Positions 1-64,000 of a DNA stretch of 64,000 bases are shown here, piece by piece. The DNA lies in the NCBI GenBank assembly GCA_964552005.1, contig CAZKFC010000002.1, positions 35,188-99,187 of the forward strand. Direction: 5' to 3'. The DNA comes from an uncultured Methanosarcinales archaeon. GTDB lineage: Archaea; Nanobdellota; Nanobdellia; Woesearchaeales; GW2011-AR15. The notes below the pieces were generated by a model, which was given only the letters and a program-made list of their open reading frames with translations, did not search any database and was not told the DNA's origin. The translations under genes and the position numbers were made by a program. Numbering within the stretch: the stretch's first letter is position 1; every line of letters begins with the position of its first letter.

Positions 1-215
1 TGTCAAGCGTAATTGAAAAACTTGCTCAAACAACCGGAATTACAAAAATTGTTTTTTTCCAGAAAAGAGAATATGAATATGATTTCCAGCAGACTTCTTT
101 ATTAAAAGAAATTGCAAAATTATACAGTAAACTATCTCGCGAAAAGGATAAATTCAGCATAGCTGCGCTAACCTTTGGGAGATGCAGGAATTTTGCAGGT
201 GCTTGGTATAATCAG

Positions 216-2171
216 TTGAAAGATATTGTCTTTAATCTATTATTAAAAGACCCATTAGGAGCGTATGTTGAATTAAAGCGTATAAAAAGAAGGCAAAAAA
301 TTTTTTTAGAGAAATCAGATGACGAGCACGCGGTCTACTGTTTAACTAATTACATAGCAGTCCTGGATTATTTAATTGAACACCTGGAAAACACAAAAAT
401 AGTAATAATTGCAAAGCCTTATCTGGCAGGGTATGAAATTGGAGACAGGCTTGTTTATAGACGTATCTTTAACCCGACAATAAAACCAGATTTTATGTAT
501 GCAAAATTAATGGCAACTTACCCAAAAGATGGTGAAGAGATTGATAGTTATACTATTGGCCAGGACACCGAGATTACTATTTTTAAATTAGCTAACAGCG
601 TAAAAACACTATATCATATGATGCCTCCTGAATTTAAATTAAGCGAGGAAAAATATGAGTTGTTGGACACTGCCCGGAACATAATGGCAGAGCATAAGCC
701 AAAACGAAGCGATTTTGTTGACCCTGGAAGAATGCGTGAAGTATTTTATAATGTGGGAAAAGACCTTATTGAAGAGCTGGCAGGTTACCGCCATATTTCT
801 TTACGAGAAAAAGAACTAGAGCAACTAACTCATATTTTGGTGAGGTATACTGTTGGCTTTGGTCTAATTGAAGTTTTGTTGCAGGATGAAAATATCCAAG
901 ACATCTCCATTAATAGCCCAATGGGGCGCACACCAATGTTTATTGTACATAGCACGCACGAGGATTGTTTTACCAACATAATACCAACGCCGCAGGAAGC
1001 TGAAAGTTGGGCTGCTAAGCTAAGAATGATTTCAGGCAGACCATTAGATGAAGCTAACCCTATTCTAGACACAGAATTATTATTGCCCGGAGCATCAACA
1101 AGGGTCTCTGCAATAAATCCTCCTTTAAATCCTACTGGATTAGCATTTTCATTTAGAAGACATAGAGATAAACCATGGACACTGCCTTTGTTCATCAAAA
1201 ATAAGATGATAAACCCGCTAGCAGCAGGATTATTAAGTTTTTTGATAGATGGTACAAGGACATTAATGGTCTGTGGAACTAGAAGCAGCGGTAAAACAAG
1301 TTTTCTCTCTTCCATAATGGTAGAGATTATGAAAAGATACAGGCTAATTACGATTGAAGATACTTTAGAATTGCCCGTACCACAATTACGAGATTTGGGT
1401 TTTAATATACAATCCATGAAAGTAAGCAGTGCGCTAACCAAGACAGGTTCTGAGGTGGACGCTTCAACTGGTATAAGGGCTACTTTAAGATTGGGTGATT
1501 CTTCCCTTATAATAGGAGAAGTGCGTAGCAAAGAGGCTGTTGCATTGTATGAGGCAATGAGGGTTGGAGCCGCTGCGAATGTTGTTGCAGGAACATTACA
1601 CGCAGATTCGCCGTATGGGTTATATGATAGAGTTGTTAATGATATTGGCGTTCCTAGAACAAGCTTTAAGGCAACTGATATTATTTTAGTTGCTGCCCCT
1701 ATTAAATCTGCAGACGGCTTACATAAATATAGGCGTATAATACAAATAACAGAAGTACAGAAAACATGGGAAAAAGATCCTTTATTAGAAAAAGGTTTTC
1801 TTGACTTGATGAAATACGATGCTAAAAAAGACGAGTTAATACCCACACCAGACCTGGTAAATGGCGAGTCTGAAATTTTGAAAACAATTGCAGGAAAGAT
1901 AGCTGATTATGCTGGCAACTGGGACGCTGTCTGGCAGGACATATTATTAAGAGCAAAATACAGAGAAGATATTGTTAATAAAGCTGCTGAACTAGAAGAT
2001 GATGATATGTTGGAAGCTCCTTTTGTTATTTTATGTAATGACATGTTCCATATTATTAGTGAAAGAGTTAAAGAAAAGACAGGTAAATTAAATCATGAAA
2101 AAATTTACAGGGAATGGAAGATATGGTTTAATCAGGAATTAAGAAAAAGAAAAATTAAAAAACAAGAGTAA
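216..2171 (+). CDS. Secretion-system ATPase of the VirB11/GspE/FlaI/TadA superfamily. The reading frame stays open back to base 1 and the track start is a TTG, so the gene is probably 5'-truncated by the window edge.
   Basis: Walker A 'GTRSSGKTS', Asp-box 'ITIEDTLELPVP' and downstream His-box-like region typical of archaeal FlaI/TadA ATPases. No in-frame ATG upstream within the window. Confidence 0.72.
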   Translation: MKDIVFNLLLKDPLGAYVELKRIKRRQKIFLEKSDDEHAVYCLTNYIAVLDYLIEHLENTKIVIIAKPYLAGYEIGDRLVYRRIFNPTIKPDFMYAKLMATYPKDGEEIDSYTIGQDTEITIFKLANSVKTLYHMMPPEFKLSEEKYELLDTARNIMAEHKPKRSDFVDPGRMREVFYNVGKDLIEELAGYRHISLREKELEQLTHILVRYTVGFGLIEVLLQDENIQDISINSPMGRTPMFIVHSTHEDCFTNIIPTPQEAESWAAKLRMISGRPLDEANPILDTELLLPGASTRVSAINPPLNPTGLAFSFRRHRDKPWTLPLFIKNKMINPLAAGLLSFLIDGTRTLMVCGTRSSGKTSFLSSIMVEIMKRYRLITIEDTLELPVPQLRDLGFNIQSMKVSSALTKTGSEVDASTGIRATLRLGDSSLIIGEVRSKEAVALYEAMRVGAAANVVAGTLHADSPYGLYDRVVNDIGVPRTSFKATDIILVAAPIKSADGLHKYRRIIQITEVQKTWEKDPLLEKGFLDLMKYDAKKDELIPTPDLVNGESEILKTIAGKIADYAGNWDAVWQDILLRAKYREDIVNKAAELEDDDMLEAPFVILCNDMFHIISERVKEKTGKLNHEKIYREWKIWFNQELRKRKIKKQE

Positions 2172-5100
2172 TTATTCTGGTATAAGGCACTGATGCCACC
2201 AATCCCCGTAACTGCCTTTTGTTTGATAACAGTTTTCCACACTGTAATCACAATATTCGGCTGTTCCACAAATATGGACTTTTGCTTTTGTGGACTCTAA
2301 ACTTGGCTCACATAGTATCATCGCAACATATTCTTTTCCATCAATCGTGACAAAATCACCTATAAGACCTTCTTTAACTGTTCCATCTGCATCAGGACAA
2401 TGTTGTGGTAAATCCAATGTTTTTTCAAAACAATCTTCAATACCATGATAGATATAATTAATTCCATTAACTGGTGTTTTACTTTCAGGCGTTTCAGATG
2501 GCTCATCATATGTACCATCTTCATCACAGCCAAAGCATTTGTAAACAACATTATTAGAACCAACTTCACTCCCTAAATTCTGTAATCTTATTGTAAGATT
2601 AATACAAGGTCCTCCTGGCACAGGTTCTTCAATGCCGCATTCTGTTATTGGAGTATCGAGCTGGCCCAATCTGTTATAAATGTCTTTGCCAACACATTCA
2701 TTTTCGCATAATTCAACTGTCCAACTATAATTTATTAGAGACTCTGAAGTTACTGTTTCATCACCTAAATGGAAAGGTATTACTGCTAATATATTAGCAT
2801 CAGTTAACCAATTATCAAAAGATAGTTCCATTTCATCAGCATAATCATCAGCTTCATAATCTGGCAAATCTGGCTGTACAATATCTGGATGCGGGCCCCA
2901 CGCTGTTTCTGTAATCATAATTTTGCCAATGCATAATTCGTCTGGCTGGCAAACAACTGCTGTATTTTCTGTGCTTGCTGTATTTGGACATAAATCAATA
3001 TCATCATCATATCCGTCATTATCAGAATCTTGGCATGCGTCTCCTATGCCGTCATTATTCCAATCTTTTTGCAATGGGTTTGGGTCATTAGCACAGTTAT
3101 CACAGACATCTCCTATGCCATCACCGTCTTCATCTTCTTGATTAAGTTGGCATTTTCCACTATCACATTGGTCATCAGACAAACAAGTTATAGTATGATC
3201 GTTTTTGCAAGTTCCCAAGTCAGGTCCATTTGGCGTATACATGCAGTTATCAACACAATCTATTGTAATGTCTTGAATATCATTATAAACACATTTTTGT
3301 GTAAATCCAATCTCCGGAATACCGTCATCGTCTGTATTATCATCACATTTATCGCCAATATCATCATTATCTAAATCTTTTTGGTCTCTATTTGGTTTAT
3401 CCACACAGTTATCACAAGTGTCTGCCCACCCGTCACCATCTATGTCAGTTCCTTCTTGTATTGTGTTATCATCTGGACATTTATCATCAATGTCTAAAAC
3501 ACCATCGCTATCATAATCTTCACACGCATCACCATAATCATTGTTATTCCAGTTCAATTGATTTTCATTTGGTGTGTTAATACAATTATCTTCTGTATCT
3601 TTAATTCCGTCATTATCTGTGTCTTGTGCATCAATTGCTGTACATTTTATATTGAAGTCTTGTGTTTGGCTGCATAATGATTTTACTAGTTTAAACCTAT
3701 CTTTGTAGGCCTGCATACCAAAGGGATTAGAACCGCCCGGATATGTATCAATATCATCTACAGAAGGATATGAGTGGTCTGCGTATAAATCCATTAAACT
3801 ACACACTTGTGCACCATAATCAATATCAGATAACATTTTAGTTAAATAGCTATTAGTATCAACCTCAACATTTTTTTCATAGCAGAATTTTTGGAATGTT
3901 TCTTTAATTCTCTGTTGTATTACTTTTGCTTTGTCGACTTCTGCCATATCACAACTTTCTACAGGGATATTTAAATCAGAAAAAACATGTTCAAAATCTG
4001 TTTTATAAAAATCATACCAGCTCAAGATGTGTTTGATATAATTCTTTTTTGGACTGCATATACAATTTTCTCTTTCTTGTTGTGTATTAAAACAATCAGT
4101 TTCTATATATAATTCATCATCACATTCTGGATCAACATTAGTGTCACAACGATTACAAACAGGGTCACAAGAAGGTGCAACATAATTGTCAGGTGTTTCA
4201 CCTGTACAATAATTCTTATCTCCGCTCAAATAGTCTGTCATATATCCCAATAATTCACAATCAGCTTTTGTAAAACTATATTGCTCAGCACCTCCATTAT
4301 ATTTTTCAACCATATCAAATGTGGATGGTTCTCCATGTGTATCTTTAGCATAATAAGGGCTTAACTCACATTTTTGTTGTCCAGTAGTTGGTGCTAACCC
4401 TGCAGGCATTATTTTTATAGAATTACCATGCGGCAAGGCTTTTATAGCAGACGCCATCTCAACAAAATATCGTGCATATTGTTTAATTTCATAATCTGTA
4501 ACAGAAATATCGTTCCATTCTTTAGCTAAGTTAGGTTCTTCACCTATTTCTATATACAAAGTCCATTCAGGTTTATCTGCATGTATTCTGTTAATTAACT
4601 CAACTGCTTTATCAATATCAGTAGTATAATCATATATAGGAATGCCTGTTGTTCCATCTTCATCCTCACCATAAATACAGTCTAAATTATCTGCACACTC
4701 TCCTGGATGTTTAGAAAAATCGTTTGCTTTTTCTTTTTTTAATGTAATAACAGGTATTAGTTCTTGATCATAGATTTTATTAAACACAGTTTCATAAAAC
4801 TCAAGATAATTATCTACATCAGGGTCATAATATGTTATTAATTTGACATAGCCACATGGACCGCTAAATTGGTTTGAGCATGCCAAATCCCTGTCAACTA
4901 TTAAATCGGCAAAATCTGAATCTTCATACAAAATATCATGAAACATAACTTGCAGACCTTGTTTAACAGAGCCTTCACAGCTTGCAGACCACTCAGATAA
5001 ATGTGGCGTAGATGTTTTTACTTTGTTTTTTTCAACATCTGCAGAACTCTCAACTGTTACCCAATGGTTGTCTTTCAGATAAGCAAGTTTAAAAGATTCT

Positions 5101-5819
5101 TCAACAGCAGCTCCTGACACATGGTTATCCTCATATCTTATTGTCAATAAAGCATCTGGAGAGAATTCAATACTTTCAGGAGTAAATTCATATTTTACTT
5201 TTCCTAAAACAGAAGGATCATCTGGACATTCTTCTTTAACATAAACTTGAATCTCATCTAAACCTGGTGTTACTTTTGTACCTTTTTTAATACTTAACTC
5301 TAAATCCAAATCTGGACTTACCAACACCTGGTCTTTAACTGTTTTTGAATTTGTGTCAAGTTCTAAAGAAAGTGATTTTGTTCGGGGTAATGATAAACTA
5401 GATTTTTCAAATTTTACAACTGTATCATCTCTAGAAAATTGCATGGGATACACAATATCAACAATAATTTCTTCTTCTGTTATGCGGACATCAATTTTAT
5501 CTGGCCTGCTTTTGGCAGTAACCTCATAGCCTTTCCTCCTATATTTATCAAAACCAATACATGTTGACATCCCTCTATTGATTGTTCCCTTAATATCATT
5601 TTCTTCACACAAACCATAATCATCAATAGACTTTAATAGCAAAGTATATAAACAATCATCAAACTGGCTTCTCAAAGAACTTTGAGTGACAGTTGTTGGT
5701 GTCTCTCGGGTAAGCTGTTGTTTTTTAACAACTGTGCTCCTGTATGCAAAAAAACTTATCATAAGTATTAATAAAATACCAATTATGACATATATTGTAA
5801 CTTGAGATTTAGATTTCAT
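2172..5819 (-). CDS. Giant (1215 aa) secreted or membrane-anchored Cys-rich protein with multiple thrombospondin type-3-like Ca-binding repeats and a possible TIM-barrel glycosidase-like middle domain.
   Basis: N-terminal hydrophobic anchor 'VIIGILLILMISFFAY'. Repeated DxDxDGxxDxxDxC motifs (e.g. 'DTDNDGIKDTEDNC', 'DIDGDGWADTCDNC', 'DEDGDGIGDVCDNCANDPNPLQKDWNNDGIGDAC'). 'IEIGEEPN' resembles the GH5 NEP motif (weak). Confidence 0.7.
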   Translation of the reverse strand: MKSKSQVTIYVIIGILLILMISFFAYRSTVVKKQQLTRETPTTVTQSSLRSQFDDCLYTLLLKSIDDYGLCEENDIKGTINRGMSTCIGFDKYRRKGYEVTAKSRPDKIDVRITEEEIIVDIVYPMQFSRDDTVVKFEKSSLSLPRTKSLSLELDTNSKTVKDQVLVSPDLDLELSIKKGTKVTPGLDEIQVYVKEECPDDPSVLGKVKYEFTPESIEFSPDALLTIRYEDNHVSGAAVEESFKLAYLKDNHWVTVESSADVEKNKVKTSTPHLSEWSASCEGSVKQGLQVMFHDILYEDSDFADLIVDRDLACSNQFSGPCGYVKLITYYDPDVDNYLEFYETVFNKIYDQELIPVITLKKEKANDFSKHPGECADNLDCIYGEDEDGTTGIPIYDYTTDIDKAVELINRIHADKPEWTLYIEIGEEPNLAKEWNDISVTDYEIKQYARYFVEMASAIKALPHGNSIKIMPAGLAPTTGQQKCELSPYYAKDTHGEPSTFDMVEKYNGGAEQYSFTKADCELLGYMTDYLSGDKNYCTGETPDNYVAPSCDPVCNRCDTNVDPECDDELYIETDCFNTQQERENCICSPKKNYIKHILSWYDFYKTDFEHVFSDLNIPVESCDMAEVDKAKVIQQRIKETFQKFCYEKNVEVDTNSYLTKMLSDIDYGAQVCSLMDLYADHSYPSVDDIDTYPGGSNPFGMQAYKDRFKLVKSLCSQTQDFNIKCTAIDAQDTDNDGIKDTEDNCINTPNENQLNWNNNDYGDACEDYDSDGVLDIDDKCPDDNTIQEGTDIDGDGWADTCDNCVDKPNRDQKDLDNDDIGDKCDDNTDDDGIPEIGFTQKCVYNDIQDITIDCVDNCMYTPNGPDLGTCKNDHTITCLSDDQCDSGKCQLNQEDEDGDGIGDVCDNCANDPNPLQKDWNNDGIGDACQDSDNDGYDDDIDLCPNTASTENTAVVCQPDELCIGKIMITETAWGPHPDIVQPDLPDYEADDYADEMELSFDNWLTDANILAVIPFHLGDETVTSESLINYSWTVELCENECVGKDIYNRLGQLDTPITECGIEEPVPGGPCINLTIRLQNLGSEVGSNNVVYKCFGCDEDGTYDEPSETPESKTPVNGINYIYHGIEDCFEKTLDLPQHCPDADGTVKEGLIGDFVTIDGKEYVAMILCEPSLESTKAKVHICGTAEYCDYSVENCYQTKGSYGDWWHQCLIPE

Positions 5820-5866
5820 TTTATACTATAATGCTTTACTTAATGTATATAAATTTTTCCAGAGAA

Positions 5867-6556
5867 TTATTTTTTCTTTAATACAATTATATTACCGCGG
5901 CCTTTCTTAATTTTCTTTATTTTTCCAAGTGATTCAAGTTCTGCAATCATCAAACTGATTTTTGCTTCTGATAGCGGAAATTCTTTTCGAATTTCTTTTT
6001 GAGTCAATCTGCCTTTATTCTTCCGTAACAATTTTAAGATTTTTTTTAAGTCATCATCTGCCATGTGCATTTCTTCTTCAATTTCTTTTTTTAGAATCCT
6101 AGTATTAACTTTAACTAAAATGATCAAAAAAACAAACATTGTTATTGCAATAGGAACCAATAACCAAAGTATGTTAAACTCTTTTTGAACTGGATATGGA
6201 TTTTTAATATTTATATCAAGACCTTCAAATAAATCTTCTTCATCAAAATAAGGATATAAAAATAAATCTAAGATGTAAATCCCGTCATCAACAACAGTGA
6301 TGTTTTCCTCAGCTTTCATGATGCCGCCGTTATTTTGATAGGTTGCTGTTATTGTATATTTACCGATAGGTATCTCAATTTCATAAGTGCCGTCAAGTGC
6401 AACAATTCTTTGTTTAGGATTGGAATTGACTTCAATAATTGCATTTTTAACTTTGTTCAAAGACAAATCATATATTGAGCCAGAAATTGTTGCTCCTTGG
6501 ACAAAACTAAGAAAAAAAGTAAATATAATTAATAAAGAAAACGCGATTTTTTTCAT
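5867..6556 (-). CDS. Single-pass membrane protein: signal peptide, CarboxypepD_reg-like beta-sandwich ectodomain, TM helix and a C-terminal cytoplasmic winged-helix domain.
   Basis: 'ISGSIYDL...DGTYEIEIPIGKYTITATY' resembles carboxypeptidase regulatory-like domains. TM 'WLLVPIAITMFVFLIILV'. C-terminal 'LTQKEIRKEFPLSEAKISLMIAELESLGKIKK' looks like a wHTH. Confidence 0.5.
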   Translation of the reverse strand: MKKIAFSLLIIFTFFLSFVQGATISGSIYDLSLNKVKNAIIEVNSNPKQRIVALDGTYEIEIPIGKYTITATYQNNGGIMKAEENITVVDDGIYILDLFLYPYFDEEDLFEGLDINIKNPYPVQKEFNILWLLVPIAITMFVFLIILVKVNTRILKKEIEEEMHMADDDLKKILKLLRKNKGRLTQKEIRKEFPLSEAKISLMIAELESLGKIKKIKKGRGNIIVLKKK

Positions 6557-6703
6557 AATAACAATCTGATTTGTTTTTGTATAAAAACATTTCTATATCT
6601 TAAAAATAAAAAATAATCCTTTGTAAAGTTTAAAAACGTCAAATATAGCTTATTTTTGGTTTATAAAGTAAAATAAAGTTTTATTTTTTTGAAAAATGAA
6701 AGT

Positions 6704-6717
6704 TTATTTATAAATAA
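6704..6717 (+). promoter_or_regulatory. TATA-box-like element upstream of the secreted coiled-coil gene. A GGAGG ribosome-binding site at 6761–6765 sits 8 nt before ATG 6774.
   Basis: 'tttatttataaata' lies about 55 nt upstream of the preferred ATG. The AT-rich background makes TATA calls weak; the GGAGG Shine-Dalgarno is clear. Confidence 0.25.
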
Positions 6718-6773
6718 TATGAGATTTATAGTTTCTAAAAATAATTAAAATTAGTATAATGGAGGCTAAAAAA

Positions 6774-8495
6774 ATGAAAAAGATAACTACTTTGTTTGTA
6801 TTGCTAGTATTTATACTGAGCACCGTATCAGCAGTTGCTGAACAAAACGCTGTTTCTGGAGAACAGCCTGAAGTTGTTGCTGTGAGTGCTAAAAATGTTC
6901 AAGAAATAGATGATGAGATTCCTAATAGTATTATGGAAAAAGCAAGAAATCAAGACAGCGTGGCATTATGTGTCAGATATTTAAAAAATAAATATCCAGA
7001 TGCTACAGCAGTAAGACTTAACGCCATATGCCAAAGACTTAAGGCACAGGTCGCCAAAGGTAATATTGATAAAACAGACATTGCCCAAGCAAGAATGCTT
7101 ACTGCAGAACGGTTAAGAGCTTTTGCCAATCTTGATGCAGATAAAAGAAAGCTATTATTAAACATGAAACCTGAAGTAAGGGCAAGACTGGCAAGACTTG
7201 ACAATGATAAATTGCAAAGATTAGTAAATTTAGACAGGGCTCAACTAGAAAAATTAAAATTAATGGATCGGTCCAGGTTAAAGAAACTAGCTGACAAAGA
7301 TCCTAAGGAAATAAAAGCCGCACTAGATAAATTCAGAGTAAAAAGGATAAACCTACAAGATTTATACAGACAAAGAGAGATTGCAAAAAACAGATTAGAA
7401 ATTGCAAAGAGGAGATATAATCAAGCAAAAGAAAGATATGAAAAGGCAAAAGAAAACTTAGAAAAAGCACGAAAAGAATTCAGGGCTGCTGTTGAAAAGG
7501 GAGATGAAGAAGCTGCTGTTGAACATGCAAAGGAATATTTGTTGCATGTTGCTGACATTGTTATAAATTCCCTTGAAAAAATTAAGGCAACCACGGAAGA
7601 AGATGATGACCTTACAGAAGAAGAGGCTAATGAAATAATTGCAGATCTCGATGAAAAAATTGTCAAGATTGAAGATCTTAAAGACCAAGTGGAAGCTGCT
7701 CAAACCAAGGATGAAGTAAAAGAAGCAGGCATCCAGATAATAAATGCTTGGAAAAGGATGCGCCATAAAATAAGGTTGCAGGCAGGCAGGATAATTAAAT
7801 CTAAAGTTATGGACGTATTAAAAAGAGTGGAACAACTTGAAAGCAGATTAGACAAAGCCTTAGCTAAACTTGAAGAACAAGGTTATGACGTTAGTGATGT
7901 TGATGACCTGGTAGACCAGTTTAGCAGTAAAATAGATAGTGCAAGAGACAAATTCAGAGATGCAAGCGACAAATTTAAGGAAGCACACGACCTTGCTGAC
8001 AATGATAATGCAAGCCAGGAAGAAATAACTAACTTGGTTGACGAAGGGAAAAGTTTAGTAAAAGAAGCGCACAATGATTTAAAAGAGGCACATGAACTCT
8101 TTAAAGAGATTGTAAGAAAGATAAAAGGAATTGCAGGAGATGATGCAGAAACTGCTTTAGAACAGAGTGAGGAAAACGAAGTAGAAGTGATAGAAGAGAT
8201 AGAGTGTACAACTGATGCTGAATGCAGTGAAAACCAAGTCTGTGAAGAGAATGAGTGTAAAGATGTAGAAGAGGAAGAAATTGATGACGAAAAGGAAACA
8301 GAAGTTGAATATGAAGATTTATGTGAGGATAATGAAGGAACTTGGCTAGAGGACTATTCAGAGTGTGAGTATCTTAGCCAAGAAGTCTGTGAGGAAAACG
8401 GGGGTACATTCTCAGAATGTGCATCTGCCTGCAGACATGACTCAGAAGCAGAAATCTGTACTTTGCAATGTGTACCATTATGTACATTTGCATAA
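6774..8495 (+). CDS. Secreted Lys/Glu-rich coiled-coil protein with a C-terminal Cys-rich acidic module. The start is reassigned to the second ATG, which is preceded by GGAGG.
   Basis: Signal peptide 'MKKITTLFVLLVFILSTVSAVA'. Long heptad-like K/E/A/R-rich segment. C-terminus 'CTTDAECSENQVCEENECKD...CTLQCVPLCTFA'. Confidence 0.6.
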   Translation: MKKITTLFVLLVFILSTVSAVAEQNAVSGEQPEVVAVSAKNVQEIDDEIPNSIMEKARNQDSVALCVRYLKNKYPDATAVRLNAICQRLKAQVAKGNIDKTDIAQARMLTAERLRAFANLDADKRKLLLNMKPEVRARLARLDNDKLQRLVNLDRAQLEKLKLMDRSRLKKLADKDPKEIKAALDKFRVKRINLQDLYRQREIAKNRLEIAKRRYNQAKERYEKAKENLEKARKEFRAAVEKGDEEAAVEHAKEYLLHVADIVINSLEKIKATTEEDDDLTEEEANEIIADLDEKIVKIEDLKDQVEAAQTKDEVKEAGIQIINAWKRMRHKIRLQAGRIIKSKVMDVLKRVEQLESRLDKALAKLEEQGYDVSDVDDLVDQFSSKIDSARDKFRDASDKFKEAHDLADNDNASQEEITNLVDEGKSLVKEAHNDLKEAHELFKEIVRKIKGIAGDDAETALEQSEENEVEVIEEIECTTDAECSENQVCEENECKDVEEEEIDDEKETEVEYEDLCEDNEGTWLEDYSECEYLSQEVCEENGGTFSECASACRHDSEAEICTLQCVPLCTFA

Positions 8496-8568
8496 TTTTT
8501 TTTCTTTTTTTCATAAAGTTTATATACTCACATAAAAGTAAAATGATGATAAAGAGAGGTATAATATC

Positions 8569-8796
8569 ATGAAGAAAACCATTATTGCAACTCTATTAAT
8601 AATATTGATAATTTCTGTATTTATCAGTGGCTGTGCAAAACAACAGGTTAAAGAACAACAACAAGAAACTGTTGAGAGTGCTGGTGAACAAGTAACAGGC
8701 AGTATAACAGAAGTTGACAATGTTGACTCAGAATTAAATGATCAAGAAGTGGATACTAAGTTGGGAAATCTTGAAAACGATCTAGCCAACTGGTAA
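8569..8796 (+). CDS. Small acidic secreted or lipoprotein-like protein.
   Basis: Signal plus 'ISGCAK' lipobox-like motif and a Glu/Asp/Gln-rich tail. Short ORF. Confidence 0.35.
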   Translation: MKKTIIATLLIILIISVFISGCAKQQVKEQQQETVESAGEQVTGSITEVDNVDSELNDQEVDTKLGNLENDLANW

Positions 8797-9360
8797 AATA
8801 ACAAGTAAAGCAGCAACAACCGCTGTTATTGTATATATTATTTTATTCCATCTAAATATTTTTGCTCCGTCAAAGTTCATAAACGGCACTAAGTTGAATA
8901 ATGCAATAAATGCATTAATTTGAAAACCATAATTCAAAACTAAGGACACTATAGCGGTTGGCAGCAACACTAGTTTTAACATTAGAAAAATTATTGCTAA
9001 GATTATGTTGGTCATTGGCCCTGCTAAAGATATTATTCCATTTTTTTTAAGAGTAACATACCCCCTTATTAAGACAGCACCTGGCGCTGCAAAAACAAAG
9101 CCAAAAAACATTGCTCCGATAATTGCAAATATTAACATACGATCATCTGCCCTGAACTCTGCCCAACAACCGTATTTTTGCGCAACGAATTTATGAGCTA
9201 TTTCGTGCAATAAAAATCCTAGGCCGACTGTCAACAAAGATATTATAAAAAACAGTAAAAATGTTTGGGAAAATATTGATGTATTTAATACAGCAAACGC
9301 AAAGCTAACTGCAACCCAGGCTTTAAGCAGATGCTCTTTTTCTATTTGTGAAAATTTCAT
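8782..9360 (-). CDS. Membrane zinc metalloprotease of the M50 (site-2 protease) family.
   Basis: 'HEIAHKF' HExxH within a TM helix and 'NLVPFMNFDGAKI' matching the M50 'NLLPxxPLDGG' motif. Multi-TM, 192 aa. Confidence 0.62.
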   Translation of the reverse strand: MKFSQIEKEHLLKAWVAVSFAFAVLNTSIFSQTFLLFFIISLLTVGLGFLLHEIAHKFVAQKYGCWAEFRADDRMLIFAIIGAMFFGFVFAAPGAVLIRGYVTLKKNGIISLAGPMTNIILAIIFLMLKLVLLPTAIVSLVLNYGFQINAFIALFNLVPFMNFDGAKIFRWNKIIYTITAVVAALLVILPVG

Positions 9361-10124
9361 AGCTTGAAAGAAGCTTTCATATTTTTATAAAGTTTTTCTA
9401 TAACATAATCCGCTATTTTCTTTAAATTAATTATATCTTCTTCATTATACTCTACTAGCAGATTTAGATAATATTTATCACCCGTTGCCTTAAAGATGCG
9501 CCATAATTTCAAAGGGTCTCCGCCATATAAGCAATCAAGTATTATGTTGTTTCTTTTTATGTTGAGTTGCTTTTCTATATATTTTAAACCGCCTTTTAAT
9601 CCTATCTTAGTGCATAAATGTCTTAGATCAATATGAGGTATTCTTGGCAATAAGTTTGGGTATTTTTTGTTAAGATAAGGAATATCAAAAGAACTTCCGT
9701 TAAATGTAATGATTAATTTATACTTTTTAAGCTCATGTTTTAATGCGCTAATATTAAGATTAACATTTCTAACCATGATTTTAGTGTCATCACCATCAAA
9801 TAAACCAATTACTGTTAAATATGAATCAAGAGATGTTGAACTTGATGTCTCAATGTCTAGGAATACAGATTCTTCCTTAAAGAAATTGTATAATCTCCAT
9901 GTTTCTGTGCTTGGTAATTTATTATAGAAATAAGCAGAATCATTATTACGCAAAGCAGTTTTTGCTTCTGTAATTTTTCTGTTGTAAAATGCTTTTGTTT
10001 TTTTTGAAATGCCTTTTACATCATTGTTTAGAAAATCATCCCAGTCCTTAATGCCTTGTTTCCATATTTTTAATTCGGTTTTTTGTTTTATTTTTGGTAA
10101 AAACAAGAAAGTATTTCTAATCAT
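9357..10124 (-). CDS. RNase H-fold, DEDD-type 3'-5' exonuclease-like protein (YprB-like).
   Basis: 'VFLDIETSS' Exo-I-like DxE motif followed by 'IGLFDGDD'. Assignment is from motif only. Confidence 0.4.
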   Translation of the reverse strand: MIRNTFLFLPKIKQKTELKIWKQGIKDWDDFLNNDVKGISKKTKAFYNRKITEAKTALRNNDSAYFYNKLPSTETWRLYNFFKEESVFLDIETSSSTSLDSYLTVIGLFDGDDTKIMVRNVNLNISALKHELKKYKLIITFNGSSFDIPYLNKKYPNLLPRIPHIDLRHLCTKIGLKGGLKYIEKQLNIKRNNIILDCLYGGDPLKLWRIFKATGDKYYLNLLVEYNEEDIINLKKIADYVIEKLYKNMKASFKL

Positions 10125-10158
10125 AATAACTTAAGTTAAGAGTTTTGTTTTAAAAGGG

Positions 10159-11133
10159 TTACGCCAGAATGTCCAGTGCAACTTTTTGTCCTGGTGCCAA
10201 ATTATGCCTCTCACTAAACCCTGCCTTAACTTCAATAACATATAACGCGGGTTCATCTGGATCATATAAATCACATGGCTCTTCTGTACAAGGCTCTACT
10301 CTTTTATGAATTGTAACTATTTCTTTATTTTCATTAAGAAAAATAATATCTATGGGAATCTTCATGTTCTTCATCCAGTACTTATATTGTCCTGGTTGTT
10401 CAAAAACAAATAACATAGCGTCTTTCTCATCTAAATTATCTCGGAACATTAATCCCAGGGTTCTTTCTTCTGGCGTATCTTTAATTTCCAGATTAACACA
10501 GTATCCATCAGAAAAACATGCTTTGTCATTGTTATCTGTTAATGGGATAAAAAAGAGTAATGTAATAAGCAACATAATTATTAAAATAAAGATTAATTTT
10601 GTACTATTATGTTTCAACTGAAAAATAGATTTTTTTTCCATATTATGTAATTGTAACAGCAATTTTTCTGTTAAACTATATAACATTATAATTACGTATA
10701 AGTATATTAAAATTCTGCTTTCCACAAAAATATTTATAATAACAACAACAGGAAATAGTATGGCAGCAAGTAAAGCAGCATAGTTTCTCATGAAAATTAA
10801 TTTTTCAGTTTTTACTTTACTTATAATCTGGATAATAACAAAATAACTAAATAAGAAAATACCTACAAAAAGATATTTTTTAATTAAGTCTGCTTTTAAA
10901 AAATAAAAACTTACAACTGAACAAAGCACAATAAAGTTGTCAGCAATAACATCAAATTTTTTCCCAAAAAGTGTTGTTAATTTTAATTTTCTAGCTATAA
11001 AACCATCCAATACATCTGTAATTAAAGCCGAACAATAACTTATCACAAAACCAAGTATGTCTCCAATATAAGCAAAACATATCATAATCAGACCAAGTAA
11101 TAATCTGGAAAAAGTGATGATGTTTGGCAACAT
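10159..11133 (-). CDS. Fusion protein: N-terminal CDP-alcohol phosphatidyltransferase (membrane) joined to a C-terminal DUF192 (COG1430) domain.
   Basis: 'DVLDGFIARKLKLTTLFGKKFDVIADN' matches D-G-x2-A-R...G-x3-D-x3-D. C-terminus 'TLGLMFRD...AMLFVF...YWMKNMKIPIDIIFLN...YVIEVKAG' is DUF192-like. Confidence 0.62.
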   Translation of the reverse strand: MLPNIITFSRLLLGLIMICFAYIGDILGFVISYCSALITDVLDGFIARKLKLTTLFGKKFDVIADNFIVLCSVVSFYFLKADLIKKYLFVGIFLFSYFVIIQIISKVKTEKLIFMRNYAALLAAILFPVVVIINIFVESRILIYLYVIIMLYSLTEKLLLQLHNMEKKSIFQLKHNSTKLIFILIIMLLITLLFFIPLTDNNDKACFSDGYCVNLEIKDTPEERTLGLMFRDNLDEKDAMLFVFEQPGQYKYWMKNMKIPIDIIFLNENKEIVTIHKRVEPCTEEPCDLYDPDEPALYVIEVKAGFSERHNLAPGQKVALDILA

Positions 11134-11185
11134 ACTTTCCTAAATATCAGTAATTTATATAAATCATACTTCTTTTCTAAGCATA

Positions 11186-11362
11186 ATGGCAAGACGTGAT
11201 AAAATTAACATGCCGATGTCTGGCGCAGGTTTAACACGGTATTTTGATGATTATAAGTCAAAAATAGAGTTCAAGCCTGGACATATTGTATTTCTAGCAG
11301 TTATAGTAATTCTATTAGTTATCTTACTCCATAACATGGGCAATAGGTTATTAGGTATTTAG
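11186..11362 (+). CDS. secG: Preprotein translocase subunit Sec61-beta (archaeal SecG). This 58-aa gene is below the ORF-track length cut-off.
   Basis: Translation 'MARRDKINMPMSGAGLTRYFDDYKSKIEFKPGHIVFLAVIVILLVILLHNMGNRLLGI' has the conserved 'SGAGLxRYFD' motif and a C-terminal TM. Confidence 0.55.
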   Translation: MARRDKINMPMSGAGLTRYFDDYKSKIEFKPGHIVFLAVIVILLVILLHNMGNRLLGI

Positions 11363-11403
11363 AAACAGCGAAAAAAATTAAAATTTTTTTCTGGCTTTGA
11401 AAA

Positions 11404-12966
11404 TTGTTAAAATTTTCAAAAGATTTATTAAAGACTCTATATACTAATTTCTCTATAAAAAAGGGGTATTATATGGAAACAAGAGCTATTGATTCTTATC
11501 AGCTTATGGTTAATGAGACAATTCCCTTACAAATTCATATATACAGCCAAAAAGGAAAGGCCGTGCCGTTCTACCATTTATCTTTATTGGATATTACTGA
11601 TGAAACTAAAAGGATTATAGAGAGGATAAGAGAAGATATCATAACAAGTTTAAGTTTTGAGTTAACTAAGAAAAAAACAAAAGAAGGCGAAGAAGAGATA
11701 AAAGAACAGTTTCAAAAAAAACTTAAAGAAATTATAAAGACGCAATTTTCAGATTTAAAAGAGAAAGATATTGGTTTAATAACAAATTACATAATAGTAA
11801 CCAGTCTAGGATTGGCAGAGATTGAGTTTTTATTAAAGGATGCTGAACTTGAAGAAATTGTTGTTAATTCATCAAAAGATCCTGTCTGGGTCTACCATAG
11901 AAAATACGGTTGGTTAAAAACCAATATTGTGTTCAAACAAGAGAATAAAATTAGGCATTTTTCAACTTTAATAGGAAGAAATGTAGATAAAAACATTAGT
12001 TTATTAGAACCATTATTAGATGCACATCTAAAATCTGGGGACAGGGTAAACGCTACATTAAGCCCAATAACTACAAAAGGCAATACAATAACAATAAGAA
12101 AATTTTCTAAGACACCATGGACAATAACTCATTTCATAAAAAATAAAACTATAGATTATACTTCTGCAGCCCTTATATGGCAGGCTATACAATATGAATT
12201 ATCAATATTAATAGCAGGCGGAACAGGCTCAGGAAAAACTTCTTTTCTTAATGTAATAAGCAATTTTTTTCCTCCTAATCAAAGGATTATATCTATTGAA
12301 GATACCCGTGAGCTTAGATTGCCCAAAACCCTACATTGGGTCCCTATGCAGGCCCGTCTACCAAATCCAGAAGGCAAAGGCGAAATTACCATGCTAGATT
12401 GTATGATTAATACTTTAAGGATGCGTCCAGATAGAATAATAGTTGGAGAAGTTAGACGTGAGAAAGAACTTGAAGTTATGTTTGAAGCAATGCACACAGG
12501 CCATTCTGTTTACAGCACGTTTCACGCTAGCAACATAGATGAAGCTATAGCCAGACTAACAAATCCGCCTATTAATTTGCCAAAACAATTGCTTTCCTCA
12601 ATAGGCCTAATTGTTGTACAACATCGGAATAGAAGAACTGGAAAAAGAATTACTTTCCAGATAGCAGAAATAAATGAATTAGGCCAGCCCGTATTATTGC
12701 TACAGCATGATTATCTCGGAGATACTATGAAACAAGTTAATTCGCCAAACAGAATTTTAAAAACATTAAACATGTATACTGGCATGTCAACAAAACAGAT
12801 ATACGCAGACATACAAGAGAAAGTTGCGGTATTAGAATGGCTTGTAAAGCAAAACATTACAGACATCAATATAATAGGATTAATAATGAGTGATTATTAC
12901 ACAGAAAAACAGCACATTATATCTTTAGTACAAACAAACAGCCCATATAAGTCAATAGGTGAATAA
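11404..12966 (+). CDS. Type IV pilus or archaellum assembly ATPase (FlaI/TadA/PilB-like).
   Basis: Walker A 'GGTGSGKTS', 'IISIEDTRELRL' and His-box 'FEAMHTGHSVYSTFHA'. Confidence 0.8.
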   Translation: MLKFSKDLLKTLYTNFSIKKGYYMETRAIDSYQLMVNETIPLQIHIYSQKGKAVPFYHLSLLDITDETKRIIERIREDIITSLSFELTKKKTKEGEEEIKEQFQKKLKEIIKTQFSDLKEKDIGLITNYIIVTSLGLAEIEFLLKDAELEEIVVNSSKDPVWVYHRKYGWLKTNIVFKQENKIRHFSTLIGRNVDKNISLLEPLLDAHLKSGDRVNATLSPITTKGNTITIRKFSKTPWTITHFIKNKTIDYTSAALIWQAIQYELSILIAGGTGSGKTSFLNVISNFFPPNQRIISIEDTRELRLPKTLHWVPMQARLPNPEGKGEITMLDCMINTLRMRPDRIIVGEVRREKELEVMFEAMHTGHSVYSTFHASNIDEAIARLTNPPINLPKQLLSSIGLIVVQHRNRRTGKRITFQIAEINELGQPVLLLQHDYLGDTMKQVNSPNRILKTLNMYTGMSTKQIYADIQEKVAVLEWLVKQNITDINIIGLIMSDYYTEKQHIISLVQTNSPYKSIGE

Positions 12967-13106
12967 ATCTGTTCTTCTCAAAACAATTTGAGGAAACTTT
13001 AAAAAAAGCCCAGCTTGGATATGATATAGAAAAATTTTCAAAATTAGTTTTTACATTTAGCTTTATTGGTTCTATATTATTAACTTTATTTGGATTATTA
13101 TTTGTT

Positions 13107-13763
13107 ATGCAATTAAAATTGCCTTATTATTTTCTTACAATAATTTTTGCTATTTCATTTTTATTAATATTCCAATTAATAAAATTAATCCCTTCATTCA
13201 GTGTGCAAAATAAACGTGCATTACTTGAATCAGATTTATTATATAGTACTAGGCACTTATTATTAAAATTAGAAAGCGGTTCTTCTTTGCTTAACGCGTT
13301 AGAAAGTGTTTCAAAATTAAAGACAAATTCAAGTGTTTTTTTCAAAGAAATAATTTATGATGTGTCTCTGGGAATGCCAATTGAAAAGGCATTAGAAAAA
13401 GCAATTGAATACAGCCCAAGCAAAGCTTTTACTAAAATAATTGAGGAAATACAAACCTCTTTGGTAACTGGAGCAGATTTGCAGAAAACATTAAAATCAA
13501 CATTAAAAGATGTAACAAGACAGCACCTAATAGCAATACAAGAATATGGTAAAAAACTTAATCCCATGTCTATGTTTTACATGATTATTGGCACAATAGT
13601 TCCTTCTTTGGGAACAGCAATGACAGTTGTAGCCACAAGTTTGTTACCGGGTGCAATAATAATTGACAGGCGAATTTTAATGTTTATAGCTGGTTTATTA
13701 TTAGTAATACAGATTTTTTTCATATTAGGATTTAAATCATTGAAGCCAATGGTGATTGAATAA
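13107..13763 (+). CDS. TadB/TadC/FlaJ-like pilus platform membrane protein (first of two). The true start may be the in-frame TTG at 12987, which adds one more TM helix.
   Basis: T2SS-F-like hydrophobic pattern. It sits immediately downstream of the ATPase. The in-frame upstream extension encodes the TM-like segment 'LVFTFSFIGSILLTLFGLLFV'. Confidence 0.55.
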   Translation: MQLKLPYYFLTIIFAISFLLIFQLIKLIPSFSVQNKRALLESDLLYSTRHLLLKLESGSSLLNALESVSKLKTNSSVFFKEIIYDVSLGMPIEKALEKAIEYSPSKAFTKIIEEIQTSLVTGADLQKTLKSTLKDVTRQHLIAIQEYGKKLNPMSMFYMIIGTIVPSLGTAMTVVATSLLPGAIIIDRRILMFIAGLLLVIQIFFILGFKSLKPMVIE

Positions 13764-14767
13764 TGTTTTATGGATTAGGAAAAGCAATTTTACCAGATAA
13801 AATAAGTAAACATATTAAGAAATATGTTCAAAAAACTGGCTTATATAACGTGCCTTATTCATTATATGGAAGTTTATTTGTATTATCAATCTTAGTTTCA
13901 ATAGGCGTCTATGTTTTTTTTGTATTTCCAAGTTTAAAAACAGCCAATCCAATTGTTTTAGGATTAGGATCGTTTATTGCACTTACAGTAATTGATTTAA
14001 TTTTAATAACTATAATTGCTTTAGTATTATGGTTGTACTATGAATTTATAATCTTTAATAGAGTTAGGCAGATTGAAGATGTTCTGCCAGATTTTTTGCA
14101 AGAAGTTTCTGTTAATTTACGAGCAGGAATGAGTTTTGACAAAGCTTTGTGGAATAGTATGGAGCCGGAATTCGGTGTATTAGAAACAGAAATAGAAACA
14201 GTTGCAAAGAAAGTCATGACAGGTAAAGATACTGAGCAAGCATTAAAAGAATTTTCTCAAAAATATAATTCAACATTGCTACAAGAATCCATGGACATGA
14301 TTATTGTTGGATTAAGATCTGGTGGCAACATATCTGATTTAATAGACAGGATAGTTGATAATGTCAAAGACGCGTATTACTTAAGAAAAGAATTAATTGC
14401 TTCTGTCACAAGTTATGTTATTTTTATTGCATTTACTGCTGTTTTGATATCTCCAACACTGTTTGCATTATCCTTTAATTTAATGGAAATAATCCAAGGA
14501 TTAGGAGAAAAATTATCCACTACAAGTTCTTATGGTGTGCTGCCTTTTAATGTGGGTTTTAAAAGCATTAACCCTGAAGATTTTATTTTGTTTTCAAAAA
14601 TTTCTGTTATTATAATATCAACAATATCTGCGATGATAATTGCAGATTTGCGTGAAGGAAGTATAAAAGCAGGCCTTAAATATTTACTGGCTTTTATACC
14701 ATTGGCTTATTTTACATATATTGGCATGTTAACAATATTCACAAGTATTTTTGGAATCATAATTTAG
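13763..14767 (+). CDS. TadC/FlaJ-like pilus platform membrane protein (second of two).
   Basis: Polytopic protein with a cytoplasmic helical domain (T2SS-F-like). Its start overlaps the stop of the upstream gene (ATGA). Confidence 0.6.
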   Translation: MFYGLGKAILPDKISKHIKKYVQKTGLYNVPYSLYGSLFVLSILVSIGVYVFFVFPSLKTANPIVLGLGSFIALTVIDLILITIIALVLWLYYEFIIFNRVRQIEDVLPDFLQEVSVNLRAGMSFDKALWNSMEPEFGVLETEIETVAKKVMTGKDTEQALKEFSQKYNSTLLQESMDMIIVGLRSGGNISDLIDRIVDNVKDAYYLRKELIASVTSYVIFIAFTAVLISPTLFALSFNLMEIIQGLGEKLSTTSSYGVLPFNVGFKSINPEDFILFSKISVIIISTISAMIIADLREGSIKAGLKYLLAFIPLAYFTYIGMLTIFTSIFGIII

Positions 14768-15198
14768 AAACTAATAGTATCATCTAATTTAGTTTTACTT
14801 TTTTTAATAGTGCCTTGAGGCAGTTCAATTACATAACTAGCTTTGTTTTTAGAAACATAGATAGTAAAGGGTTTAAAATTTTCCTTAATTTCTATTACTC
14901 TTTTATTATCATCTAAAAACAAAACATCTATAGCATAAAAAACAAAGAACATGTGTAAATCTATTTTTTTTGGCTTTGAAAATTTAAATATATAACCAAT
15001 ATCAAGAATCTTTTTAGAAAACATTAATCCTTTTGCTCTTGAAAGAACACTGGAAAGAATTTTTTTATTTTCAACTAATACAGAATTTTTAGTTTTATTC
15101 TTAATCATTTTAGCAGGGACTTTTTGATAAATCATTAACACCGTACAAAATGAGATGATCATTCGGCACTCGTTCAATCCTAAACAATTCACGAACAT
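14764..15198 (-). CDS. Stand-alone DUF192 (COG1430) domain protein.
   Basis: 'RAKGLMFSKK...LHMFFVFYAIDVLFLD...YVIELPQG' parallels the C-terminal domain of the 10159..11133 product. Confidence 0.5.
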   Translation of the reverse strand: MFVNCLGLNECRMIISFCTVLMIYQKVPAKMIKNKTKNSVLVENKKILSSVLSRAKGLMFSKKILDIGYIFKFSKPKKIDLHMFFVFYAIDVLFLDDNKRVIEIKENFKPFTIYVSKNKASYVIELPQGTIKKSKTKLDDTISF

Positions 15199-16108
15199 CT
15201 GTATCTAAGTCAGTAAAATCACAGTAATCTTTACCAATGCCCGTTGTTGTTTGTTCACCAAAATAGAGATAATCAATAACAGACCTGTTCTTTTTCAAAA
15301 GTCCTTGCTCAAACAACTCTTCGACATTCACCATGCTCTCAATTCCAAAGGGTGATGATGATAAATTACCAGTAAATCTCATTAAGAAACTTGGCGCATC
15401 TGTATGATTAATATAATAAGAATTTAACAAATGCCCTTCTAAAATAGTAGTATCATTATTAGGACCAATAAAAGTCATATTTGGCGTAATGTTTACTAGA
15501 TTAGTAACTTTGTCTGAGGTTTCAACCGTATAAAGCGGATCTTCAAACCCAATTATCGAAAATTCTTGTTTGTATTCTTTATCAAAAACCCATGATGCCA
15601 GACCCTTAACATCGCTTATGTTTATGGTTGCGTTAAGCCTTACTTCAACCGTCCAAGGTGTTATATGTTGGATACTTACTTCATGGACTTTTACTGAAGT
15701 AATAATATTAAGTTCATCTGCTTCTTCATTTACTCTGGCAACCCAACTATTAATGTCTGCACCCTGTGTTTCCTGTCTCATTAAGCTCATTGTAATATTA
15801 CCATTGTCTGCTGTTCCATTTACCAATATCTCTGTAAATGTTTCGTCAAGATCTGTTACATAACCTTGGATTTGTCTAACGTAAGCGTTCATACTGATTA
15901 GTGCCCTATATCCTCCTATGAATAACTCCCTTTCCAAATCTTCATCAAAATCTTGGATAAAATTGTTCATTGTTTTAACTCTTGAATATATTGCACTGCT
16001 TCTTTCTCTATATCTATATGTATCTTTAGTAGTTACAACTGCCACCACCAAGATAATAACAAACAATGCTATAAATGTAAAAAACACGCCCTTATTATTT
16101 ATCTCCAT
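15110..16108 (-). CDS. Pilin-like protein with a class III signal peptide-like N-terminus.
   Basis: 'MEINNKGVFFTFIALFVIILVVAVV'. It overlaps the upstream giant pilin by 10 nt, which suggests translational coupling. Confidence 0.5.
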   Translation of the reverse strand: MEINNKGVFFTFIALFVIILVVAVVTTKDTYRYRERSSAIYSRVKTMNNFIQDFDEDLERELFIGGYRALISMNAYVRQIQGYVTDLDETFTEILVNGTADNGNITMSLMRQETQGADINSWVARVNEEADELNIITSVKVHEVSIQHITPWTVEVRLNATINISDVKGLASWVFDKEYKQEFSIIGFEDPLYTVETSDKVTNLVNITPNMTFIGPNNDTTILEGHLLNSYYINHTDAPSFLMRFTGNLSSSPFGIESMVNVEELFEQGLLKKNRSVIDYLYFGEQTTTGIGKDYCDFTDLDTDVRELFRIERVPNDHLILYGVNDLSKSPC

Positions 16109-19100
16109 ACTCTTACCTCAGCTAATGCAGGTCCCCATGGATATGGGATTTTACCAACTGAAATTGCGCCAATAACAAAATTTTGTTCTTCAATATTAAC
16201 ATATATACGGCCGTCATCATCAAAATCTAAGTTATCAAGTAAATTATACATTGCATCATCATACGTATCATTAGCATCATAACTTATAGAAGCGTTTGTG
16301 TAATAACATTGTTTTGTGCCTGTATATGTTGGCGGTACATCCACTGTTGTATTTTCTCCATCTTCAAATTCAATAGACCATTCACAACCGATGGCTTTTT
16401 CTAAAACATCGCTATATGAAACAGAAGCTGTAAATTGCGCAGTATAAATCAAGGTATTATTTTTAGAACATTCAGTATAATTTAAAGGTGAATCACCTGT
16501 TCTAATGAAAAAACTATTGTTACCTGCTTGCAATGTTGGCACAGGTATATTAACTAAGAACGGATCACCCATGGCTGTATAATCTGTTGAATAATCACTT
16601 AGATTATATACAGAATTATTGTTTACTATTAAAGCATCTGTCCAGTGTTCAGATGAATATGACGTTAACTTTGAGTTTGAAACACGGACATCTCCAGGAA
16701 TATATACATTGAAAGAACAGCCTGGGAAATTTTTTTCTTCTACGATAATTGAAATTTCGCCAAACTCTGGCGGGTCTACTAATGGATCATATTCTATATC
16801 TATATTAGAGTCACCATATAAAATACTTTCAGAGATATCTCCTGAACCTTCAATTTCAATCGTCTGTGAATGTCTAGTAGCAGAGATTATTGTAGAGGCA
16901 ACATCCTGATAAAATTGCTGCAGAGCAGTAATATTATCGCTTTTTCTATATATACCATTACCGCAATCTGCTATACCCTGTAAAGTTGTTTCATCAGCAT
17001 TATCACTAAAGCCAACAGCATAAACTGTAATACCATACTCTTGCCTAGCATCACAAGCTGCCTGGATAGCATCCTGGATAGCGTCTCCTGTTCCTTGCTG
17101 AGCGCATTGCCTATTTGCAACACCGTCTGTCATGACCATTATTGCATCTTCCCTTGTGTCATTTAATATTATTAATTCTAAATCAAATTTGGCTGCTCTT
17201 GCAGTATTTGATAAGTCAACAGCAACAACATTATCGCCTTGCTTAAAATATTCTCTTGGCACTTGTATACCGCGAGCATTCCAATATTGGGCAAAACTTG
17301 GATTTGGACTTATATATATTAGTTGGCCATTCAAATATACTTTTGCTGTATCATCATACAAAACATTAAGAACTCCTCTTCCAACTTGATTTAAATCCGC
17401 AACATTAAAGTGTTTTCTAAAATAATAATGGTTTGTTTTATTAGTAATTTTTAACTCAATGTTGTCAAATCTCCACCAGCCGTATTCTTGACTTTCAGAC
17501 GCTCGTAATTTCCCGCCAAGTTCAAGATAATAATTTCCTGGACCTGTTATCCATGGAGAAACGTCTTGGCTGTATGTGCCTGAAAATTCTGCATCGGGAT
17601 TATCCATTGTAAAAATCTCAGGATCATTATCAGAGCCACCATCATTAGCATCTAAGTCTGTACCAAGATAATTTGAACTTGTTGAGCTGGACCATCTAGC
17701 TTTTACCCAGACTTGGTCAGATGTTTCAAAAGGATTGTCATTACCATCCCATTCATAATTAAATGAGAGGATTGCTGCTCCGTTTGCCTGTATTAAATTG
17801 TACATTTCCTGCGTAATATTGATTTCTATACCATACGCACCAGAACAATCATAATTCGAGCAATCATTTTGTGTAATGTCATTATCCATTTCCAATACTT
17901 TGTTAGGTCCAACAGTTACAACTTGATTATAATCAATGTTATCATCAAAACCAAATACACCATTATTATCTAATGTGTCCCAGTCCCAGCCGTCATCATT
18001 TCCAGTAATACCAAAAGTATTGGCAGTTGAATTTAAAACACCTGATGAAAAGTCGTTAGGCGGTCCTGTAATATCTCCAGTATTTTCCCATAGATTTGCA
18101 TAGATTGCATCTGGGTCAAGTTCTTCAAATTCTAATTGTATATTATCAAACCTAAATGTGCCCCATTCTGTATTCTCACTTGCAAGTAATTTCCCACCTA
18201 TAGCCAAATAATATAATCCTGGCCCTTCTATAAAGGAGGTAATTTCTTGTGAATATGTGCCAGAAAAGTCTGTATCAGGATTAGTACGTCTGTCAACTTC
18301 TAAAGTTGTATCTCCTCCAGAAGAAGATAATTCCGCACCTAAATAATTAGTGCCAGAGGTAGGACTCCACCAGTAAGATTTTATCCAGACTTCATCTGTG
18401 CTTTCAAAGGGATTGTTGTCATTACCGTCCCAGTTATAGTTAAAAGAAATCTTTACTTTTCCTCCGTTTACTACAGCATTATATAATTCAGAAGTTATGT
18501 TAATGGCTATGCCATAAGCACCACTACAATCAAAATTTGTACACGCATTACTGCCAGCAACACTTGTATTAAACTCTAACTGTCCGTTAACTATCTCGTT
18601 ATAGCTAATATCGTCATCATATCCAAAAGGGCCTGAACCATCATTATTATTATCATAATCCCAGCCGTCATTATTGCCCGTGCTGCCGAACGTATTAGCT
18701 GTATAATTTAATATGCCAGATGAAAAGTCATTGGGTGGCCCGGGATTATCTAAATTATGTTCCCATAAATTTGCATAAGAAGTATTTCCTGCTAAAGAAC
18801 TGCCAATTTCTGTATCTACAATAGGGCTATAGACAAATCCATTAGTAGAACCATAAATAGCATTATCACTATAAGACCAATCTGATTCATTATCATAATT
18901 ATTATGATACCATGAATCTCCGTCATCATCTACAGGCGGCGGACTAAGAAAATAATTAGTAGTGTAATACCATTGCTCTTTTGACTGAATAACTGTGTTT
19001 TTTGAAATATTCTCTGTTAATATTGCAACAGCACTATTTATACCGCAGCATACACAAGTCGCGCCGCTGCCTTCATATCCTGTTTCTGGTACAGCTGTTC

Positions 19101-20550
19101 CGATTGTCTGATTTAATATATCAAAATTCGTCGTAGGATATACTGTCTCAAATGCATGTGTAGTATCATCATAAGAAATTAAACCTACTTGGTTTCCAGT
19201 TATGTTTAATATATCTTTTGAAAACTGTTTATCAAGACATTTAGCTACACTTAGCCTTGCTGTGCTTGAATCATTAAAATTTGCATCATCACAATTGCGT
19301 GCAGTGCCTGTATTATCACTATCCATACGCCAATCCATACTTCCAGACACGTCTGTTACTAATGTAACATCGGCATTTCCCTCAAAGATAAAGCCAAAAC
19401 TTACATTTTCAAAGCCAACTCGTATAGGCACGGTTTTAGCATTCATTGATGACAAGGCAATATATTTAGTAATGTTCTGCACAGTTACTGTGTGGTTTTT
19501 CTCTCCTGTTAAATTACTATCTTTATAGACGGTTGAATTTCCTATTGTCAAATAAAAAGTATTATTTGTGGCATTTGTGGCATTAACAAAATAATGTAGA
19601 TAAACTGATATGTTGTTTAGTGTTCCTGGAACATAAAAGGAAGAGTATAAATTAATTATGCCTTCTATATTGGGAAGCCATTCTTTTAGCGCATATTTTA
19701 ATGGTTCTTGCTGAAGAACATCTGTTTGGTAATCTACTCTTATAAAACCACCTCCAATAAATGCTTCTCCTAAATCACCTAAAAACGAAATTGAAAAATT
19801 ATTTTTTGCACCCTCGGCTAAAGAATTATCGCAACTGCTTATATCCCATGCATCTGCAGTCATTGTACCTGTACCTGCACTATAAATTCCGCCACACTGC
19901 ACACCATTTATATCTAAATTAAAATCAGAGCCAGCATCAAGTTCTAAATATAATCCTGTGATATTAATATCAGATGGTAAGACTATAAACCCTGAAATAT
20001 TGCCTTGACCAACGAAACCTCCAAAATACAGGTAAGAAGAATATTTTTTCCTTCTAATTCCTTTTAAATAAACTTTTGATGTTGCTCCTCTTAATGGCTT
20101 AAACTTTTCTATGCCGGATATTAATCTTCGGGAAGAAACTAATTCATCTTTTTTCCCTGTTGGAGAATCATTCAGATAAATAGACTCGCCATTTACCAAA
20201 ATCTCAAAACCAAATTTATCTGGGATTAATTTTTCACTTACAATAATAGACAAATTTCTAGCCAACTCAGTTTTGTTCAAAACATAAAATTCGCCAATTT
20301 GTTCTATAACTGAATTATTAAGATTGATTATTTCACCTGAACTTATAAGAGACTGTATGTAAGAATCATTAACTTCTGTAATCTTTATATTAGATAGGCT
20401 TGCCACAATGTCCTGGGAATAATAGTTTATTTGTGGTTGTTGTATTTCTGAAATGAAATATTTTGATGAAAGTATTAGAGCCATGCCTATTAAAATTGTG
20501 GCAAACAACGCATCTAAAGTAAAAAAATATCCTTTCTTCATTCTTGCCAC
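16099..20550 (-). CDS. Giant pilin-like adhesin (1483 aa): class III signal-like N-terminus, a vWA domain apparently interrupted by a large insertion, and a tandem duplication of about 225 aa.
   Basis: 'MARMKKGYFFTLDALFATILIGMAL'. MIDAS 'DVSGSM' near aa 400. Second-half vWA motifs 'AIMVMTDGV...GITVYAVGFS' near aa 1135. Repeats begin 'YANLWEHNLDNPGPPNDFSSG' (aa 592) and 'YANLWENTGDITGPPNDFSSG' (aa 817). Confidence 0.7.
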   Translation of the reverse strand: MARMKKGYFFTLDALFATILIGMALILSSKYFISEIQQPQINYYSQDIVASLSNIKITEVNDSYIQSLISSGEIINLNNSVIEQIGEFYVLNKTELARNLSIIVSEKLIPDKFGFEILVNGESIYLNDSPTGKKDELVSSRRLISGIEKFKPLRGATSKVYLKGIRRKKYSSYLYFGGFVGQGNISGFIVLPSDINITGLYLELDAGSDFNLDINGVQCGGIYSAGTGTMTADAWDISSCDNSLAEGAKNNFSISFLGDLGEAFIGGGFIRVDYQTDVLQQEPLKYALKEWLPNIEGIINLYSSFYVPGTLNNISVYLHYFVNATNATNNTFYLTIGNSTVYKDSNLTGEKNHTVTVQNITKYIALSSMNAKTVPIRVGFENVSFGFIFEGNADVTLVTDVSGSMDWRMDSDNTGTARNCDDANFNDSSTARLSVAKCLDKQFSKDILNITGNQVGLISYDDTTHAFETVYPTTNFDILNQTIGTAVPETGYEGSGATCVCCGINSAVAILTENISKNTVIQSKEQWYYTTNYFLSPPPVDDDGDSWYHNNYDNESDWSYSDNAIYGSTNGFVYSPIVDTEIGSSLAGNTSYANLWEHNLDNPGPPNDFSSGILNYTANTFGSTGNNDGWDYDNNNDGSGPFGYDDDISYNEIVNGQLEFNTSVAGSNACTNFDCSGAYGIAINITSELYNAVVNGGKVKISFNYNWDGNDNNPFESTDEVWIKSYWWSPTSGTNYLGAELSSSGGDTTLEVDRRTNPDTDFSGTYSQEITSFIEGPGLYYLAIGGKLLASENTEWGTFRFDNIQLEFEELDPDAIYANLWENTGDITGPPNDFSSGVLNSTANTFGITGNDDGWDWDTLDNNGVFGFDDNIDYNQVVTVGPNKVLEMDNDITQNDCSNYDCSGAYGIEINITQEMYNLIQANGAAILSFNYEWDGNDNPFETSDQVWVKARWSSSTSSNYLGTDLDANDGGSDNDPEIFTMDNPDAEFSGTYSQDVSPWITGPGNYYLELGGKLRASESQEYGWWRFDNIELKITNKTNHYYFRKHFNVADLNQVGRGVLNVLYDDTAKVYLNGQLIYISPNPSFAQYWNARGIQVPREYFKQGDNVVAVDLSNTARAAKFDLELIILNDTREDAIMVMTDGVANRQCAQQGTGDAIQDAIQAACDARQEYGITVYAVGFSDNADETTLQGIADCGNGIYRKSDNITALQQFYQDVASTIISATRHSQTIEIEGSGDISESILYGDSNIDIEYDPLVDPPEFGEISIIVEEKNFPGCSFNVYIPGDVRVSNSKLTSYSSEHWTDALIVNNNSVYNLSDYSTDYTAMGDPFLVNIPVPTLQAGNNSFFIRTGDSPLNYTECSKNNTLIYTAQFTASVSYSDVLEKAIGCEWSIEFEDGENTTVDVPPTYTGTKQCYYTNASISYDANDTYDDAMYNLLDNLDFDDDGRIYVNIEEQNFVIGAISVGKIPYPWGPALAEVRVWR
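17428..18777 (-). repeat. Intragenic tandem duplication (two units of about 675 nt / 225 aa) inside the giant pilin gene.
   Basis: The two units align along their full length ('...NDFSSG.LN.TANTFG.TGN.DGWD.D...DCSGAYGI.INIT.E.YN....G....SFNY.WDGNDN.PFE..D.VW.K..W....S.NYLG..L...DG......D.PD..FSGTYSQ.....I.GPG.YYL..GGKL.ASE....G..RFDNI.L'). Confidence 0.55.
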
Positions 20551-21710
20551 AGTACCACCTTCATTGCAATAATTTCAGATATGCCGTCATGTTTATAAAC
20601 AACATATCTTGTTAAGGCTATTAATTTTTCTGGATTGGATGCTTTTACATCGTTAATAGAGGAAAGGTTTTGTGCTGTTGCAAAAGGATATGCTAAGCCA
20701 TTGCCGGAGTTGTACAATCTACCAATCTCATTTAAATCTAACGCCCTGTTCCATATCCCAATTTCATCAATTTTTCCGTCAATAATCAACGACTCTGACG
20801 TGGTTGAAAGAATATGTAAACCATTACTTCCCACATTTAATGTGTTTGTATTTATATCTGTATCTCCAAGCACTCCGTTCTTATAATATTTAAATTCATT
20901 AGTTGTAGAATCATGCGTAATCGCAATGTGTTGATAGATTGAATCATTTAATGTCCAGCCATCATTACATACTGTAGCTTTTCCCACAAGAACAAAAGCT
21001 ATTTTATGACCTGCTGAACAACCGTGAGAAGCAGTAGCTTCTTCTCTTATGCCCCATCCATCATCCATAAAGATGTATTCTCCATCGTCTTGTCCATTTG
21101 GTGAATACCAGAAACTTATAGTTAAATCTCCTGTTACATCAAAATCATCGTAATCTGGCGCTTCCAGAAATCCTGCACCATTACTTTCTCTACCGTCTCC
21201 AATAATTCCCGCTGTATTAGTTGTTCCTGAGTTCAATAAATCTATATTTCCTAATTCGTCTGAAAAATCATTATTGTTCAATTTATAGTATGCAATTAAA
21301 CCGTTTTCTAAAGTATCATTGCCTTTATAATTATCAAATCCCCACAAAACATTTCCTTCCTTATCTTCAAAATACACTAAAAAATCAGATTTTATTCCAA
21401 ACAAATTTTTTACTTTATTGCTATTCTTATTAGTAAGATTAATTAGATATTGCAGTTTGGTTGTATTTAAAATATTGCCCTTATCAACAACACCGGGTAT
21501 TAATACTGTGTCTTCTGTCCAGTTAGTGGGAATTCCCATTGTCAATAATGTTTCACTTAATTTTTCTGCTTCTGACAAAACATTGTTTGTTTCCTTACCT
21601 GGTATATAAAAATTGCTTGTAACAAATTTAAAGGCTATTATTAATATCAATGTAAATATAGTTACACCCATGATAAAATCAAAGTACCATATTTGGTTTT
21701 TTTTATTCAT
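20538..21710 (-). CDS. Pilin-like protein with a LamG/concanavalin-A-like lectin domain.
   Basis: N-terminus 'MNKKNQIWYFDFIMGVTIFTLILIIAF'. Central 'GLIAYYKLNNND...LLNSGTT...GAGFLEAPDYDDFD...LTISFWYSP' is LamG-like. Confidence 0.62.
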   Translation of the reverse strand: MNKKNQIWYFDFIMGVTIFTLILIIAFKFVTSNFYIPGKETNNVLSEAEKLSETLLTMGIPTNWTEDTVLIPGVVDKGNILNTTKLQYLINLTNKNSNKVKNLFGIKSDFLVYFEDKEGNVLWGFDNYKGNDTLENGLIAYYKLNNNDFSDELGNIDLLNSGTTNTAGIIGDGRESNGAGFLEAPDYDDFDVTGDLTISFWYSPNGQDDGEYIFMDDGWGIREEATASHGCSAGHKIAFVLVGKATVCNDGWTLNDSIYQHIAITHDSTTNEFKYYKNGVLGDTDINTNTLNVGSNGLHILSTTSESLIIDGKIDEIGIWNRALDLNEIGRLYNSGNGLAYPFATAQNLSSINDVKASNPEKLIALTRYVVYKHDGISEIIAMKVVLWQE

Positions 21711-21711
21711 T

Positions 21712-22059
21712 TTAACAGTTTAAACATAACACATTATTTTGGTTTGTAATTATATTATCTCCTTTTTGAATATATCCTGTTATGTTTGGTATTGAAAAAT
21801 AAACAACATTATCCGAATAATTTAACAATAGGATGTTGTTTATTATGGAAACTTCAAAATCAAACCCCTCCAATTTTTGTGGTATGTAAAATACCCGAGT
21901 ATAACCTGGCTTTGTTTGTTTAGCTATCAGGAACTCGTTCTGCAAACTGTAGCCATAATCCTCAAAAATAATCCTTTTTTTATCTCTTAAATTGTCTTGG
22001 TAGAGTTCTGAGAAAACAACTGTAAAGATTATTACCATGGTTGTTGCTGCCATTATCAT
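21712..22059 (-). CDS. Pilin-like protein. The annotated ATG lies inside the predicted class III signal; the conserved 'RKAQVSTEF' motif is encoded in-frame upstream (22060–22161) with no ATG/GTG/TTG.
   Basis: In-frame upstream translation '...IKFFEFQSSSGTLRKAQVSTEFIFMIMAATTMVIIFTVVF'. An in-frame stop lies at 22162–22164. Confidence 0.45.
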   Translation of the reverse strand: MIMAATTMVIIFTVVFSELYQDNLRDKKRIIFEDYGYSLQNEFLIAKQTKPGYTRVFYIPQKLEGFDFEVSIINNILLLNYSDNVVYFSIPNITGYIQKGDNIITNQNNVLCLNC

Positions 22060-22139
22060 AAAAATAAACTCTGTACTTACTTGCGCTTTTCTTAAAGTCC
22101 CAGAAGAACTTTGAAATTCGAAAAATTTTATTTTTTCTT

Positions 22140-22547
22140 TTATCCTGATATCGATACAACATCACCAGAAGATTCTATAACTATATAATGAATGCCGGGG
22201 TTAACAGAAATAGATCCTGTTAGATTAACTTGTGAAACTGAAACAATATCTTGAATGTGGTTTTTTGCTGTCCTATAACCAAAGATTATTGTCCGTGATG
22301 TTATATTAATGTAGTCTATCCGTTCTGGAAACTGTGTTTTTAAAGTGGTTTTAGACGGCTCTCCTAAGTAATATATTGTCTCTGCCTTATCTGTGATTTT
22401 TATGGCAATATTTCTTAGATGATTAGTCGCTATGGCATCCTGAACTGTGCCAGATTGATCAAAAAAAATAATTATTAAGGGAATAGTCATCAAAAAAACA
22501 AAACCGAATATCGTAATAAACTCAACACTAACTTGACCTCTTTTCAT
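22140..22547 (-). CDS. Archaeal type IV pilin (DUF361/EppA-substrate-like); a candidate major pilin.
   Basis: 'MKRGQVSVEFITIFGFVFLMTIPLIIIFF' has the KRG|QxSxEF class III signal and a hydrophobic N-terminal helix. 135 aa. Confidence 0.65.
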   Translation of the reverse strand: MKRGQVSVEFITIFGFVFLMTIPLIIIFFDQSGTVQDAIATNHLRNIAIKITDKAETIYYLGEPSKTTLKTQFPERIDYINITSRTIIFGYRTAKNHIQDIVSVSQVNLTGSISVNPGIHYIVIESSGDVVSISG

Positions 22548-22683
22548 TTAACCTTGTTTATCCACATTAACTATATAAATTTAACTTTATAAATCAAAAA
22601 GATTTATATATTAAGGAGTTAATTATGTAAGCATAAAATCAAAAGGGTGGTCTAAAATTACTCAAAGAAATTTTAATCTCGAC

Positions 22684-23175
22684 ATGGATTCTTACTTAGC
22701 TAAAAGAAGAAAACCTGTTAAAAAAGAAAAAAAGAAAAAACCTACTAAAGTCAGTAAGGATGAAAAAGAGTTCAAAAAAGAAGTAAACAACTATTACTCT
22801 GAAAAAAAATCTTTTTTTGAAAAAATTCTTGATTTCATTGCAGGACCTCCAGATGAAGCTGCCACAATAAAAGAAGAAGAGAAAAAAGAACTCGAAGAAG
22901 ACAAGAAAGAATTAGATGAGTTTGAGGAAAAAAAAGAAAGCAGGGGCATAATTGAGATTATCAAAAGTTGGTTCATGTCAGACGAAGAACCTGATGAAAC
23001 ACCTGAGGAAGAAATTGAAACTGTGCCAGAAGTACCTGAAGAGATAAGAGAAGTTCTAAAAATCCAGAACAAATGGCTGTTAAGATTGCCAAAGCGGATT
23101 ATTAAAGATTTCAAAACTTCAAAGGATTATGAAGTATATAAAGAGACTTTAAGAAAATACAACCTCATAAAATAA
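22684..23175 (+). CDS. Highly charged Lys/Glu-rich protein of unknown function.
   Basis: Low-complexity K/E-rich sequence with no recognisable motif. Confidence 0.4.
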   Translation: MDSYLAKRRKPVKKEKKKKPTKVSKDEKEFKKEVNNYYSEKKSFFEKILDFIAGPPDEAATIKEEEKKELEEDKKELDEFEEKKESRGIIEIIKSWFMSDEEPDETPEEEIETVPEVPEEIREVLKIQNKWLLRLPKRIIKDFKTSKDYEVYKETLRKYNLIK

Positions 23176-23458
23176 ATTTATTCTTCTTTTTCTAATATTA
23201 TTTTTAGTATGAAAGAGACAATAGTTAAAGAAGCTAATGAAAAACTTTTAGTTAGTCCAGCACCATTAATAAGTTGTCCAGTTATGCCTGTATTAATTGA
23301 ATTAGGTGACAGTTGATAAAAATACAGGTAACCCAAGGATAAAAGTAAAATCAAGGATATTATAAATAATAGTTGAGCATGTTTCTTGATAAACATATGT
23401 ATGTTAAGTTATAAAGAAATATATATATTTTTCTATACCAATATACTAAAATCCCAAC

Positions 23459-24637
23459 TTATTTTTTTAACTCTATTGTCTGTGTAGGGTAGGGAATCTC
23501 AACCTTTAATTGCTCCAATTTTTTCTTAATTGCCATGTTAATATCGTGAGTTGTTTGTCCTATTTCTTTAAGATTAGATATCCAGTATATTATTAAAATG
23601 TCCAATGTAAAATCGCCAAACTTAGAAAATCTAACTATTGTTTTGTCTTTTACATTTTTATGTGCATCTATTAATTTTTTTAGTTCTTTTATAGCAGTTT
23701 CAAGTTTTTTATTGGAAGTATCATAAGATAAGCCTAAAGTCAAGGTAACTTTTCGGGCTGATTCATGTGAAACATTTTCTATTATGCTGTCTGCTATTTT
23801 TGAGTTGGGTATTGTTAATTTGGTTCCATCTAATGATTCTATTACAGTTGTTCTTAATCCTATGGTTTTTACTATACCATCAACACCCTGTACTTTTATA
23901 CGCTGGCCCGGCTTAAAAGATTTATCTATTATTATTGCAACTCCTCCAAATAAATTTGCAAGTAAATCTTTGGCTGCAAGGGCAAATGCCAATCCACCTA
24001 TACCTAATCCTGCCAGTATAGATGCAACATCAAAACCTAAATCAGACAATATCATGATCAAAGCAATTATCACAAGAAGTGTTTTTATTAGTCTTCTTAG
24101 GAGAGGCATCAAAATATCGTCAAGATCAGTTTCAGATTTTTCTGCAAACGGCATTAAATAATATTCAATTAGCAAATCTACAACATTAATGAAGAACCAT
24201 GCAAACGCAAATATAATTAGGGACTTTACAAGCTTAAAATAAACTTGTCTCGCGCCATCTGGTATAACTATAAAAAAAGACACAGCAATTAATCCAATTG
24301 AAAAGAAAAACAATAAGAAAGGTTTTTGTAATGACTTTATTATGATATCATCAATCTTTGTTTTGGTTTTTCCAATTAATTTTGAAATATATCTTTTCAT
24401 AAAAAATTCAAGGATTCTACCTATGATAGTAAAACCAACTAAAATAGCCAGGGCTATAACATAATTATAGACTGGATTACCAAAATATTCATTATTTATA
24501 ATATCTAGCAAGTTTATCATTTTTGCCTTGTATAATTTAAACAAGGAAAAATGAGGCAGTTTTAAAATCTTATGATTTTTTAAGACTGAAAAGTTCCCAT
24601 TTGATAAGATATAAAATAAACATAAGAACACCAACAA
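23459..24637 (-). CDS. mscS: Small-conductance mechanosensitive channel (MscS family).
   Basis: Three N-terminal TMs and the MscS beta-domain 'IKVQGVDGIVKTIGLRTTVIESLDGTKLTIPNSKI'. Confidence 0.75.
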   Translation of the reverse strand: MLVFLCLFYILSNGNFSVLKNHKILKLPHFSLFKLYKAKMINLLDIINNEYFGNPVYNYVIALAILVGFTIIGRILEFFMKRYISKLIGKTKTKIDDIIIKSLQKPFLLFFFSIGLIAVSFFIVIPDGARQVYFKLVKSLIIFAFAWFFINVVDLLIEYYLMPFAEKSETDLDDILMPLLRRLIKTLLVIIALIMILSDLGFDVASILAGLGIGGLAFALAAKDLLANLFGGVAIIIDKSFKPGQRIKVQGVDGIVKTIGLRTTVIESLDGTKLTIPNSKIADSIIENVSHESARKVTLTLGLSYDTSNKKLETAIKELKKLIDAHKNVKDKTIVRFSKFGDFTLDILIIYWISNLKEIGQTTHDINMAIKKKLEQLKVEIPYPTQTIELKK

Positions 24638-24802
24638 ATAAAGAAACTAACACATATCTTGTAAAGAAAAACTTTTTTAGATAAAAGCCAGAAAACAAAA
24701 ATATAATAAAAGTAAAGATTGAATAAAAGGCTCCATAAACTAAAGCTAAAAAAAACTTGTTTTCTCTGATACCAAGTTTTCTAAAGATAAGCCGTAAAAA
24801 CA

Positions 24803-25060
24803 TTATATTTTATAGACTTTGTCCTGTTCCCTTACTTTGTCATTAACTTTCATGCCAATCTCTTGCCCTTTCTCTGCAGTCTCAATTGTATTGTGCTCTA
24901 TTTGCATTGAAGTTACATCTTGTTCAAAATCAGTTGTGTGTCCCTTAATTCTTATTCTGTCACCTTTCTTTAATGTATCTGATAACCTCACAACGGCAAC
25001 CTGTATATGGTTGTAATAGTGTAAGATTACACCCACTTCCTTTCCTAATTCATCTGACAT
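24803..25060 (-). CDS. Small soluble protein of unknown function.
   Basis: Only an ORF plus a weak resemblance to small beta-barrel domains. Confidence 0.3.
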   Translation of the reverse strand: MSDELGKEVGVILHYYNHIQVAVVRLSDTLKKGDRIRIKGHTTDFEQDVTSMQIEHNTIETAEKGQEIGMKVNDKVREQDKVYKI

Positions 25061-25110
25061 TTAACAACACCCCAATATTATTAAGTAGAATTAATATATA
25101 AATTTTAAGA

Positions 25111-25464
25111 TTAACACACGCTACTTCCACAATTACATGTTTTAGTTACATTTGGATTATCTATTTTAAATCCTGATCCCTGGAGAGAGTCAACAAAATC
25201 TATTTTCACTCCTTTAAGAAAGTCCACGCTGTCTTTATCTATGAATAACTTTACGCCGTGTTGCTCTACGGTTTTGTCTGTTTTATCCGGCTTTTTCTCA
25301 AAATCCATGCCGTACTGGAAACCAGCGCATCCGCCTGGAAAAACATATATTTTAAGACCGTAACCTTCTTTCTTCTCTTGTTTACTTATGTCAAGAATTT
25401 TCTCAGCTGCTTTTTTTGTTAGCGTAATTTTAAATTCTGTTTTTTGTTTTGTCATAATAATCAC
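25111..25464 (-). CDS. Iron-sulfur cluster assembly protein (IscA/HesB/SufA A-type carrier).
   Basis: 'GGCAGFQYGM' plus C-terminal 'IDNPNVTKTCNCGSSVC' matches the C-x(n)-C-G-C signature. Confidence 0.72.
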   Translation of the reverse strand: MIIMTKQKTEFKITLTKKAAEKILDISKQEKKEGYGLKIYVFPGGCAGFQYGMDFEKKPDKTDKTVEQHGVKLFIDKDSVDFLKGVKIDFVDSLQGSGFKIDNPNVTKTCNCGSSVC

Positions 25465-25518
25465 AACTGCTTGGATAAAAAGAAATATTATAAAGCTTTG
25501 CTTTAATTAATCTTTATT

Positions 25519-25833
25519 ATGTTACAAAAAGGCATAGAATTGTTTAATCAAAAAAGGTTCTTTAAAGCACATGAGGTCTGGGAAAAACTTTGGTTAAATG
25601 CTAAAGAAGATAAAAAGTTTTTGCAAGGATTAATCTTTATATCAGGAGGTTATCATCATTATTTAAACTCAAATAAAGAAGGTTGTATCCTTTTTTTAGA
25701 AAGAGGAATTGAGTATCTTTCAAAGTTTAAAAATAACAAAAAGATTAATGTAAAAAGGCTTATCAAAGATGTTAAAGAAACTATAATTAATATAAACTAT
25801 GAATTTAACATGCCAAAAATATATTTAAGATAA
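25519..25833 (+). CDS. DUF309-family protein.
   Basis: 'FNQKRFFKAHEVWEKLW...LQGLI' pattern. Confidence 0.45.
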   Translation: MLQKGIELFNQKRFFKAHEVWEKLWLNAKEDKKFLQGLIFISGGYHHYLNSNKEGCILFLERGIEYLSKFKNNKKINVKRLIKDVKETIININYEFNMPKIYLR

Positions 25834-25874
25834 GTTTTATTAATCAAAAAAATTTTCTTGATAGATTTGTAAAT

Positions 25875-26588
25875 ATGAAGGAAATAACTAAAGTTCAGTT
25901 AATAGATATAAAAAAAGAAACTAAGAATGTTAAGTCATATTTTTTGAAAAGTTTAAATGGGCAAAATCTTGATTTCCTTCCTGGACAGTTTGTAAATTTA
26001 TATGTTAAAATCAATAATGAGAGAGTAAAGAGATCTTACTCAATAGCGTCTTCTCCCTTAAACAAAAAATATGTTGAATTAACCATAAAATTGGTGCCAA
26101 ATGGAAAGGTTTCGCCTTACATGCATAACGGTGTCAAGGTTGGGGATATATTTGAGATAAGTCAGCCGAGGGGAAAATTTTTTTACATGGATCATTTAAA
26201 ATCTATAGTTTTAATAGCTGCAGGCTCTGGTATAGTGCCCTTTATGTCCATGATAAGATACTGCACTGAAAAAAAGCTTGATACAAAGATATCTTTGTTG
26301 TACAGCTCAAAAACTGAAAAAGACATCATCTATCAAAAAGAACTAGAAAAACTAGAAAAAATAAATTCTAATCTAAAAATATATCATACTCTCACTAGAG
26401 ATTCATGGAAAAATAAGAGGGGGCATACAGGAAGAATTAACAAAGATTTCATTTATGAAACTGTTCAAAACATATTTAAAAACACATATTATATTTGTGG
26501 TTCTTTTGGCTTTGTACACGACATGGCTGAAATATTAAAAGAAATTGGAATTAATAGAAAACAGATTAAAAGGGATGTCTGGACCTGA
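25875..26588 (+). CDS. FNR-like FAD/NAD(P)-binding oxidoreductase.
   Basis: 'RSYSIAS' RxYS FAD motif and 'AAGSGIVPF' NAD(P)-binding glycine motif. No Fe-S cysteine cluster. Confidence 0.58.
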   Translation: MKEITKVQLIDIKKETKNVKSYFLKSLNGQNLDFLPGQFVNLYVKINNERVKRSYSIASSPLNKKYVELTIKLVPNGKVSPYMHNGVKVGDIFEISQPRGKFFYMDHLKSIVLIAAGSGIVPFMSMIRYCTEKKLDTKISLLYSSKTEKDIIYQKELEKLEKINSNLKIYHTLTRDSWKNKRGHTGRINKDFIYETVQNIFKNTYYICGSFGFVHDMAEILKEIGINRKQIKRDVWT

Positions 26589-26640
26589 ACTTTTTTTGTG
26601 AAGCAAATTTTTAAAAACAAACTGTTATTCCAGCAAGTGT

Positions 26641-27204
26641 ATGACAGAATTTAGTTACCAAGTTAAGATACCTAAAGACAGGATTGCCGTGTTAATTGGT
26701 AAAAAGGGCGAGATAAAAAAACAGATAGAAGAAAATACAAAAACCAAACTTAATGTAGATTCTGAAGAAGGTGATGTTTCTGTTATTGGTAGGGACGCCC
26801 TTGCTTTATATTGTACAAGAGATATTATAAGGGCAATTGGTCGTGGGTTTAATCCTGAACTAGCAATGTTATTATTAAAACAAGATTATGCTTTTGAAAT
26901 AATTAATCTGCCAGATTTTAATAATCCCTCACAGTTTAGAAGAATAAAAGGCCGGGTTATAGGGAAAGAAGGCAAATCTAGAAAAGTAATTGAAGAACAA
27001 ACAGAATGTTATGTTTCTGTATATGGAAAAACTGTTTCTTTAATTGGACAAACTCAACAGGTATCTATTGCTAGGAGAGCTATTGAAATGTTGATAAAAG
27101 GAAGTCCGCATTCTAATGTGTATAAATGGCTTGAAAAAATGAAGCGTGAAGTTAAAAGAAGAGAATTTGAAGAAAAAGACAAAGATTTTATTAAAGAAGA
27201 TTAA
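26641..27204 (+). CDS. Archaeal KH-domain RNA-binding protein (Dim2/Pno1-like).
   Basis: Two type-I KH units ('IGKKGEIKKQIEE', 'IGKEGKSRKVIEEQT'). Confidence 0.58.
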   Translation: MTEFSYQVKIPKDRIAVLIGKKGEIKKQIEENTKTKLNVDSEEGDVSVIGRDALALYCTRDIIRAIGRGFNPELAMLLLKQDYAFEIINLPDFNNPSQFRRIKGRVIGKEGKSRKVIEEQTECYVSVYGKTVSLIGQTQQVSIARRAIEMLIKGSPHSNVYKWLEKMKREVKRREFEEKDKDFIKED

Positions 27205-27302
27205 TTATATAAACATAATTTTATTTCATCACAATATGAAAAGCACAGTTCGTAAAAAAGGTGCATAAGTCTTATTCTTATTTGTGTTTCAATTTAAAAT
27301 AA

Positions 27303-28256
27303 GTGGTTATTATGAAAAAAGTTAAAGATTTAATGTGGAAAAAAGGAATAAATGTTGATGAACTTGTTGAACAATTAGGCAATGTCGGTTTTCAAAGTAC
27401 TGAAATGAAGAAAGCTGTTGACGTTATTCTTAAAATGAAAAAAGCGGGTGCAAAAATATTCTTTACATATACATCAAACATGGTAACGTCTGGGTTAAGA
27501 GGGTTTTTTGCTCAGTTAATACAACTTAAGATTGTTGATGTTGTTGTTACAACTGTTGGTGGAATTGAAGAAGATATTATGAAAGCGAAAGGAGAAAATT
27601 TTGTAATTGGTAAATTCAAGCCAGACGATATCGAACTTTATGAAAAAGGTATTAATCGTGTTGGAAATTTATTCATTAGAAATGAATCTTATCTGAAATT
27701 TGAAGATACAATCGGGCAAATGTTGCTTTCTTTATATAAAAAGAAACATAGATGGACGCCGTCTGAATTAATATATGAACTTGGTTTAATGTTAAATGAT
27801 AAAAATTCAATTTTATATCAGGCATCAAAAAATAAAGTTCCAATTTTTTGTCCTGGAATAACAGATGGTGCCTTTGGCTTTCATTTATTCATGTTACAGC
27901 AAAAACAGAAGGATTTTGTTATAGATGTTGTGAAAGATTTTGAAAATATTTTATTTAGTACAAGTCATGACGATAAAAAAGGGCTTATCTCTTTAGGTGG
28001 CAGTATTTCAAAACATCATGCTATTTTAGCCTGTTTATTGAATGGTGGTCTAGATTATGCTGTTTATATGACAACTGCACATTCTTCTAGTGGAAGTATG
28101 TCTGGAGCAACAACCGAAGAAGCTAAGTCATGGGGCAAGGTCAAAGATGATTCTGATGTTGCAACTGTTATAGGTGATGTTACATTTACCTTTCCTTTGG
28201 TCATGATTAAAGTTCTAGAAACATTAAACAAAGAAGGTATGTTAAATGTTGAGTAA
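27303..28256 (+). CDS. dys: Deoxyhypusine synthase.
   Basis: 'YTSNMVTSGLRGF', 'VVTTVGGIEEDIMK' and 'GGSISKHH' agree with the DHS family. Length about 317 aa. Confidence 0.68.
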   Translation: MVIMKKVKDLMWKKGINVDELVEQLGNVGFQSTEMKKAVDVILKMKKAGAKIFFTYTSNMVTSGLRGFFAQLIQLKIVDVVVTTVGGIEEDIMKAKGENFVIGKFKPDDIELYEKGINRVGNLFIRNESYLKFEDTIGQMLLSLYKKKHRWTPSELIYELGLMLNDKNSILYQASKNKVPIFCPGITDGAFGFHLFMLQQKQKDFVIDVVKDFENILFSTSHDDKKGLISLGGSISKHHAILACLLNGGLDYAVYMTTAHSSSGSMSGATTEEAKSWGKVKDDSDVATVIGDVTFTFPLVMIKVLETLNKEGMLNVE

Positions 28257-29268
28257 AGCTAGGTTTGTTTTGTCAAAAAAAAAATTGATGAACAAATACA
28301 ATGAGATAAAGAAACTTGCAGATATTGTTTCATATAGTTATAAAACAAATCCAGTTATTGGTAAAGTTCTAGAAGAAAACACAGAGTGTATGTTCAGTGT
28401 TCACAGCATAAAAAACTTGACTCAGAAAGATATGAAAAGAGTGTGGTTTTTTGCACAGGCATGGACATATAAGGAAATAAAATTATTATTTGAAAAAGGT
28501 GTAATAAATTTTGTTGTGGATAATGAAAATGATCTTAATACTCTTCTAGGTTATATGAAGCAACAAAATAAAAAAATTAATTTGTTATTAAGGATGCGCT
28601 TAAAAGAACATACTGTACATACAGGTAAACATTTTGTTTTTGGATTTTATTCTAGGAAAATAAACCAGCTTTTGCCAAAACTTAGAAAAAATCAGAATAT
28701 AGAAAAATTAGGCATTCATTTTCATAGAAAAACTCAGAATGTGAGCGAGTGGTCCTTAAAACAAGAATTAACTGATTCTATAAAACATTGGGATAAAATT
28801 GATTTAGTAAATATTGGCGGTGGCTTGCCTGCTGAATATAAAAACTTTAGATCAGAAATCATGAAAAATATCTTTGCAAAAATATCTGAATTAAGAAAAT
28901 GGTTAAATGATCAGAATATTAAAATGATAATAGAGCCTGGTAGATATTTGGCAGCATCTCCAATAAAATTGGAAACTGAAATCACGAACATTTACGAAAA
29001 TAATATTGTCATTAACTGTTCTGTATATAATTCAGCAATGGACACTTTCGTGGCACACATTAGGTTATTGGTAGAGGGAGAACTGCAAGAGGGAACTGCT
29101 TATACAATAAAAGGCTGCACACCAGATTCAATGGACATTTTCCGCTATAGAGTATTTTTAGAAAAACCAAAAGTTGGCGATAAATTGGTCTTTCTAAACG
29201 CCGGGGCGTATAATTTTACCACCAACTTTTGTAATCTTCCAAAATTGGATACAATTATTGTGGACTAA
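28246..29268 (+). CDS. PLP-dependent Orn/DAP/Arg decarboxylase family-2 protein, likely for polyamine synthesis.
   Basis: 'YSYKTNP' is the PLP-Lys region and 'VNIGGGLP' the GGG motif. The gene overlaps the DHS stop, indicating an operon. Confidence 0.52.
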   Translation: MLSKARFVLSKKKLMNKYNEIKKLADIVSYSYKTNPVIGKVLEENTECMFSVHSIKNLTQKDMKRVWFFAQAWTYKEIKLLFEKGVINFVVDNENDLNTLLGYMKQQNKKINLLLRMRLKEHTVHTGKHFVFGFYSRKINQLLPKLRKNQNIEKLGIHFHRKTQNVSEWSLKQELTDSIKHWDKIDLVNIGGGLPAEYKNFRSEIMKNIFAKISELRKWLNDQNIKMIIEPGRYLAASPIKLETEITNIYENNIVINCSVYNSAMDTFVAHIRLLVEGELQEGTAYTIKGCTPDSMDIFRYRVFLEKPKVGDKLVFLNAGAYNFTTNFCNLPKLDTIIVD

Positions 29269-29543
29269 ATCATTAATTCTCGTTGAGCAACAGATTTATT
29301 TAATTCGTGCCATGAGACATAATCTTTCTCTGTAATAATTTTATACAGAGCTTTCAACTCTCTTCTAGTGTAAAAAAAACCTACTAAAAACGTTGACATA
29401 ACAACCATAATTTTTATCATTTTGACATCACCTCATTTTATAATAGAAACATCATTTAAATACCTCACACGAGAATGTCCAGTGTGTCCACTGACATGTT
29501 TTAGGAAGTGGACTTTACGAATGTTAATGAGTATGTCCAGTGG

Positions 29544-30428
29544 TTATAAACTAATCAAGAATAAACCTATTAAAACAGTGAGAATTCCAAGTTTTTGATT
29601 AAGAACCAATTTTTCTTTGTAAAAAATTAAAGCAAGTATTACAGTTATCGCCGGCGACAAAGAACTAACTGGAGCCACTAAACTAACCAAATCATGTTTT
29701 ATACCATAATTAAATGCAACCCACGCAATTAAGAACAAGAATGAATTTGCTATAAATATCAGGTATATTCTATCTTTTTTCAATTCTTTTAATTTAATAG
29801 GAACTTTTTTTACTAGTGGATAAAGCATTAAATAGGAATTAATAACTAAAAAGGAAAAGACAGATATGTTGACAAGATTCATTGTTCCTGATAATATTTT
29901 AATAATAAATATGTGAACACCCCACAAAATCATGGTTATTACTGCTTCTTTCACTCCTTTGACCGTGTGCATGTGTTTTAATTTTCTAAAATCTGTAGAA
30001 ACTAAGACAATTCCAATTGAAATAATAATTATTGAGATAATATTTAGGAAAGTCAATTGTTCTCCCAACAACAAAACTGCCAATAAAACAGTCACTAAAG
30101 AAGCAGAGGTTGCAATTGGTGTAACTACACTTACTTCTCCAATTTCATATGCCTTGTAAAAAGAAAGTGTTGCTACAAGCATAATAGCTCCTCCCCCCAG
30201 TAAAATTAAAAACTCGTTTATTGTAATGAAAAGTTGATTGAAAAAGTATATTACTATCAATAGGATTGGAACAACACCAATAATATTTCCCCAAAACATG
30301 GCTTTCAATTGACCAATCTTTCTTACAGTAACAGCTAATAAAAAATCGCCTATGCCCCAACATAACATCGCAATTAATCCTGAAATAATTCCAACCGATA
30401 ACATACCTTTCAAAAGAACTATGAACAA
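29544..30428 (-). CDS. EamA/DMT-family transporter.
   Basis: Ten predicted TMs in a duplicated 5+5 arrangement. Confidence 0.62.
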   Translation of the reverse strand: MFIVLLKGMLSVGIISGLIAMLCWGIGDFLLAVTVRKIGQLKAMFWGNIIGVVPILLIVIYFFNQLFITINEFLILLGGGAIMLVATLSFYKAYEIGEVSVVTPIATSASLVTVLLAVLLLGEQLTFLNIISIIIISIGIVLVSTDFRKLKHMHTVKGVKEAVITMILWGVHIFIIKILSGTMNLVNISVFSFLVINSYLMLYPLVKKVPIKLKELKKDRIYLIFIANSFLFLIAWVAFNYGIKHDLVSLVAPVSSLSPAITVILALIFYKEKLVLNQKLGILTVLIGLFLISL

Positions 30429-30470
30429 CTTAAATAATTTTTTAAATTACAAATTTTTTAGGATAATCTC

Positions 30471-31304
30471 ATGTATATAAAAAGTTTTGATGGGACAAGG
30501 ATTTATTATGAAAAGCATAGTTGTAAAAAACCTTTGGCTAGTCTTCTTTTAGTGCATGGTGGTTTTCACGGCAACCATACACGACTCAATAATCTAATCA
30601 AATATTTAAAAGATAATTATAACATAGTTGTCCCTGATTTACGAGGTAAGGGAGATTCTGATTTTCCAAAAGACCTTAAAAATGTAAAACTAGAAGATTA
30701 TGCCACAGATTTGTATGAAATACTAAAAAAAGAGAAGATTGGCAATATAAATGTGATTGGCACAAGTTTTGGCGGCCTTGTTTCATTAAAATTTGCCGAA
30801 ATGTTCAACCAGAAAATTAATATTGATAAAATTGTTTTAATATCTTCAATTCACAGGTTAGACAAAGTCAGGAGAAGGACCAAAATTGTTGCCCCATTTT
30901 ATAATTCCATATTTAATTTTGCTTCAATAATAGCAAAACCTTTGCCAGAGAAAAGAAAAGAACATGTTGATTATTCAAATCTGAACGGTAGGCTGCTAGA
31001 ACTAAAATACGGTGTTAAATTGATCAAGAATAATTCTTTAAAAACAACCACATTAAGATATAAGATGATGAAAGCAGCAAAAAAATATAAGCTGAAAATT
31101 GACGAATTAAAAAGAATTAATTCAAGAATTCTAGTTATTCATGGAAAAAAAGATTTGTATTTCCCTTTAAGAAATATTAAAGAGCTATTAGATAATACAA
31201 ACTCAGAATTAAAAATATTCAAGAAAGCCGGACATAATCTTTTTATCAGCCATGCAGAACCTGTCAGCCAAATAATACATGACTTTTTTCAAAAGCCTAA
31301 TTAA
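30471..31304 (+). CDS. Alpha/beta hydrolase.
   Basis: 'HGGFHG' and nucleophile elbow 'GTSFGG'. Confidence 0.62.
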   Translation: MYIKSFDGTRIYYEKHSCKKPLASLLLVHGGFHGNHTRLNNLIKYLKDNYNIVVPDLRGKGDSDFPKDLKNVKLEDYATDLYEILKKEKIGNINVIGTSFGGLVSLKFAEMFNQKINIDKIVLISSIHRLDKVRRRTKIVAPFYNSIFNFASIIAKPLPEKRKEHVDYSNLNGRLLELKYGVKLIKNNSLKTTTLRYKMMKAAKKYKLKIDELKRINSRILVIHGKKDLYFPLRNIKELLDNTNSELKIFKKAGHNLFISHAEPVSQIIHDFFQKPN

Positions 31305-32577
31305 TCGCCCATGACTGTTCATCAACCCCGGCATTAACCCTTGTTAAAGCGTGCCCTTGCTTTGCTTCTAACGCCCATAATCCTTCCCAAGCCACATAGT
31401 CTATTATATTATAAGCGAATTTTAATAACAAAATACCGTCTGTGTTTTTTAAAGAAAATTTTGGCTTTATTATTATAGTTTCATTTGGCTTTATTCTACC
31501 AGTTAATCTTGAATTTGTTTTATTATTGCTAATGAAAAAATAAGCTAAATTTAGTGTATTAGAACCTATATTTTTTAGCTCTATAAATTCATTATTTTTG
31601 TCGTTGCCAACTGCATCATACAACACTTTTGAAAAGAATAAATCTGTTGCAGTATTAGGAATTATTTCTTTATAATCATATAATTTATTAAACTCAACAA
31701 TATATTTTTCTGCAGTTTTACTATCATGTATGATTAAGAGATTTTCATCATTTCTTTCATTAGCATTTTTAGTTGGATTATATGATCCTGTAATGACTGT
31801 TTTATTATCTATAACGAAAACTTTATGGTGCATGATGTATTTGTTATTATCTGTTATAGAGAATTCTTTTAAATCATCATATCTTGAATAATCAGATATT
31901 TGTTTTTTCTCAAGAATGCCTTTAACATTAACACCAAGATAGTTTTTGTTCCAAAGTAAATTACCAATATCTTCATCTGTAAAGCTGTAAGTCATAAAAA
32001 ATATTGAATGGTTAGCAGCTTTCAATGCATTAATAACTCTAAGTTTACAATTGTCTTCAGGGCAGAAATAAGATTCTATCTTTATATTGCCCAAACTAAT
32101 CATTGGATATTTTACTTTTTTACCAGAACCATATTCATTATTTTTTAATTCTTCAAATTCATCCAAGTAATTTTCCGCTAAGTATTTTGATTTAATTATT
32201 ACAATGTTGTTATTATTGTAATAGTTACCACGCTCTGTTGGGTTCAGGCTTCCTGTCAATACTATGTTATTATCAAAAACACAGAATTTATTATGCATTA
32301 ATGCAGGAGAATAACCAGTTATGAAATCATCTAATGCATTTGAATCCTCTATAATCACTTCGACCTTTTTTTCTTTTAATTTTTCTATTAATTCTGGCAA
32401 ATCTAAATCATAAAATGCACATTTAATTTCATCAGACGAATCAATTAAATCAATGATTTTTTCCATGCACATGTCTTCAGGACAAAAAAACACATTAATT
32501 TCTGTATCAGATTCATAAACAACATTGCTAAAAGAACAAGATGTTAAAAAAAACAAAATTATTATCCACTTTCTCAT
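31297..32577 (-). CDS. Secreted phospholipase-D-family (Nuc-like) nuclease with a C-terminal lamin-tail domain.
   Basis: Signal peptide. Two HxK motifs ('HNKFCVFDN', 'HHKVFVIDN'). C-terminal 'NEFIELKNIGSNTLNL' is LTD-like. Confidence 0.68.
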   Translation of the reverse strand: MRKWIIILFFLTSCSFSNVVYESDTEINVFFCPEDMCMEKIIDLIDSSDEIKCAFYDLDLPELIEKLKEKKVEVIIEDSNALDDFITGYSPALMHNKFCVFDNNIVLTGSLNPTERGNYYNNNNIVIIKSKYLAENYLDEFEELKNNEYGSGKKVKYPMISLGNIKIESYFCPEDNCKLRVINALKAANHSIFFMTYSFTDEDIGNLLWNKNYLGVNVKGILEKKQISDYSRYDDLKEFSITDNNKYIMHHKVFVIDNKTVITGSYNPTKNANERNDENLLIIHDSKTAEKYIVEFNKLYDYKEIIPNTATDLFFSKVLYDAVGNDKNNEFIELKNIGSNTLNLAYFFISNNKTNSRLTGRIKPNETIIIKPKFSLKNTDGILLLKFAYNIIDYVAWEGLWALEAKQGHALTRVNAGVDEQSWAIN

Positions 32578-33161
32578 TGTAATTCTTGAAAACTTTTTAA
32601 TAAACTAAACTTCATCTCGGGGTATTCCTTTTCAAGTTCATCTAACATAATGCCAATATTTGTTTTTTTTCTAGCTTTAATTTTTAATCCCTTTATTTTC
32701 GCAAATATTTCGACTTCTGCCTGCAACACAGTTAGGAGTAGTTTTATGTAAAGTTTACTTTTGATTTTATAATGTCCCCTATACTTTAAATCTTGATTCT
32801 CAAAAATACTTTTTAGAAAATATTCATCTTCCTTATCTGCGTTCCACGGCACAATTATTTTATTATATGCTCCACTAACAGAATCTCCTAATTCATATTT
32901 TTGTTTTTTTGTAGTAATTTTTATAGGCAGATCTTTAATTATTTTCTTTAATAAATATTCAGAAACAAAATATTCAGCTGAACCATCATTGATAATTAAG
33001 ATATTATCATTTTTTCTTATTAATTTTTTCAACCTTATCTCTTTTCTTACTCGTTTTTCAATGATTTTTAAAAAGCAACTTTCACAAGCTGTCAAATTCT
33101 GTACTTTTATTTTTCCTAGTTTACCACATTTAACACACTTCATTGTAACAAAAGAGTTCAC
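32574..33161 (-). CDS. Zinc-ribbon protein of unknown function.
   Basis: N-terminal 'CVKCGK...CESC'. No conserved PP-loop. Confidence 0.4.
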   Translation of the reverse strand: MNSFVTMKCVKCGKLGKIKVQNLTACESCFLKIIEKRVRKEIRLKKLIRKNDNILIINDGSAEYFVSEYLLKKIIKDLPIKITTKKQKYELGDSVSGAYNKIIVPWNADKEDEYFLKSIFENQDLKYRGHYKIKSKLYIKLLLTVLQAEVEIFAKIKGLKIKARKKTNIGIMLDELEKEYPEMKFSLLKSFQELQ

Positions 33162-33276
33162 TTAACTATAAAAAGATATGTGTCACCACTCCAAAATACT
33201 GTCAAAAACGAAAGGTTTAAATATTTATTATAACTATTTTAAAGTAGAAACAGATTTGTTGTGTTCACCTCTTTTT

Positions 33277-33319
33277 CCCTGGGAGAGTCTCTTGCAAAAG
33301 GGACTTTTTCAGGGTTTTT
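33277..33319 (+). promoter_or_regulatory. Strong imperfect hairpin followed by a T-tract in the 5' leader/promoter region of the GT39-like gene.
   Basis: 'ccctgggagagtc-(11 nt)-ggactttttcaggg' forms a stem of about 13 bp including G·U pairs, then 'ttttt'. Confidence 0.3.
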
Positions 33320-33364
33320 AAAAAAATCAAAGATTTTATATAATGTTTTATAATCGTTTTTTTA

Positions 33365-35044
33365 ATGGCTAAGAGAAAAAGTTCTGAAAAGCATGTTGAG
33401 ATAAATTTAACTGAAATATGGAATATATTAAAAAAAAATTATCCTTACTTTCTATTATTGTTGTTTGTCTTGTTAGGTTATTCTTTGCGAATATATCATC
33501 TTGATTATCCTGTTATAGGATACCATAACTGGAAAGAAACGCACTATTTAACAGAAGCGAGGAATTTTGCCAGAGACGGTTTTTTTAAACATGGTTTTTT
33601 TATACCTGAATGGGACTATCCAAAACTAAACCAGGACCAGTCTGGAGCGCATCCTGACACTTTTCCTTTAACTTCTATTATGGTTTCGATTTTTTTCACT
33701 ATTTTCGGATATAAGTTAGCAATTGCACGTTTAATCTCTGTATTGTTCAGCGTTGCGTTAATAGTTGTAATGTATCTTGTCATAAAAGAGTTGTATGATA
33801 GAGAAGACTTGGCATTAGTGGTTGCATTTTTAACAGCAATTAATCCCTTGTTTGTTTTTTTTGGCAGACAAGTTCAACTTATTAATTATGCTGTGTTTTT
33901 TATGATGCTTTCTTTATTATTTTATTTAAAATGGAGAAAATCCTTCAAATCGTTGCATATAAATTTGTTTGTTTTGTTTTTTATAATAGGACTAATAACT
34001 AAATATGATCATTTTATTGTATTATTTCCGATAGTTGCCACATTTCCTTATAAAAAATTCTTTAAGGACTTAAAGAAAAATTTTGTGAATTATGTTCCCT
34101 CATTCATATTTGGATCACTTGGTCCGGTTTGGATTCTTTATGCCAAATTATATGATCCAACATTTAAAGTTGGCGACCTGGAAACAAGTTTGAAAATAAT
34201 TTTTAACGCTGAATGGTTTGCCATATTAAAAAACTATATAGCAGATAACTATTCAATTATTGGTTTTTGGTTTGCTATTATTGGGTTTTTGTTTATTTTA
34301 TTATTGTTAAAAAAAGGTTTTGGGAATGTGTTTATTGCATTGTTTGTGGCGGGCGGCATAATCTGGACATATATCCTGGCGCCATATCTCAAAGGGCATA
34401 GCTACCACCAATATCCTATCGCACCTTTAATAATAATCTTAATGGGGTTTGCTATCATCACTATTGCAAACACTGTAAAAAGTATAATACCTGATAAGAA
34501 ACTTAGCTTAATTGTCAAGTGGCTTGTTATTATTGGTTTAGCTTTCTTGATATATAACCCGTCAATGGAAGCAAAAGACAGGCAGTTCAATACACAGTTT
34601 TACGGTCTTGATATTGCCGGAGAATATATTAACCAGAACTCTACTCCTAATGAAAGAATTTTTCATTCGGGACACCAATCATATGGCATTTTATGGTCTG
34701 CTGATAGAAAAGGCATTCCTTTTCCGTGGAATGTAACAGTTATAAAAGAACTTGAAGACAAATATAATTATAACTGGATCTTTGTTTATCAATGGGGCAT
34801 ACGACAATATATAAATACGCCTCAATACAAAGACGCATGGGAATATTTAAAACATAATTATGAGTTAAAACAGTTAGCTTTTGTAAGAACAAGCCAGGGC
34901 GATGTTCCCTTTTATTTTTTATTTAAGAGAGGCGGCTCTTTCAATGAATCCAACATCAATTCATTAGTGCAAAACAAAGCAGTTATCAAGAAAACATATG
35001 AGTTGACTACTGGAAACTTTGACTTGTACTATATTAATATATAA
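33365..35044 (+). CDS. Polytopic membrane glycosyltransferase (GT39/GT83-like, ArnT/PMT family).
   Basis: About 11 N-terminal TMs with a C-terminal soluble domain. No STT3 WWDYG motif. Confidence 0.55.
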   Translation: MAKRKSSEKHVEINLTEIWNILKKNYPYFLLLLFVLLGYSLRIYHLDYPVIGYHNWKETHYLTEARNFARDGFFKHGFFIPEWDYPKLNQDQSGAHPDTFPLTSIMVSIFFTIFGYKLAIARLISVLFSVALIVVMYLVIKELYDREDLALVVAFLTAINPLFVFFGRQVQLINYAVFFMMLSLLFYLKWRKSFKSLHINLFVLFFIIGLITKYDHFIVLFPIVATFPYKKFFKDLKKNFVNYVPSFIFGSLGPVWILYAKLYDPTFKVGDLETSLKIIFNAEWFAILKNYIADNYSIIGFWFAIIGFLFILLLLKKGFGNVFIALFVAGGIIWTYILAPYLKGHSYHQYPIAPLIIILMGFAIITIANTVKSIIPDKKLSLIVKWLVIIGLAFLIYNPSMEAKDRQFNTQFYGLDIAGEYINQNSTPNERIFHSGHQSYGILWSADRKGIPFPWNVTVIKELEDKYNYNWIFVYQWGIRQYINTPQYKDAWEYLKHNYELKQLAFVRTSQGDVPFYFLFKRGGSFNESNINSLVQNKAVIKKTYELTTGNFDLYYINI

Positions 35045-35993
35045 AATGCGGAAAAAAATAATTTTTAGCGTTATTATAAGCGGCGTTCTGCTTTATTTTT
35101 TGTTATCTGTAACAAAACCTTCTGAGATTATAAGCACGTTGTATGAAATGCCTTTTCCTTACTTAATAACAAGTTTTGTTTTATACACACTTACAATAAT
35201 TTTGAGAACAATGAGGTTTAATTTTGTTTTAGACACCAAACTTAAACTAAGAAAACTTTTCAATATAATCGCCATCCACAACCTAATGATAAATCTAATC
35301 CCGATGAGGCTGGGAGATTTTTCTTATGTTTATCTAATGAAAAAGAAGGGCATCCATATTTCCAAAGGATTAAGCCAGTTATTGATAATTAGGATATATG
35401 ATGTTATTGCGGTCAGTATAATATTCATTATCTCTTCATTCCTAGTTAAAGATACGCCGCTAATGGTTAATTATTATGTCAAAATAATTGCGGTTTTTCT
35501 ATTCTTACTATTATCAGGGTTCTTTATTTCTTTAAGATTTGACAAAAAATTAGTTAAGATTTTAAAAAAATTGAACCCATTGAAAAAACTAATATTAATA
35601 GAAAGGATGTTTGTCACTTTAGAGGATTTAATTAAAAATTTTAAAAAATCTTGGAACATAAAAACAGGGTTAATGCTCTTTTTTCAAAGTTTCATAATTT
35701 GGTCAATCAATTATTTAATGACTTATGTCTTAATTAAAGGCTTTGGATTACCCTTTAGTTTCTGGGAAGTAAGTTTGATATTCACTTTTTTAATTATTTT
35801 AATAATGCTACCCATATCAACATTCAGCGGGTTTGGTGTATGGGAGGGCGGATTAACAGGCGCATTTACCGCGTTTAACATACCGCTGGCAAAAGCAGTA
35901 CCCGCGTCTTTTGCATATCACATAATAAACATATTGTTCTTTCTGATAATTGGAGCAATTGGTTTGACAAGGTATTTAATTGTAGATGAATAA
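35019..35993 (+). CDS. UPF0104/flippase-like integral membrane protein.
   Basis: Eight-TM pattern. Confidence 0.45.
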   Translation: MTCTILIYKMRKKIIFSVIISGVLLYFLLSVTKPSEIISTLYEMPFPYLITSFVLYTLTIILRTMRFNFVLDTKLKLRKLFNIIAIHNLMINLIPMRLGDFSYVYLMKKKGIHISKGLSQLLIIRIYDVIAVSIIFIISSFLVKDTPLMVNYYVKIIAVFLFLLLSGFFISLRFDKKLVKILKKLNPLKKLILIERMFVTLEDLIKNFKKSWNIKTGLMLFFQSFIIWSINYLMTYVLIKGFGLPFSFWEVSLIFTFLIILIMLPISTFSGFGVWEGGLTGAFTAFNIPLAKAVPASFAYHIINILFFLIIGAIGLTRYLIVDE

Positions 35994-36827
35994 CTATTTT
36001 CTTCCTATATAATAATAAGCCCCAGCTATGTTGCTACAGAACTTTAATTTGATTAAAACTAGATCTAAATATTTAGCAGGAAAAAAAATCCAGCCAAAGA
36101 TAAAATTAAAAAAATAATACAAATATTTATTGTTAAAAGAAAAAAAAAGTGAGAGATATTCTCTGACAACCCAAATCACAGAAGCTGTCGGGCCTGTTAG
36201 CACACCAGATTTTACTAATTTATATTTCTCAAACAATGTTTGTAATCCATACAGAGTATATCTTTGAAAATCATAAGGCCTGCTATGAACTCCTTGCATA
36301 AAAGGCACTTCTGCATAAACAAAGCCTTTTTTCTTTAAAACCCGGTAGATTTCATCAACAACTTTTTTTGGATATTTAACATGTTCAAGAACAGCCTGAA
36401 TGATGACTAAATCAAAACTATTATTTTTAAAAGGTAAATTGTGGGCGTCTCCAATAACATCTACAAAAGGTCCATCAACAATCTCTAAATTAACTGTATT
36501 AGCTAAATGTGTTCCTAATATCTCAATGCCTTTAGCTAATTTTTGTGTACCACCTCCAATAATTAAAATTTGAGATTTTTTAGACAATTTTTTCTTTAAA
36601 AGACCCATATTATGTTTAGCATAAACATTAAGACTGGGAGAAGGTATAAGCCATTTTGCTTTTTTGATAAAGAAATCAAGTAATTTATCTTCAGATGTTA
36701 TCTGTGTTTTAAGAAAAGCAGGTTTACTATTAATAAAACTATATTTTTTCTTGCAATAATTACAACTTAATTTTTTGCTTAAACTTTTTTTACATTTTGG
36801 GCAAACCAAAATTTTGGCTAGTTTCAA
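35994..36827 (-). CDS. Class I SAM-dependent methyltransferase with an N-terminal zinc ribbon.
   Basis: 'CPKCKK...CNYCKK' followed by 'ILIIGGGT', 'DLVIIQAVLEHV' and 'VLKKKGFVY'. Confidence 0.62.
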   Translation of the reverse strand: MKLAKILVCPKCKKSLSKKLSCNYCKKKYSFINSKPAFLKTQITSEDKLLDFFIKKAKWLIPSPSLNVYAKHNMGLLKKKLSKKSQILIIGGGTQKLAKGIEILGTHLANTVNLEIVDGPFVDVIGDAHNLPFKNNSFDLVIIQAVLEHVKYPKKVVDEIYRVLKKKGFVYAEVPFMQGVHSRPYDFQRYTLYGLQTLFEKYKLVKSGVLTGPTASVIWVVREYLSLFFSFNNKYLYYFFNFIFGWIFFPAKYLDLVLIKLKFCSNIAGAYYYIGRK

Positions 36828-36838
36828 TGTTATAACAC

Positions 36839-37948
36839 CTATATAGTGGATTTACACGCGTTTTTATATAATGATAGATATTTATTTATAACCTTATTCC
36901 AAGAATATGTAAATATCTTTTTTCTAGCTTTTTTTTGATATTTTTTTAATAATTTTTTATTAGACGTTAAAGATAATAATGCCTTTTCTAATTCATTTAT
37001 ACTTTTCTTTTTTACAAGTATTCCTGAGTTACCTACAACTTCTTGACAGGCTGTCTCTTTTGATGTTATGATTGCATTTGAATACATCATGCCTTCAGCA
37101 AGTACAATGCCAAAACTTTCTTCTGATGAAGGCAAGACAAAAATTGAGCTTTTCTTGTAAAGTTTATGAAGCTCATTTTTTGAAAGCCAGCCCGTAAATT
37201 CTACATTCAGTTTTAAATTTTTGGCTAGTTTCATTAACTCATTTTTGTAATAACCGTCTCCAGCTATAATTATTTTCCAATCTTTTGCTAAATTAGTTGC
37301 CGCTTTTAATAGGTATTGCACGCCTTTCCTTTCAAAAAGCCTTCCTGCATAAAGAACTATTTTTTCTTTTTTCATAATCCCTGGTTTTCTAACATATATT
37401 CCATAGGGAATTACTTTAACATTAGCAAGTTTTTTCTTTGTCAAAATTATATTCTTCATTGTGTTAGACGGTGTATGTATATATGTTGCACTCTTTACAA
37501 TTAAATTCCATATTGGAAAAACTATTTTATGAAGTAATTTGAATTTATCTGGATTATAGCCCGGGACATCTGAACCATGTGAAGATATAATATATTTAAC
37601 TTTGAAAATTTTTTTAAGAGCATATGCTAGAATACTTGTTGGAAGAATAAAATGAGAATGTACTAAATCATATTTGTTTTTTTTCATTAAGACTAAGCTT
37701 TTTAAAAATGCAGAAATTATGTATGTAAACATTTCAAAAGCAGTACTAGACTCTTTTTTATTTCTTATACAAGGAACACGATATACTGTTAAGTTGCCTT
37801 TTCTTTCTATCTTTTTAAGACCTTTATAATACATTGTAACAACATCCACATAATGTTTTTTTGAAAGTTCAGTAGAAAGTTCTTTTGTAAAGGGAGAAGC
37901 ACCTCCTCCTAAAGGAGGATATTCATAATTTAACATCAGGATTTTCAT
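36839..37948 (-). CDS. Glycosyltransferase family 4.
   Basis: GT-B fold with the 'EESFGIVLAEGM' E-x7-E motif. Confidence 0.75.
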   Translation of the reverse strand: MKILMLNYEYPPLGGGASPFTKELSTELSKKHYVDVVTMYYKGLKKIERKGNLTVYRVPCIRNKKESSTAFEMFTYIISAFLKSLVLMKKNKYDLVHSHFILPTSILAYALKKIFKVKYIISSHGSDVPGYNPDKFKLLHKIVFPIWNLIVKSATYIHTPSNTMKNIILTKKKLANVKVIPYGIYVRKPGIMKKEKIVLYAGRLFERKGVQYLLKAATNLAKDWKIIIAGDGYYKNELMKLAKNLKLNVEFTGWLSKNELHKLYKKSSIFVLPSSEESFGIVLAEGMMYSNAIITSKETACQEVVGNSGILVKKKSINELEKALLSLTSNKKLLKKYQKKARKKIFTYSWNKVINKYLSLYKNACKSTI

Positions 37949-37982
37949 TTTCTTTTAAGAATTGAAAATTTTTTAAAAATTT

Positions 37983-38912
37983 TCATTTTATTTTTTCAAT
38001 ATGATAATTCTTTTTATCCCCTAAATAATACATTCTTATTAGAATATCTGCTATTAATCCAAAGATAATAAATTGTATCCCCAACACAACTAACAATATT
38101 GCTAATAATAATAAAGGTCTGTTTGCGATGGCGGCTTTATAAAAAAATTTCAAGTATAATAAATAAAGCCCTGTAAGAACACCAAAAAAACTCATTATAA
38201 TGCCTAAACCACCAAACAGATGTATGGGTCTGGAAGAATATCTTTGCCAAAATGCGACCACCATTAAATCAAGAAACCCTTTCGGCAGCCTAACAAGATT
38301 ATACTTTGTTTTGCCTTTTTTTCTAGGCAAATGATTTACTTTAACTTCTCCTATCTTAAAACCCCTTAATGCCAGTATTTCAGTAATATAGCGGTGCATC
38401 TCGCCATGCAAATCTAAATCCTTGAAGCAATCTTTTTTATAGATCTTTAAAGAACAGCCAGAATCGTGGATCTTATCATTGATAATGAGTTTTCTTAATT
38501 GCCTGGAAAACACAGAAAACAGTTTTTTGGATAGAGCATCTTTTCTTTTAACACGCCATCCTGAAACAACGTCATAGCCTTCTTTTAATTTCTTGATTAA
38601 TTTGGGAATGTCATTAGGATCATTTTGTAAATCCCCGTCTATTGTAATAATATATTTGCCAAGAGCATGTTTAAACCCTGCATCCCATGCAGCTGTCTGG
38701 CCAAAATTTTTCCGGAATTTAATTATTTTAACAGTTTTATCTTTATTATGAAGTTTTTCTAATTCTTTGTAAGTATTATCAGTTGAACCGTCATCTACAA
38801 AAATTATCTCGTATTTTTTTTTTAATTGCCTTAAAACAGGTTTGAGTCTAGAATATAATTCAATAATATTCTTTTCTTCATTATATACAGGTATTATTAT
38901 TGAGTAGTCCAT
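37983..38912 (-). CDS. Glycosyltransferase family 2; dolichyl-phosphate sugar synthase-like (Dpm1/GtrB-like).
   Basis: 'IIIPVYNEEKNI', 'VDDGSTD' and 'IDGDLQNDP' plus a C-terminal TM pair. Confidence 0.78.
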   Translation of the reverse strand: MDYSIIIPVYNEEKNIIELYSRLKPVLRQLKKKYEIIFVDDGSTDNTYKELEKLHNKDKTVKIIKFRKNFGQTAAWDAGFKHALGKYIITIDGDLQNDPNDIPKLIKKLKEGYDVVSGWRVKRKDALSKKLFSVFSRQLRKLIINDKIHDSGCSLKIYKKDCFKDLDLHGEMHRYITEILALRGFKIGEVKVNHLPRKKGKTKYNLVRLPKGFLDLMVVAFWQRYSSRPIHLFGGLGIIMSFFGVLTGLYLLYLKFFYKAAIANRPLLLLAILLVVLGIQFIIFGLIADILIRMYYLGDKKNYHIEKIK

Positions 38913-38988
38913 ATTTTTTTGTTAATAACAAGATTTATTTAAAATTATGTGATTAGATTTAAAAAAAGAGAGTTATTTTAAGGATATT

Positions 38989-39684
38989 ATGAAAAAATAT
39001 TCTCTTCCCTGCTTTAATGAGCCAATAAAAAAATTAATAGGTAAATATGAATCCGGCAAACTTACTATGATATATGGTAATGCTGCATCAGGCAAAACCA
39101 CTTCTTGTTTATTGGCATCTATTGCCTGTGCAAGGAATAAAGGAAAAATTATTTTTGTTGACACAGAAAATGGTTTTGATAGCGAGAGATTAAAACAACT
39201 ATATTATGGAGATCTTAAGGAGATATTAGACAATATTTTTCTTATACAGCCCAAGACGTTTGAAGAACAATTTGAAACAATCTTAAAACTAAAGAAATTG
39301 TGTGAAAATGAATCTATTAAATTAGTTATTGTTGATACTATCGGAAGTTTATATAGGAAGAGATTAAGTGATAATCCTAAAGGAATTAATAAACTAATGG
39401 CTGTTCAAATGGCAAATTTAGTACGTATTGCAAGGGATTTAAACAAAGTTGTTTTAATTACAAATCAAGTAAGCTCTAAAGTAGATGGTACCAACGATAT
39501 AAAGATGGTGGGCGGAAAAATGATGGAAAACCTTTCTAAAGTAATTATCGAACTTAAAAAAAATGATGAGAAAAAGTATGCAAAATTAGTTAAGTATAAG
39601 TATGATGAAGAAAATAAGATTCATCATAATTTAGATGAAAAAATGGAATTTAAAATAAAAAGTAATGGACTTATTCTGGCGTGA
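38989..39684 (+). CDS. radB: RecA-superfamily ATPase, RadB-like.
   Basis: 'MIYGNAASGKTTSCL' Walker A, Walker B 'LVIVDTIGSLY', about 230 aa. Confidence 0.62.
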   Translation: MKKYSLPCFNEPIKKLIGKYESGKLTMIYGNAASGKTTSCLLASIACARNKGKIIFVDTENGFDSERLKQLYYGDLKEILDNIFLIQPKTFEEQFETILKLKKLCENESIKLVIVDTIGSLYRKRLSDNPKGINKLMAVQMANLVRIARDLNKVVLITNQVSSKVDGTNDIKMVGGKMMENLSKVIIELKKNDEKKYAKLVKYKYDEENKIHHNLDEKMEFKIKSNGLILA

Positions 39685-40267
39685 AATCTTCTATTGTATA
39701 TTTAAAATCTTTATCTTTGATTTTGTCTCTTAACTTCAGGTATTCTTTGGTTAATATCCAGAATAGTAATCCAAGGCTTTTTTTACCTTTGTTGTTGCAT
39801 GGGATTACCAAATCAAGGTCGTTTGCCTGGTTATTAGTGTCACACAATGCTAATATAGGTATGCCAATTTTTAATGCGTCCTTAACAACGTTTCTGTCCG
39901 GCCATGGGTCTGTAATAAGAATGACCTTGGCCTCAAGATAATTTTTTAATGCTGGGTTTGTTAAAGTTCCAGGAGGATATCTTCCAGCAAAAACTTTTGC
40001 ACCTGTCAATTTCCCAAACATTTTAACAGGTAGCCAACCGTTCTCACGCCTGCTTGCCACCAAAATTTCTTCAGGTTTGTAGTGTGACAAAAACCTTGCC
40101 AATATCCGTATTCGTTCATCAATTTTTTGCACATTTAATACAGATAAGCCGTCTGGTCTTGTTTTATATATGAATTCTTCCATATACTTAGTTTTAAACT
40201 TTGTACCTATATGGATTCCGGCTTTTAAATAAGTGTCATTTGGAACCAATAATTTTTCTTCAGCCAT
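39671..40267 (-). CDS. rps2: 30S ribosomal protein uS2.
   Basis: 'LLVPNDTYLKAGIHIGTK...LSVLNVQKIDERIRILARFL' is archaeal/eukaryotic S2-like. Confidence 0.85.
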   Translation of the reverse strand: MAEEKLLVPNDTYLKAGIHIGTKFKTKYMEEFIYKTRPDGLSVLNVQKIDERIRILARFLSHYKPEEILVASRRENGWLPVKMFGKLTGAKVFAGRYPPGTLTNPALKNYLEAKVILITDPWPDRNVVKDALKIGIPILALCDTNNQANDLDLVIPCNNKGKKSLGLLFWILTKEYLKLRDKIKDKDFKYTIEDFTPE

Positions 40268-40329
40268 TATTATTCACCTTATTAACAGTAAAGAACTACT
40301 TTACTGCTTCTTTATCGCCTCAGCAGTGT

Positions 40330-40360
40330 TGCAAAAGTCCATTCCTGCCATACTTTTGCA
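40330..40360. terminator. Perfect 9-bp hairpin between the deacetylase gene end and the uS2 start.
   Basis: 'tgcaaaagt-(13 nt)-acttttgca'. Confidence 0.3.
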
Positions 40361-40400
40361 GTTGGCAATAATATCGTGAAGTTATAGAACATTTATAAAG

Positions 40401-41291
40401 TTAACTGTATCCTCCTATTTTAAAATTTAGCAATCTCTCTAAAGTGATATTCGAATTTGAATCAGGGATAACACGGCCAACATATTTTGGAATGTCATCC
40501 ATTTCATAATGATGAAGAACTTCATCCAATGAATCTAAATCAAGAAGAGTTCTCCCTGCTGCAATTCCTGCAATATATTCAATTTCAAAATTTTGACAAC
40601 TCTTATATAAATTCATATTGCCCTCTCTATAATTTGTAGGGGGCCATGAATCACCAAAGGGTGCTATTAAAGTTATCGGTTTTCTTCCAACTGCTTCCTC
40701 AATTCTATTACAGGATTCACCAACTTCATAATCAACTCTTTGTTTGCTTACTCTGGTTAAAGGTGGATGAGTTATTGTGTGTGTAGCAAGTTCCCAACCG
40801 TTTTCACTTAAATTAAGAAGTATTTGCCAGTAATGATCATATTCACTTATCCTTTTGTCTGGCTGAATTCCAATTACTGCTCTCATACATCTATTATCAA
40901 GATATTCAAACATATCCAAATGTTCCTTTCTAATCCAACTAGTCCCAACATCATCTATCGAGATAATAAGGGGCAGTTTATCAAGATACTGAACATCCGT
41001 GAAACCAGAAAGTATATCCTCCTCTATACACAATTTCCTTGAAATCATTTGTATAGATTTATTTCTTCTTTTGATTTCAGCTTTCCAATCTTCATATGTA
41101 ATAGTAAAAAAATTATCTTGTATTAAAGGTATAAGTTCTGGGAAAAATTTTATATTGGCGGAGTGAAGCATTAAAGAAGGAGGTACATCATTTTTCCAAT
41201 CAAACTCAAACCTTTTTGGTTTAACTATGCTCGCGAGAGAATATATTGTACAAGCTTTTATAAATTCTCTGCGTGAAAAGTTCTCTTTCAT
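40401..41291 (-). CDS. Tat-exported polysaccharide deacetylase (NodB homology, CE4).
   Basis: 'SRREFIKA' twin-arginine signal, 'ISIDDVGTS' motif 1 and 'LATHTITHP' H-x3-H. Confidence 0.62.
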   Translation of the reverse strand: MKENFSRREFIKACTIYSLASIVKPKRFEFDWKNDVPPSLMLHSANIKFFPELIPLIQDNFFTITYEDWKAEIKRRNKSIQMISRKLCIEEDILSGFTDVQYLDKLPLIISIDDVGTSWIRKEHLDMFEYLDNRCMRAVIGIQPDKRISEYDHYWQILLNLSENGWELATHTITHPPLTRVSKQRVDYEVGESCNRIEEAVGRKPITLIAPFGDSWPPTNYREGNMNLYKSCQNFEIEYIAGIAAGRTLLDLDSLDEVLHHYEMDDIPKYVGRVIPDSNSNITLERLLNFKIGGYS

Positions 41292-43072
41292 CTCCCTATC
41301 ACAATTCTTTTAGCACCAAGAATAACTTCATAATTAGATTTGTCAACTTCAAAAATATTTACTTCTCCCTGCCGTCTTCTATTTGCTTCAGCAATTAAAA
41401 GCACTGTCTCATTATCATATTCTTTTTTTCCAACAACAGCACCCACATGCCCCACCCTTGTTTCGTAGCTAATAAATAAGTCTCCTGCTTCAACATCATC
41501 AATAGATTGACTGTGAAAATAATAGATACCGTTTTCACTTAACCTCTCTCTACTGCCGTTCCTTATTGATATAGGGATAATATCGGCGGCATTTCCTGGA
41601 AATCCGCCAACGTTTTTTGGGCTCTCTTCATATCCTAAATGTGCCAATAATACAACCCATCCAACACATTGTATGGCTTCTCCCTCTGCTCTAAAGGTAT
41701 TATAGTTTGCAAATCTGAGCCCTCTTTCCAAATAACCAGTTTTCTGTTCAAGTGATTCATACCATTCAGTAGTTTTTAGATAATCTCCTATTCCTTGTGC
41801 TTCACCTGAATTGAACTGTTCTTTTGTTGTCTGCTGACCATATTGATTAATTAAATCAGCAAGAGTTTTAACAGTTGAAATGTATTCATTATTTTGAAAT
41901 TCTTCAGAAAATCTATCTGTTCTACTATCAGGATAAATGATATAGAAAATTTTGTCTTTTTCTGGGACTTCGCCAAATTCAAAATTTCTTACAATTCTAC
42001 TTTGCCTTAATAGGATTGGAACTTCACGAGTTTTTCTGTAAGAATCATATGCTTCTATTATTTCTTCAAGTTTCTCAACCTGATGTTCTGGTTTTTCAGT
42101 TGTCCAGGCATAAGTTAATACTAATCTTGCGTCAGCATCACCTGGATTTCCAAGGCCATCCACAATAATGGGGTGCCCATTTGGAAATACTTGTGCACTA
42201 ATCTTCAAGTAATATGTATCATAATCTTTTGGCATTGTCCATATAAAATCAAACCTTTTATCTAAAGATGCATTAACTTCAACTGTTGCATCAGAGTTTT
42301 CTAAAGTAATTTCAGGATTAGCCGGACCCACCCAGTATTGACTTGTCCATGGATGCATCCATTTTTCAACAAAACTTGCTCCTGTTAATAAGGATGCCTT
42401 TGCCAAAATACTTGCTCCTGCACAAACTCCCCCTCCTCTAACAATAGATCCACTGCTAGTTTTACCTGGTAAAAACCTGCTTCCATTTGATAATTGTAAA
42501 ATATCAATTAATGAATACTCAGTTCCAGGATGAAATCCTTGTTCTTTATCCTGAAATTCAGAAAGATCTTTACTTTCCAGCAAAAGATTAAAAATCTTGT
42601 TCGGATAAAATTCTGACATCATAGTATATTCTCCTAGAATAGTTTCTTCATTCACAACAGAAGAATAAGCTCTAATTGGAAAGTACACAAAAGCATCAAA
42701 GCCCTCATCTGTTACAGCAATAGGCAAAACTTTTTCGCCAGTCACATTATGTAATATCGAAGCCCTCAGTGTTTTATCTCCAATCCTAAAAGAATATTTT
42801 CCTTTGAATCCCAGTTGTATGTTTCCCCCTAGATTTAATTCGATGATGTCTCTGTTGAAATCATAGAAATAATCATCATGCAAAGGAAGCAGATATGTAG
42901 GCATTCCCTTAGCTTCAAGTATGCCCGTAATATCTGAATCGGCATAAATTAATTCAACTGCATCCCCAACAATATTTTCTTCAAACGGCAAATCAGGGAT
43001 AACAATACCGCCTAATAAAGAACTTAATTTTAAAAAAGACCTTCTACTAATCCCTTGCATACACCCCACCAT
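41288..43072 (-). CDS. Tat-exported protein with a C-terminal CHAP/NlpC-P60-like papain-fold amidase domain.
   Basis: 'ISRRSFLK' Tat signal. 'QCVGWVVLLAHLGYE' (Cys) and 'RVGHVGAVVGKK' (His). Overlaps the downstream deacetylase gene by 4 nt. Confidence 0.5.
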   Translation of the reverse strand: MVGCMQGISRRSFLKLSSLLGGIVIPDLPFEENIVGDAVELIYADSDITGILEAKGMPTYLLPLHDDYFYDFNRDIIELNLGGNIQLGFKGKYSFRIGDKTLRASILHNVTGEKVLPIAVTDEGFDAFVYFPIRAYSSVVNEETILGEYTMMSEFYPNKIFNLLLESKDLSEFQDKEQGFHPGTEYSLIDILQLSNGSRFLPGKTSSGSIVRGGGVCAGASILAKASLLTGASFVEKWMHPWTSQYWVGPANPEITLENSDATVEVNASLDKRFDFIWTMPKDYDTYYLKISAQVFPNGHPIIVDGLGNPGDADARLVLTYAWTTEKPEHQVEKLEEIIEAYDSYRKTREVPILLRQSRIVRNFEFGEVPEKDKIFYIIYPDSRTDRFSEEFQNNEYISTVKTLADLINQYGQQTTKEQFNSGEAQGIGDYLKTTEWYESLEQKTGYLERGLRFANYNTFRAEGEAIQCVGWVVLLAHLGYEESPKNVGGFPGNAADIIPISIRNGSRERLSENGIYYFHSQSIDDVEAGDLFISYETRVGHVGAVVGKKEYDNETVLLIAEANRRRQGEVNIFEVDKSNYEVILGAKRIVIGR

Positions 43073-43122
43073 ATACGCGCAAAAAGAAATTTATATTTAA
43101 AAGTAACTATTCTTGAGGTGTA

Positions 43123-44829
43123 TTATTTTTTTCTCTTGATCAGTCTGTAAGTAATCAAAAAAGAAATAGTAAAACTTATTCCTGTTAAAACACCTAGGGA
43201 AAAAGTATTTAAAAGGCTATCTGTTATAGAAGGCAACCCAATCTTTTCTTTCTCAAAATAAATATCAAGATTGCCCAGTTCAATAGCATATTCTAAATAT
43301 AATAAAGCAGAATATTTATCATTTTCTTTTAAAGAATTTGCATACTCATAGTAACTATATGCTAAAATAGGGAAAATATCTTTTTGATTTTGTTTTGCAA
43401 TAATAGATTTAACAATCTGGCTTCTGTCTTCAATTATGTCATCAACTTTATCTATATCAATAGCTAAATTATTTAGGACAACATCAACTTTTGCCTTTGC
43501 AATACTAGCTTTATATAAACATAGTTCAGGATTTCCATTATTATAATCTTCATAAGACTTTCTTACTGCTTGTCTTACATCTATAGTGCTTGTTGGTAAA
43601 TAAATCTCTATATACTGAATGCGTTCTTCAACTTCAGAAATTTTCTTTAAACATGACTCATCAAGTATGTTTTTATTTATTTCAAAAGTTCTGCCTGGCT
43701 TGCTGAAAAAAATTGACCATGAATACGCGCTATTCAATCTTTCAATTCCGTAAGCAAGTTCATACAAACTTGTGTTTGTATTATTTTTTGCCAAATGAAA
43801 TAATGCATTTGTCAAATGTTCTTTTGACTCACTTAATCTATCATTTACAACCATGTAAGTTTCTAGATCTGTTATTGTTTTCAATTGTTTTTTTTTTGTA
43901 TTGTTTTTAAACTCGTTTGCCCTGTCAAACGTTTCAACAATCTTATCTTGAATCTGTTTTTTGTTCAAATTTTCTTTCAGCAGATATTTATACCTTGAAT
44001 TTAATCCAGAGCCAAAACAATAACTGGCTGCAGAATAAAACTCGTTTTTATCCAATGAATTTAGCCCTTTATCTAATAAAGTATATGATGTGTTATTTTT
44101 GTCTGTTTCCCCATAATAAACTTCTTCTATTATGGTTTTGGCCCTTCCACACAATCTTTCTGAAATAGACCTCATAGTTTCCACATAACTTTCACTTAAA
44201 TTAATCGTTGCAATATTACCATAATCTTTCCCTGTCATTATTTTTATGGCTTCTGTCAACTGCGACACTTCAATTATATTAATATCATATTTTTTCCGGT
44301 ATTCTGTCAGGTTTGACTGGTTAACCTGGCTATATTTTGGGATTAAAACCTTATCTAATCCTATTTCTGAAGCCGCGTCAATTTTTTCTAAAATGCCCCC
44401 TACAGGACCGATTATACCTCCACTGTTAATAGTGCCAGTTATTGTCATGGTTTCATCAAGGGGCAGATCTTCTAACACAGATATTGTCAGGACTGCAATT
44501 GCTGCACCCGCGCTAGGCCCGCCTATAATAGCGCTGTTCGCTCTTATGGTATAGAAAAAATCATAATTAGAGCAGTCTTTTTCAAGGAAACTGCATGCAA
44601 CTTCCTTGGCGAACCTCGTAGATATCTGGGTGTCTAGTTTTGATAGTGGAAAAGACTCAATAAAGACCCTGCCCTGGCCTTCATTAACCTCTAAAAACAA
44701 ATCAGCGGCGCTTCCCTTAGGATTAGTTTCTAAATTAGATACTGCAAGCAATTTCATGTGGCCGGACTTAGATAATACTTGTGGCAAAAGTAATATCAAT
44801 ATAATAACAAACAACAATCTTTTTTTCAT
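43123..44829 (-). CDS. Exported Lon-type S16 peptidase domain protein without an AAA+ module, anchored by a C-terminal TM.
   Basis: Signal peptide. 'IGGPSAGAAIAVLTISVL' (Lon catalytic Ser motif) and 'ILEKIDAAS...DKVLIP' (Lys region). No Walker motifs. C-terminal TM 'LGVLTGISFTISFLITY'. Confidence 0.62.
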   Translation of the reverse strand: MKKRLLFVIILILLLPQVLSKSGHMKLLAVSNLETNPKGSAADLFLEVNEGQGRVFIESFPLSKLDTQISTRFAKEVACSFLEKDCSNYDFFYTIRANSAIIGGPSAGAAIAVLTISVLEDLPLDETMTITGTINSGGIIGPVGGILEKIDAASEIGLDKVLIPKYSQVNQSNLTEYRKKYDINIIEVSQLTEAIKIMTGKDYGNIATINLSESYVETMRSISERLCGRAKTIIEEVYYGETDKNNTSYTLLDKGLNSLDKNEFYSAASYCFGSGLNSRYKYLLKENLNKKQIQDKIVETFDRANEFKNNTKKKQLKTITDLETYMVVNDRLSESKEHLTNALFHLAKNNTNTSLYELAYGIERLNSAYSWSIFFSKPGRTFEINKNILDESCLKKISEVEERIQYIEIYLPTSTIDVRQAVRKSYEDYNNGNPELCLYKASIAKAKVDVVLNNLAIDIDKVDDIIEDRSQIVKSIIAKQNQKDIFPILAYSYYEYANSLKENDKYSALLYLEYAIELGNLDIYFEKEKIGLPSITDSLLNTFSLGVLTGISFTISFLITYRLIKRKK

Positions 44830-44937
44830 AGGTGGTGATGAAAGAATAGTACTATATAAGTTTTTGTTTTAATCAATGCTAAAGACAAAATTATTAAAAT
44901 AATAGCTGTTTATCCCATTAAAACAGGTGGTGTTCAT

Positions 44938-45585
44938 ATGAAAATTTTTGTAGATACAGCTGAAGTAGATAAGATTAAACAATTACATGACCTGGGGTTA
45001 GTAGATGGTGTCACAACTAATCCTAGTTTGATAAAAAAGGCAGGAAAAGACCATGAAAAAACCATAAGAAAAATAAGTTCTTTTGTCAAGGGCCCTATCA
45101 GCGTGGAAACGTTAAGCGAGGATGCTAATGGAATGGTAAAAGAAGCAGAAAAATATATCAAATGGGGTAAGAACATTGTTATAAAGATTGTGATGACGCC
45201 AGAGGGAATGAAAGCCACTAAGATATTAAATAAAAAAGGTATAAAAACCAATGTTACATTGGTATTTTCCCCGTTGCAAGCCTTGATAGCTGCGAAAGCA
45301 GGCGCAACTTATGTCAGTCCGTTTATTGGCAGACTAGATGACATTGGAAAAGATGGCATGGAAGTTATTGACCAAACCAGATATATATTTGATAATTACG
45401 GATATAAAACACAAATACTAGCTGCCAGCATCAGAAATATCACACATGTTTTAGAATCTGCCCTGATTGGAGCAGATGCTGCTACAATTCCTCCAAAGAT
45501 TTTGTTTGAAATGTATAAACATCCATTGACAGATAAAGGAATAAAAAAGTTTCTGGCAGATGCAAAGCAGTGGAAAAAGCAATAG
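44938..45585 (+). CDS. Fructose-6-phosphate aldolase / transaldolase (TalC/Fsa subfamily).
   Basis: '[14 protein letters not shown]...GVTTNPSLI' and '[11 protein letters not shown]' with a typical length of about 215 aa. Confidence 0.85.
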
Positions 45586-45678
45586 AGAATGGGTCCCCCT
45601 AGATTAAAACAAGATTTTTTTGTTAAATCATTGCAAAGACAAGCCCGCAGTTACTGCACTTGCTACAATAAGTATCTT

Positions 45679-45705
45679 CACAAGGTATAATCCTTGTGCT
45701 TTTAC
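45679..45705 (+). terminator. Hairpin plus U-rich tail downstream of the transaldolase gene; a candidate intrinsic terminator.
   Basis: 'cacaagg-tataat-ccttgtg' forms a perfect 7-bp stem followed by 'cttttac'. Confidence 0.35.
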
Positions 45706-45802
45706 AGTTCGGACATAAATCTTCTTTATCTAGGTTCATAAAATGTTAAAAAAGATTTTACATTTTAATATGTTATCTTTAAGCGATAAAGTATGACTTT
45801 TA

Positions 45803-46122
45803 AGAAGGTGTAGAGCAGTTATAAGCCACCTTTTGTCAAACTTAACGCATCTCTGCATTAATAGTTTGTCTTAACATTCAACTTAGCCTCTCAAAGGAGT
45901 TGCACAAGCAAGGGCTCACCGTTTCATCCTTTCCTGAAAAAATGTCAAGAGGTTATCTCAGGATTGTCGCCAATCCCTTCGCATCCATCATCCTATTTTC
46001 AGGCGGTTTCGTTTCTGAGTGGTTGCCATCCTTTTCAGGATCTCGCTTCCACGAGTTGCCTTTTGTAGTGGGTGGACTTTCCTCACATTAAATGCGAAAG
46101 TTAAGCACTGCCCTACAGTATT
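45803..46122 (-). ncRNA. rnpB: RNase P RNA (archaeal, reduced type).
   Basis: On the minus strand, in order: P1 (UGUAGGGCAGU pairing with ACUGCUCUACA), P2 (CUUAAC/GUUAAG), CR-I 'GAGGAAAGUCCACC' (plus 46074–46084), CR-II-like 'GGAUGAAACGGUG', CR-IV-like 'UGUGCAAC', CR-V 'ACAAAAGGUGGCUUAU' (plus 45821–45836). The P4 5'-AGUCCACC pairs with GGUGGCUU and keeps the same U·C mismatch as E. coli. GC content is locally elevated. The overlapping ORF 45900..46091 is spurious. Confidence 0.62.
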
Positions 46123-46198
46123 AAGAAGAAATTTTTTGTTTAAAAAATTATTTGTTTAAGATATGAAAATATTGAACTTTAAAAATTCTGAAGAATTT

Positions 46199-46489
46199 TT
46201 ATTTCTTTTTTTCTAATTTATTTACTTTTTCTTCAAGATTATCCAATTTTTTTAGTATTTGTTTAAAATACGGACTTCTTGACTGTGTGGTTTTTTGTTC
46301 CTGACTAAAAAAACCTAGCTTGTCTTCAATGTAACCAAACAAAAACATTCCAATCATACCAATAATAAAAAGCGGAATTATCCACTGTTGTATCCGGATA
46401 TCAATATTATACTTTTCAAGATTGGAAAGGAAAAGAAAAAGTATCATTGCTGTATTTATTAAACTAATATAACTGCTTGTCCTTCTCAT
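46199..46489 (-). CDS. Small membrane protein with a C-terminal coiled coil. Start moved to internal Met-55 to avoid an antisense overlap.
   Basis: Two TMs then 'LKKLDNLEEKVNKLEKKK'. The longer track ORF would overlap the ArsR gene on the opposite strand by 97 nt. Confidence 0.3.
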   Translation of the reverse strand: MRRTSSYISLINTAMILFLFLSNLEKYNIDIRIQQWIIPLFIIGMIGMFLFGYIEDKLGFFSQEQKTTQSRSPYFKQILKKLDNLEEKVNKLEKKK

Positions 46490-46554
46490 ATAGACTTTCA
46501 GCTGAATAAACAAATTCCTTAACTTAACAAATATTTTTTTCACTTTAAAGTGAG

Positions 46555-47217
46555 TTGAAGCTTTACAATTATTTAAATATATGCGTTCCTTTACAAAAGA
46601 ATATGACAGACGAATCTTTTTTACTTGTGAGTCTTGAAGAAGAGAAAGCAAAGAAATTGGCTCAAGTATTAAGTAATGACACTGCTAGAAAAATATTAGA
46701 TTATTTATCTAAAAAAGATCTTGTTACTGAGACACAGATAGCCAAAGCGTTAAAATTGCCGTTGTCAACTGTTCATTACAACTTACAACTTTTGGTTAAA
46801 TCTGATTTAATTAAGGACGAACATTTTACTTATTCAGAGAAAGGCAAACAAATAATCCATTATTCTCTCTCTAATAAATATGTAATCATCGCTCCAAAAA
46901 AAACTGAGCAGTTAAAAGAAAAGTTAAAGAAATTTTTGCCTGTTGTTTTTATTACAACTACTGTTTCATTGTTAATCAAATATTTTTGGCAAGATACAAT
47001 TATTAGAAGCTTATCTAAAAATATAATGACAACATACGCCGAAGAAGCTGCTGTGGCTGGTGCTGACATGTTTGCTAGAGCTCCTGCTGTACAAGAAATC
47101 TCTACACTAAATAACCAAGAATTTGCAATATGTTTTTTATTTGGTGGTGTTTTTGCTTTACTCACATACTTTATCTGGGCAGAAATTATTCTGAAAAAGT
47201 ACAATAAAAAACAATAG
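46555..47217 (+). CDS. ArsR-family wHTH transcription regulator with a C-terminal membrane anchor.
   Basis: 'TQIAKALKLPLSTVHYNLQLLVKSDLI' recognition helix and two C-terminal hydrophobic segments. Confidence 0.52.
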   Translation: MKLYNYLNICVPLQKNMTDESFLLVSLEEEKAKKLAQVLSNDTARKILDYLSKKDLVTETQIAKALKLPLSTVHYNLQLLVKSDLIKDEHFTYSEKGKQIIHYSLSNKYVIIAPKKTEQLKEKLKKFLPVVFITTTVSLLIKYFWQDTIIRSLSKNIMTTYAEEAAVAGADMFARAPAVQEISTLNNQEFAICFLFGGVFALLTYFIWAEIILKKYNKKQ

Positions 47218-47267
47218 AAACCTTTTTATTCTAGTTCTTATTAAATCCTTCTTAAAAAAGAGGAAAG

Positions 47268-48278
47268 ATGAAGAAACCCATTATCAAAATTGATAAAGTC
47301 AAGAAAGCATTTAATGGTAATGTTGTTTTGGACGGAATTAGTATTGAGATTGAAGAAAACGAAATTTTTGCTATTATCGGCGGTTCTGGAACAGGCAAAA
47401 CAACTTTACTTAACACAATAATTGGTTTTCTACATCCTGACTCTGGTGAAGTTTTTTTTAAGGATGATAATATTTTTGAAACTTCAAGCACTTCACAGTT
47501 CAGGCCTGTTCTTGAGAATATTGAAACTGTTAAAAGAAAGTTTGGTTTTGCGGCACAATCTCCTTCCTTTTACTCAAAGTTAACTGTCTTTGAAAACCTT
47601 GACTATTTTGCTGCTTTATACAACTTAACAACTGAAGCGCGTTTGACTAATATAAACACAATACTTGACTTGGTTGAGCTAGATAAAGCAAGAGACGTCC
47701 AAGCCAAAAACCTTTCAGGCGGAATGCAGAGACGTTTAGACATGGCATGTGCCCTTGTTCATGATCCTGACATCTTGATTTTAGACGAGCCAACTTCTGA
47801 TTTAGATCCCATGCTAGCCAGACATATTTGGAAATTGATAGAAAAAATCAACAAACGAGGCACCACCATTATAGTGGCGACCCATGATTTATCAGAAATT
47901 GAGACTATTTGCACAAGGATTGCTATATTAAGCAATGCAAAAATTGAACATATAGGAACAATGCACGAGCTAACAAGCATGTTGTCTCGCGGTTTGGAAA
48001 TACATCTTGAAACTTACCCGGGAAATTATGATAAGATACTAAAACATTTGAAAGATCCCTTAATAACAGAAAAAGAAAATCGCGGCAACAAATGTGTTAT
48101 TCATACTGCCAAACCACAAAAGGTCTTATTAAAGATATTAAATGCATTATCCGAGCTAGACGAAACCTTAATGGAAGTTAACATAACTAAATTAAGTTTA
48201 AGCGATGTGTTTTCAAAAATAACAAAAAAACGAATGAAGAAAGATGAAGACAAGCAAAATAATAAAAAAGAACATTAA
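47268..48278 (+). CDS. ABC transporter ATP-binding protein.
   Basis: Walker A 'GGSGTGKTT', signature 'LSGGMQRRL', Walker B 'ILILDEPTSDLD'. Confidence 0.85.
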   Translation: MKKPIIKIDKVKKAFNGNVVLDGISIEIEENEIFAIIGGSGTGKTTLLNTIIGFLHPDSGEVFFKDDNIFETSSTSQFRPVLENIETVKRKFGFAAQSPSFYSKLTVFENLDYFAALYNLTTEARLTNINTILDLVELDKARDVQAKNLSGGMQRRLDMACALVHDPDILILDEPTSDLDPMLARHIWKLIEKINKRGTTIIVATHDLSEIETICTRIAILSNAKIEHIGTMHELTSMLSRGLEIHLETYPGNYDKILKHLKDPLITEKENRGNKCVIHTAKPQKVLLKILNALSELDETLMEVNITKLSLSDVFSKITKKRMKKDEDKQNNKKEH

Positions 48279-50235
48279 ATTGTTGACCAGGTCCAGAACA
48301 TCTACTTTAGTCTTAATTTTTGGTCCGTTATTAGTTATTGTTCTTGTTGGCATGTCTTTCAGCACAAGTAGTTTTCATTTAAATATAGGCGTGTTTTCAG
48401 AAAAATATTCTGATCTAAGCAACAGTTTTGTTGACAAGCTAAGCTCAGAAGGATACTCTGTAACAAGGTATGACACTGAAGAACTTTGTATTGAAAGTGT
48501 TAAAGAAGGCCAGAGCCATGCGTGTATTGTTTTCCCGGCAGATCTTGTTATTGAAAATGAAAATTCAAATGTGATTAAGTTCCATGTGGACCAGTCACAG
48601 ATTAATCTTGTATATTTGGTAATGTCGACTTTATCAGGATCATTTGGCGAAAAAAGTAGTGAGATAAGTAAAGACTTAACCAGTACAATTGTCACTACTT
48701 TGTTTGATACAAAAACAGAGCTTGACAATTCCAAGAATTTAATTACAGACATCTTATCAAAAAATAGTGATTTAACAACCAACTCTGAGAAATCTATTAG
48801 TAAGTTAGAAGATCTTGACTTTGACACAGGCAGTGTTTCTGATGTTGACTCTGCCATATCCGATGTGAGAAACAAATTAGATGATTTATTAGACGATTCC
48901 ATCGAATTAGTTGAAGACGGTTTGGATTTAGTTGAAGCTATGGAACATTATGAGTCAGAAGTTAATGATAGTAACGCCTATATGAATGATTTAGATGACA
49001 TAACCGATAATTTAAACGAGTTAAACAGTACAATAAAGACAAAACACAATGCAACTGCTAGAGAATTGAATGAGTTTGCTAATGAAATTATAGATACGTT
49101 TGACGATTTAGCAAAAAAACTTGATGAAGCAGGAGATGTTAATAAAGAGGTTATTACTAAACTAAACAATATTAGAGATAATTCTGAAGAATTAAAGCAG
49201 AAAAGCGATGAATTAGACACAAAAATAAAAGAATTAATTTCTAATATCAACTCTGTGCAGGTTACCAATATTGAGAACATTGTTACTCCAATTAAAACAG
49301 AAATAAATCCCGTTGTCAAATCTCAATCTAATCTTGGCTTTCTATTCCCCAGTTTAATAGTTATGTTAATCATGTTCATTGGATTGCTACTGCCATCCAC
49401 ATTAATTATAATGGAGAAAAACTCTAAAGCCTATTTCAGAGTTTTCACAACTCCAACAAAAAGTTGGTTATTTGTCTTGGCAACCTTTTTGACTAGTATG
49501 ATAATGATTTTTTTCCAGATAATTATAATTTTGACTGTGTCACAGTTTTATTTCAAGATAAATTTCATGCAATCCTTCTTTATTTTGTTCTTATCTTTAA
49601 TTGTGATTATGACCTTTTTCATTCTTTTAGGCATGTTCCTAGGATACATTTTTAATACTGAAGAAATGGCAATGCTTGCCTCAGTTAGCTTAGGAACTTT
49701 GTTCTTATTAACTTCAGGCATCATATTCCCGTTAGAAAGCATGCCCCAATATATATTAAAGTATGCAAAGATGAATCCTGTTGTGCTGGGCAGTGAGTTG
49801 TTCAAAAAATCTATCCTGTTTGGTTCAGACTTTAACTCTGTTAAAGGCCCGCTTGGGTATCTTACACTCTTTTCAATAATCATCTTAGGAGTTATCTTTT
49901 TGATCAAGAAAGCCGGTAAACTGCAGTTTATGTTTAAAAAACCAAGCAGAATGAAAATTAAGAAGGATTGGTTAATTAAACAGTTTGATTTTGGAGAAAG
50001 AAAAGCAAAAACATTGCCAGAATTTATTGTTTCTATACAAAACATGAGTGATGAAAAGTTCCACTCATTATTAAAACAAGACGCTATAAAAGACTGGCTT
50101 TCCTTAGTGCATAAAAACAGATATTTGGCAACCAAAATTGAAGGCGCAAAAACCCGGGGAAACATAGTTAATGTTCTTGTAGAAGAATTGAAACGGATTT
50201 CTGAAGAAAAAAATAAGGGCAAATTAAAGCACTAA
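48244..50235 (+). CDS. ABC-2-type permease with a large extracytoplasmic coiled-coil domain (YhgE/Pip-like).
   Basis: N-terminal TM, about 300-aa D/E/N/S-rich helical ectodomain, then six C-terminal TMs. Confidence 0.62.
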   Translation: MKTSKIIKKNIKLLTRSRTSTLVLIFGPLLVIVLVGMSFSTSSFHLNIGVFSEKYSDLSNSFVDKLSSEGYSVTRYDTEELCIESVKEGQSHACIVFPADLVIENENSNVIKFHVDQSQINLVYLVMSTLSGSFGEKSSEISKDLTSTIVTTLFDTKTELDNSKNLITDILSKNSDLTTNSEKSISKLEDLDFDTGSVSDVDSAISDVRNKLDDLLDDSIELVEDGLDLVEAMEHYESEVNDSNAYMNDLDDITDNLNELNSTIKTKHNATARELNEFANEIIDTFDDLAKKLDEAGDVNKEVITKLNNIRDNSEELKQKSDELDTKIKELISNINSVQVTNIENIVTPIKTEINPVVKSQSNLGFLFPSLIVMLIMFIGLLLPSTLIIMEKNSKAYFRVFTTPTKSWLFVLATFLTSMIMIFFQIIIILTVSQFYFKINFMQSFFILFLSLIVIMTFFILLGMFLGYIFNTEEMAMLASVSLGTLFLLTSGIIFPLESMPQYILKYAKMNPVVLGSELFKKSILFGSDFNSVKGPLGYLTLFSIIILGVIFLIKKAGKLQFMFKKPSRMKIKKDWLIKQFDFGERKAKTLPEFIVSIQNMSDEKFHSLLKQDAIKDWLSLVHKNRYLATKIEGAKTRGNIVNVLVEELKRISEEKNKGKLKH

Positions 50236-50267
50236 TAATATAAAAGTATGATTTTTTCTTTTAAGGA

Positions 50268-50939
50268 ATGGAAAGGTTTGGGAATATAACTTTAATTGGC
50301 ACGTCTCACATAGCAAAGGAAAGCATAGAAAAAGTAAATAACAGTATTACAGAAATTAAACCTGAGATAGTTGCTCTTGAACTAGATCCTGGAAGGGCGT
50401 ATGCGCTTCAGCACAAGTTTAAAAGAGCAAAAAACATTTCTCTATTAAAGACATTGGGCTTATCCGGATTTTTATTTTATATTTTTGGAGAGATAACACA
50501 AAAAAAACTTGGGAAAATAGTAAATTTAAAGCCTGGTTCTGAAATGTTGGCCGCAATGAAAACTGCTGAAAAAACAGGATGTAAAATTGCGTTAATAGAT
50601 AGAGACATTCAAATCACGTTAAGAAGGTTTTCAAAACATTTTAGGAAAAAGGAAATTCTAAAACTTTTGTTAGACCTGGTTAAGGGAATCTTTAAAAAAA
50701 ACAAGTTTAAAATAGACTTATCAAAGGTACCGTCTGATAAAGTAATAGATTATGCAATGAAGCAAGTTAAGAAAAACTATCCCAGTTTATATAAAGTTTT
50801 GGTTGAGGAACGCGACGTTTATATGGCAAAACAGCTCATAAGGATAACTCAATTAAACCCTGATAAAAAGATAGTTGCTGTTGTTGGAGCAGGACATATT
50901 AAAGGAATTCTAAACTATTTGACAAATCATGCTATATAA
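50268..50939 (+). CDS. TraB/PrgY family protein.
   Basis: 'ITLIGTSHIAKESIEKV' and 'VVGAGHIKGI' motifs. Confidence 0.6.
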   Translation: MERFGNITLIGTSHIAKESIEKVNNSITEIKPEIVALELDPGRAYALQHKFKRAKNISLLKTLGLSGFLFYIFGEITQKKLGKIVNLKPGSEMLAAMKTAEKTGCKIALIDRDIQITLRRFSKHFRKKEILKLLLDLVKGIFKKNKFKIDLSKVPSDKVIDYAMKQVKKNYPSLYKVLVEERDVYMAKQLIRITQLNPDKKIVAVVGAGHIKGILNYLTNHAI

Positions 50940-50977
50940 AGAAACTTTTATATAGTCTTTTTATTAAATTTAATGTT

Positions 50978-51730
50978 ATGGGATCCTACGCTGAAGAACA
51001 TAGAACTTTTTTTTATAATTTAAAGAGGTACGGCTTCTCGTTGTCAAAAGAAGAATTAAAACAGATTATAATCACTGTTCTGGTGATAGCTTTTGTCTGG
51101 TCTTTCAACAAATGGGGCGATGTCACTTTTGATTTCATGGAAGGAATAAAAAATTTCTTTTTAGGAGCAATTTTTGCTTTTATTGGCCTTGTTTTCAACC
51201 AGATAGGACAAAGAGTTGTGGCTGTTCATTACGGTTATGACCCCATATATGAATACGGTATTTTCGGACTAATGATTGCTCTAGTGATAACATTTGCGTC
51301 GCGCGGCTTATTAGTTTTTTTCCTTCCGGGAGCTATAAACATCAGACATTTGGCTGCTTCCAGGCTGGGCGAATTTAGGTATTACACAAATGACTGGGAA
51401 TGGGCAAAAGCAGGATTTATGGGGCCTTTTTTAAACATATTATTAGCTGTAATACTTTCTGTTTTTAAAAGCAATCCTCTTGCAAGACAATTAATGATCC
51501 TTAATTTATTGTTTGCCTGGTACTCTCTAATTCCTTTACCTGGAAATTTAGGACTATACTTGTTTTATCCCCACATATATCTCTGGACTTTTACTGTTGG
51601 CATTGTGTTGGCAGTAACATTAATGGTGTTTTTTTTAAATCCTATACTAACAATAATTTTTGGGATTATATTTGGCGTGTTTGCCATGGCGTGGCATTAT
51701 ATAAAGATAGATGACCAGTTTACCTATTAA
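50978..51730 (+). CDS. Polytopic membrane protein; possibly a degenerate M50-like homolog lacking HExxH.
   Basis: 'NLLFAWYSLIPLPGN' resembles the M50 'NLLPIPPLDGG' region, but no HExxH is present. Confidence 0.4.
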   Translation: MGSYAEEHRTFFYNLKRYGFSLSKEELKQIIITVLVIAFVWSFNKWGDVTFDFMEGIKNFFLGAIFAFIGLVFNQIGQRVVAVHYGYDPIYEYGIFGLMIALVITFASRGLLVFFLPGAINIRHLAASRLGEFRYYTNDWEWAKAGFMGPFLNILLAVILSVFKSNPLARQLMILNLLFAWYSLIPLPGNLGLYLFYPHIYLWTFTVGIVLAVTLMVFFLNPILTIIFGIIFGVFAMAWHYIKIDDQFTY

Positions 51731-51783
51731 CAGAAATCTTTATAAGATTAGATACTTTTAAATATTAGCTAAATAATTAAAAA

Positions 51784-52080
51784 TTGGGGTTGATACTCAT
51801 GACTGAAAAAAAGATTGTAACTGAAGATTCAAAAAAGTTTTCAAAACAATTACTGGGAAAGACCATTGTAAGCAAAACAGGTAAACGCTTTGGTGAGGTT
51901 GGCGACTTAATATTTGAGACAAGATCTGGTGAATTAATTCACATGGTTGTTAATAATCCAACAGCATACACTGAAAAACTGGAACTGGAAAAAGATAAGC
52001 AAGGCCGCATCTTGATTCCGTTTAGCGCGGTTATTGCAATGGGCGACTTTATGGTAATTGCTGAAGAAGATATTATCTAA
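51784..52080 (+). CDS. PRC-barrel domain protein.
   Basis: 'LLGKTIVSKTGKRFGEVGDLIFETRSGELIHMVV'. Confidence 0.58.
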   Translation: MGLILMTEKKIVTEDSKKFSKQLLGKTIVSKTGKRFGEVGDLIFETRSGELIHMVVNNPTAYTEKLELEKDKQGRILIPFSAVIAMGDFMVIAEEDII

Positions 52081-52119
52081 TAATTAACTTTTTAAATTAA
52101 ATTTCTTTCTGAGAAACTT

Positions 52120-53082
52120 ATGATTGATATAGAAAACATGATATGGACTGAAAAGTACCGTCCTAAAATTTTTGATGAAGTTAAAGGCCAAGATAATATT
52201 GTTAAACGTGCTAGGGCATTCGTAAAGCAAAGAAACATGCCCCATTTGTTATTTGCCGGGCCAGCTGGTGTCGGTAAATCTACATTAGCATTAGTAATTG
52301 CAAGAGAATTGTTTAAAGAAAGCTGGAGAGACAATTTATTGGAATTAAATGCTTCTGATGAACGGGGCATTGATGTTATTCGTGTAAAGGTAAAAGATTT
52401 CGCCCGCACTAAAGCTTTGGGAAATGTTCCTTTTAAAATTATATTCTTAGATGAATGTGATGCATTGACAAGAGAAGCGCAGCAAGCTTTAAGAAGAACA
52501 ATGGAAAACTATACAAGAACCTGTCGTTTTATTCTATCATGCAACTTTTCATCAAAAATAATTGATCCTATTCAAAGTAGGTGTGTTGTTTTTAAGTTTA
52601 AACCTTTGCCAAAAAAAGATATATTTGAAATTGTTGAAAGTATTGCAAAAAAAGAAAACTTAGTTATAGATAATAAAACAAAACAAGCATTATATGAGAT
52701 AAGTAATGGCGACTGCAGAAAAGTTGAAAATATTTTACAGAGTTCAGCTGCCCTTACTAATAACATTGATGAAAAGGTGATTTATTCTGTTGCGTCTCAA
52801 GCCCTGCCTAAGGAAGTAAATGAAATTCTTGAATTAGCTATCTCAAACAACATCCTAGAATCAAGAAAAAAATTACTTAACACAATGCTTGAGAATGGTT
52901 TATCTGGACTAGATATAATAAAACAAATCCAAAGTTTAATTTGGCAGTTGGACATAGAAAATATTAAAAAGCTCAACATGATAAAACTGTGTGGTGAGAT
53001 TGAGTTTAGATTGGTAGAAGGCAGTGACGAGTTTATACAAATTGAAGCCTTGTTAGCGGGGATTGCTCAACTAAACAACTAA
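52120..53082 (+). CDS. rfcS: Replication factor C small subunit.
   Basis: 'WTEKYRP', Walker A 'GPAGVGKST', 'LDECDALT', 'SRC' motif 'IQSRCVVFKF'. No intein. Confidence 0.88.
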   Translation: MIDIENMIWTEKYRPKIFDEVKGQDNIVKRARAFVKQRNMPHLLFAGPAGVGKSTLALVIARELFKESWRDNLLELNASDERGIDVIRVKVKDFARTKALGNVPFKIIFLDECDALTREAQQALRRTMENYTRTCRFILSCNFSSKIIDPIQSRCVVFKFKPLPKKDIFEIVESIAKKENLVIDNKTKQALYEISNGDCRKVENILQSSAALTNNIDEKVIYSVASQALPKEVNEILELAISNNILESRKKLLNTMLENGLSGLDIIKQIQSLIWQLDIENIKKLNMIKLCGEIEFRLVEGSDEFIQIEALLAGIAQLNN

Positions 53083-53106
53083 AAAAAGAGGATTATTAAA
53101 GAGGAA

Positions 53107-54066
53107 ATGTCTAAATTGCCTGATTTGGAAGACATTGAAACTGTTTCTGAGAATGCCGAGTTTGGTGTAGAGAGCCACCTGGATAATACTGAACAAGTTC
53201 TTAAGAGACTTATGATAAACATTCAAGCATTTAAAAAGATTGAACAGGAAAACAAAAAACTTAAACAGATGATTCTCGAAAATCAAAAGTTAATAAAACA
53301 AGATTTTAAAAAAAAGCTTGAAGAAGTTGCTCAATTATCAAAACAAAAAGAAGTTGTTATTAAAAAAAATCAGCAAGTTCTGATAAAACAATTCAAAGTT
53401 TTTATTGAAAAGTTAAATAAAAAAATAATAAGAGAAATTGAAAAAAATAATCTTTTGAGAAAAAAATATTACGAGCTTTATACTATAGCCCGAAAATTGT
53501 ACTATGACAATAGAAAAATAAAAATTACTTTGTTGAAGAACAACAGTGTTCTGAGAAAAAAGTTTGAGAATAAGTTTAAAGAAATTAAGAGTTCTTTAGT
53601 AGATAAACAAAAGATTAGCGAAGACCATCATAAAACCTTGTTAAAAAAACACGAAGAACTAAAACTAGAGCTAAACAAAAAACTTATCTTGGAAAAAAGC
53701 CGGAATACGGTGCTGGAAAAAAAGTATAATGAGCTTGTTAAAGCCTCTGAAAAAATATTAGAAGATAATAAAAGATTACAAACAATGAATAAAAAAATGT
53801 TAAATGCCCTTTCATATTTCGAAAAAAGAAGTGTCGCGAACCAGAAAGTGTTGGAAGACCAAGCCAAATTAATCAGGCAAGATTTTGAGAATAAACTCAA
53901 AAAATTTGCAAAAATACAACTTAGCAAAGAGATAGAATATAAAACAAAAATAGATTCTTTAACAAAAGACTTGGAAAAATATTATGACGAGCTAAGAAAA
54001 AGTAAACAAAAGTATTATTTAAGAGAAAAACAATTAAAAGAAAAATTAAAAGAAATCCTTGACTAA
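53107..54066 (+). CDS. Lys/Glu-rich coiled-coil protein.
   Basis: Continuous heptad-like K/E/L/Q-rich sequence. Confidence 0.5.
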   Translation: MSKLPDLEDIETVSENAEFGVESHLDNTEQVLKRLMINIQAFKKIEQENKKLKQMILENQKLIKQDFKKKLEEVAQLSKQKEVVIKKNQQVLIKQFKVFIEKLNKKIIREIEKNNLLRKKYYELYTIARKLYYDNRKIKITLLKNNSVLRKKFENKFKEIKSSLVDKQKISEDHHKTLLKKHEELKLELNKKLILEKSRNTVLEKKYNELVKASEKILEDNKRLQTMNKKMLNALSYFEKRSVANQKVLEDQAKLIRQDFENKLKKFAKIQLSKEIEYKTKIDSLTKDLEKYYDELRKSKQKYYLREKQLKEKLKEILD

Positions 54067-54995
54067 TCTGCCTTTACCAATAAAGGCACTTCTTGCGTCT
54101 GCAGATAATCATAGGTTAGTTTTATTCTTATCTGGTCAAGGAAATCACTTCCTGATTCTGTCTGTTGTATGCATGAAACGTCTGCTTTGCCGTCTCTCCC
54201 CAAGTAGATTTCTCCTTCTTTCCCACCAATGCCAGGCTGACAGTTTAGGTTGGCAACATTAGAGTCTATAGAGAAATGCACTTTATTTTCAGACCTAAGT
54301 TTGTCAGAACAACCACTGTCTGGAGAAAAGAATCTTCCTGGACCAACATGCTCTATTGTAAAAACGTATTTTATTCTGTTAGAGCCGGAAGCGCTCTCGA
54401 CAAAGTTAGATACTTGTAAAGGTGCACCGGAATTGTAAATATTTTTCTCACCGCTCACTTCACAGTACGCTTGCTCCGGTGGATCTGTTGGGTTTCTTAA
54501 TACACAACCAAGAGCAACTGCCTGTGTTGAATATTTATAGCATACTTCTGCTCTAATATCAAAAGGACCATAGTTCTGAGAAATATCAGGAAGATAATTA
54601 AATTCCCCAAAAGTCACATACACTTCTGCAGGCTCTATTGTTCGTCCTTCTTCTTTTTCAACTGCAAAAATATCTTGATCAATACCCTTTTTTATTAAAT
54701 CTGCGTCTGTTACACCAAAAGAATCTGCTTGCAGCCCACTTAATTGAATATTAACGTCTTCTCCTTCTATATATGATTCTCCCATGTTCTTCAATATTAG
54801 CTCAACATAGAATGGCCAACTGTCCCCGTCTGTTACTGATTCAGGCGGTCTATCTTCTTCAAAGGTTATTTGCAGGCCTTGTTGTCCGCCAACAAAGGGA
54901 TTTGTTAAATCTCCTTCATCTGTACCTGTCTGACATTCCTGTGCCATTGTTAATAAAGCTAATACAACTAAAAACATAACCAATATTTTTCTCAT
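54063..54995 (-). CDS. Secreted protein; member 3 of a tandem three-gene paralogous family.
   Basis: Signal peptide. Shared blocks with the two upstream paralogs include 'GGQQGL', 'VCYKYSTQAVALGCV', 'NSGAPLQVSNFVE' and 'IRIKLTYDY'. Confidence 0.5.
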   Translation of the reverse strand: MRKILVMFLVVLALLTMAQECQTGTDEGDLTNPFVGGQQGLQITFEEDRPPESVTDGDSWPFYVELILKNMGESYIEGEDVNIQLSGLQADSFGVTDADLIKKGIDQDIFAVEKEEGRTIEPAEVYVTFGEFNYLPDISQNYGPFDIRAEVCYKYSTQAVALGCVLRNPTDPPEQAYCEVSGEKNIYNSGAPLQVSNFVESASGSNRIKYVFTIEHVGPGRFFSPDSGCSDKLRSENKVHFSIDSNVANLNCQPGIGGKEGEIYLGRDGKADVSCIQQTESGSDFLDQIRIKLTYDYLQTQEVPLLVKAD

Positions 54996-55042
54996 AATAT
55001 CACCTTTACTAAAAATATTATAATTAAGAATTATAAATCTTT

Positions 55043-55936
55043 CTAATTTACATTCACAATAGTAATTTCTTTTTTTGGTAAAGACTCTCTGTAATTATAA
55101 GAAATTTTTATAGGAACTTGTATCTCACTTACCGAAGAAGGCATTTTAAAGTTCCCTGTTGATTCACAGATTGTAAATCCCTTATTATTTACTAGTCTGA
55201 CCGTTCTAGGATTGCATGAGAAGTCATTGCCTCCTACACTTTCAACATAGATTCTATCTATGTTATCATAACCTAAATTAAGACAATTACCTCCTTCATA
55301 AGGGTTTCCGTTTCCTTTGTTTTGAAACTCAATTTCTAAGAAGATTTTGTTTGTTGACATTTTCTTCTCAACTTTTGAAACAACAATTGGCGCTCCCTGA
55401 CTTGTTCCAAGGTCTCTCACACTATAATCACATTCAGAAGGCCCAATAACTTCAAATTGTGTCGGATCAATACATATTTGTGGATATGCCTCTGTCCTAT
55501 ATCCATAGCATGCTGTAACAATAAAAGATTGCTTGAAACTGTCTGTTTCTGATAAAGAATTCATATTAATTCCAGATTCCCATTTAATAATATGTTCTTG
55601 AGACCCTTCAGGATTAAATCGGGTTTTGCCCTGTAAAGGCGAAGGCGGAGCAGGCTTCCCTTCATTTTTTAATCCTGTTAAAATAGAATCATCAAACCCA
55701 GTTAAATGAAATTTAAGATTGGTTGCATCACTTGCGCCTTTGTTTGAGTATTCAACATACACCAAGACATCAGACGTGCTTACAACTTCACTGGGCGGAT
55801 TCCCAGCAACAAAATTCATTACAACACCTTGTGTTCCTGTACGCCAATTATCTTGCGTAGATTGCTCTTGTTGTATAACACCAACACATCCGGTTAAAAA
55901 AACAATCAGAATAATTGTAAATAATGTTTTTTTCAT
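55043..55936 (-). CDS. Secreted lipoprotein-like protein; member 2 of the paralogous family.
   Basis: 'FLTGCVGV' lipobox-like. 'GTQGVVMNF', 'ACYGYRTEAYPQICIDP', 'SQGAPIVVSKVE' and 'IKISYNY'. Confidence 0.5.
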   Translation of the reverse strand: MKKTLFTIILIVFLTGCVGVIQQEQSTQDNWRTGTQGVVMNFVAGNPPSEVVSTSDVLVYVEYSNKGASDATNLKFHLTGFDDSILTGLKNEGKPAPPSPLQGKTRFNPEGSQEHIIKWESGINMNSLSETDSFKQSFIVTACYGYRTEAYPQICIDPTQFEVIGPSECDYSVRDLGTSQGAPIVVSKVEKKMSTNKIFLEIEFQNKGNGNPYEGGNCLNLGYDNIDRIYVESVGGNDFSCNPRTVRLVNNKGFTICESTGNFKMPSSVSEIQVPIKISYNYRESLPKKEITIVNVN

Positions 55937-55938
55937 TT

Positions 55939-56892
55939 TTAATAAGGCAATATTTTCTTTATTTTAATTTCTTTTGATGACGACTCTGTGTATCCATATA
56001 CTATTTCAACTGTTAACGGAGTTTGATATGCATAATTTTCATTTACAGATTTTTCTAATGTACATGTTATAAAATCTTGCTCATTTCTCAAAACAAGGTC
56101 TTCTGGGATACAATTAAAATCTTTTTTTGTAAATTCTGAGAATTGAATTTTAGATATCCTGACTATATTATAAACCTCTGTAGTAGCAGATTCTTTATTA
56201 CAAACTAATCTTGTTGTGCCTTCTTTTAATACTGTTCCTTGACCTTGGTTTGTAACATAAATTTTAAATTGTGGACTTACAGTAGAGTCATCATTCACCA
56301 TCATTCGCGTCTCAATTTTATCAATAACAACAGGACCACCTTGCCCACCTGATAGACTAATACTTTCTTTTAAATTACATTCTTTTTCTCTAGAAGTAGT
56401 ATCAAAAGGATCTGGATCAATACATACGTCGGCAATAGCAATCCCTTTATAATCATAACACAATGTTGTTAAAATAACTGTGTCATGGTACTCACTTAAA
56501 TCATCTAATGACTTAACTATCATAGGTAATTCAACAACATCAAAATCATCTAATGGATTAAAAATTGTTTTTCCTTCTAACGGAGCAATTTCTCTTACCT
56601 TAATATTGGTTAATGCCTCTGGATCACTGGCAAAAGTCATATACCCCTTTTCTAAACTAACCAAAAGCCGTATATTATGAGCAGTATATGGTCCTTTATT
56701 TGTTAATTTAACAGCATAATCTAATTTCTCATTCTCAAAAACCTCATCAGGAAAATTATTTTCAAAATATTCTAAAATTACTCCTTGTGTGCCTTTATAC
56801 AGATCTTTCTCAAGTTCTGCATCATTATTGTTGTTAGAGGTACAAGAAGTAATTAAAATGATTAATAATAAAAAAATAATTTTGTTTTTCAT
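55939..56892 (-). CDS. Secreted lipoprotein-like protein; member 1 of the paralogous family.
   Basis: 'ILITSCTSN'. 'GTQGVILEYF', 'LCYDYKGIAIADVCIDP', 'SGGQGGPVVIDKIE' and 'VEIVYGY'. Confidence 0.5.
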   Translation of the reverse strand: MKNKIIFLLLIILITSCTSNNNNDAELEKDLYKGTQGVILEYFENNFPDEVFENEKLDYAVKLTNKGPYTAHNIRLLVSLEKGYMTFASDPEALTNIKVREIAPLEGKTIFNPLDDFDVVELPMIVKSLDDLSEYHDTVILTTLCYDYKGIAIADVCIDPDPFDTTSREKECNLKESISLSGGQGGPVVIDKIETRMMVNDDSTVSPQFKIYVTNQGQGTVLKEGTTRLVCNKESATTEVYNIVRISKIQFSEFTKKDFNCIPEDLVLRNEQDFITCTLEKSVNENYAYQTPLTVEIVYGYTESSSKEIKIKKILPY

Positions 56893-58904
56893 TCTATTTC
56901 ACAATTAGATTTGTCCACTATCCTATTATATTGCTCGTCTTCATCAATATTCAAACTGGTGCATTCTTCTGTGTCTTCCACCCACCTGTGCTCGGTATCT
57001 CCAGGAAGCATAATTTCACAACATAGTTGTTCACAATATTTCATATCTACATCTATTCCATAAACAAAACTGTCTCTTATATAGCATTCTTCTAATGTGT
57101 CTGTTAATTCATAAGCTATTACGGATTCTTCTCCTGTAGCAACATTCCTAGATCTTCTTTGGCAACAAAATTGATTTCTATTTAGGATATCTTGAGCATC
57201 TTCTCCTAATTCCAACCTTTCTACATCAATGTCAAGTTCTTCTTCTAAAACATAATCATAGTCAACATGTACTTTTAAAAATCTTGTAGTAACAGGTATG
57301 TTATCAAGGCTGTTTTCATCAACTTCAATCCTGCAATTAAAAGTTCTAAATTCGTCTATGTCTATTAGAATTTCTTCACCCCTGGTAGCAATTAATTCTT
57401 CTGTATTAAGTTTGTATACTTTATAACCGGGTTCTGATTCTTCACTTGTTTCATCCATTGGCGTATTTGGATCACATAGTTCTGTTAACAAATTCATTTC
57501 ATCTGGGATTTTAAAATACAAATTATTAATCCTTTTAATACGGCCACCTTTTGGCCAGTAATTAGTTATTGTTACGCCAAACAAAGGTTTTAAAGGAGAT
57601 TGAGATGCTCTTCCAACATCCCAAGGCACATTATCTGTCTTCATACCTATTGCAATTGGTCCTGATGTATAAATTAACTCCGGATCAGTATCGGTTATAT
57701 CATATAATTCTCTTAATAATGTGTCTCTAGCTGGTTCTATCCCTTTCTGTCTAAGCAATCTTAAATCATCTAACATCCTATCTCTATCCATTAGATATAT
57801 TTTTTTACGTGCATCTGCTGAAAAATTAAATTGAGCATTAAATATTATATTATAACTGTCTTCTGGCAATGGCGGAAATTCGCAAGATATACTGCGCTCA
57901 GCGCCTTTGATGACAAGTAACTGGTCTGGGTCTGCTATTCCCATTATCTCTTGATCACCATACTGTGTTTTTCTTTCAGTTTTGCAACTAATTAAGGCAG
58001 TGATTGGATCATCTAATGTTCTTGCCTCCAATAATGCCCAAGCATAAACAGGCATGCCTTCTGTAAATATGTGACCGGGCTCTAACGGCTCAATGAAAAT
58101 TCCTTGTGGATTTTGTGTTTGTTCTTGTTGGCCAGTGTAGGTATATTGGGAAACATTAAAAAGAGTTGTAACACCAAAGGTTATTTCTGCCACAAAATTT
58201 CCGAAATTCTTAAATCCTGTTGTATAAAACTCAACTATGTTTTGTTTTATATACTCTGGAGATTCCTTAACGGCCGCATTATATATATTTACGTCGTAAA
58301 TTCCTTGAAAAGTAGCAGCAATCACTACTGTAGCTATAGAAAGTTGATATAAAGTACGGAAAAACTTATTTGATTCATATTCCAAGGCCTTTGTTAAAAC
58401 AAAAATTTGAAAAAAAGGTATTACAAAATACAAATCTGGATTTGGTCTTTTAAGATAACTATTTAATATACCTACTAAAAAGAAATCAATTATGTAAAAA
58501 GTAATAATAAAAGATAGCTTAGCTTTAGTATCCATGTTTGGTGATTTAAGCAGATATACAATTACAGCTACCAGAGCAAGGTGTATTATTAAGAAACGAC
58601 CACCTATAAATAAAATAAATAAGAACAACGCTGTAAATATACCAAACAATATTGCTTCTCTTTTATCAAAATTTCCGTGTCTCATCAAAAGATAATGTGA
58701 CAACACACCTGCCGTAATAGAAACAATTGCCAAGCCTGAAGTTTGCCAAAAAGTAAGTAAATTATTTCTTATATATCCGATGTGCAGACCTCCAAAGCCC
58801 ATAACAATATCTATTAAATACAACAAAATAGACAACAATACGGGCACAATTGCTGACTGTGCCAATGGTGTTGAAGATATGCTTTGATTTCCAGAATCTG
58901 CCAT
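56889..58904 (-). CDS. Polytopic membrane protein (about 7 TMs) with a roughly 430-aa extracytoplasmic domain ending in a Cys-rich tail.
   Basis: N-terminal TM cluster and C-terminal 'CCEIMLPGDTEHRWVEDTEECTSL...NCEIE'. No WWDYG, so not AglB/STT3. Confidence 0.5.
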   Translation of the reverse strand: MADSGNQSISSTPLAQSAIVPVLLSILLYLIDIVMGFGGLHIGYIRNNLLTFWQTSGLAIVSITAGVLSHYLLMRHGNFDKREAILFGIFTALFLFILFIGGRFLIIHLALVAVIVYLLKSPNMDTKAKLSFIITFYIIDFFLVGILNSYLKRPNPDLYFVIPFFQIFVLTKALEYESNKFFRTLYQLSIATVVIAATFQGIYDVNIYNAAVKESPEYIKQNIVEFYTTGFKNFGNFVAEITFGVTTLFNVSQYTYTGQQEQTQNPQGIFIEPLEPGHIFTEGMPVYAWALLEARTLDDPITALISCKTERKTQYGDQEIMGIADPDQLLVIKGAERSISCEFPPLPEDSYNIIFNAQFNFSADARKKIYLMDRDRMLDDLRLLRQKGIEPARDTLLRELYDITDTDPELIYTSGPIAIGMKTDNVPWDVGRASQSPLKPLFGVTITNYWPKGGRIKRINNLYFKIPDEMNLLTELCDPNTPMDETSEESEPGYKVYKLNTEELIATRGEEILIDIDEFRTFNCRIEVDENSLDNIPVTTRFLKVHVDYDYVLEEELDIDVERLELGEDAQDILNRNQFCCQRRSRNVATGEESVIAYELTDTLEECYIRDSFVYGIDVDMKYCEQLCCEIMLPGDTEHRWVEDTEECTSLNIDEDEQYNRIVDKSNCEIE

Positions 58905-58937
58905 AGTACTATTCAGAACAACCTACATATATAAATC

Positions 58938-60176
58938 TTACTCTGCCAATATCACTTGCAGTTCAAGAACATCTAACCTGTCACTTTCAGGCCTTATCTC
59001 AACTGCGTTGTTACCTTCCCTAACAAATTTATTGATTTTTTTGTTAAAGAATTTGTCATATGTATCTATCTCAAATTTTATGTCATTGACAAAAATAACG
59101 CCTTTCTTCAAATCTTCATCATTTGTAAATAATAAAGTGACATTTAAATCTGCTTTATCATTATCAATATCTTTATATGTGTCATCGCTTAAAGTAAAAT
59201 AATATGTCGGAAAAATAGGCTCTTTTAAGTTTAATTTTGATTCAATCCCGTATAATAAATAACTGCCTCTTTCAGTTCTGAACAACAACTCATTCTCTCC
59301 TTTAACTAATCTTCTTTCATCAACTGTCGGCACCTTAACTTTATAACCACAGTCTGGCACGCTATTATAAATCAAACGTTTGTTAAGATATATTTGTAAG
59401 GGTGCGACATCAGATTCTTTGCAATCTACTATAAAAGACAGTTCATAACTTTCTAAGTTTTCTTTTTCTTCCGCGCTAACATAAATAAACTGTTTGTTTT
59501 CCTGTGCACTAATATCTGTAACGTCTGCTGTTATTTTCATGTTTTGAATAATGTATTCGTTACTTTTCCAAAACTCTATCCCTGGACCGGAAACTTTAAA
59601 CAACAAATTATTTTTGTTATTTAAGTAATCTTTTGGCAATTCAATTGGCGCAGGACTCTGTGATAAGATTTCGCTGCTGTAAACAATATAACCATTCAAT
59701 ATTATTGTTAAGATTCCTTTGTGTTTAGGAGAGGTAAAGGACAGCACATAATTATCTGTATTATCTAAATCATTAATTGTAAAACTTATATTGCGCTGTT
59801 GTTCTTCAAACAAAGATTTCTTTATATAAATAGAATCAAAATCTATTAATACAGCTGCGTCTGTCCTTGTATATAAATTAAAAGAAGGTATATCTTCAAT
59901 AATTTCTGTGTCTGGTATCTTTGTTAATGTACCTGGTTCTCTTGTTAATAATATAGTTATATCGTCTCTAACATCATCATTATCTAACCCTGTCCTATTT
60001 TGTTCTAGTAATTCAACACGTTCGGCTGGTGGAAGCATTAAAATATAAACTATCATTGAAACCCCGATTATTAAGATTAACAAAGAAATGTAACTTTGTG
60101 GATTATAGCCAACTTGAGCTTTTTTATTTTTCATTTGTTTAAAAAAACAGGCAATTATATATATAAATCTTATCAT
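58938..60176 (-). CDS. N-terminally anchored extracytoplasmic protein.
   Basis: 'MKNKKAQVGYNPQSYISLLILIIGVSMIVYILML' anchor. The rest is predicted to be outside the cell. Confidence 0.45.
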   Translation of the reverse strand: MIRFIYIIACFFKQMKNKKAQVGYNPQSYISLLILIIGVSMIVYILMLPPAERVELLEQNRTGLDNDDVRDDITILLTREPGTLTKIPDTEIIEDIPSFNLYTRTDAAVLIDFDSIYIKKSLFEEQQRNISFTINDLDNTDNYVLSFTSPKHKGILTIILNGYIVYSSEILSQSPAPIELPKDYLNNKNNLLFKVSGPGIEFWKSNEYIIQNMKITADVTDISAQENKQFIYVSAEEKENLESYELSFIVDCKESDVAPLQIYLNKRLIYNSVPDCGYKVKVPTVDERRLVKGENELLFRTERGSYLLYGIESKLNLKEPIFPTYYFTLSDDTYKDIDNDKADLNVTLLFTNDEDLKKGVIFVNDIKFEIDTYDKFFNKKINKFVREGNNAVEIRPESDRLDVLELQVILAE

Positions 60177-60190
60177 TTTCTATATCTTGC

Positions 60191-61252
60191 ATGAAATTAA
60201 TAACAAAAGATTATAAAAAGAACTTTGTAAAAGGTAAAATCGAAAATTTGGACGACCTTTGGTACTTGACATATGTAGTTGAAAAAGGAGATTATCTTAA
60301 AGCAAAAACATACAGAAAAATTAAATTGGGCAAAGAAGAAGAAAGAAAAGCTAAAGTAGTTAAAAAACCTGTTCATATCAAAATAAACGTTGAAAAAATT
60401 GAATTTTCAAAATATTCTAATGTGTTAAGAGTCTCTGGCGTTATTACTGAAGCACCAGAAGATATACCAATAGGAAGTCATCATACTATTAATCTAGAAC
60501 AAGGAACAGAATTTTCATTAGAAAAACAAAATTTCCTAAATTATCAAATAGAAAAACTAGAAGAGTCTTCTAAAGAACTCAAATCAAAGATATTATTATG
60601 TGTCCATGATCGTGAAGAAGCGTACTTTGCAATTTTAAAAAAATACGGTTATGATTTACTTACAAAAATAAAAGGAAATGTACAAAAAAAAGCAGACGTG
60701 AAAACAGAAACAAGTGATTTCTTCAAGCTATTAATTAAAACAATTATTGAGTATGATAAAAGATATGGTTTTTCCAACATTGTTATTGCCAGTCCAGGTT
60801 TCTGGCGTGAATATGTGCAAAAATTAATCACAAATGATTTAAAGAAAAAAGTTGTTTACGCAACATGTTCCTCTGTTGGAGAAAACGGCATAAACGAAGT
60901 TATGAAAAGAGATGAAGTTAAAGCTGTGCTGCAAAAAGAAAAGTTTGCTTCTGAAATAAAAAAGGTTGAAGAATTACTTGAAGAAATCTCTAAAAAAGGG
61001 AAAGCAGAGTATGGTTTACAACAAATTAAAAAAGCTGTTGAATCTGGTGCAGTTTCCGATTTATTAATTACAGATAACTTAATACATAAAAAAAGACAGG
61101 AAGATAAATTTGATACTATTGAAAAATTAATGAGAACAATAGATTCAATGAACGGCCATGTTCATATAATCAGTTCTGAGCATGAAGGAGGCAAGAAACT
61201 TGATGGAATTGGAGGAATTGGAGCTTTATTAAGATATAAAATTAATTATTGA
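60191..61252 (+). CDS. pelA: Pelota (archaeal Dom34) ribosome-rescue factor.
   Basis: 'GKIENLDDLWYLTYVVEKGDYLKAKTYRKI' N-terminal domain. 353 aa. eRF1-like C-terminal domain. Confidence 0.8.
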   Translation: MKLITKDYKKNFVKGKIENLDDLWYLTYVVEKGDYLKAKTYRKIKLGKEEERKAKVVKKPVHIKINVEKIEFSKYSNVLRVSGVITEAPEDIPIGSHHTINLEQGTEFSLEKQNFLNYQIEKLEESSKELKSKILLCVHDREEAYFAILKKYGYDLLTKIKGNVQKKADVKTETSDFFKLLIKTIIEYDKRYGFSNIVIASPGFWREYVQKLITNDLKKKVVYATCSSVGENGINEVMKRDEVKAVLQKEKFASEIKKVEELLEEISKKGKAEYGLQQIKKAVESGAVSDLLITDNLIHKKRQEDKFDTIEKLMRTIDSMNGHVHIISSEHEGGKKLDGIGGIGALLRYKINY

Positions 61253-62637
61253 TGCAACCAATTGTATCTATCTATAAGTGCTTTCATTGCTTTCGCAGAT
61301 TTATACGGAATGTTAAAATCAGGCACTTTGTTAAATTCTAAATATTCAACTGCCTTTTTAGAGAATTTACCTCCCATATAGCTTGTAACAATTGGTTTTT
61401 TGGGATATTTTTTACTGGCTTTTATAACTGCTTTTGCACCCAAGATTGGTTCTGTCATTGTCTGCAATGTCTGTATCACAATTAAGCCATAGACATCTTT
61501 CTGCTTCAAGACTGTATTAATTGCAACTTCATACCTGTCATGTAATGCATCACCAACCAAGTCAAGAGGATTACGTCTTGAATATGCTGGGTGCATTTTA
61601 CCAGATTTGTCAAGTTTTGTCAAGGTTTCGGAAGACAATTTGGCCAATTTCACCCCTAACTCTTCACAATGGTCTGCACAAAGCACGCCGGCACCTCCTC
61701 CGTTAGTAATTATTACAATATTATTTTTGCATGGCGGTTGATTAGCAAGAACATCGGCCATTTCAAATAATTCATCAACATTATTTGCCACGTGAACTCC
61801 TGATTGTTTAAACGCTGCTTTATAGATGTCATAACTGCCAGCCATGCTGCCTGTATGACTTGAAACAGCTTTCATGCCTTTTTCAGTGCGGCCAGCCTTC
61901 AATACGACAATTGGTTTTGATCTTGACACTTGCTTAGCTATTTTCATGAAACGTCTGCCGTCTTTAACACCCTCTAGATAGAGTGCAATTGATTTTGTAT
62001 ACCTGTCTTTTTTGGCCCATAACAAGAAATCAGAAACTGTCAAATCAATCTTATTTCCTAAACTAACAACAGCACTAAACCCGTAATTCATTTCCAAAGA
62101 CCAGTCAATAACGCTGTCTATTAACGCGCCTGATTGCGAAAAAAAGGCAACATTTCCTTTATTAGGCATACACGGTCCGAAAGATGCATTTAAATTATTA
62201 TATGGTCGCATTATTCCCAAACAATTAGGTCCAACAATCCTAATCCCGGAAGTTTTGGCAATATTCAAAACTCTATTTTCAAGTTCTTTACCCTTATCAC
62301 CAATTTCTCCAAACCCTGCAGATATTATAATGGCTCCTTTAACTTTTTTCTCGGCACATTCTTCCATAACCTTTGGAACTATGTTTGCAGGAACTGCTAT
62401 AACTGCCAGATCTATTTTGCCACGGACATTTAAAACAGAATCATAACATTTCAGTCCTAAAATACTATCTGCATTCGGGTTTATAGGATAAATTTTTCCT
62501 TTAAATGGCAGATTAGTCTTACTTCTAAACACACCGCCATCTAACAAACTTTTTAACACACCCTGGCCTGCGGAATTTTTTCTTCTGCTAGCTCCAATAA
62601 CAGCTACTGACTCAGGATTAAAAAATTGTTCAAGCAT
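61246..62637 (-). CDS. ADP-forming acyl/acetyl-CoA synthetase alpha subunit.
   Basis: 'FNPESVAVIGASRRKNSAGQGV' CoA-binding N-terminus followed by a succinyl-CoA-ligase alpha-like domain. Confidence 0.72.
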   Translation of the reverse strand: MLEQFFNPESVAVIGASRRKNSAGQGVLKSLLDGGVFRSKTNLPFKGKIYPINPNADSILGLKCYDSVLNVRGKIDLAVIAVPANIVPKVMEECAEKKVKGAIIISAGFGEIGDKGKELENRVLNIAKTSGIRIVGPNCLGIMRPYNNLNASFGPCMPNKGNVAFFSQSGALIDSVIDWSLEMNYGFSAVVSLGNKIDLTVSDFLLWAKKDRYTKSIALYLEGVKDGRRFMKIAKQVSRSKPIVVLKAGRTEKGMKAVSSHTGSMAGSYDIYKAAFKQSGVHVANNVDELFEMADVLANQPPCKNNIVIITNGGGAGVLCADHCEELGVKLAKLSSETLTKLDKSGKMHPAYSRRNPLDLVGDALHDRYEVAINTVLKQKDVYGLIVIQTLQTMTEPILGAKAVIKASKKYPKKPIVTSYMGGKFSKKAVEYLEFNKVPDFNIPYKSAKAMKALIDRYNWLHQ

Positions 62638-63256
62638 CTTTTTTTATGATGCGGGCGTCAACAACCTCAGCATTCTTATTAATCATGACAGGATTAAAAT
62701 CAATCTCCATGATGTCTTTCTCATTCATTGCCAATCTTGAAATTTTTAACAATAATGCAATTATTTTCTCTTTATTAACGCCGGGAAAATTTCTAAACCC
62801 TGATAAGAGTTTTTTGCCTTTTATCTCATTAATCATATCTAAACAGTCTTTTTTAGATAAAGGCGCAATCCTAATACTATAATCTTTCAAAACTTCAACA
62901 AACACTCCTCCAAGGCCGAACAAAATTGCCGGCCCAAAAATGGGATCTCGTTTCATGCCAACAATAATCTCCTGTCCTTCTACTTTCTTTTGCAATATGA
63001 ACCTATAATCTTTAATATCGTATTTTTTTAACTTATTTTCCAATAACTTAAGTTGTTGTTTGGTATCAGAACTGTTCCTAACAAATATAACAAGGCCCAA
63101 GTCAGATTTATGTACAACCTCAGGAGAATCTATTTTTAAAACTGCTGGATATCTAAAATTGTCAATATCAGATATTGTTTTTATAATTGTGGTTTTTGGG
63201 AAAGAAATTGAATATTTTTTTAATAAGACAAGAACCTCTTTTTGCCGGAATAACAT
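62630..63256 (-). CDS. ADP-forming acyl-CoA synthetase beta subunit (ATP-grasp).
   Basis: ATP-grasp_5-like 'PAVLKIDSPEVVHKSDLGLV...IDFNPVMI'. Overlaps the alpha-subunit gene. Confidence 0.6.
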   Translation of the reverse strand: MLFRQKEVLVLLKKYSISFPKTTIIKTISDIDNFRYPAVLKIDSPEVVHKSDLGLVIFVRNSSDTKQQLKLLENKLKKYDIKDYRFILQKKVEGQEIIVGMKRDPIFGPAILFGLGGVFVEVLKDYSIRIAPLSKKDCLDMINEIKGKKLLSGFRNFPGVNKEKIIALLLKISRLAMNEKDIMEIDFNPVMINKNAEVVDARIIKKDA

Positions 63257-63427
63257 CTTACTAAACTTATTTTTATCTGTACTATAAATACTTTTTCTTT
63301 ATATTGAGGGGACAATTGATAAGTACTACATCCAGGTAAAAAAACCGTAACATATTAATATGAGTAATGATTAAAAGCAGGTAAATAGCATTGTTTTTAG
63401 AAAAAGAAGAGGGGTGGGTGTGTCAAA

Positions 63428-64000
63428 ATGATTGTTAAAGATGAATTTCTAACAAAGCTGCGGAGATACTTTAATCTTAACCTGTATGAGGTCAAAATAT
63501 GGGCTGCTTTATTATCAAGGGGCGTTTCTACAGCAGGTGAATTATCTGATATAGCCAACGTACCAAGATCTAGATCGTATGATGTTCTTGAAAGCCTTGA
63601 AAAAAAAGGATTTGTTGTCATGAAACTTGGGAAACCAATTAAATATATTGCTGTGCCTCCAGAAGAGGTTGTTGAGCGTGTGAAAAAGAATGTCAGAAAA
63701 AGTGCTGAAGAGTCTGTGAAAAGACTTGAAAATTTGAAAAGCACTGATGTGCTACAAGAACTAAAATCGTTGCATGAGCAGGGCGTTGAATTAATAGAAC
63801 CCAGTGAGCTAAGCGGTAGTTTACGAGGCAGACATAATTTATACAATCATCTGGAAATGACAATAAAGCAGGCTGAAGAGTCTGTTATAATAATGACAAC
63901 CAGGCAAGGCTTCATAAGAAAAATTGAAGCATTGAAACCTGTTTTTGAAGAATTGTCAAAACGAAATGTCAGTATAAGAATTGCAGCCCCCCTTGGCCCT
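63428..64000 (+). CDS. TrmB-family transcription regulator; 3'-partial (runs off the window end). Absent from the supplied ORF list.
   Basis: 'FNLNLYEVKIWAALLSRGVSTAGELSDIANVPRSRSYDVLESLEKKGFVVMK' is a TrmB N-terminal wHTH. The frame stays open to base 64000. GAGGGGTGGGTG lies upstream. Confidence 0.7.
   Translation, partial: MIVKDEFLTKLRRYFNLNLYEVKIWAALLSRGVSTAGELSDIANVPRSRSYDVLESLEKKGFVVMKLGKPIKYIAVPPEEVVERVKKNVRKSAEESVKRLENLKSTDVLQELKSLHEQGVELIEPSELSGSLRGRHNLYNHLEMTIKQAEESVIIMTTRQGFIRKIEALKPVFEELSKRNVSIRIAAPLGP

Follow-up and report, generated by a model that had tools for sequence, protein, structure and literature searches.

A type IV pilus-like locus with a candidate adhesive tip cassette in a DPANN archaeon

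What do five prepilin-like genes, set beside the genes of a type IV pilus-like assembly machine, contribute to the surface of the archaeon that carries them? The locus lies in a stretch of archaeal DNA of 64,000 nucleotides (the window) and comprises plus-strand machinery genes and five minus-strand genes, g1 to g5, followed by a DUF192 gene. The initial annotation described a complete pilus locus with a battery of adhesins, and all the genes that it named were found at the positions it gave. On balance, we favor the reading that the locus is the type IV filament machine (adhesion-pilus-like) of a DPANN archaeon and that g1-g5 form its tip complex. The features are the following:

10159..11133, minus strand: fusion of a CDP-alcohol phosphatidyltransferase with a second DUF192 domain (CDP-OH_P_transf 7e-15, DUF192 8e-33)
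11404..12966, plus strand: assembly ATPase of the PilB/FlaI/TadA family (Pfam T2SSE 1.3e-35)
12963..13763 (listed from ATG 13107), plus strand: platform protein 1, TadB/TadC-like, one T2SSF domain (1.2e-10)
13763..14767, plus strand: platform protein 2, one T2SSF domain (3.5e-13)
14764..15108, minus strand: DUF192 (COG1430) protein, 114 aa (PF02643 9e-18; PDB 3pjy 3e-6)
15110..16108, minus strand: g5, prepilin-like, 332 aa, N-terminus NNKG-VFFTFIALF (predicted cleavage after G)
16099..20550, minus strand: g4, giant modular prepilin-like adhesin, 1483 aa, MKKG-YFFTLDALFA (predicted cleavage after G; VWA 5e-9)
16876..17154, minus strand: C-terminal half of the g4 vWA domain, residues ~1133-1225 (VWA 4.9e-9)
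17167..18780, minus strand: insertion inside the g4 vWA domain (two repeats and a GH2-N-like module)
19006..19365, minus strand: N-terminal half of the g4 vWA domain, residues 396-515 (VWA_2 1.2e-4 on the isolated piece)
20538..21710, minus strand: g3, prepilin-like, 390 aa, N-terminus KKN-QIWYFDF (predicted cleavage after N; Laminin_G_3 8.8e-16)
20724-21176, minus strand: LamG (ConA-like lectin) domain of g3, residues ~179-329 (Laminin_G_3)
21712..22155 (listed 21712-22059), minus strand: g2, small class III-signal pilin (extended ORF, PF04021 6.5e-7)
22140..22547, minus strand: g1, small pilin, 135 aa, MKRG-QVSVEF (predicted cleavage after G; PF04021 E=0.009, partial, below threshold)
22572..22579, minus strand: TTTATATA element, ~25-32 nt upstream of the g1 ATG, read from the sequence

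An archaeal RNase P is encoded in the window, and the g4 and g5 homologues that carry labels belong to Woesearchaeota, Nanoarchaeota, Aenigmatarchaeota or Micrarchaeota, all of them DPANN and mostly Woesearchaeota. These observations bear out the earlier guess of a DPANN genome, and the source is most likely a tiny symbiotic relative of Woesearchaeota. Of 81 related loci taken from species-representative genomes, about 65 keep the order g1-g2-g3-g4-g5, which recurs in no fewer than 60 genomes. A DUF192 homologue was found in 32 related loci, and in about 30 it comes after g5; in L005 and L006 a 114-aa gene holds the position directly behind g5. Thus, g1-g5 are one fixed-order cassette, usually with DUF192, rather than a loose battery of adhesins. 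An ATPase homologue lies within 10 kb of the cassette in 46 related loci, and both platform genes do so in 37-38. In some loci, L006, L008 and L013 among them, the cassette has no ATPase at that distance. The CDP-alcohol phosphatidyltransferase-DUF192 fusion adjoins the ATPase also in L005, L010, L012, L028 and L040.

The Pfam matches confirmed a T2SE-type ATPase and two platform genes on the plus strand. The ATPase has the Walker A motif GGTGSGKT, and among solved structures it is closest to A. fulgidus GspE (2oap, 7e-63), FlaI (1e-52) and CpaF (1e-43); its NCBIfam scores for FlaI (1e-77), TadA (6e-54) and the bindosome ATPase BasE (1e-45) all fall below cut-off. Its true start is likely ATG 11473 (METRAIDSY..., 497 aa), and the syntenic homologue in L005 has 493 aa. 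The platform is split over two genes with one T2SSF domain each. The conserved N-terminus and first TM helix of platform protein 1 sit 5' of the listed ATG 13107: INLFFSKQFEETLKKAQLGYDIEKFSK and a TM helix, in frame upstream, align with the N-termini of its homologues (265-279 aa; L040, L010, L005, L012). No ATG, GTG or TTG was found ahead of this conserved sequence, and ATA 12963 or CTG 12969 is the candidate start. The start of platform protein 2, which scores below the NCBIfam cut-offs for both ArlJ/FlaJ (2.5e-13) and UpsF (4e-8), overlaps the stop of platform protein 1 (TAATG).

On the minus strand, g1 is the first gene of an operon whose sixth and last gene, DUF192, had been missed when five co-oriented genes were reported. 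The TTTATATA element is possibly an archaeal TATA box for these six genes, to judge from its letters and position. g4 starts at GTG 20550 or at ATG 20541, the latter overlapping the stop codon of g3 (ATGA). Of the overlaps of 4-13 nt claimed previously, those at g3/g4 (4 or 13 nt) and g4/g5 (10 nt) are real, but g2/g3 is separated by a 1-nt spacer (TAAAATG), as is DUF192 from the g5 stop. No signal peptide or TM helix was detected in the DUF192 product, which is a conserved cytoplasmic, putatively accessory protein.

The N-termini of g1-g5 follow a common plan, in which basic residues are followed by G/A/S and a hydrophobic helix. Each gene has its own motif, conserved across 65-78 homologous loci, and the class III-like N-termini are therefore not due to chance, which upholds the earlier description of all five. 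The acidic residue differs by gene: g1 and g2 have Q+1/E+5, g3 and g4 have D+6, and g5 has none at +5/+6. Conservation extends to 65 loci for the g1 motif, [KR][GSA]Q-x-[SA]-x-E-[FY], to 72 for that of g3 (Q-x-W-x-x-D-[FY]) and to 78 for that of g4. The short pilin gene at 22140..22547 and its motif are present as annotated, but its assignment to DUF361 is below threshold in PF04021 (Class_IIIsignal), which we take to be the former DUF361; 18 of 61 g1/g2 family members match this model. In g2, the class III motif LRKA-QVSTEF (predicted cleavage after A) lies upstream of the listed ATG 22059, from which the product would have 115 aa; only the extended ORF, ~147 aa from ATC 22155, passes PF04021 (29.5 bits, with the gathering cut-off at 23.7). 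No canonical start codon for g2 was found in the window or in the seven closest loci, which all share a conserved (C/S)-I-N containing an ATC or ATT codon, and synonymous changes occur within the QxSxEF codons.

The vWA gene of 1483 aa and the LamG gene were both recovered (VWA 4.9e-9, Laminin_G_3 8.8e-16). g4 has 521 homologues at E<1e-5, the labelled ones DPANN, and the vWA giant is universal to the cassette. Extra domains of ~350 aa in total precede its vWA domain, which is interrupted by inserted modules spanning about 620 aa and has an intact MIDAS site. The N-terminal half carries D400-x-S402-x-S404 and T498, all four residues invariant in 27 homologues; the C-terminal half, where the VWA match covers residues 1135-1215 (profile positions 105-173), carries the MIDAS Asp D1141 in MTDG, whose equivalent D533 is nearly invariant in 62 homologues. 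The insertion contains two repeats of ~218 aa each (residues 591-808 and 817-1035) with no Pfam match, and a module of ~90 aa (residues 1040-1128) that weakly resembles the GH2-N galactose-binding domain (Glyco_hydro_2_N2 E=0.11). Homologues have zero (n=44), one (n=36) or two (n=6) copies of the repeat, and the module is present zero or one times. An AF2 model of a 911-aa core homologue, P0090 (pLDDT 85.8), matched the S. sanguinis vWA pilin PilB best in the PDB (7ba2, 3e-9), followed by Mfa5, SpaC and RrgA. g4 has 39 N-x-S/T sequons, and this high density, seen also in g5, was counted in favor of an extracellular location, of which N-glycosylation sequons would be a hallmark.

The core of g3 is a distant relative of DUF7287, which matches 14 of 66 g3 homologues. 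Because the last ~45 residues of g3 align with the C-termini of 175-aa homologues, LamG is an insertion; it occurs in one of the 66, in this genome only, and inserts differ between genomes. LamG is thus a lineage-specific insertion whereas vWA is universal, and therefore a pilus type cannot be defined by having vWA and LamG together; the combination also has a bacterial precedent (PMC8179133). The g5 family comprises about 2,000 clusters at 50% identity and has no Pfam model. In its structure model a 76-residue N-terminal helix packs on an antiparallel sheet, and g5 is a candidate for the subunit that caps the tip complex. As one cassette of fixed order, g1-g5 look like a minor-pilin or tip complex of set stoichiometry, with adhesion modules confined to g4 and, here, g3.

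Does the machine extend a long pilus? Instead, the ATPase and platform could build the five class III proteins into a short stalk within the envelope, a pseudopilus or bindosome-like scaffold that keeps the lectin, carbohydrate-binding-like and vWA modules at the cell surface and serves to scavenge substrates or to hold cells in permanent contact. The cargo, with LamG and the weak GH2-N-like match, looks suited to binding carbohydrate, the ATPase has its below-cut-off similarity to BasE, and archaeal TFF machines have been proposed to be functionalized by binding proteins with class III signals (10.64898/2026.04.22.720090). Moreover, no small pilin besides g1 and g2, and no separate, dedicated major pilin, was found in the window. 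However, g1 and g2 are small pilins of the kind that forms filaments elsewhere, with g1 the candidate major pilin, and many related loci have an extra g2-like pilin of 150-170 aa 3' of the platform genes. In addition, g4 is structurally most like adhesins of pilus tips and no product is a solute-binding protein, so that we regard a short scaffold as unlikely.

Less probable still is that the N-termini are ordinary uncleaved signal-anchors and g1-g5 independent membrane-anchored surface proteins beside a pilus machine. g3, g4 and g5 reach no pilin Pfam model; profile searches revealed no A24 prepilin peptidase in the window, and screening of polytopic GxGD proteins in 86 related loci found none either. 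For this reason we do not claim that the locus is complete, as the initial annotation did, and prepilin cleavage is an assumption. Plain anchors, however, need no gene-specific cleavage-site motifs (Q+1/E+5, D+6) conserved in 65-78 loci, and they are at odds with the PF04021 match of extended g2 and with the fixed order, translational coupling and linkage to the ATPase and platform genes. Type IV filaments are multifunctional, and it has been proposed that symbionts with reduced genomes, which depend on imported nucleotides, use such filaments for DNA uptake. We give very little credence to a competence-type or other non-adhesive filament here: a cassette of four or five minor pilins does resemble ComGC-GG sets, but no result is specific to DNA uptake, neither the cassette nor its surroundings showed DNA-binding or ComEA/ComEC-like genes, and the conserved large subunit bears a vWA-MIDAS domain and lectin-type modules.

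We therefore return to the adhesive filament, for which minor-pilin and adhesin models have been proposed in archaeal T4P (PMC4858521). In our model, a prepilin peptidase encoded elsewhere would cleave g1-g5, which would then come together by way of their N-terminal helices in a single initiation or tip complex, parallel to the bacterial GspH-K, FimU-PilVWX with PilY1, TadE/F/G-CpaJ/K/L and S. sanguinis PilA/B/C. g5 would cap the complex, its acidic residue absent as in GspK. g4 would display the MIDAS-containing vWA domain with the variable carbohydrate-binding-like modules inserted in it, and g3 the lineage-specific LamG lectin. The shaft may be formed by g1 (and g2) or by a pilin encoded elsewhere, and the targets of the modules may be proteins or glycans of a host cell or of some other surface. 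The cassette probably builds an adhesive pilus tip, and host attachment through this predicted tip is plausible; it offers a concrete candidate for how the cells attach to hosts or surfaces.

For the type IV pilus loci of cluster-2 DPANN, Hamm et al. 2024 (PMC11291902) describe chiefly coiled-coil proteins along with FlaF/PilA; the main text of that study mentions neither vWA nor pilins, and the g1-g5 and DUF192 cassette is not described there. Archaeal Epd-like pili (clade 1, Makarova et al. 2016; "System 1", Sivabalasarma & Albers 2026) likewise have an ATPase and two platform genes. Each locus also holds five or more class III minor pilins, large adhesins are predicted at the tip, and DPANN are listed among their carriers. 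Their class III signals are of the Q+1 type, as here, which is the type of DUF361 and EppA substrates. In contrast, Epd-like loci encode EppA, a major pilin of ~70 aa without globular domain and a DUF2341 adhesin; here the first two are absent, the adhesin is vWA, and the ATPase is closest to A. fulgidus GspE. A weak PilB3_C match in one related locus and the kinship of g3 with DUF7287 would point toward System 2, if both are, as we presume, haloarchaeal families.

Among bacterial systems, the four or five minor (pseudo)pilins of FimU-PilVWX with PilY1 in type IVa pili and of GspH-I-J-K in the T2SS prime assembly and stay at the tip, and g1-g5 can be likened to them; one subunit, GspK, lacks the conserved acidic residue, as does g5. 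These systems share no sequence homology with g1-g5, which belong to an archaeal envelope without secretin. PilY1 is a large adhesin with a vWA domain (PMC8179133) but not a pilin, whereas g4 bears its own class III N-terminus.

The Tad pilus, with the minor pilins TadE/TadF/TadG (Caulobacter CpaJ/CpaK/CpaL), likewise uses a TadA/CpaF-family ATPase (CpaF 1e-43 here) and two single-T2SSF platform proteins, TadB and TadC. [quoted passage not shown] Differences are that Tad has three prepilin-like genes rather than five, no product here matches TadE or Tad_N in Pfam, and the signals here are of the archaeal class III type (Q+1/E+5). The vWA insertion lies between the MIDAS-Thr helix and the MIDAS-Asp strand here but after the first segment in CpaL; secretin, TadZ and TadD are absent here, and DUF192 is an extra conserved gene. 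In Streptococcus sanguinis, PilB (vWA-MIDAS) and PilC (ConA-like lectin) are modular pilins with their modules at the pilus tip (PMC8179133). The bacterial IPR012902 motif is absent here, and the modules of PilB and PilC are C-terminal on a small pilin, whereas LamG lies within g3 and the g4 vWA domain is interrupted. However, the pairing of a vWA pilin with a lectin pilin recurs in g4 and g3, and no structure in the PDB matches the g4 core better than PilB (7ba2, E=3e-9). By analogy, the best reading is that this locus is an archaeal counterpart of the bacterial complexes of minor pilins with a vWA tip subunit (TadE/F/G-CpaL, PilA/B/C).

The region 11404-22547 contains nine real genes, three on the plus strand and six co-oriented on the minus strand, five of which are prepilin-like (g1-g5):

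11404-12966, plus strand: ATPase, a 520-aa ORF; T2SSE 1.3e-35 (Pfam), Walker A GGTGSGKT
12963-13763, plus strand: platform gene 1, listed from 13107
13763-14767, plus strand: platform gene 2
14764-15108, minus strand: DUF192 gene, 144 aa in the ORF list; DUF192 9e-18 (Pfam)
15110-16108, minus strand: g5, 332 aa
16099-20550, minus strand: g4, 1483 aa; VWA 5e-9 (Pfam)
20538-21710, minus strand: g3, 390 aa; Laminin_G_3 9e-16 (Pfam)
21712-22155, minus strand: g2 as extended here (21712-22059 in the ORF list)
22140-22547, minus strand: g1, 135 aa

The initial annotation had named a secretion-type ATPase, two platform proteins, a lectin-bearing pilin and a vWA pilin, and Pfam bears out each of these: T2SSE in the ATPase, a single T2SSF domain in each of the two adjacent plus-strand platform genes (1e-10 and 3.5e-13), Laminin_G_3 in g3 and VWA in g4. 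The ATPase, whose true length is probably 497 aa with a start at ATG 11473, is nearest to FlaI (1e-77) and then TadA (6e-54) in NCBIfam, both far under the cut-offs; among solved structures (PDB) it matches A. fulgidus GspE (7e-63), FlaI (1e-52) and the Tad ATPase CpaF (1e-43). All five minus-strand genes described initially are present, but the co-oriented run has six members, the last being the DUF192 gene, whose real product is almost certainly 114 aa long, with a start at 15108. As read from the sequence, the minus-strand junctions are those of a translationally coupled operon. The reported start/stop overlaps occur at g3/g4 (ATGA, or 13 nt with a GTG start) and g4/g5 (10 nt), but g2/g3 reads TAAAATG, as does g5/DUF192; the platform genes are joined as TAATG.

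DUF192 domains lie on both sides of the ATPase-platform block, one fused to a CDP-alcohol phosphatidyltransferase (10159-11133, minus strand) and one in the free-standing 114-aa protein (14764-15108, minus strand). Both neighbours are kept in the related loci L005, L010, L012 and L040, and the fusion also lies beside the ATPase in L028; a literature search for DUF192 found nothing relevant and no link to pili. Between the fusion gene and the ATPase, a small unlisted ORF (11186-11356, plus strand) encodes a Sec61-beta-like protein (MARRDKINMPMSGAGLTRYFDDY...), and L005 has a PF03911 gene in the matching position.

In a scan of species-representative genomes, a g4 relative was encoded in 159. 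Jackhmmer searches covered 80 retained loci plus six fetched earlier, 86 in all, of which 81 were non-duplicate. About 65 of these 81 keep the fixed order g1-g2-g3-g4-g5, and most exceptions are loci cut by contig ends. Five pilin-like genes are indeed present, as the initial annotation had it, but they constitute one fixed-order cassette rather than a battery. DUF192 homologues were found in 32 loci, following g5 in about 30; within 10 kb, 46 loci have an ATPase homologue and 37-38 have both platform genes. The ATPase and platform genes are usually on the cassette strand, directly downstream, and after the platform genes there is often one more g2-like pilin, of 150-170 aa. The ATPase-platform block of the window, like that of the closest relatives (L005, L010 and L012), is inverted and flanked by the conserved CDP-alcohol phosphatidyltransferase-DUF192 fusion. 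Exceptions to the cassette are L004/L007, L032, L051 and L078. The nearest homologue of g4 (68% identity) has neither g1-g3 nor g5 beside it, and some loci of Aenigmatarchaeota, Altiarchaeota and Woesearchaeota carry two tandem g4 paralogues.

Comparison of the window with the 86 fetched loci revealed that each of g1-g5 has its own N-terminal motif, conserved across 65-78 loci and followed in all five by a hydrophobic helix. The motifs (slash, predicted cleavage site) are [KR][GSA]/Q-x-[SA]-x-E-[FY] for g1 and g2, K[AGS]/Q-x-W-x-x-D-[FY] for g3, KK[GA]/[FYI]-x-F-[TS]-[LI]-D-A for g4 and KK[GA]/[VMFI]-x-[FY]-T, which has no acidic residue, for g5. Against PF04021 (Class_IIIsignal), which we take to be the former DUF361, g1 scores only a sub-threshold E=0.009. 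The extended g2, whose motif LRKAQ/VSTEF lies upstream of the listed ATG, passes with 6.5e-7 (29.5 bits against a gathering score of 23.7), and 18 of the 61 members of the g1/g2 family match the profile. The class III signals proposed for g1 and g2 are thereby upheld over ordinary Sec signals or anchors. For g3-g5, the class III evidence is the conserved motif plus the hydrophobic helix; plain Sec signals or anchors are unlikely because the residues at the predicted cleavage site are conserved.

The locus had also been called complete, which is not borne out because neither a prepilin peptidase nor a further small pilin was found. The window ORFs scanned with Pfam include no A24 prepilin peptidase (PibD/FlaK/EppA), and the window yielded no further small pilin. 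A screen for polytopic GxGD ORFs across the 86 related loci returned only K+ channels and one transporter, and no peptidase. A 250-aa five-TM ORF at 50978-51730 was considered as the peptidase and rejected, having no Pfam hit and no GxGD motif.

Two genes of the locus appear to start at non-canonical codons. Upstream of the conserved class III motif of g2 (22059-22161, minus strand), ATG, GTG and TTG are all absent, and the same start is missing in L005, L006, L009, L010, L011, L012 and L024. In the window and these seven closest relatives, the g2 signal peptide opens with a conserved (C/S)-I-N, whose Ile codon is ATC or ATT (ATC 22155-22153 in the window) and lies 2-8 codons past an in-frame TGA, overlapping the end of g1; ATG occupies this position in more distant loci. 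Because the codons of the QxSxEF stretch differ by synonymous changes, this upstream region is translated, and the sequence pattern suggests AUC/AUU initiation, or reinitiation. The window g2 signal peptide also carries an extra 18-aa insertion. A g1-g2 fusion by frameshifting is an unlikely explanation for the missing start, as the class III motif would then be internal. The first canonical start of platform gene 1, at 13107, is preceded by a conserved N-terminal segment (INLFFSKQFEETLKKAQLGYDIEKFSK) and the first TM helix, so that standard annotation would cut 48 residues. This stretch (12963-13106, plus strand) is in frame from ATA 12963, right after TGA 12960-62, and overlaps the ATPase stop codon; platform 1 homologues have 265-279 aa and start with ATG or GTG.

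The vWA domain of g4 is split, with about 620 aa between its halves. D400-x-S402-x-S404 and T498, all invariant in 27 homologues, lie in the N-terminal half (residues 396-515), which scores VWA_2 1e-4 as an isolated piece; the nearly invariant Asp of MTDG lies in the C-terminal half (residues 1133-1225). The insert comprises two repeats of about 218 aa and a module of about 90 aa, with a weak GH2-N galactose-binding-like match (E=0.11). Among homologues in a local jackhmmer search, the repeat occurs in 0 (n=44), 1 (n=36) or 2 (n=6) copies and the last module in 0 or 1, and this variation accounts for the g4 length classes of about 900, 1250, 1480 and 1600+ aa; a homologue search with the repeat module itself gave one fragment. 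An AlphaFold2 model of a 911-aa insert-free g4 homologue (pLDDT 85.8) consists, in order, of an N-terminal hydrophobic helix, a small helical domain, beta-sandwich domains, the vWA and C-terminal beta domains. Its best PDB match is the vWA minor pilin PilB of S. sanguinis (E=3e-9), followed by the pilus-tip adhesins Mfa5, SpaC and RrgA; searching PDB sequences with the g4 profile gave weak vWA hits only.

The LamG domain of g3 is an insertion, because the C-terminal residues of g3 (about 45) align with the C-termini of its usual 175-aa homologues. This Laminin_G_3 insert is the window's only concanavalin A-like domain and is lineage-specific, LamG being present in 1 of 66 g3 sequences, and other long g3 proteins have different inserts. 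DUF7287 is a distant relative of the g3 core, matched by 14 of 66 members with a best E of 1e-5; g3 itself has no real match in the PDB by sequence. A g5 profile search of 1.84 billion cluster representatives gave 1,987 matches at E<=0.001, 755 of them at E<=1e-30; almost all of the best 150 of the 1,987 are about 290-350 aa long, and g5 matched no Pfam family. Source labels of the cassette subunits are mostly "hypothetical" or "VWA domain-containing protein".

We consider it most likely, by analogy, that the locus would build a type IV filament whose initiation or tip complex is formed by g1-g5. This reading draws on the fixed gene order and translational coupling, the related yet distinct N-termini of five subunits, the lack of the acidic residue in one of them and one large vWA-MIDAS subunit, all of which parallel bacterial minor-pilin complexes; GspK likewise has no conserved acidic residue. 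The binding modules vary, which suggests adaptation to different ligands, and attachment to host cells by the cassette pilus, as proposed initially, would be a reasonable function. Alternatively, the five subunits, in a window where no further small pilin was found, might form a short surface scaffold or bindosome-like display system, which we regard as unlikely. Plain membrane anchoring without processing, opposed by the conserved cleavage-site residues, is more improbable still, and a DNA-uptake filament is the least probable of the three.

A more ambitious reading than the tip complex, combining the modules, DUF192 and the non-AUG starts, is doubtful: g1-g5 and DUF192 would be an undescribed DPANN-wide organelle for host recognition. 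Its five-prepilin tip complex would set host or surface specificity through exchangeable modules, namely LamG in g3 and, in the g4 vWA, 0-2 carbohydrate-binding-like repeats and other inserts. DUF192, as a cytoplasmic protein, would serve as a new factor in assembly or processing, perhaps making up for a linked A24 peptidase that is apparently absent, and the non-AUG starts (AUC/AUU in g2, AUA in platform 1) would set subunit stoichiometry.

The DPANN origin suspected in the initial annotation is supported. The window encodes an archaeal RNase P RNA and has a G+C content of about 31%, and named g4 and g5 homologues are overwhelmingly labeled as Woesearchaeota, Nanoarchaeota/Nanoarchaeia/Nanobdellota, Aenigmatarchaeota, Micrarchaeota, Altiarchaeota or "Nanohalarchaeota", or just as "archaeon". 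Twenty-four related loci from third-party (TPA) assemblies carry the label "uncultured Methanosarcinales", which we treated as unreliable because every other labeled homologue is from DPANN.

Other parts of the window may also encode surface structures. Back to back with the gene for a second T2SSE-family ATPase (216-2171, plus strand; 651 aa, E=9e-14) is a gene (2172-5819, minus strand) whose 1215-aa product combines thrombospondin type 3 repeats with a class III-like N-terminus, MKSKSQ/VTIYVIIG. Hamm et al. 2024 reported a second conserved DPANN pilus-type locus, to which the pair may belong. A minus-strand gene run without Pfam hits (54063-60176) may represent another surface structure: it encodes three paralogous secreted or lipoprotein-like proteins of about 300 aa (54063-56892), a 671-aa membrane protein and a 412-aa protein with an internal MKNKKAQ/VGY... 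motif followed by a hydrophobic helix. Two strongly K/E-rich plus-strand ORFs (53107-54066 and 22684-23175), one divergent from the pilin operon promoter, likely form coiled coils; Hamm et al. 2024 tie coiled-coil proteins to DPANN pilus loci (PMC11291902).

On the means by which DPANN archaea locate and hold their hosts, published work names type IV pilus loci in general terms only. The cassette is a specific six-gene module and very widespread, with a g4 relative in at least 159 species-level genomes and about 2,000 clusters at 50% identity for g5 alone. Its pilus-tip adhesin architecture and lineage-specific swapping of binding modules make the attachment hypothesis testable. It would extend the "modular pilin" principle, a concept not new for the pilus field, from bacteria to archaea. 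Rather than a new category of system, it is a concrete candidate for the attachment of DPANN cells.

Three of the four core features of the TFF superfamily are present (ATPase, T2SSF platform and class III subunits). An archaellum was rejected, as FlaH/ArlH, FlaF/G, FlaCDE or FlaX and archaellin genes were not matched in or around the locus, and FlaI and FlaJ scored 259 and 50 bits against equivalog cut-offs of 550 and 400. With Epd-like systems (clade 1/System 1, as defined in PMC4858521 and 10.64898/2026.04.22.720090), the locus has in common its pair of platform genes and a set of five or more class III minor pilins. However, it lacks their dedicated EppA, major pilin of about 70 aa without a globular domain (arCOG06620) and DUF2341 adhesins; the window has no 9-TM EppA-like ORF, no pilin of about 70 aa and no DUF2341 hit. 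The ATPase closest to GspE, a weak PilB3_C match in the related locus L002 and the relation of g3 to DUF7287 hint at the euryarchaeal System 2. Makarova et al. proposed minor pilins and tip adhesins for archaeal clade 1 loci, in which a pair of platform genes occurs with five or more minor pilins (PMC4858521), and a 2026 preprint places DPANN among carriers of split-platform systems (10.64898/2026.04.22.720090); neither mentions a vWA pilin, LamG or DUF192. The conserved T4P loci of cluster-2 DPANN described by Hamm et al. 2024 are framed as coiled-coil proteins, not as the g1-g5 cassette (PMC11291902). Literature searches for a DPANN vWA pilin found nothing, and the g1-g5 plus DUF192 cassette has no description in the literature searched.

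Among bacterial systems, CpaL, the Caulobacter TadG orthologue, is pilin-like, two beta-rich domains interrupt its vWA, and a pilus cap made of CpaL, CpaJ and CpaK has been predicted (PMC12607857). The vWA of g4 is split as in CpaL, and the likeness to TadG/CpaL is architectural only, with no Pfam or NCBIfam hit to TadE or Tad_N at E<=0.1. The modular pilins PilB (vWA) and PilC (ConA-like lectin) of S. sanguinis sit at the tip (PMC8179133). Similarly, g4 combines a class III-like N-terminus with a vWA carrying invariant D-x-S-x-S and T and a nearly invariant D, and g3 combines one with LamG. Taken together, this is a genuine DPANN type IV filament locus, which is not a sequence-level member of TadE/F/G or PilA/B/C and which, by analogy, appears to work like them.

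Follow-up and report, generated by a model that had tools for sequence, protein, structure and literature searches.

The window analyzed here, a 64,000-nt stretch of DNA from a DPANN archaeon of the Woesearchaeota/Nanoarchaeota type, contains a large vWA gene on its reverse strand (16099..20550). The open reading frame given in the preliminary description is real and runs for 1483 aa from a GTG codon; the probable true start is the ATG at codon 4 (nt 20541), which gives a protein of 1480 aa and is the start used, in place of the GTG, in the gene calls of three assemblies. Because the identical 1480-aa protein (P0001) was called in three independent assemblies, we concluded that the gene is not an artefact. 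The motifs also lie where they had been placed, with DVSGSM at aa 400–405, MVMTDG at aa 1138–1143, and VYAVGFS at aa 1176–1182. More than 500 homologues of the protein were found, the gene sitting each time within a five-gene pilin-like operon.

The vWA gene belongs to a set of five reverse-strand genes with class-III-like N-termini, which is kept at distant homologue loci (L001 and L003). The first gene (22140..22547) is pilin-like (MKRGQ↓VSVEF..., the arrow marking the candidate processing site here and below), has a sub-threshold match to Class_IIIsignal (PF04021, E 0.009), and has 138-aa orthologues at L001 and L003. The second (21712..22059) encodes 115 aa, and its position is conserved at L001, L003, and L005. 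The third (20538..21710), again pilin-like, shares 13 nt with the vWA gene and encodes 390 aa with a Laminin_G_3 lectin-like domain; its orthologues at L001 and L003 are just 176–197 aa long. The fifth (15110..16108; NNKG↓VFFTF...) encodes a pilin-like protein of 332 aa and overlaps the other end of the vWA gene by 10 nt. On the forward strand are two genes for T2SSF-family (TadC/FlaJ-like) membrane platform proteins (13107..13763 and 13763..14767; PF00482, E 1e-10 and 3.5e-13) and one for a T2SSE-family assembly ATPase (11404..12966; PF00437, E 1.3e-35). No prepilin peptidase (peptidase A24) was found among the window ORFs scanned.

By inspection of its sequence, the N-terminus of the vWA protein (aa 4–30; 20461..20541, reverse strand; MKKG↓YFFTLDALFATILIGMALIL) resembles a class III signal or pilin segment: a short basic stretch, a Gly/Ala cleavage site that is a candidate for processing, and a hydrophobic helix of ~20 residues. 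The motif is conserved, with the family consensus KKGxxFTxDAL, and is also present in the orthologues at L001 and L003. It is followed by an N-terminal domain (aa 31–390; 19381..20460, reverse strand) that is kept in all length classes of the family, is β-rich in the part that was modelled (aa 284–383), and has no Pfam or NCBIfam match. The protein ends in a β-rich region with conserved Cys and Trp residues (aa 1226–1483; 16102..16875, reverse strand), to which no family was assigned. Pfam searches with the N- and C-terminal regions taken separately returned no credible match, and a search of NCBIfam with the whole protein gave no match. A phmmer search of the PDB with the whole protein returned only a GcvT-like match (E 0.03), which we judged to be spurious.

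The two halves of the vWA domain

The elements of a vWA fold are found in two places on the reverse strand. The N half (aa 391–514; 19009..19380) contains β1, the DxSxS motif (D400, S402, and S404), α1, β2, β3, α2, T498, and α3, and the C half (aa 1130–1225; 16876..17163) contains β4 (AIMVMTD1142G), α4, β5 (VYAVGF), α5, β6, and α6. The intact protein matched the Pfam VWA profile (PF00092) with 37.1 bits against a gathering cut-off of 23.8, but in two stretches, the better of which placed aa 1135–1215 on profile positions 105–173. When aa 389–516 were spliced in silico to aa 1130–1228, there was a single match covering positions 1–173 of 174, and the score climbed from 37 to 54 bits. No complete vWA domain lies within aa 390–560, where the preliminary description had considered that one might be; this stretch reaches only to about profile position 104. 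When a profile of the family was used to search the PDB, the only sequence-level match was the vWA chain 4RCK, which was matched in two pieces, at the start (residues 19–41) and at the end (176–215) of one 220-aa domain.

The same arrangement was seen from the side of the homologues. About eight of them, of ~905 aa, are without aa ~515–1129 and have a contiguous vWA domain; aa 1–523 and 1130–1483 of our protein align with them without a break, and in one (P0109) positions 1–106 of the 107 of the VWA_2 profile were covered uninterrupted. The sequence between the halves is thus a discrete, optional unit.

An AF2 model of aa 284–1483 was made from a 53-sequence subset of a 121-sequence alignment. 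In this model (pLDDT 82.3) the elements follow one another as β1 α1 β2 β3 α2 α3, the insert, and β4 α4 β5 α5 β6 α6; its pTM is only 0.48, so that the geometry between domains is uncertain. Two independent unrelated domains, the outcome that the preliminary description had set against a single fold, did not appear; instead, the halves were modelled as one six-stranded, Rossmann-like α/β vWA fold that could be aligned over 177 residues. The MIDAS (DxSxS...T...D) is complete, being made up of D400, S402, S404, T498, and D1142. D400, S402, and T498 are present in all 120 homologues and S404 in 119 of them; D1142 is found in 112 of the 120 alignment rows, the other eight being short-class proteins that are misaligned here and carry TDG or SDG in their raw sequences. 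Contiguity, which is typical of vWA domains without strictly defining them, is absent, because ~615 aa separate α3 from β4.

We conclude that the two halves form one fold, as modelled, with a predicted MIDAS metal site. Of the two readings first offered, a single vWA domain with a huge β-rich insertion is therefore the one supported, as judged by the complementary profile halves, the single modelled fold, and the contiguous short homologues. The other, two partial vWA-like regions arising by gene fusion, as a degraded duplicate, or through a chimeric assembly, would fit the fragmentary match of the intact protein, but it is scarcely credible: the profile positions matched by one region complement those matched by the other, do not overlap with them, and complete a single full-length match; the short homologues have the two regions joined directly; and the architecture recurs in over 100 homologues, three independent assemblies also having it.

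The inserted cassette and its duplicated modules

The insert spans ~615 aa (aa ~515–1129), rather than the 700 aa first estimated, and the two repeated modules are not the whole of it, because they are themselves enclosed by a jelly roll. This jelly roll is galactose-binding-domain-like; its N part (aa 515–591; 18778..19008, reverse strand) was recognized from the secondary structure of the models and is missing from the ~905-aa homologues; the C part (aa 1042–1129; 17164..17427, reverse strand) includes YYFRKHF ... VYLNG. Together they make up a GH2-type jelly roll that is split by two β-sandwich modules of 225 aa, copy 1 (aa 592–816; 18103..18777, reverse strand) and copy 2 (aa 817–1041; 17428..18102, reverse strand). 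The cassette was modelled with a pLDDT of 86.8. An intein or mobile element was considered as the insert and rejected, since Pfam gave no Hint/intein match and the insert consists of conserved, folded β-sandwich domains.

The tandem duplication that had been noticed is real, the two modules being related far beyond chance (BLASTP E 1e-79); however, they are not near-identical. Their protein sequences are 56% identical and their DNA sequences 64%, and they share no identical run longer than 13 nt. The 675-nt duplication escaped Tandem Repeats Finder, for which its period (above 500 nt) is too long and its copies have diverged too far, and a nucleotide repeat search returned only patches of 74–76% identity.

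Across the family the module is present in 0, 1, or 2 copies, and some homologues carry a third level of nesting. In a tree of the host domains, proteins with two copies are interspersed with those that have one, and independent duplications were found in P0011 and P0048. Copy 2 is nearer than copy 1 to the sole copy of one-module homologues. In the clade of our protein, first copies group together and second copies do likewise; therefore, this duplication is old. In three 90%-identity clusters the full-length proteins were 1480 and 1480 aa, 1470 aa (four proteins), and 1483, 1483, and 1473 aa long, respectively, and thus showed no difference the size of a module. The suggestion that the repeats are a hotspot for length variation accordingly holds over evolutionary time and fails among these close relatives. 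A phase- or length-variable adhesin whose modules are gained and lost at present by recombination or slippage might have been expected from the varied copy number, the independent duplications, and their scatter in the tree. Because the cluster members show no such difference, we consider such a present-day hotspot very unlikely, and the low DNA identity of the copies and the age of the duplication also speak against it.

The module is rare. Only 138 cluster representatives were found among 1.84 billion proteins, a Pfam search with 28 diverse modules identified no family, and PDB sequences yielded no relative, the best E values (~0.01–0.2) looking like noise. A match of the module profile to pectin lyase (E 0.076) was likewise taken as noise, alongside scattered single matches. 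Its resemblance to CBM and MAM-type domains is at the level of fold only, and it did not qualify as a member of these families by sequence. Integrin-α-like propeller proteins, too, carry the module, inserted among their FG-GAP repeats.

At the structural level, the jelly roll matches the N-terminal sugar-binding domains of GH2 enzymes, and such domains, along with many CBMs and MAM domains, were the best fold matches of the inserted β-sandwiches. In Pfam, the jelly roll of our protein reached only E 0.34 (Glyco_hydro_2_N2), and neither it nor the modules matched any family at the curated threshold; the equivalent jelly-roll region of homologue P0091 (~1615 aa) scored 28.8 bits with BetaGal_ABD2, for which the cut-off is 23. 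Glycan binding by the nested β-sandwiches is suggested by resemblance of fold alone. It is possible, if doubtful, that the β-sandwiches instead form an inert spacer or stalk that sets the geometry of the vWA head and bind no ligand. The lack of a curated carbohydrate-binding match at threshold would suit a spacer, as would the site of insertion, the α3–β4 loop, which by canonical vWA topology should lie on the face opposite the MIDAS. Less easily reconciled with a spacer are the top fold matches themselves, the strongly conserved surface motifs that the module has of its own (DGWD, CSGAYG, and FDNI), its recurrence within FG-GAP propeller surface proteins, and the independent acquisition of a Laminin_G_3 lectin-like domain by the neighbouring gene.

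Relation to known pilus adhesins and proposed role

The bacterial BatB-type vWA domain (PDB 3IBS) and 4RCK are contiguous domains of ~200 aa with no insert, unlike the domain described here. PilY1 of Pseudomonas and other bacteria is a large vWA adhesin, thought to be located at the pilus tip, that is encoded in an operon of small minor pilins; its C-terminus forms a β-propeller, and its N-terminus is not pilin-like. By analogy, a large vWA adhesin in an operon of small pilin or pilin-like genes would be common to PilY1 and our locus. In integrins, the αI vWA domain is inserted in a β-propeller, and the βI domain in the hybrid domain, which is itself inserted in the PSI domain. This is a similar "Russian-doll" nesting that involves a vWA/MIDAS adhesion domain; however, the integrin vWA is the guest, whereas here it is the outermost host and its guests are jelly-roll β-sandwiches. 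In plan our protein resembles PilB of Streptococcus sanguinis (PDB 7B7P), a modular type IV pilin from a type IV pilus locus, in which an N-terminal class III signal/pilin segment precedes a vWA domain with a canonical MIDAS and which has been shown by experiment to be an adhesin (PMC8179133). PilB is a bacterial protein of ~420 aa in the crystal structure, and its vWA module is C-terminal and contiguous, with no more than two short arms beside the MIDAS face; the archaeal protein, in contrast, has 1480 aa, additional N- and C-terminal domains, and a nested cassette of ~615 aa in the α3–β4 loop. RrgA, GBS104, SpaC, PitA, and Mfa5, of the sortase and type V pili, also have a pilus-presented vWA/MIDAS domain with inserted elements and flanking β-sandwiches, although their assembly systems are unrelated to type IV pili. 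In RrgA-type proteins the arms inserted on the flanks of the MIDAS are short (PMC8179133), whereas here the insert is a 615-aa multi-domain cassette that would leave from the opposite face by canonical topology. In its architecture, our protein is well supported as an unusual variant of the known pilus adhesins. No description of this vWA family was found in the literature on DPANN von Willebrand proteins and pilins or on Woesearchaeota type IV pilus adhesins.

The N-terminus, together with the operon beside the T2SSE and T2SSF genes, suggests a type IV pilus adhesin, and the term pilin-anchored adhesin used in the preliminary description is plausible. A different view of the N-terminal segment keeps the vWA architecture and makes the segment a simple signal peptide or membrane anchor, so that the product, rather than being a filament subunit or tip adhesin, would be a surface protein or would act at the base of a pilus or as its anchor. 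Neither Pfam nor NCBIfam gave a pilin or class III signal match for the protein, and 1480 aa is very large for a pilin subunit. Archaeal vWA proteins near type IV pilus loci have also been listed as potential regulators or modulators, and bacterial TadG-type vWA proteins have been hypothesized to anchor pili (Makarova et al. 2016, PMC4858521). We nevertheless regard a plain anchor as rather unlikely, given that the conserved KKG↓(Y/I)FFT(L/I)DAL is followed by ~20 hydrophobic residues just as in the four small pilin-like neighbours, and that the genes overlap within a conserved five-gene operon.

We return to the pilus adhesin. Probably the product of the gene is a large surface protein that is secreted and has a pilin-like N-terminus, a single MIDAS vWA domain, and a nested cassette in the α3–β4 loop; it would act in a pilus. 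A prepilin peptidase would process the N-terminus, and the products of the adjacent ATPase and platform genes would assemble the vWA protein and its four pilin-like neighbours into a type IV pilus-like filament, with the vWA protein probably at the tip. The MIDAS face would bind a partner, and the nested lectin-like β-sandwiches would add glycan binding or reach, for example in adhering to host cells or to a surface.

More tentatively, these features may be joined in a broader reading, in which the proteins are the adhesins by which type IV pilus-like filaments attach DPANN archaea of the Woesearchaeota/Nanoarchaeota type to hosts or surfaces. The α3–β4 loop would then be an evolvable docking port, where lectin-like domains have repeatedly been inserted, duplicated, and nested to three levels (vWA[jelly roll[module[MAM-like]]]), retuning specificity; and the module would be a new, insertion-prone family that has also invaded other archaeal surface proteins, in their FG-GAP β-propellers.

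The family provides a natural series, in which the same vWA loop accommodates no module, one, or two, and in some versions a third nested domain. Because the MIDAS is kept throughout these nested inserts, the α3–β4 loop must tolerate very large nested insertions, and because they split the vWA chain, routine VWA annotation of such proteins is weak, fragmentary, or absent. The series also defines a rare and so far unannotated β-sandwich module of 225 aa. Most DPANN archaea are tiny symbionts and need to attach to other cells, and to our knowledge the molecules by which they do so are largely unknown. The locus described here offers a concrete and widely conserved candidate for this attachment.

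A single vWA domain interrupted by a large insert

The open reading frame at 16099–20550 on the minus strand, in an AT-rich window (GC content about 31%), encodes 1483 residues from a GTG start. Because the identical protein was present in three independent assemblies (ENA, JGI, and Logan), where it was called from Met4 as 1480 residues, an assembly artefact can be excluded. The GTG is probably not used; gene callers begin at the ATG of codon 4.

The vWA motifs were located where the preliminary description had placed them: DVSGSM at aa 400, MVMTDG at aa 1138, and VYAVGFS at aa 1176. That description offered two explanations, one vWA domain with a large insert or two separate partial vWA-like regions. 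Several independent lines of evidence demonstrate that aa 391–514 and 1130–1225 form one vWA domain and not two partial regions. Pfam VWA matched the intact protein in two stretches, the better being aa 1135–1215 against profile positions 105–173. When aa 389–516 and 1130–1228 were spliced in silico, a single match covered positions 1–173 of 174, the score rose from 37 to 54 bits, and a VWA_2 match also crossed the junction. Neither result that the preliminary description had named as refuting appeared: aa 390–560 hold no complete vWA, and the two segments are not unrelated domains in the structure model. A profile of 121 family members, compared with PDB sequences, matched one vWA chain, 4rck (220 aa), in two pieces, residues 19–41 and 176–215 of that single domain. 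Approximately eight family members of ~905 aa are missing the intervening part: query residues 1–523 and 1130–1483 are contiguous in the alignment, the VWA_2 match is uninterrupted, and ~10 residues (e.g., '...AINLAYNLLNQYSNDSRSKFIVMMTDG') link α3 to β4 as a loop. Finally, the five residues of the metal-binding site (MIDAS) are drawn from both halves. D400, S402, S404, and T498 were invariant or nearly so among 120 homologues; for D1142, the eight apparent alignment gaps were misaligned short-class sequences that do have a TDG/SDG motif.

The query vWA also carries an insert of ~25 residues between the DxSxS motif and α1 (aa 405–432). Cysteines C420, C438, C499, C502, C1149, and C1166 are conserved in the family, which suggests disulfide-stabilized loops around the MIDAS of an extracellular protein. 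The ~905-aa homologues (P0090, locus L001, 8001–10736, and others) have a Cys-rich segment of ~50 aa directly after TDG/SDG, within the β4-α4 loop at the MIDAS face. The query does not have this segment, which elaborates the same vWA in another way.

The nested cassette and its repeated module

The insert extends from approximately aa 515 to 1129. A large insertion had thus been recognized correctly, but its size is ~615 aa rather than 700, and it contains more than the two modules. Outermost is a jelly-roll domain made up of aa 515–591 and 1042–1129, the second part bearing a 'YYFRKxF ... DDxxxVYLNG' signature; linkers of ~4–5 residues join it to α3 and to β4. In the ~1615-aa homologue P0091, the equivalent region matched BetaGal_ABD2 above the Pfam threshold (28.8 bits vs. 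23); the spliced query jelly roll gave only a weak Glyco_hydro_2_N2 match in Pfam. Loops that lead from a helix into a strand sit at the N-terminal edge of the sheet in a canonical vWA, and on this topology the cassette should emerge opposite the MIDAS, on the face that also bears the domain's own N- and C-termini.

The jelly roll is split by two modules of ~225 aa, which start at aa 592 and 817 (nt 17428–18777). The duplication was as described and the copies are clearly homologous (BLASTP E 1e-79), but the label 'near-identical' was wrong, because identity is only 56% at the protein level and 64% at the DNA level, and the longest stretch without a mismatch is 13 nt. Neither Pfam families nor PDB sequences gave a match to the module. 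A profile built from 28 diverse copies, with conserved motifs DGWD, CSGAYG, WIKARW, and FDNI, retrieved just 138 cluster representatives from 1.84 billion proteins. Outside the vWA family, it occurs in large FG-GAP/Big_7/PKD surface proteins, again between FG-GAP repeats (in P0142, FG-GAP_3 at 497–567, module at 595–839, and FG-GAP at 858–897), and we therefore regard it as an insertion-prone domain. Proteins combining the FG-GAP (integrin-α-like) propeller, Big_7/PKD, and the module were P0142, P0152, P0171, P0150, and P0197. Giant proteins P0156, P0175, and P0216 (3448–6851 aa) also contain it, and P0231 (5796 aa) gave a weaker match (E 6e-9) in 10 partial stretches.

Among the 120 homologues, about 8–9 had no module (~905 aa), about 95 had one (1240–1340 aa), and 14, including the query, had two (~1470–1510 aa). 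In the ~1615-aa class (P0091, locus L003, 8001–12845, and others), the single module is split at its position ~32 by ~340 aa in which an InhA-like MAM domain was matched below threshold; this adds a third layer to the nesting within the vWA. Within the clade of the query, the first copies clustered together, and second copies clustered with each other and with the sole copy of one-module proteins; because copies group by position, this duplication is old. P0011 and P0048 had independent duplications. In a tree of host-domain columns the cassette-free proteins formed one group and two-copy proteins were scattered among one-copy proteins, showing that copy number is labile over evolutionary time. 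To that extent the repeats are a site of length variation, as proposed. However, full-length members of three 90%-identity clusters (1480 and 1480; 1470 four times; 1483, 1483, and 1473) had no module-sized difference; taken with how little DNA identity the copies retain, this speaks against a recombination hotspot that is active today.

Operon and neighbouring genes

Five minus-strand genes that overlap or lie close together (22140–22547, 21712–22059, 20538–21710, 16099–20550, and 15110–16108) make up the operon, with the vWA gene in fourth position. That gene's overlaps of 13 nt with the upstream neighbour (20538–20550) and 10 nt with the downstream neighbour (16099–16108) suggest translational coupling with both. 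Just downstream of the operon, on the plus strand, are a T2SSE ATPase gene (11404–12966) and two T2SSF platform genes (13107–14767). At the N-terminus of four of the five proteins, a short basic stretch leads to a G or Q, which is followed by ~20 hydrophobic residues (MKRGQ|VSVEF, KKNQ|IWYFDF, MKKG|YFFTLDAL, NNKG|VFFTF). The second ORF (21712–22059), as called, is hydrophobic from its start; its L003 orthologue has the full motif. Gene order and N-terminal motifs were repeated around one short-class (L001) and one long-class (L003) homologue, and in L003 the five genes are followed by T2SSE and T2SSF genes.

The third gene encodes 390 aa with a Laminin_G_3/ConA-like lectin domain (E 8.8e-16), and in L001 and L003 the orthologues at this position have only 176–197 aa; thus, a second protein of the operon also gained a lectin-like module. 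Directly downstream of the operon is a DUF192 gene (14764–15198, minus), conserved in position in L001 and a further locus, L005; a second DUF192 protein (10159–11133, minus) is fused to a CDP-alcohol phosphatidyltransferase domain. The window has another T2SSE-family ATPase (651 aa; 216–2171, plus), which adjoins a protein of 1215 aa carrying thrombospondin type 3 repeats (2172–5819, minus); together they may represent a second system for filaments or secretion, equipped with a large surface protein of its own. A 426-aa protein at 31297–32577 (minus) has two PLD-like domains and a lamin tail domain.

Relation to known proteins and proposed role

Pilus adhesins with vWA domains are known, as are inserted domains in general. 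The vWA domains of RrgA and PilB carry short arms, whereas that of the query carries ~615 aa; integrins also have a nested insertion, but there the vWA is the guest and here it is the host. In the searchable literature, where absence is not proof, we found no account of a vWA whose α3-β4 loop hosts an insert of ~615 aa nested two to three levels deep, of this archaeal vWA family, or of the 225-aa module.

A serious alternative to presentation on a filament is an anchor-type role, which we retain because Makarova et al. (2016, PMC4858521) treat other archaeal vWA proteins near T4P loci as potential regulators and mention an anchoring role hypothesized for bacterial TadG. The best reading is still that the vWA protein would undergo pilin-like processing and be displayed on a type IV pilus-like filament, where its conserved MIDAS face would bind metal and ligand and the nested lectin-like β-sandwiches would supply glycan binding or reach.

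Follow-up and report, generated by a model that had tools for sequence, protein, structure and literature searches.

Pilin 2, the second gene of a minus-strand pilin operon in a Woesearchaeota-like DPANN archaeon, lacks a canonical start codon upstream of its conserved class III signal, and its translation probably begins (with a probability of roughly three in four) by Shine-Dalgarno (SD)-directed initiation at a near-cognate AUC codon (22155-22153). The proposed coding sequence (CDS) runs from this ATC to the pilin-2 stop codon (22155..21712, minus strand) and would encode a precursor of 147 codons with a predicted cleavage after Ala24. This reading is based on (i) the signal motif encoded upstream of the called ATG, (ii) the co-conservation of an SD-like element and of an ATY codon at constant spacing in 12 lineages, and (iii) the presence of the same arrangement in a second subfamily whose upstream gene does not overlap.

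The pilin-2 frame and its pilus locus

The window, i.e. the whole stretch of 64,000 nucleotides that was analysed, contains the features listed in the table. Upstream of the called ATG, the pilin-2 frame on the minus strand translates as stop-CCIDIRIKEKIKFFEFQSSSGTLRKA↓QVSTEFIFM..., where the arrow marks the predicted cleavage site; the 5' extension in full reads stop-CCIDIRIKEKIKFFEFQSSSGTLRKAQVSTEF and, when continued through the called ATG, stop-CCIDIRIKEKIKFFEFQSSSGTLRKAQVSTEFIF-M-IMAATT. The upstream in-frame stop is a TGA (22164-22162), and neither ATG, GTG nor TTG occurs in the 26 codons from this stop to the Q of the motif. The pilin-1 stop (TAA, 22142-22140) lies within this open stretch, in a different frame, and the called ATG is located amid the hydrophobic helix (QVSTEFIF-M-IMAATTMVIIFTVVF). 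An earlier sequence-only reading of the same DNA had described an annotated ATG (22059) inside the hydrophobic helix, a class III motif upstream of it in the same frame, the lack of ATG, GTG and TTG between the in-frame stop and this motif, and the overlap of the pilin-1 stop with the open stretch; the translation bears out this description, to which the Pfam search adds independent weight for the motif. Indeed, the Class_IIIsignal profile (PF04021) matches pilin 2 with 29.7 bits, above its gathering score of 23.7, and the motif is therefore not a chance resemblance. The alignment (RKAQVSTEFIFMIM..., RKAQVSTEF...) covers profile positions 1-27 of 27, and this full match is obtained only when the part upstream of the pilin-2 ATG is included.

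Pilin 2 is best explained as a minor pilin of the type IV class that is still functional. A basic leader followed by [KR][GAS]↓Q-x-S-x-E-F, which characterizes class III signals, is present in the form RKA↓QVSTEF. A hydrophobic N-terminal helix followed by a beta-rich head, as in type IV pilins, is predicted by the AlphaFold2 model (pLDDT 88.8; helix 2-58; seven strands). Finally, the gene is linked to a pilus ATPase and platform genes (T2SSE/T2SSF, 11404-14767) and to other pilins (pilin 1, genes 3 and 4). A scan of the pilins against NCBIfam gave nothing useful.

Pilin 1 is the first gene of the operon; its 3' end overlaps the proposed pilin-2 CDS by 16 nt, and its protein is found as an identical copy on 12 contigs. 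The ATG of gene 3 (21710) is located 1 nt past the pilin-2 stop, and the product of this gene shows a match to Laminin_G_3 (PF13385, E = 8.8e-16) and a weak one to the TafC fimbrial protein in NCBIfam. Gene 4, called as 1480 aa by JGI, has a class III-like N-terminus, and its ATG at 20541 overlaps the stop of gene 3 as ATGA. As TGA serves as a stop in this overlap, there is no sign of codon reassignment, and an altered genetic code was rejected. No match to the Peptidase_A24 family or to a prepilin peptidase was obtained in the ~33 window ORFs scanned, which lie before 41288, nor was an aIF1 gene found among the window ORFs scanned. The window is of archaeal origin, given its archaeal RNase P RNA; it has a GC content of ~31% and carries no tRNA or rRNA genes.

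Table. Coordinates of the pilin-2 region and of the associated pilus genes in the window (↓, predicted cleavage site)
Feature	Position	Strand	Basis or remark
Pilin 1, 135 aa, MKRG↓QVSVEF...	22140..22547	-	ORF list; weak Class_IIIsignal match
SD-like GGTGAT	22161..22166	-	In pilin-1 Gly-Asp codons; GGTG[AG]T in 12/12 lineages
Proposed start ATC (AUC)	22153..22155	-	5 nt after GGTGAT, pilin-2 frame
Predicted class III leader, 24 codons, (M/I)DIRIKEKIKFFEFQSSSGTLRKA	22084..22155	-	Translation; ends at predicted cleavage site A↓Q
51-nt lineage-specific insertion in leader	~22086..22136	-	Versus L015 and L016; exact edges uncertain within a few nt
Mature pilin 2, 123 aa, starts QVSTEF	21715..22083	-	PF04021; N-terminal hydrophobic helix and beta head
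Called pilin-2 start, internal ATG	22057..22059	-	ORF list; mis-annotated, inside transmembrane helix
Pilin-2 stop codon TAA	21712..21714	-	Sequence and ORF list
Gene 3, 390 aa, hydrophobic pilin-like N-terminus and ConA-like lectin domain	20538..21710	-	Pfam PF13385
Gene 4, ~1480 aa, MKKG↓YFFTLDA, VWA domain	16099..20550	-	ORF list and Pfam
T2SSE ATPase, pilus assembly	11404-12966	+	Pfam PF00437
T2SSF/TadC platform protein (as called)	13107-13763	+	Pfam PF00482
Second T2SSF/TadC platform protein	13763-14767	+	Pfam PF00482
Archaeal RNase P RNA	45810-46116

Conservation of the signal, of an SD-like element and of an ATY codon

A search for pilin-2 homologs yielded eight clusters (P0001-P0008; 57-99% identity), all of which are called from a Met within the helix or the motif, and the position of the first internal Met varies among these orthologs. 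DNA was available for six of the eight clusters and, together with the window and five lineages from scans of metagenomes and GTDB genomes, makes up a set of 12 lineages. The cleavage site is kept in all of them ([KR]-x↓Q-x-S/T-x-E-F; K[ASCG]↓Q.S.EF), with synonymous alternation of the motif codons (CAA/CAG, AGT/AGC, GAA/GAG, TTT/TTC), and none of the 12 has a canonical start in the stretch that leads from the in-frame stop to the Q. Since the motif is kept and the canonical start is missing in all orthologs, this absence is an old and conserved property. The comparison of orthologous loci, which had been suggested along with the sequence-only reading, thus revealed no ortholog that starts at an internal ATG and has lost the motif.

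An SD-like element and a codon of the pilin-2 frame are conserved together, as GGTG[AG]T-N5-AT[CT] followed by an open frame into the cleavage site, in each of the 12 lineages; the codon at the start position is ATC in eight and ATT in four of them, and the spacing is constant. In the window, the TGA that closes the pilin-2 frame is part of GGTGAT, and ATC 22155-22153 is the sole conserved start candidate between this TGA and the Q. GGTGAT is complementary to the 16S rRNA 3' tail in its general archaeal form; the anti-SD of the host was assumed from this consensus, the host 16S gene being located outside the window. Several genuine ATG starts of the window (e.g. 13763, 40267, 54995 and 44938) are likewise preceded, at a distance of 3-8 nt, by motifs of the GGTGA type. 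Two features expected of a near-cognate start are found here, namely conserved N-terminal coding sequence with no canonical start, in 12 of 12 lineages and in two more distant members (L030 and L031, see below), and an SD co-conserved at initiation spacing, as judged with the assumed consensus anti-SD.

The bases of the SD and of the ATY codon lie in codons of pilin 1 (...S-G-D/G-x-V/A-S/L...), which was used as an internal control for synonymous drift. The Gly in which the SD is embedded is encoded by GGT in all 12 lineages, whereas the control invariant Gly residues of pilin 1 at -10 and -17 (10 and 17 codons upstream) each use all four Gly codons. In the same way, the A of ATY is kept in 12 of 12, being supplied by a pilin-1 codon that reads GTA in 11 lineages and GCA in the remaining one, whereas GTT, GTC and GTA are all used for the control invariant Val at -21. 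The pilin-1 codon that follows is T[CT]N throughout (TCN for Ser, TTR for Leu) and never AGY. As synonymous sites are saturated even in the closest pairs (dS > 1), this conservation points to nucleotide-level selection on GGTGAT and ATY at fixed spacing. Part of the conservation of GGTGAT and of GTA-TCN could come from the protein constraint on pilin 1 (SGD..VS), an account that is opposed by the synonymous-site control in a sample of only 12 lineages.

A profile search of 1.84 billion representatives retrieved 949 members of the pilin-2 family at E <= 1e-3. Among the top 150 of these 949, ~108 possess a canonical Met followed by a leader of 3-52 residues (median 7; a range that includes the 24 residues of the window leader) and then Q...EF, and in another 25 the called start falls within the motif or the helix. 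DNA was obtained for three members called short, from more distant subfamilies (L030, L031 and L032). One of them is a plain mis-call and was rejected as a non-canonical start, a normal ATG being present in L032 (P0141; MNKKS↓QSAMEF); the other two are devoid of any canonical start. L030 reads GAGGGTGAG-N4-ATA-AAA-TTA-AGA-AAA-GCT↓CAA and L031 reads GGAGGGTGAGG-N4-ATC-GCA-CTA-AGA-AAA-GCA↓CAG, and the products predicted from these ATH codons carry KLRKA or ALRKA before ↓QVAVEF. The gene upstream, identified in L030 as an ortholog of pilin 1 (39% identity, E = 2e-30), stops 80-90 nt short of the SD, and pilin 1 in this clade terminates with ...ESHDIYVSLSD, without the Gly that bears the embedded SD in the first clade. 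Of the models considered, only SD-directed initiation at AUH would account for both clades.

The leader predicted for pilin 2 of the window (including a peptide such as IKFFEFQSSSGTLR) is net positive; in pilin-2 relatives, leaders are 4-10 residues long (7 in most) and all contain K or R. A 51-nt insertion within it distinguishes the window lineage from L015 and L016, in which CACAA/GCTCAA directly follows GGATAAAAG. This insertion is a multiple of three and carries no stop in the pilin-2 frame, which would be required if translation starts at ATC 22155 and unnecessary if it starts beside the cleavage site. With regard to its origin, a repeat search found no duplication. The window lineage also has further in-frame ATH codons downstream (ATC 22149, ATA 22143 and ATA 22131), which lack an SD at initiation spacing and are possible extra starts.

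All long ORFs of the window were also scanned for codons that precede the first canonical start and have an SD match of at least 5 nt at a distance of 3-9 nt before them. Once the cases abutting a real ATG were set aside, two hits were obtained, ATC 22155 and CTG 12969. The latter (AGGTGA-N6-CTG) directly follows the pilus ATPase gene and would extend the first T2SSF gene by 46 codons at its 5' end; here too, the called ATG (13107) falls within a transmembrane helix, and the SD includes the TGA that bounds the frame. Homologs of this T2SSF protein are 262-272 aa long and cover the extra 46 residues, and the start Met of P0175, an ortholog sharing 88% identity, aligns exactly with the window CTG. 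The window protein itself is present in the database only as a short call of 218 aa, on four contigs. The use of near-cognate start codons behind a strong SD may thus be habitual in this organism, or at any rate in its pilus locus.

Other readings of the missing start

The best of the other readings, although a highly improbable one, is termination-reinitiation at the NTA codon that overlaps the pilin-1 stop (ATAA/GTAA/TTAA), 2-3 codons before the Q; the familiar ATGA overlap of stop and start would here have degenerated. Most orthologs do have an NTA codon in the pilin-2 frame that overlaps the stop of pilin 1 and immediately precedes [KR]x↓Q; canonical relatives start exactly at this place (P0010, MRA↓Q; P0019, MRS↓Q; P0022, MKS↓Q; L025, with ATGA), and an ATGA overlap is in use between genes 3 and 4 of the same operon. 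Because the ATG of the canonical relatives is at the NTA site, pilin 2 may plausibly have lost its ATG through a change of ATGA to ATAA. However, neither the codon at this site (ATA, GTA or TTA; in L021, AGT) nor its distance from the Q is constant, GTA and TTA each have two mismatches to AUG, and the window stop is 51 nt further from the Q, so that the leader would still be long. Reinitiation also leaves the frozen synonymous sites of the SD and ATY unexplained. Furthermore, L030 and L031 have no overlapping upstream gene, hence nothing to reinitiate from or to frameshift out of, and the occurrence of the same SD and ATH design in an intergenic spacer of 80-90 nt argues against both processes as the general mechanism. 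A start at TTA 22095 (LRKA↓Q), which aligns with the NTA position of the relatives, was rejected, as it has no SD and we know of no use of TTA as a start codon.

It is highly doubtful that the internal ATG 22059 is the true start, in which case no class III signal would be made and the upstream QxSxEF would be an untranslated relic. This ATG is the first canonical start in frame, and all gene callers took it or a nearby internal Met. Nevertheless, it is in mid-helix, the first internal Met moves among orthologs, the full 27-position Pfam profile needs the upstream part, and the motif is placed behind a canonical Met in ~108 of the 150 family representatives considered. Moreover, the 9-10 codons upstream are under codon-level purifying selection in 12 lineages whose synonymous sites are saturated, and the region upstream of the pilin-2 ATG is thus selected at the protein level.

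A programmed -1 frameshift from pilin 1, with the internal SD as stimulator, would produce a pilin1-pilin2 fusion. SD-like elements within coding regions stimulate frameshifting in bacterial dnaX and prfB, and the pilin-2 frame is indeed -1 relative to pilin 1, with an overlap. Such a shift is nonetheless very unlikely, since none of the lineages has a slippery heptamer (X XXY YYZ) in the stretch from the SD to the stop of pilin 1, and L030 and L031 offer no upstream ORF to shift from, except a mini-ORF of 3-5 codons without an SD of its own. The topology would also be wrong: from what is expected of pilin biogenesis, the chain would be outside after the pilin-1 helix and the second site away from the cytoplasmic peptidase. 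A +1 shift from the GTG in GGTGAT (third frame; GTG-ATG-TTG in the window) was rejected as well: no separate SD precedes the GTG, neither the ATG nor the TTG is conserved, and in L017 and L024 a stop ends this frame after 4-5 codons.

An artefact of sequencing or assembly and a recent pseudogenisation, both of which had been offered as explanations from the sequence alone and of which an absent start codon is the usual signature, are scarcely credible here despite the odd 51-nt insertion in the leader, since (i) the 170 nt around the pilin-1/pilin-2 junction are base-for-base identical in all 13 loci that reach the junction, from ~10 samples and three pipelines (ENA/MEGAHIT, JGI and Logan; exact-protein look-ups, plus L022 via the metagenome scan), (ii) the absence of a canonical start is common to 12 lineages sharing 54-100% protein identity, with ORF and motif intact and synonymous sites saturated, (iii) mature pilin 2 has a dN/dS of ~0.10, with dS > 1, against its nearest diverged relatives (L015 and L016), and (iv) the insertion keeps the frame and contains no stop.

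Proposed mechanism and comparison with known systems

In the proposed mechanism, GGUGAU near the 3' end of pilin 1 would place the small ribosomal subunit 5 nt upstream of AUC, where the initiator tRNA would mispair at the third position and translation would start. AUC is reportedly among the weakest near-cognate codons in E. coli, and output from it would probably be a small fraction of the efficiency of AUG. Ribosomes that end on pilin 1, 13 nt downstream, may add initiation via coupling, which would not be required. Prepilin peptidase would then cut the basic leader at [KR]x↓Q and expose the QxSxEF N-terminus. From the comparative data, we infer that AUC is the codon really used, that its low output sets the stoichiometry of a minor pilin and that the leader is cleaved. 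The non-canonical start envisaged in the sequence-only reading would therefore stand in kind, with ATC 22155-22153 as the codon rather than the ATA or ATT named there; the translational coupling or recoding also envisaged would not be needed, given the design of L030 and L031 and the lack of a slippery site, although coupling may still contribute where the genes overlap.

A weak start behind a strong SD would be a simple way to obtain a fixed low ratio of a minor pilin to the upstream pilin. As gene callers cut off the class III signal of pilin 2, signal-peptide tools miss such pilins, and the short-called pilins are also lost to surveys of the surface structures that DPANN archaea use for host attachment. 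The SD and AUY of 12 lineages, the SD and AUA/AUC of the second subfamily and the SD and CUG candidate of T2SSF provide a concrete and testable archaeal case. That Woesearchaeota-like DPANN archaea routinely use SD-positioned AUC, AUU, AUA and CUG starts, and set the ratios of their type IV pilus subunits in this way, is a broader reading towards which the balance tips only slightly. If it holds, (i) this would be, so far as the literature consulted shows, the first conserved non-canonical initiation at a sole start described in Archaea, (ii) start-codon proofreading by aIF1 would be relaxed or exploited in the lineage, and (iii) part of the DPANN pilin repertoire would be invisible to signal-peptide predictors because gene callers shorten it.

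In Archaea, no conserved non-canonical sole start was found in the literature consulted. A review of 2021 considers non-canonical translation in this domain to be shown only for elongation and termination (PMC8211752), and aIF1 reportedly selects against starts other than the canonical ones (PMC6237735). In Haloferax volcanii, ribosome profiling with harringtonine found ~30% near-cognate codons among putative alternative initiation sites, which were set aside as possible false positives (PMC7261190). These data are in line with the proposal for pilin 2 in that archaeal ribosomes can sit on near-cognate codons (PMC7261190); unlike pilin 2, the Haloferax sites have no demonstrated conservation and are mostly alternative rather than sole starts.

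Among known pilins, the Epd pilins of Methanococcus maripaludis carry class III signals (QxSxEF / DUF361-type) processed by EppA (PMC3875500, PMC4390842). Pilin 2 shares with them a short basic leader, a Q at +1, Q-x-S-x-E-F and a hydrophobic helix, as well as a setting in which several pilin genes per operon are found beside large adhesin-like pilins and near T2SSE/T2SSF genes; sequence similarity is confined to the signal region. Pilin 2 differs from Epd in belonging to a DPANN (Woesearchaeota-like) host with no EppA-like peptidase among the window ORFs scanned. To our knowledge, Methanococcus pilins use canonical starts.

Like genes joined by ATGA overlaps and translational coupling, pilin 2 begins inside or beside the end of the gene before it, pilin 1; the distant homolog L025 and the gene 3/gene 4 pair of the window have a textbook ATGA overlap. 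Pilin 2 differs from such genes in that the overlap of the ATY clade is ~16 nt with a non-canonical start, and in that coupling would be unneeded in L030 and L031.

The closest parallels are bacterial near-cognate starts accompanied by a strong or extended SD, such as the AUU of infC and pcnB in E. coli (PMC13009471). In S. aureus, infC (AUA), cvfC1 (AUU) and ccpN (AUA) conserve both the weak codon and the extended SD, and the output is ~10% of that of AUG (PMC13009471), a level that would suit a low-copy subunit such as pilin 2. As in these cases, AUH in place of AUG and a strong SD at optimal spacing are co-conserved across species. Unlike them, pilin 2 mostly has AUC, the SD and putative start of its main clade lie within the reading frame of the gene before it, and it comes from an archaeon, in which initiation relies on aIF1/aIF1A/aIF2 and not on proofreading by IF3. 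In summary, pilin 2 would represent an archaeal, gene-embedded and AUC-preferring form of a known translational attenuation rather than a new principle.

Proposed near-cognate starts in the pilus locus and in the pilin-2 family

The called start of the T2SSF/TadC-like platform gene (ATG 13107) falls within a transmembrane helix. Upstream of it, the same frame is open as far as the TGA contained in a Shine-Dalgarno (SD) motif, AGGTGA (12957-12962), and includes a CTG (12969-12971) located 6 nt downstream of this motif. The 46 extra residues encoded upstream are covered by homologs of 262-272 aa, and the homolog P0175, which shares 88% identity with the window T2SSF protein, has a methionine aligned with the CTG. 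The CTG probably represents a further near-cognate start, the second in this pilus locus.

In the second pilin-2 subfamily, represented by loci L030 and L031, a canonical start is absent from the start regions. The sister clusters P0161, P0163, P0166 and P0169 have normal ATG starts, and sequence comparison thus indicates that the pilin-2 family has changed from one kind of start to the other, canonical or near-cognate, more than once. Among the best 150 of the 949 cluster representatives of the family, 25 were called from within the signal motif or helix, a figure that includes at least one plain mis-call and is not a count of non-canonical starts. The mis-call is P0141, at locus L032, where a normal ATG is present.

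Table. Features of the pilus locus, of pilin-2 homologs and of the rest of the window
Feature	Location	Strand	Remarks
T2SSF/TadC-like platform gene, 5' region	window 12957-13107	+	called ATG 13107
Distant pilin-2 homolog, start region	L025:2960-3010		27% identity; MKRA|QISMEF
Second pilin-2 subfamily, start region	L030:2374-2473; L031:2412-2501		strong intergenic SD, then ATA or ATC
Insertion in pilin-2 leader, 51 nt	window ~22086-22136	-	in frame, stop-free
61-aa listed ORF	window 21980-22165	-	starts GTG-ATG-TTG; third frame across pilin junction
Two genes downstream of pilin 2	window 16099-21710	-	hydrophobic pilin-like N-termini
Second T2SSE-family ATPase	window 216-2171	+
Thrombospondin type 3 repeat protein, 1215 aa	window 2172-5819	-	adjoins second T2SSE-family ATPase
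Archaeal RNase P RNA	window 45810-46116	-	RF00373, 147.7 bits

Evolution of the pilin junction

At L025, the distant homolog begins at a canonical ATG that forms a textbook ATGA overlap together with the TGA stop of the upstream pilin; this arrangement is probably ancestral. A change from ATGA to ATAA would have destroyed the pilin-2 start and left pilin 1 still terminated. The leader insertion is specific to the window lineage and extends the predicted pilin-2 leader from 7 to 24 residues; a repeat search found no duplication or repeat origin for it. The 61-aa ORF, which begins within the GGTGAT motif, is probably spurious because the ATG/TTG is not conserved in orthologs, and the open frame is not either.

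RNA genes and other surface-structure genes

RNase P RNA is the sole Rfam match in the 64-kb window, in which ARAGORN found no tRNA genes. The second ATPase gene and the neighboring thrombospondin-repeat gene may constitute a second surface-filament or adhesion module. The two genes following pilin 2, which overlap via ATGA, encode products of 390 aa and ~1480 aa. The pilin-like N-terminus is followed by a fused ConA-like lectin domain in the shorter protein and by a fused VWA domain in the longer one; judged by sequence, both proteins look like adhesin-type pilins.

Follow-up and report, generated by a model that had tools for sequence, protein, structure and literature searches.

Organization of the locus

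Within the window, by which we mean the whole 64-kb stretch of DNA analyzed, three consecutive minus-strand genes, referred to as P1, P2 and P3, were confirmed at the coordinates given in Table 1. The first-pass annotation had described them as extracytoplasmic hydrolases, and this description holds, given that the reading frames are real and that each of the three encodes a protein predicted to be of hydrolase type and located outside the cytoplasm. A TATA-like box is a candidate archaeal promoter of P2 and would give rise to a near-leaderless mRNA, and P2 and P1 appear to be translationally coupled through an ATGA overlap.

The N-termini of P1 and P2 carry an S/T-R-R-x-F-L-K-type motif followed by a hydrophobic stretch. 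The window has no further twin-arginine motif, and the two are conserved in relatives: RRxFLK is kept in four of the five P1-family members, and a P1 homologue (P0141) has a precomputed TAT_signal match. The Pfam TAT_signal match is weak (10.4 bits against a gathering threshold of 22.7); among P2-family members, weak matches of this kind occur in 6 of 17, with lipobox-like signals in some others. A rough regular-expression search of the 64-kb window returned no TatA-like motif. Both proteins are probably exported in a folded state by means of their twin-arginine signals.

Table 1. Features of the P1-P2-P3 region (window coordinates)
Feature	Position	Strand	Basis
P1, predicted secreted divergent CE4 (NodB-type) polysaccharide deacetylase, 296 aa	40401..41291	-	ORF, Pfam, PDB profiles
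P1 CE4 core, residues 108-214: MT1 SIDD (D113, D114), MT2 HTITH (H171, H175), MT3-like LIAPFG	40650..40970	-	alignment, hhalign
P1 twin-arginine motif SRREFIK, residues 6-12	41256..41276	-	sequence
ATGA overlap, P2 stop/P1 start	41288..41291	-	sequence
P2, predicted secreted multidomain protein, 594 aa (Met5 may be the true start)	41288..43072	-	ORF
P2 C-terminal CHAP-like papain-fold cysteine peptidase domain (putative), residues 461-594, Cys469, His542, Glu562-x-Asn564	41291..41692	-	
P2 alpha-helical linker domain, residues 330-460	41693..42085	-	AF2 helices 331-457
P2 VanW-like domain, residues 156-325, Cys217-His240-Asp261	42098..42607	-	Pfam, hhalign, alignment
P2 N-terminal all-beta domain, residues 38-155	42608..42961	-	AF2 secondary structure
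P2 twin-arginine motif SRRSFLK, residues 9-15	43028..43048	-	sequence
TATA-like box TTTTAAATATAAA, ~24 nt upstream of the P2 ATG	43090..43102	-	sequence
P3, conserved Woesearchaeal extracytoplasmic membrane-anchored S16 (Lon-like) serine protease, 568 aa	43123..44829	-	relatives, synteny, AF2
P3 C-terminal transmembrane helix and basic tail (RLIKRKK)	43129..43221	-	sequence; AF2 helix 537-567
P3 all-alpha domain, residues 213-524, invariant Cys227/271/393/437	43258..44193	-	AF2 and alignment
P3 Lon protease domain, residues 22-200, Ser106-Lys149	44230..44766	-	Pfam, PDB, Foldseek, alignment

P3, a Lon-like protease lacking the ATPase module

P3 is a Lon-like S16 protease but neither LonA nor LonB, since the AAA+ module that defines both is missing. 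Its protease domain matched Pfam Lon_C (PF05362; E 1.6e-13, 51.1 bits against a gathering threshold of 21.1) and the PDB profile of the Archaeoglobus fulgidus LonB domain (E 2e-14), the alignment taking in PSAG (Ser106) and EKIDAA (Lys149). Foldseek confirmed the fold, the TMt values against Lon proteolytic domains reaching 0.82. Ser106 and Lys149 are invariant in an alignment of 36 sequences. P3 has the protease fold of archaeal LonB (A. fulgidus 1Z0B and M. jannaschii 1XHK) in full, together with its Ser-Lys dyad. As the first-pass annotation had proposed, no AAA+ module was detected by Pfam or NCBIfam; in the AF2 model (pLDDT 86) its place is taken by an all-alpha domain, for which the top Pfam and Foldseek matches offered no family or PDB assignment. 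Six cysteines in total are invariant in the alignment, and those of the all-alpha domain (Cys227/271/393/437) would be compatible with extracytoplasmic disulfides.

The exported Lon domain without an ATPase had been contrasted with the usual ATP-dependent, cytoplasmic or membrane-embedded Lon. Although the ATPase is indeed missing, stand-alone extracytoplasmic S16 proteases have a precedent in the ATP-independent SepM family (NF041438), to which P3 has an NCBIfam match and with which it shares the outward-facing, ATPase-less organization. SepM and YlbL contain a PDZ domain, whereas P3 does not. Relative to the Lon and SepM systems, P3 has in addition the all-alpha domain, of 310 residues, and the C-terminal anchor, and its family is uncharacterised. 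P3 combines an ATP-independent Ser-Lys protease domain with a large helical domain. Most of the protein would lie on the outer face of the membrane, flanked at one end by an N-terminal signal or anchor and at the other by the C-terminal transmembrane helix, and its role is probably the processing or degradation of surface or secreted proteins.

P2, a multidomain protein with two putative thiol active sites

The P2 family comprises 17 clusters in a word search and 228 representatives in an exhaustive HMM search. The AF2 model of P2 (pLDDT 80, pTM 0.77) begins with an all-beta domain that received no Pfam or PDB assignment. For the following domain, Pfam VanW (PF04294) scored 19 bits (E 1e-3), below its gathering threshold of 27, and we therefore call it VanW-like and not a Pfam member. 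VanW matches were obtained for 12 of the 17 family members (best E 1.5e-6), and hhalign aligned the P2 family profile with VanW-B of Enterococcus faecium over 122 columns (probability 93.9%, E 1.7e-7) with the triad in register, pairing GGGVC with GGGMC, WMH with SGH and SDATV with VDATI. Across the family, C217 and D261 show no variation, and H240 is conserved in at least 90%. Structure and profile searches found no PDB neighbour for this domain, which is consistent with the novel fold reported for VanW domains. VanW was recently defined as a family of LD-transpeptidases with a Cys-His-Asp triad and a carboxypeptidase side activity (Bollinger et al., 2024, PMC11348318), and at the sequence level a VanW-like domain of this family is the best assignment for P2. 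The earlier label of P2 as a CHAP amidase is sound as regards the CHAP-like fold of its C-terminus, but under-describes the protein by leaving out this domain.

P2 is predicted to be extracytoplasmic, as are Ldt4 and Ldt5 of Clostridioides difficile and enterococcal VanW. Unlike VanW LD-transpeptidases (PF04294), however, it has no PG_binding_4 or G5 domain and is instead fused to the beta domain, the helical linker and the CHAP-like domain. Another difference is that its host is an archaeon presumably without peptidoglycan to cross-link, for which reason a hydrolytic use of the domain seems likelier than a synthetic one.

Full-length P2 gave no Pfam CHAP (PF05257) match; the isolated C-terminus scored below threshold (17.1 bits against 26, E 0.0077), six of 33 relatives matched CHAP (best E 2.4e-4), and an hhalign comparison with the LysK CHAP domain was negative. 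The modelled C-terminal domain nevertheless has the papain-like alpha+beta fold of CHAP and NlpC/P60 enzymes and agrees with CHAP structures, in line with the hydrolase-type assignment made initially. C469 opens a helix (469-477) and H542 lies within a strand (542-552), and C469, H542 and N564 are each at least 90% conserved in 33 sequences. The CHAP-like domain is a second putative catalytic head, and P2 as modelled would carry two thiol active sites. To CHAP hydrolases, such as the phage lysins Ly7917 (5D74), LysGH15/LysK (4OLK) and PlyC, and to NlpC/P60 enzymes (MepS, CwlO), its sequence similarity is sub-threshold only. In contrast to these enzymes, the P2-type CHAP-like domain invariably follows a helical domain specific to the family, and where the P2-family HMM search recovered other architectures, the two recur together as one module at the C-terminus. 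An SH3b or LysM wall-binding domain was not identified in P2.

P1, a divergent CE4 deacetylase

Judged by its motifs, P1 is a divergent CE4 enzyme in which the metal triad is retained. Pfam Polysacc_deac_1 (PF01522) matched above its gathering threshold (E 4.8e-11, 43.1 bits against 23.1), although only over profile positions 44-107 of 124, and the PDB profiles of ArCE4A and PdaC matched at about 3-4e-6. Only four relatives were found (38-43% identity), one of them labelled as an Anaerolineales bacterium. SIDD, HTITH and the MT3-like residues are invariant in the family alignment, and hhalign pairs MT1 to MT3 in register with their counterparts in a canonical CE4 domain. P1 has the same catalytic Asp and Asp-His-His metal triad as PdaC (6H8L), PgdA and ArCE4A (5LFZ), whereas it differs from them in that the match is confined to the middle of the domain and in its 105-aa N-terminal extension. 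The Arg of RxPY in motif 3 is replaced (LIAPFG), no MT5 His is present at the canonical position, and the C-terminal part has no conserved His. The LMLHS sequence at residues 40-44 pairs weakly and out of order with motif 5 of ArCE4A and was not confirmed by hhalign; a circular permutation of the CE4 domain is possible.

Proposed activity and substrate

By analogy with C. difficile Ldt4 and Ldt5, the VanW-like Cys217-His240-Asp261 triad would form a thioacyl intermediate at the position-3/D-Ala4 bond of stem peptides, and if water were the acceptor the activity would be that of an LD-carboxypeptidase or endopeptidase. The CHAP-like Cys469-His542-Glu562/Asn564 site may cut stem-peptide or MurNAc-L-Ala amide bonds, and the metal-dependent P1 (Asp114/His171/His175, with Asp113 as base) may remove acetyl groups from GlcNAc or MurNAc of the glycan. 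P1 is paired with an amidase- or peptidase-type enzyme, as is PdaA with the amidase CwlD in spore cortex maturation, and the order of action could be analogous, amidase then deacetylase.

The domain neighbours of P2-family modules elsewhere are all peptidoglycan enzymes: P2-type modules are fused to CE4 in P0222 and P0236, and they are found with a weak Amidase_2 match in P0228 and a weak M23 match in P0246. Since peptidoglycan synthesis is not expected in the archaeon, the likely substrate is the wall of bacterial neighbours or hosts, or debris from it, and the enzymes could serve in wall breaching, attachment or nutrient scavenging; any lytic or attacking use is putative. A non-murein substrate is in our estimate unlikely, though more probable than the other alternatives considered below. 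It could be glycans or proteins of the archaeon's own surface, or else an archaeal host such as a methanogen could supply it as pseudomurein or S-layer, with the thiol domains working as isopeptidases or transpeptidases and the CE4 enzyme trimming N-acetylated glycans.

Insertion and origin of the P2-P1 cassette

In four syntenic relatives (L003, L004, L005 and L047) the gene order is TAL-P3-rpS2-RadB-GT2-GT4, with P3 directly adjoining rpS2 and without P1 or P2. Relative to these, P2 and P1 (40401-43072) are a 2.8-kb insertion, bordered seamlessly by P3 and a conserved S2 leader; the cassette would have entered between P3 and the rpS2 promoter/leader. In two further loci, L001 (NCBI GCA_964537195.1) and L002 (JGI), a P2 homologue alone is inserted at the same site, and these two and the window are the only archaeal P2-family loci found. 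On our reading the cassette was assembled stepwise, with P2 first, as P2 is shared with two related archaeal genomes and P1 is present only here.

Named P2-family members belong to Ca. Dojkabacteria, and the GTDB loci of the family to Dojkabacteria and Omnitrophota. The closest non-archaeal relative of P2 (P0306, 39% identity) adjoins genes for a sortase and a bacterial-type TyrRS, and a P1 homologue adjoins Amidase_2-like and LytR_cpsA_psr genes. P1 and P2 look to have been horizontally acquired from bacteria, being inserted in a gene order that syntenic relatives keep uninterrupted and having their closest kin among bacteria. Composition gave no sign of recent transfer, the codon usage and GC content of both genes being fully host-like.

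Horizontal acquisition had initially been suggested for all three genes, and for P3 this does not stand. A single acquired toolkit directed against a partner envelope might be read from the adjacency of P1, P2 and P3 on one strand, their predicted extracytoplasmic location and the P3-P2 gap of just 50 nt, but it is largely refuted by synteny, P3 being in place next to rpS2 in the four relatives without P1 and P2, and we consider it quite improbable. Full-length relatives of P3 in Woesearchaeota number more than 2,500 and are recorded under the name 'S16 family serine protease', P2 has its own TATA-like box, and the occurrence of P2 alone in L001 and L002 speaks for a stepwise build. P3 is a core Woesearchaeal gene of vertical descent and housekeeping character at a conserved TAL-P3-rpS2 site.

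Decaying or functionless remnants of transfer, or non-catalytic binding modules, would fit the rarity of the P2 family in archaea, the sub-threshold VanW and CHAP matches and the L002 copy, which stops ahead of the Glu-x-Asn motif and has split neighbouring genes. Against this stand the intact reading frames of P1 and P2, their host-like composition, the preserved ATGA coupling and promoter-like box, and the fact that archaeal P2 orthologues at 45-47% identity keep every putative catalytic residue as well as the twin-arginine consensus, and we give such decay little more than a slim chance. That a bacterial fragment was chimerically joined to an archaeal contig in assembly or binning, as the bacterial type of the relatives might suggest, is barely credible in view of the same insertion site in three independent assemblies (the window, L001 and L002), the host-like composition and the seamless flanks. 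With moderate confidence, we contend that P1 and P2 make up an acquired cassette of secreted enzymes whose target is bacterial peptidoglycan, and that P3 is separate and vertically inherited.

Relation to other archaeal wall enzymes

Secreted archaeal peptidoglycan hydrolases with Tat or Sec targeting that kill bacteria, Woldo and Danwoldo, have been described from Halogranum salarium (Strock et al., 2025, PMC12352652), and GH23 murein transglycosylases are encoded by Woesearchaeota (PMC9723730, PMC8204110) as well as Pacearchaeota. P1 and P2 resemble these systems as bacterial-type wall enzymes with Tat/Sec signals and horizontal transfer in archaea without murein. The catalytic families differ, however, being VanW-like, CHAP-like and CE4 here and M23, glucosaminidase and GH23 there, and, compared with known archaeal hydrolases, P2 lacks both a recognisable PG-binding domain and any catalytic domain that Pfam scores above threshold, so that a survey based on Pfam domains would probably miss it. 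A part for DPANN wall enzymes in attack on or attachment to bacteria has already been proposed. Rather than a new kind of system, the P2-P1 cassette would be an addition to the growing evidence of DPANN archaea acting on bacterial walls.

Gene order and the inserted genes

Gene order in related loci separates P3, the S16 (Lon-like) protease gene, from P2, which encodes a VanW-like and a CHAP-like domain, and P1, the CE4 deacetylase gene. In three loci (L003, L004 and L005) with P3 proteins 63-65% identical to that of the window, the order is transaldolase, one further gene, P3, rpS2, RadB, GT2 and GT4, with no gene in the interval between P3 and rpS2, and rpS2 also lies directly downstream of P3 in a further metagenomic locus on a 1.16-Mb contig. 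Two other loci, L001 (GCA_964537195.1) and L002, carry a P2 homologue of 45-47% identity between P3 and rpS2 and no deacetylase gene, and the window carries P2 plus P1 at the same place. The right-hand boundary of the insertion is a non-coding element 5' of rpS2 that is kept in all these loci. Conserved synteny and this element on the rpS2 side thus indicate that P3 is resident and that P2 entered next to it first, followed by P1. The first-pass annotation had located all three open reading frames exactly and had read them as one toolkit, plausibly acquired; by synteny the insertion comprises P2 and P1 alone, so that horizontal acquisition is favored for these two genes, which also have bacterial relatives, and disfavored for the resident P3.

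Positions of genes and elements in the window and of domains in the P2 protein
Feature	Position	Strand	Description
Non-coding element	40275-40378	minus	conserved, about 100 nt, between P1 stop and rpS2 start
P1	40401-41291	minus	ORF, 296 aa
P2	41288-43072	minus	ORF, 594 aa
P3	43123-44829	minus	ORF, 568 aa
P2 beta domain	residues 38-155		AF2 model
P2 alpha/beta domain, VanW-like	residues 156-325		AF2 model
P2 helical region	residues 330-460		AF2 model
P2 C-terminal alpha+beta domain	residues 461-594		AF2 model
Type IV pilus-like locus	11473-22547		archaeal type
Genes near pilus-like locus	495-2171; 2172-5819		
Putative surface-protein trio	54063-56892	minus	three successive genes of about 300 aa

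P1, P2 and P3 do not stand out from the window in GC content, GC3 or codon usage (absolute z at most 1.25), and only short, chance-level repeats were found when repeats and mobile-element scars flanking the insertion were sought. The transfer was therefore not recent, and a recent origin of P1 and P2 was rejected on the compositional test, in which both genes appear host-like. The neighbors of the three genes are archaeal and comprise ribosomal protein S2, a RadB/Rad51-type recombinase, glycosyltransferases, transaldolase and a type IV pilus-like locus. Together with the Woesearchaeal annotation of close P3 homologues, these neighbors assign the window to a low-GC DPANN archaeon. A TATA-like box lies about 24 nt upstream of the P2 ATG, and the P2 stop codon and the P1 start codon overlap in the sequence ATGA.

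Two of the related loci deserve comment in their own right. L001, also retrieved as L009 (CAZHYZ010000002.1), belongs to a metagenome-assembled genome titled 'uncultured Methanosarcinales archaeon' in NCBI and has the order transaldolase, S16 protease, P2 homologue, rpS2, RadB, GT2 and GT4; this label is probably wrong, as gene order and protein identities match the Woesearchaeota-type window. In L002 (JGI Ga0366827_1072182, 3685-7799), the S16 protease gene is broken into two ORFs, rpS2 is likewise split, and the P2 homologue stops short of the Glu-x-Asn motif, the cause being either frameshifts in an assembly of low quality or decay of the genes in this lineage.

Elsewhere in the window, the pilus-like locus contains genes for a T2SSE ATPase and a T2SSF membrane protein, for several small proteins whose N-termini resemble class-III signals, and for a VWA-domain protein of 1,480 aa. 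Nearby genes encode another T2SSE ATPase and a secreted protein of 1,215 aa with thrombospondin type-3 repeats. This locus could represent attachment machinery, in keeping with a cell-associated lifestyle. Three further genes with signal or lipobox-like N-termini (…LTGC, …ITSC) appear to form a paralogous surface-protein trio, for which no family was assigned beyond a weak DUF11 match.

A conserved surface protease

P3 exceeds the threshold of the Pfam Lon_C model and aligns with the protease domain of A. fulgidus LonB such that the serine of PSAG and the lysine of EKIDAA coincide. The corresponding Ser106 and Lys149 are invariant among 36 family members, as are six cysteines, which fit extracytoplasmic disulfides. 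In the AF2 model (pLDDT 86), the Lon protease fold is complete (residues 21-199); it is preceded by a hydrophobic helix at the N-terminus and followed by an all-alpha domain of 310 residues and, at the C-terminus, by a transmembrane helix with a basic tail. Foldseek matched the protease domain to the Lon proteolytic domains of E. coli, M. jannaschii and A. fulgidus with target-normalized TM-scores of up to 0.82, and no AAA+ module was found with Pfam, with NCBIfam or in the model. The initial description of a signal-bearing Lon domain lacking AAA+ was accurate, and the Ser-Lys dyad, whose absence would have refuted it, is present. Its portrayal as an oddity was not, as P3 is ordinary for its lineage, with more than 2,500 relatives in the search, the 120 listed among them being for the most part full length, at 45-65% identity. 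These relatives are named "S16 family serine protease", close homologues being annotated as Candidatus Woesearchaeota, and the NCBIfam match of P3 to the SepM family shows that outward-facing, ATP-independent S16 proteases are already known. P3 is an ordinary conserved Woesearchaeal surface protease, outside any weapon set. A search of the literature for COG1750 returned nothing.

The all-alpha domain (residues 213-524, pLDDT mostly above 90) contains four invariant cysteines and is kept across the listed Woesearchaeal homologues; no family or function was assigned to it, and none of the top Foldseek hits was a PDB match to it.

Domain architecture of P2

P2 is nearly invisible to curated libraries, which returned a weak VanW match alone and no CHAP or NlpC match. 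Searches of NCBIfam and PHROGs gave no matches, comparison with the PDB gave nothing meaningful for either the single sequence or the family profile, and hhalign revealed no relationship between the P2 family and the CHAP domain of phage K LysK (the LysK sequence used being 100% identical to the endolysin of Staphylococcus phage 812). The family falls below annotation thresholds and is unrecognized by standard domain annotation. Its apparent size depends on the search, with 17 clusters from a word search vs. 228 representatives from an exhaustive profile search. According to the AF2 model (pLDDT 80, pTM 0.77), the protein has four parts after the signal.

Sequence comparison identifies the second of these parts as VanW-like. 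Pfam VanW was matched by 12 of the 17 family members (best E 1.5e-6), and the family profile aligned to VanW-B of an E. faecium vanB plasmid with a probability of 93.9% (E 1.7e-7). The P2 motifs GGGVC, WMH and SDATV pair with GGGMC, SGH and VDATI of VanW-B, whereby Cys217, His240 and Asp261 of P2 are matched. VanW domains were shown by Bollinger et al. to act as LD-transpeptidases in which one cysteine is essential and a Cys-His-Asp triad is proposed; LD-carboxypeptidase is a side activity, and the fold was reported to lack known structural neighbors (Bollinger et al., 2024; PMC11348318). The empty PDB results for this part of P2 are consistent with such a fold. A tblastn search of plasmids with the VanW-like region returned only chance GlxA-type matches.

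The helical and CHAP-like module of P2 stands by itself in proteins of 150-300 aa and forms the extreme C-terminus of giant relatives (P0238, 6,855 aa; P0228, 1,144 aa), a placement that recalls the effector or toxin modules carried by giant surface proteins in ultra-small bacteria. In two versions fused to CE4 domains (P0222 and P0236), the catalytic Cys and His are substituted.

The P1 deacetylase

P1 matches Polysacc_deac_1 above threshold over the domain center alone. Within the small P1 family, the catalytic Asp and the three metal ligands (Asp-His-His) do not vary, the motif-3 arginine is replaced, and the motif-5 histidine was not found at its usual place in the family alignment or with hhalign. 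Weak, out-of-order HMMER alignments of the CE4 motifs hint at circular permutation, which hhalign did not confirm. Its best relatives of solved structure are a chitooligosaccharide deacetylase and PdaC, which deacetylates MurNAc.

Export signals and bacterial relatives

Both inserted genes encode twin-arginine motifs (SRREFIK in P1, SRRSFLK in P2). A six-frame survey of the window turned up no others at an N-terminus, and no Tat translocase gene was found within its 64 kb. The motif is kept in relatives, and other P2-family members have lipoprotein-type signals instead, so that the family is predicted to be exported in all lineages examined.

The named members of the P2 family are Candidatus Dojkabacteria, and a scan of species-representative genomes recovered one Dojkabacteria and one Omnitrophota genome besides an archaeal relative. 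The closest P2 relative beyond the archaeal trio (39% identity) adjoins genes for a sortase and a bacterial-type TyrRS. For P1, the sole named relative is from an Anaerolineales bacterium, and another adjoins Amidase_2-like and LytR_cpsA_psr genes. Canonical CE4 domains also occur in fusion with P2-type modules in P0222 and P0236, and P0228 and P0246 join such modules to a weakly matching Amidase_2 and M23 domain, respectively. All these partners are part of murein metabolism, and the CE4 fusions independently connect P2-type with P1-type functions, though the fused domains were rejected as P1 orthologues, their similarity being superfamily-level only. The ORFs on either side of the P1 homologue P0142 were also considered as P2-like candidates, and neither is.

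A candidate structured leader of rpS2

The non-coding element at the insertion boundary is preceded by the TATA-like CTTTATAAAT and followed by the SD-like AAGGTGA. It comprises three helices; across seven sequences, its pair cells are paired in 96% of cases vs. 33-57% with slid partners, compensatory changes affect six of the eight pairs in helix 2, and the covariation was reached by none of 500 shuffles. Rfam returned no match. The element occurs in every related locus adjoining rpS2, whatever the upstream gene. A metagenome pattern scan gave 110 matches, of which two of the 80 examined were true homologues, the other 78 being unrecognized by the model and hence probably due to chance. We consider the element a candidate structured 5' leader of rpS2 that is restricted to this Woesearchaeal clade and is possibly autoregulatory.

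Interpretation and significance

The best-supported reading is that P2 and P1 form a co-translated, stepwise-acquired cassette of two exported bacterial-type wall enzymes acting on bacterial peptidoglycan, which lies next to the conserved surface protease P3 by coincidence. The two thiol active sites of P2 would cut or exchange stem-peptide bonds, and the glycan would be the target of P1, a metal-dependent deacetylase; the cassette may serve host breaching, attachment or scavenging. Competing with this reading are a non-murein substrate, a single three-gene toolkit, against which the resident position of P3 speaks, gene decay and chimerism.

A broader proposal, which we regard as improbable, is that P2 represents an unannotated family of thiol enzymes with two heads, one VanW-like and one CHAP-like (about 230 sequence clusters), serving episymbionts as a host-wall device, archaeal tethering included. 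The family would be common to the ultra-small, host-dependent Dojkabacteria (CPR), Omnitrophota and Woesearchaeota (DPANN) and could be their shared means of interaction with host walls. YkuD-type LD-transpeptidases attach Braun lipoprotein; by analogy, the LD-transpeptidase-type head of P2 might, besides cutting, tether archaeal proteins or the cell covalently to host peptidoglycan.

Archaeal attack on bacterial walls is an idea already known. Secreted archaeal peptidoglycan hydrolases with Tat or Sec signals kill bacteria (Strock et al., 2025; PMC12352652), as was demonstrated only in 2025, and GH23 murein transglycosylases have been reported in Woesearchaeota and Pacearchaeota, for which predation on, or attachment to, bacteria has been proposed (PMC9723730, PMC8204110). 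The link of Woesearchaeota to murein attack has so far consisted of GH23 domains only, whereas the P2-P1 cassette contains VanW-like, CHAP-like and CE4 domains. This enzyme set and architecture are new, and the P2 family is common to CPR bacteria, Omnitrophota and a few DPANN archaea.

The locus bears on whether, and by what molecules, DPANN archaea physically contact bacteria, and adds a Woesearchaeal insertion, cleanly delimited and assembled stepwise, that encodes two exported wall enzymes of bacterial type. In one of them, a CHAP-like fold is joined to the VanW LD-transpeptidase fold, which has only recently been defined. If active on murein, the cassette would provide a testable marker for bacteria-associated DPANN lineages and would extend the reach of VanW-type enzymes beyond Gram-positive wall synthesis.
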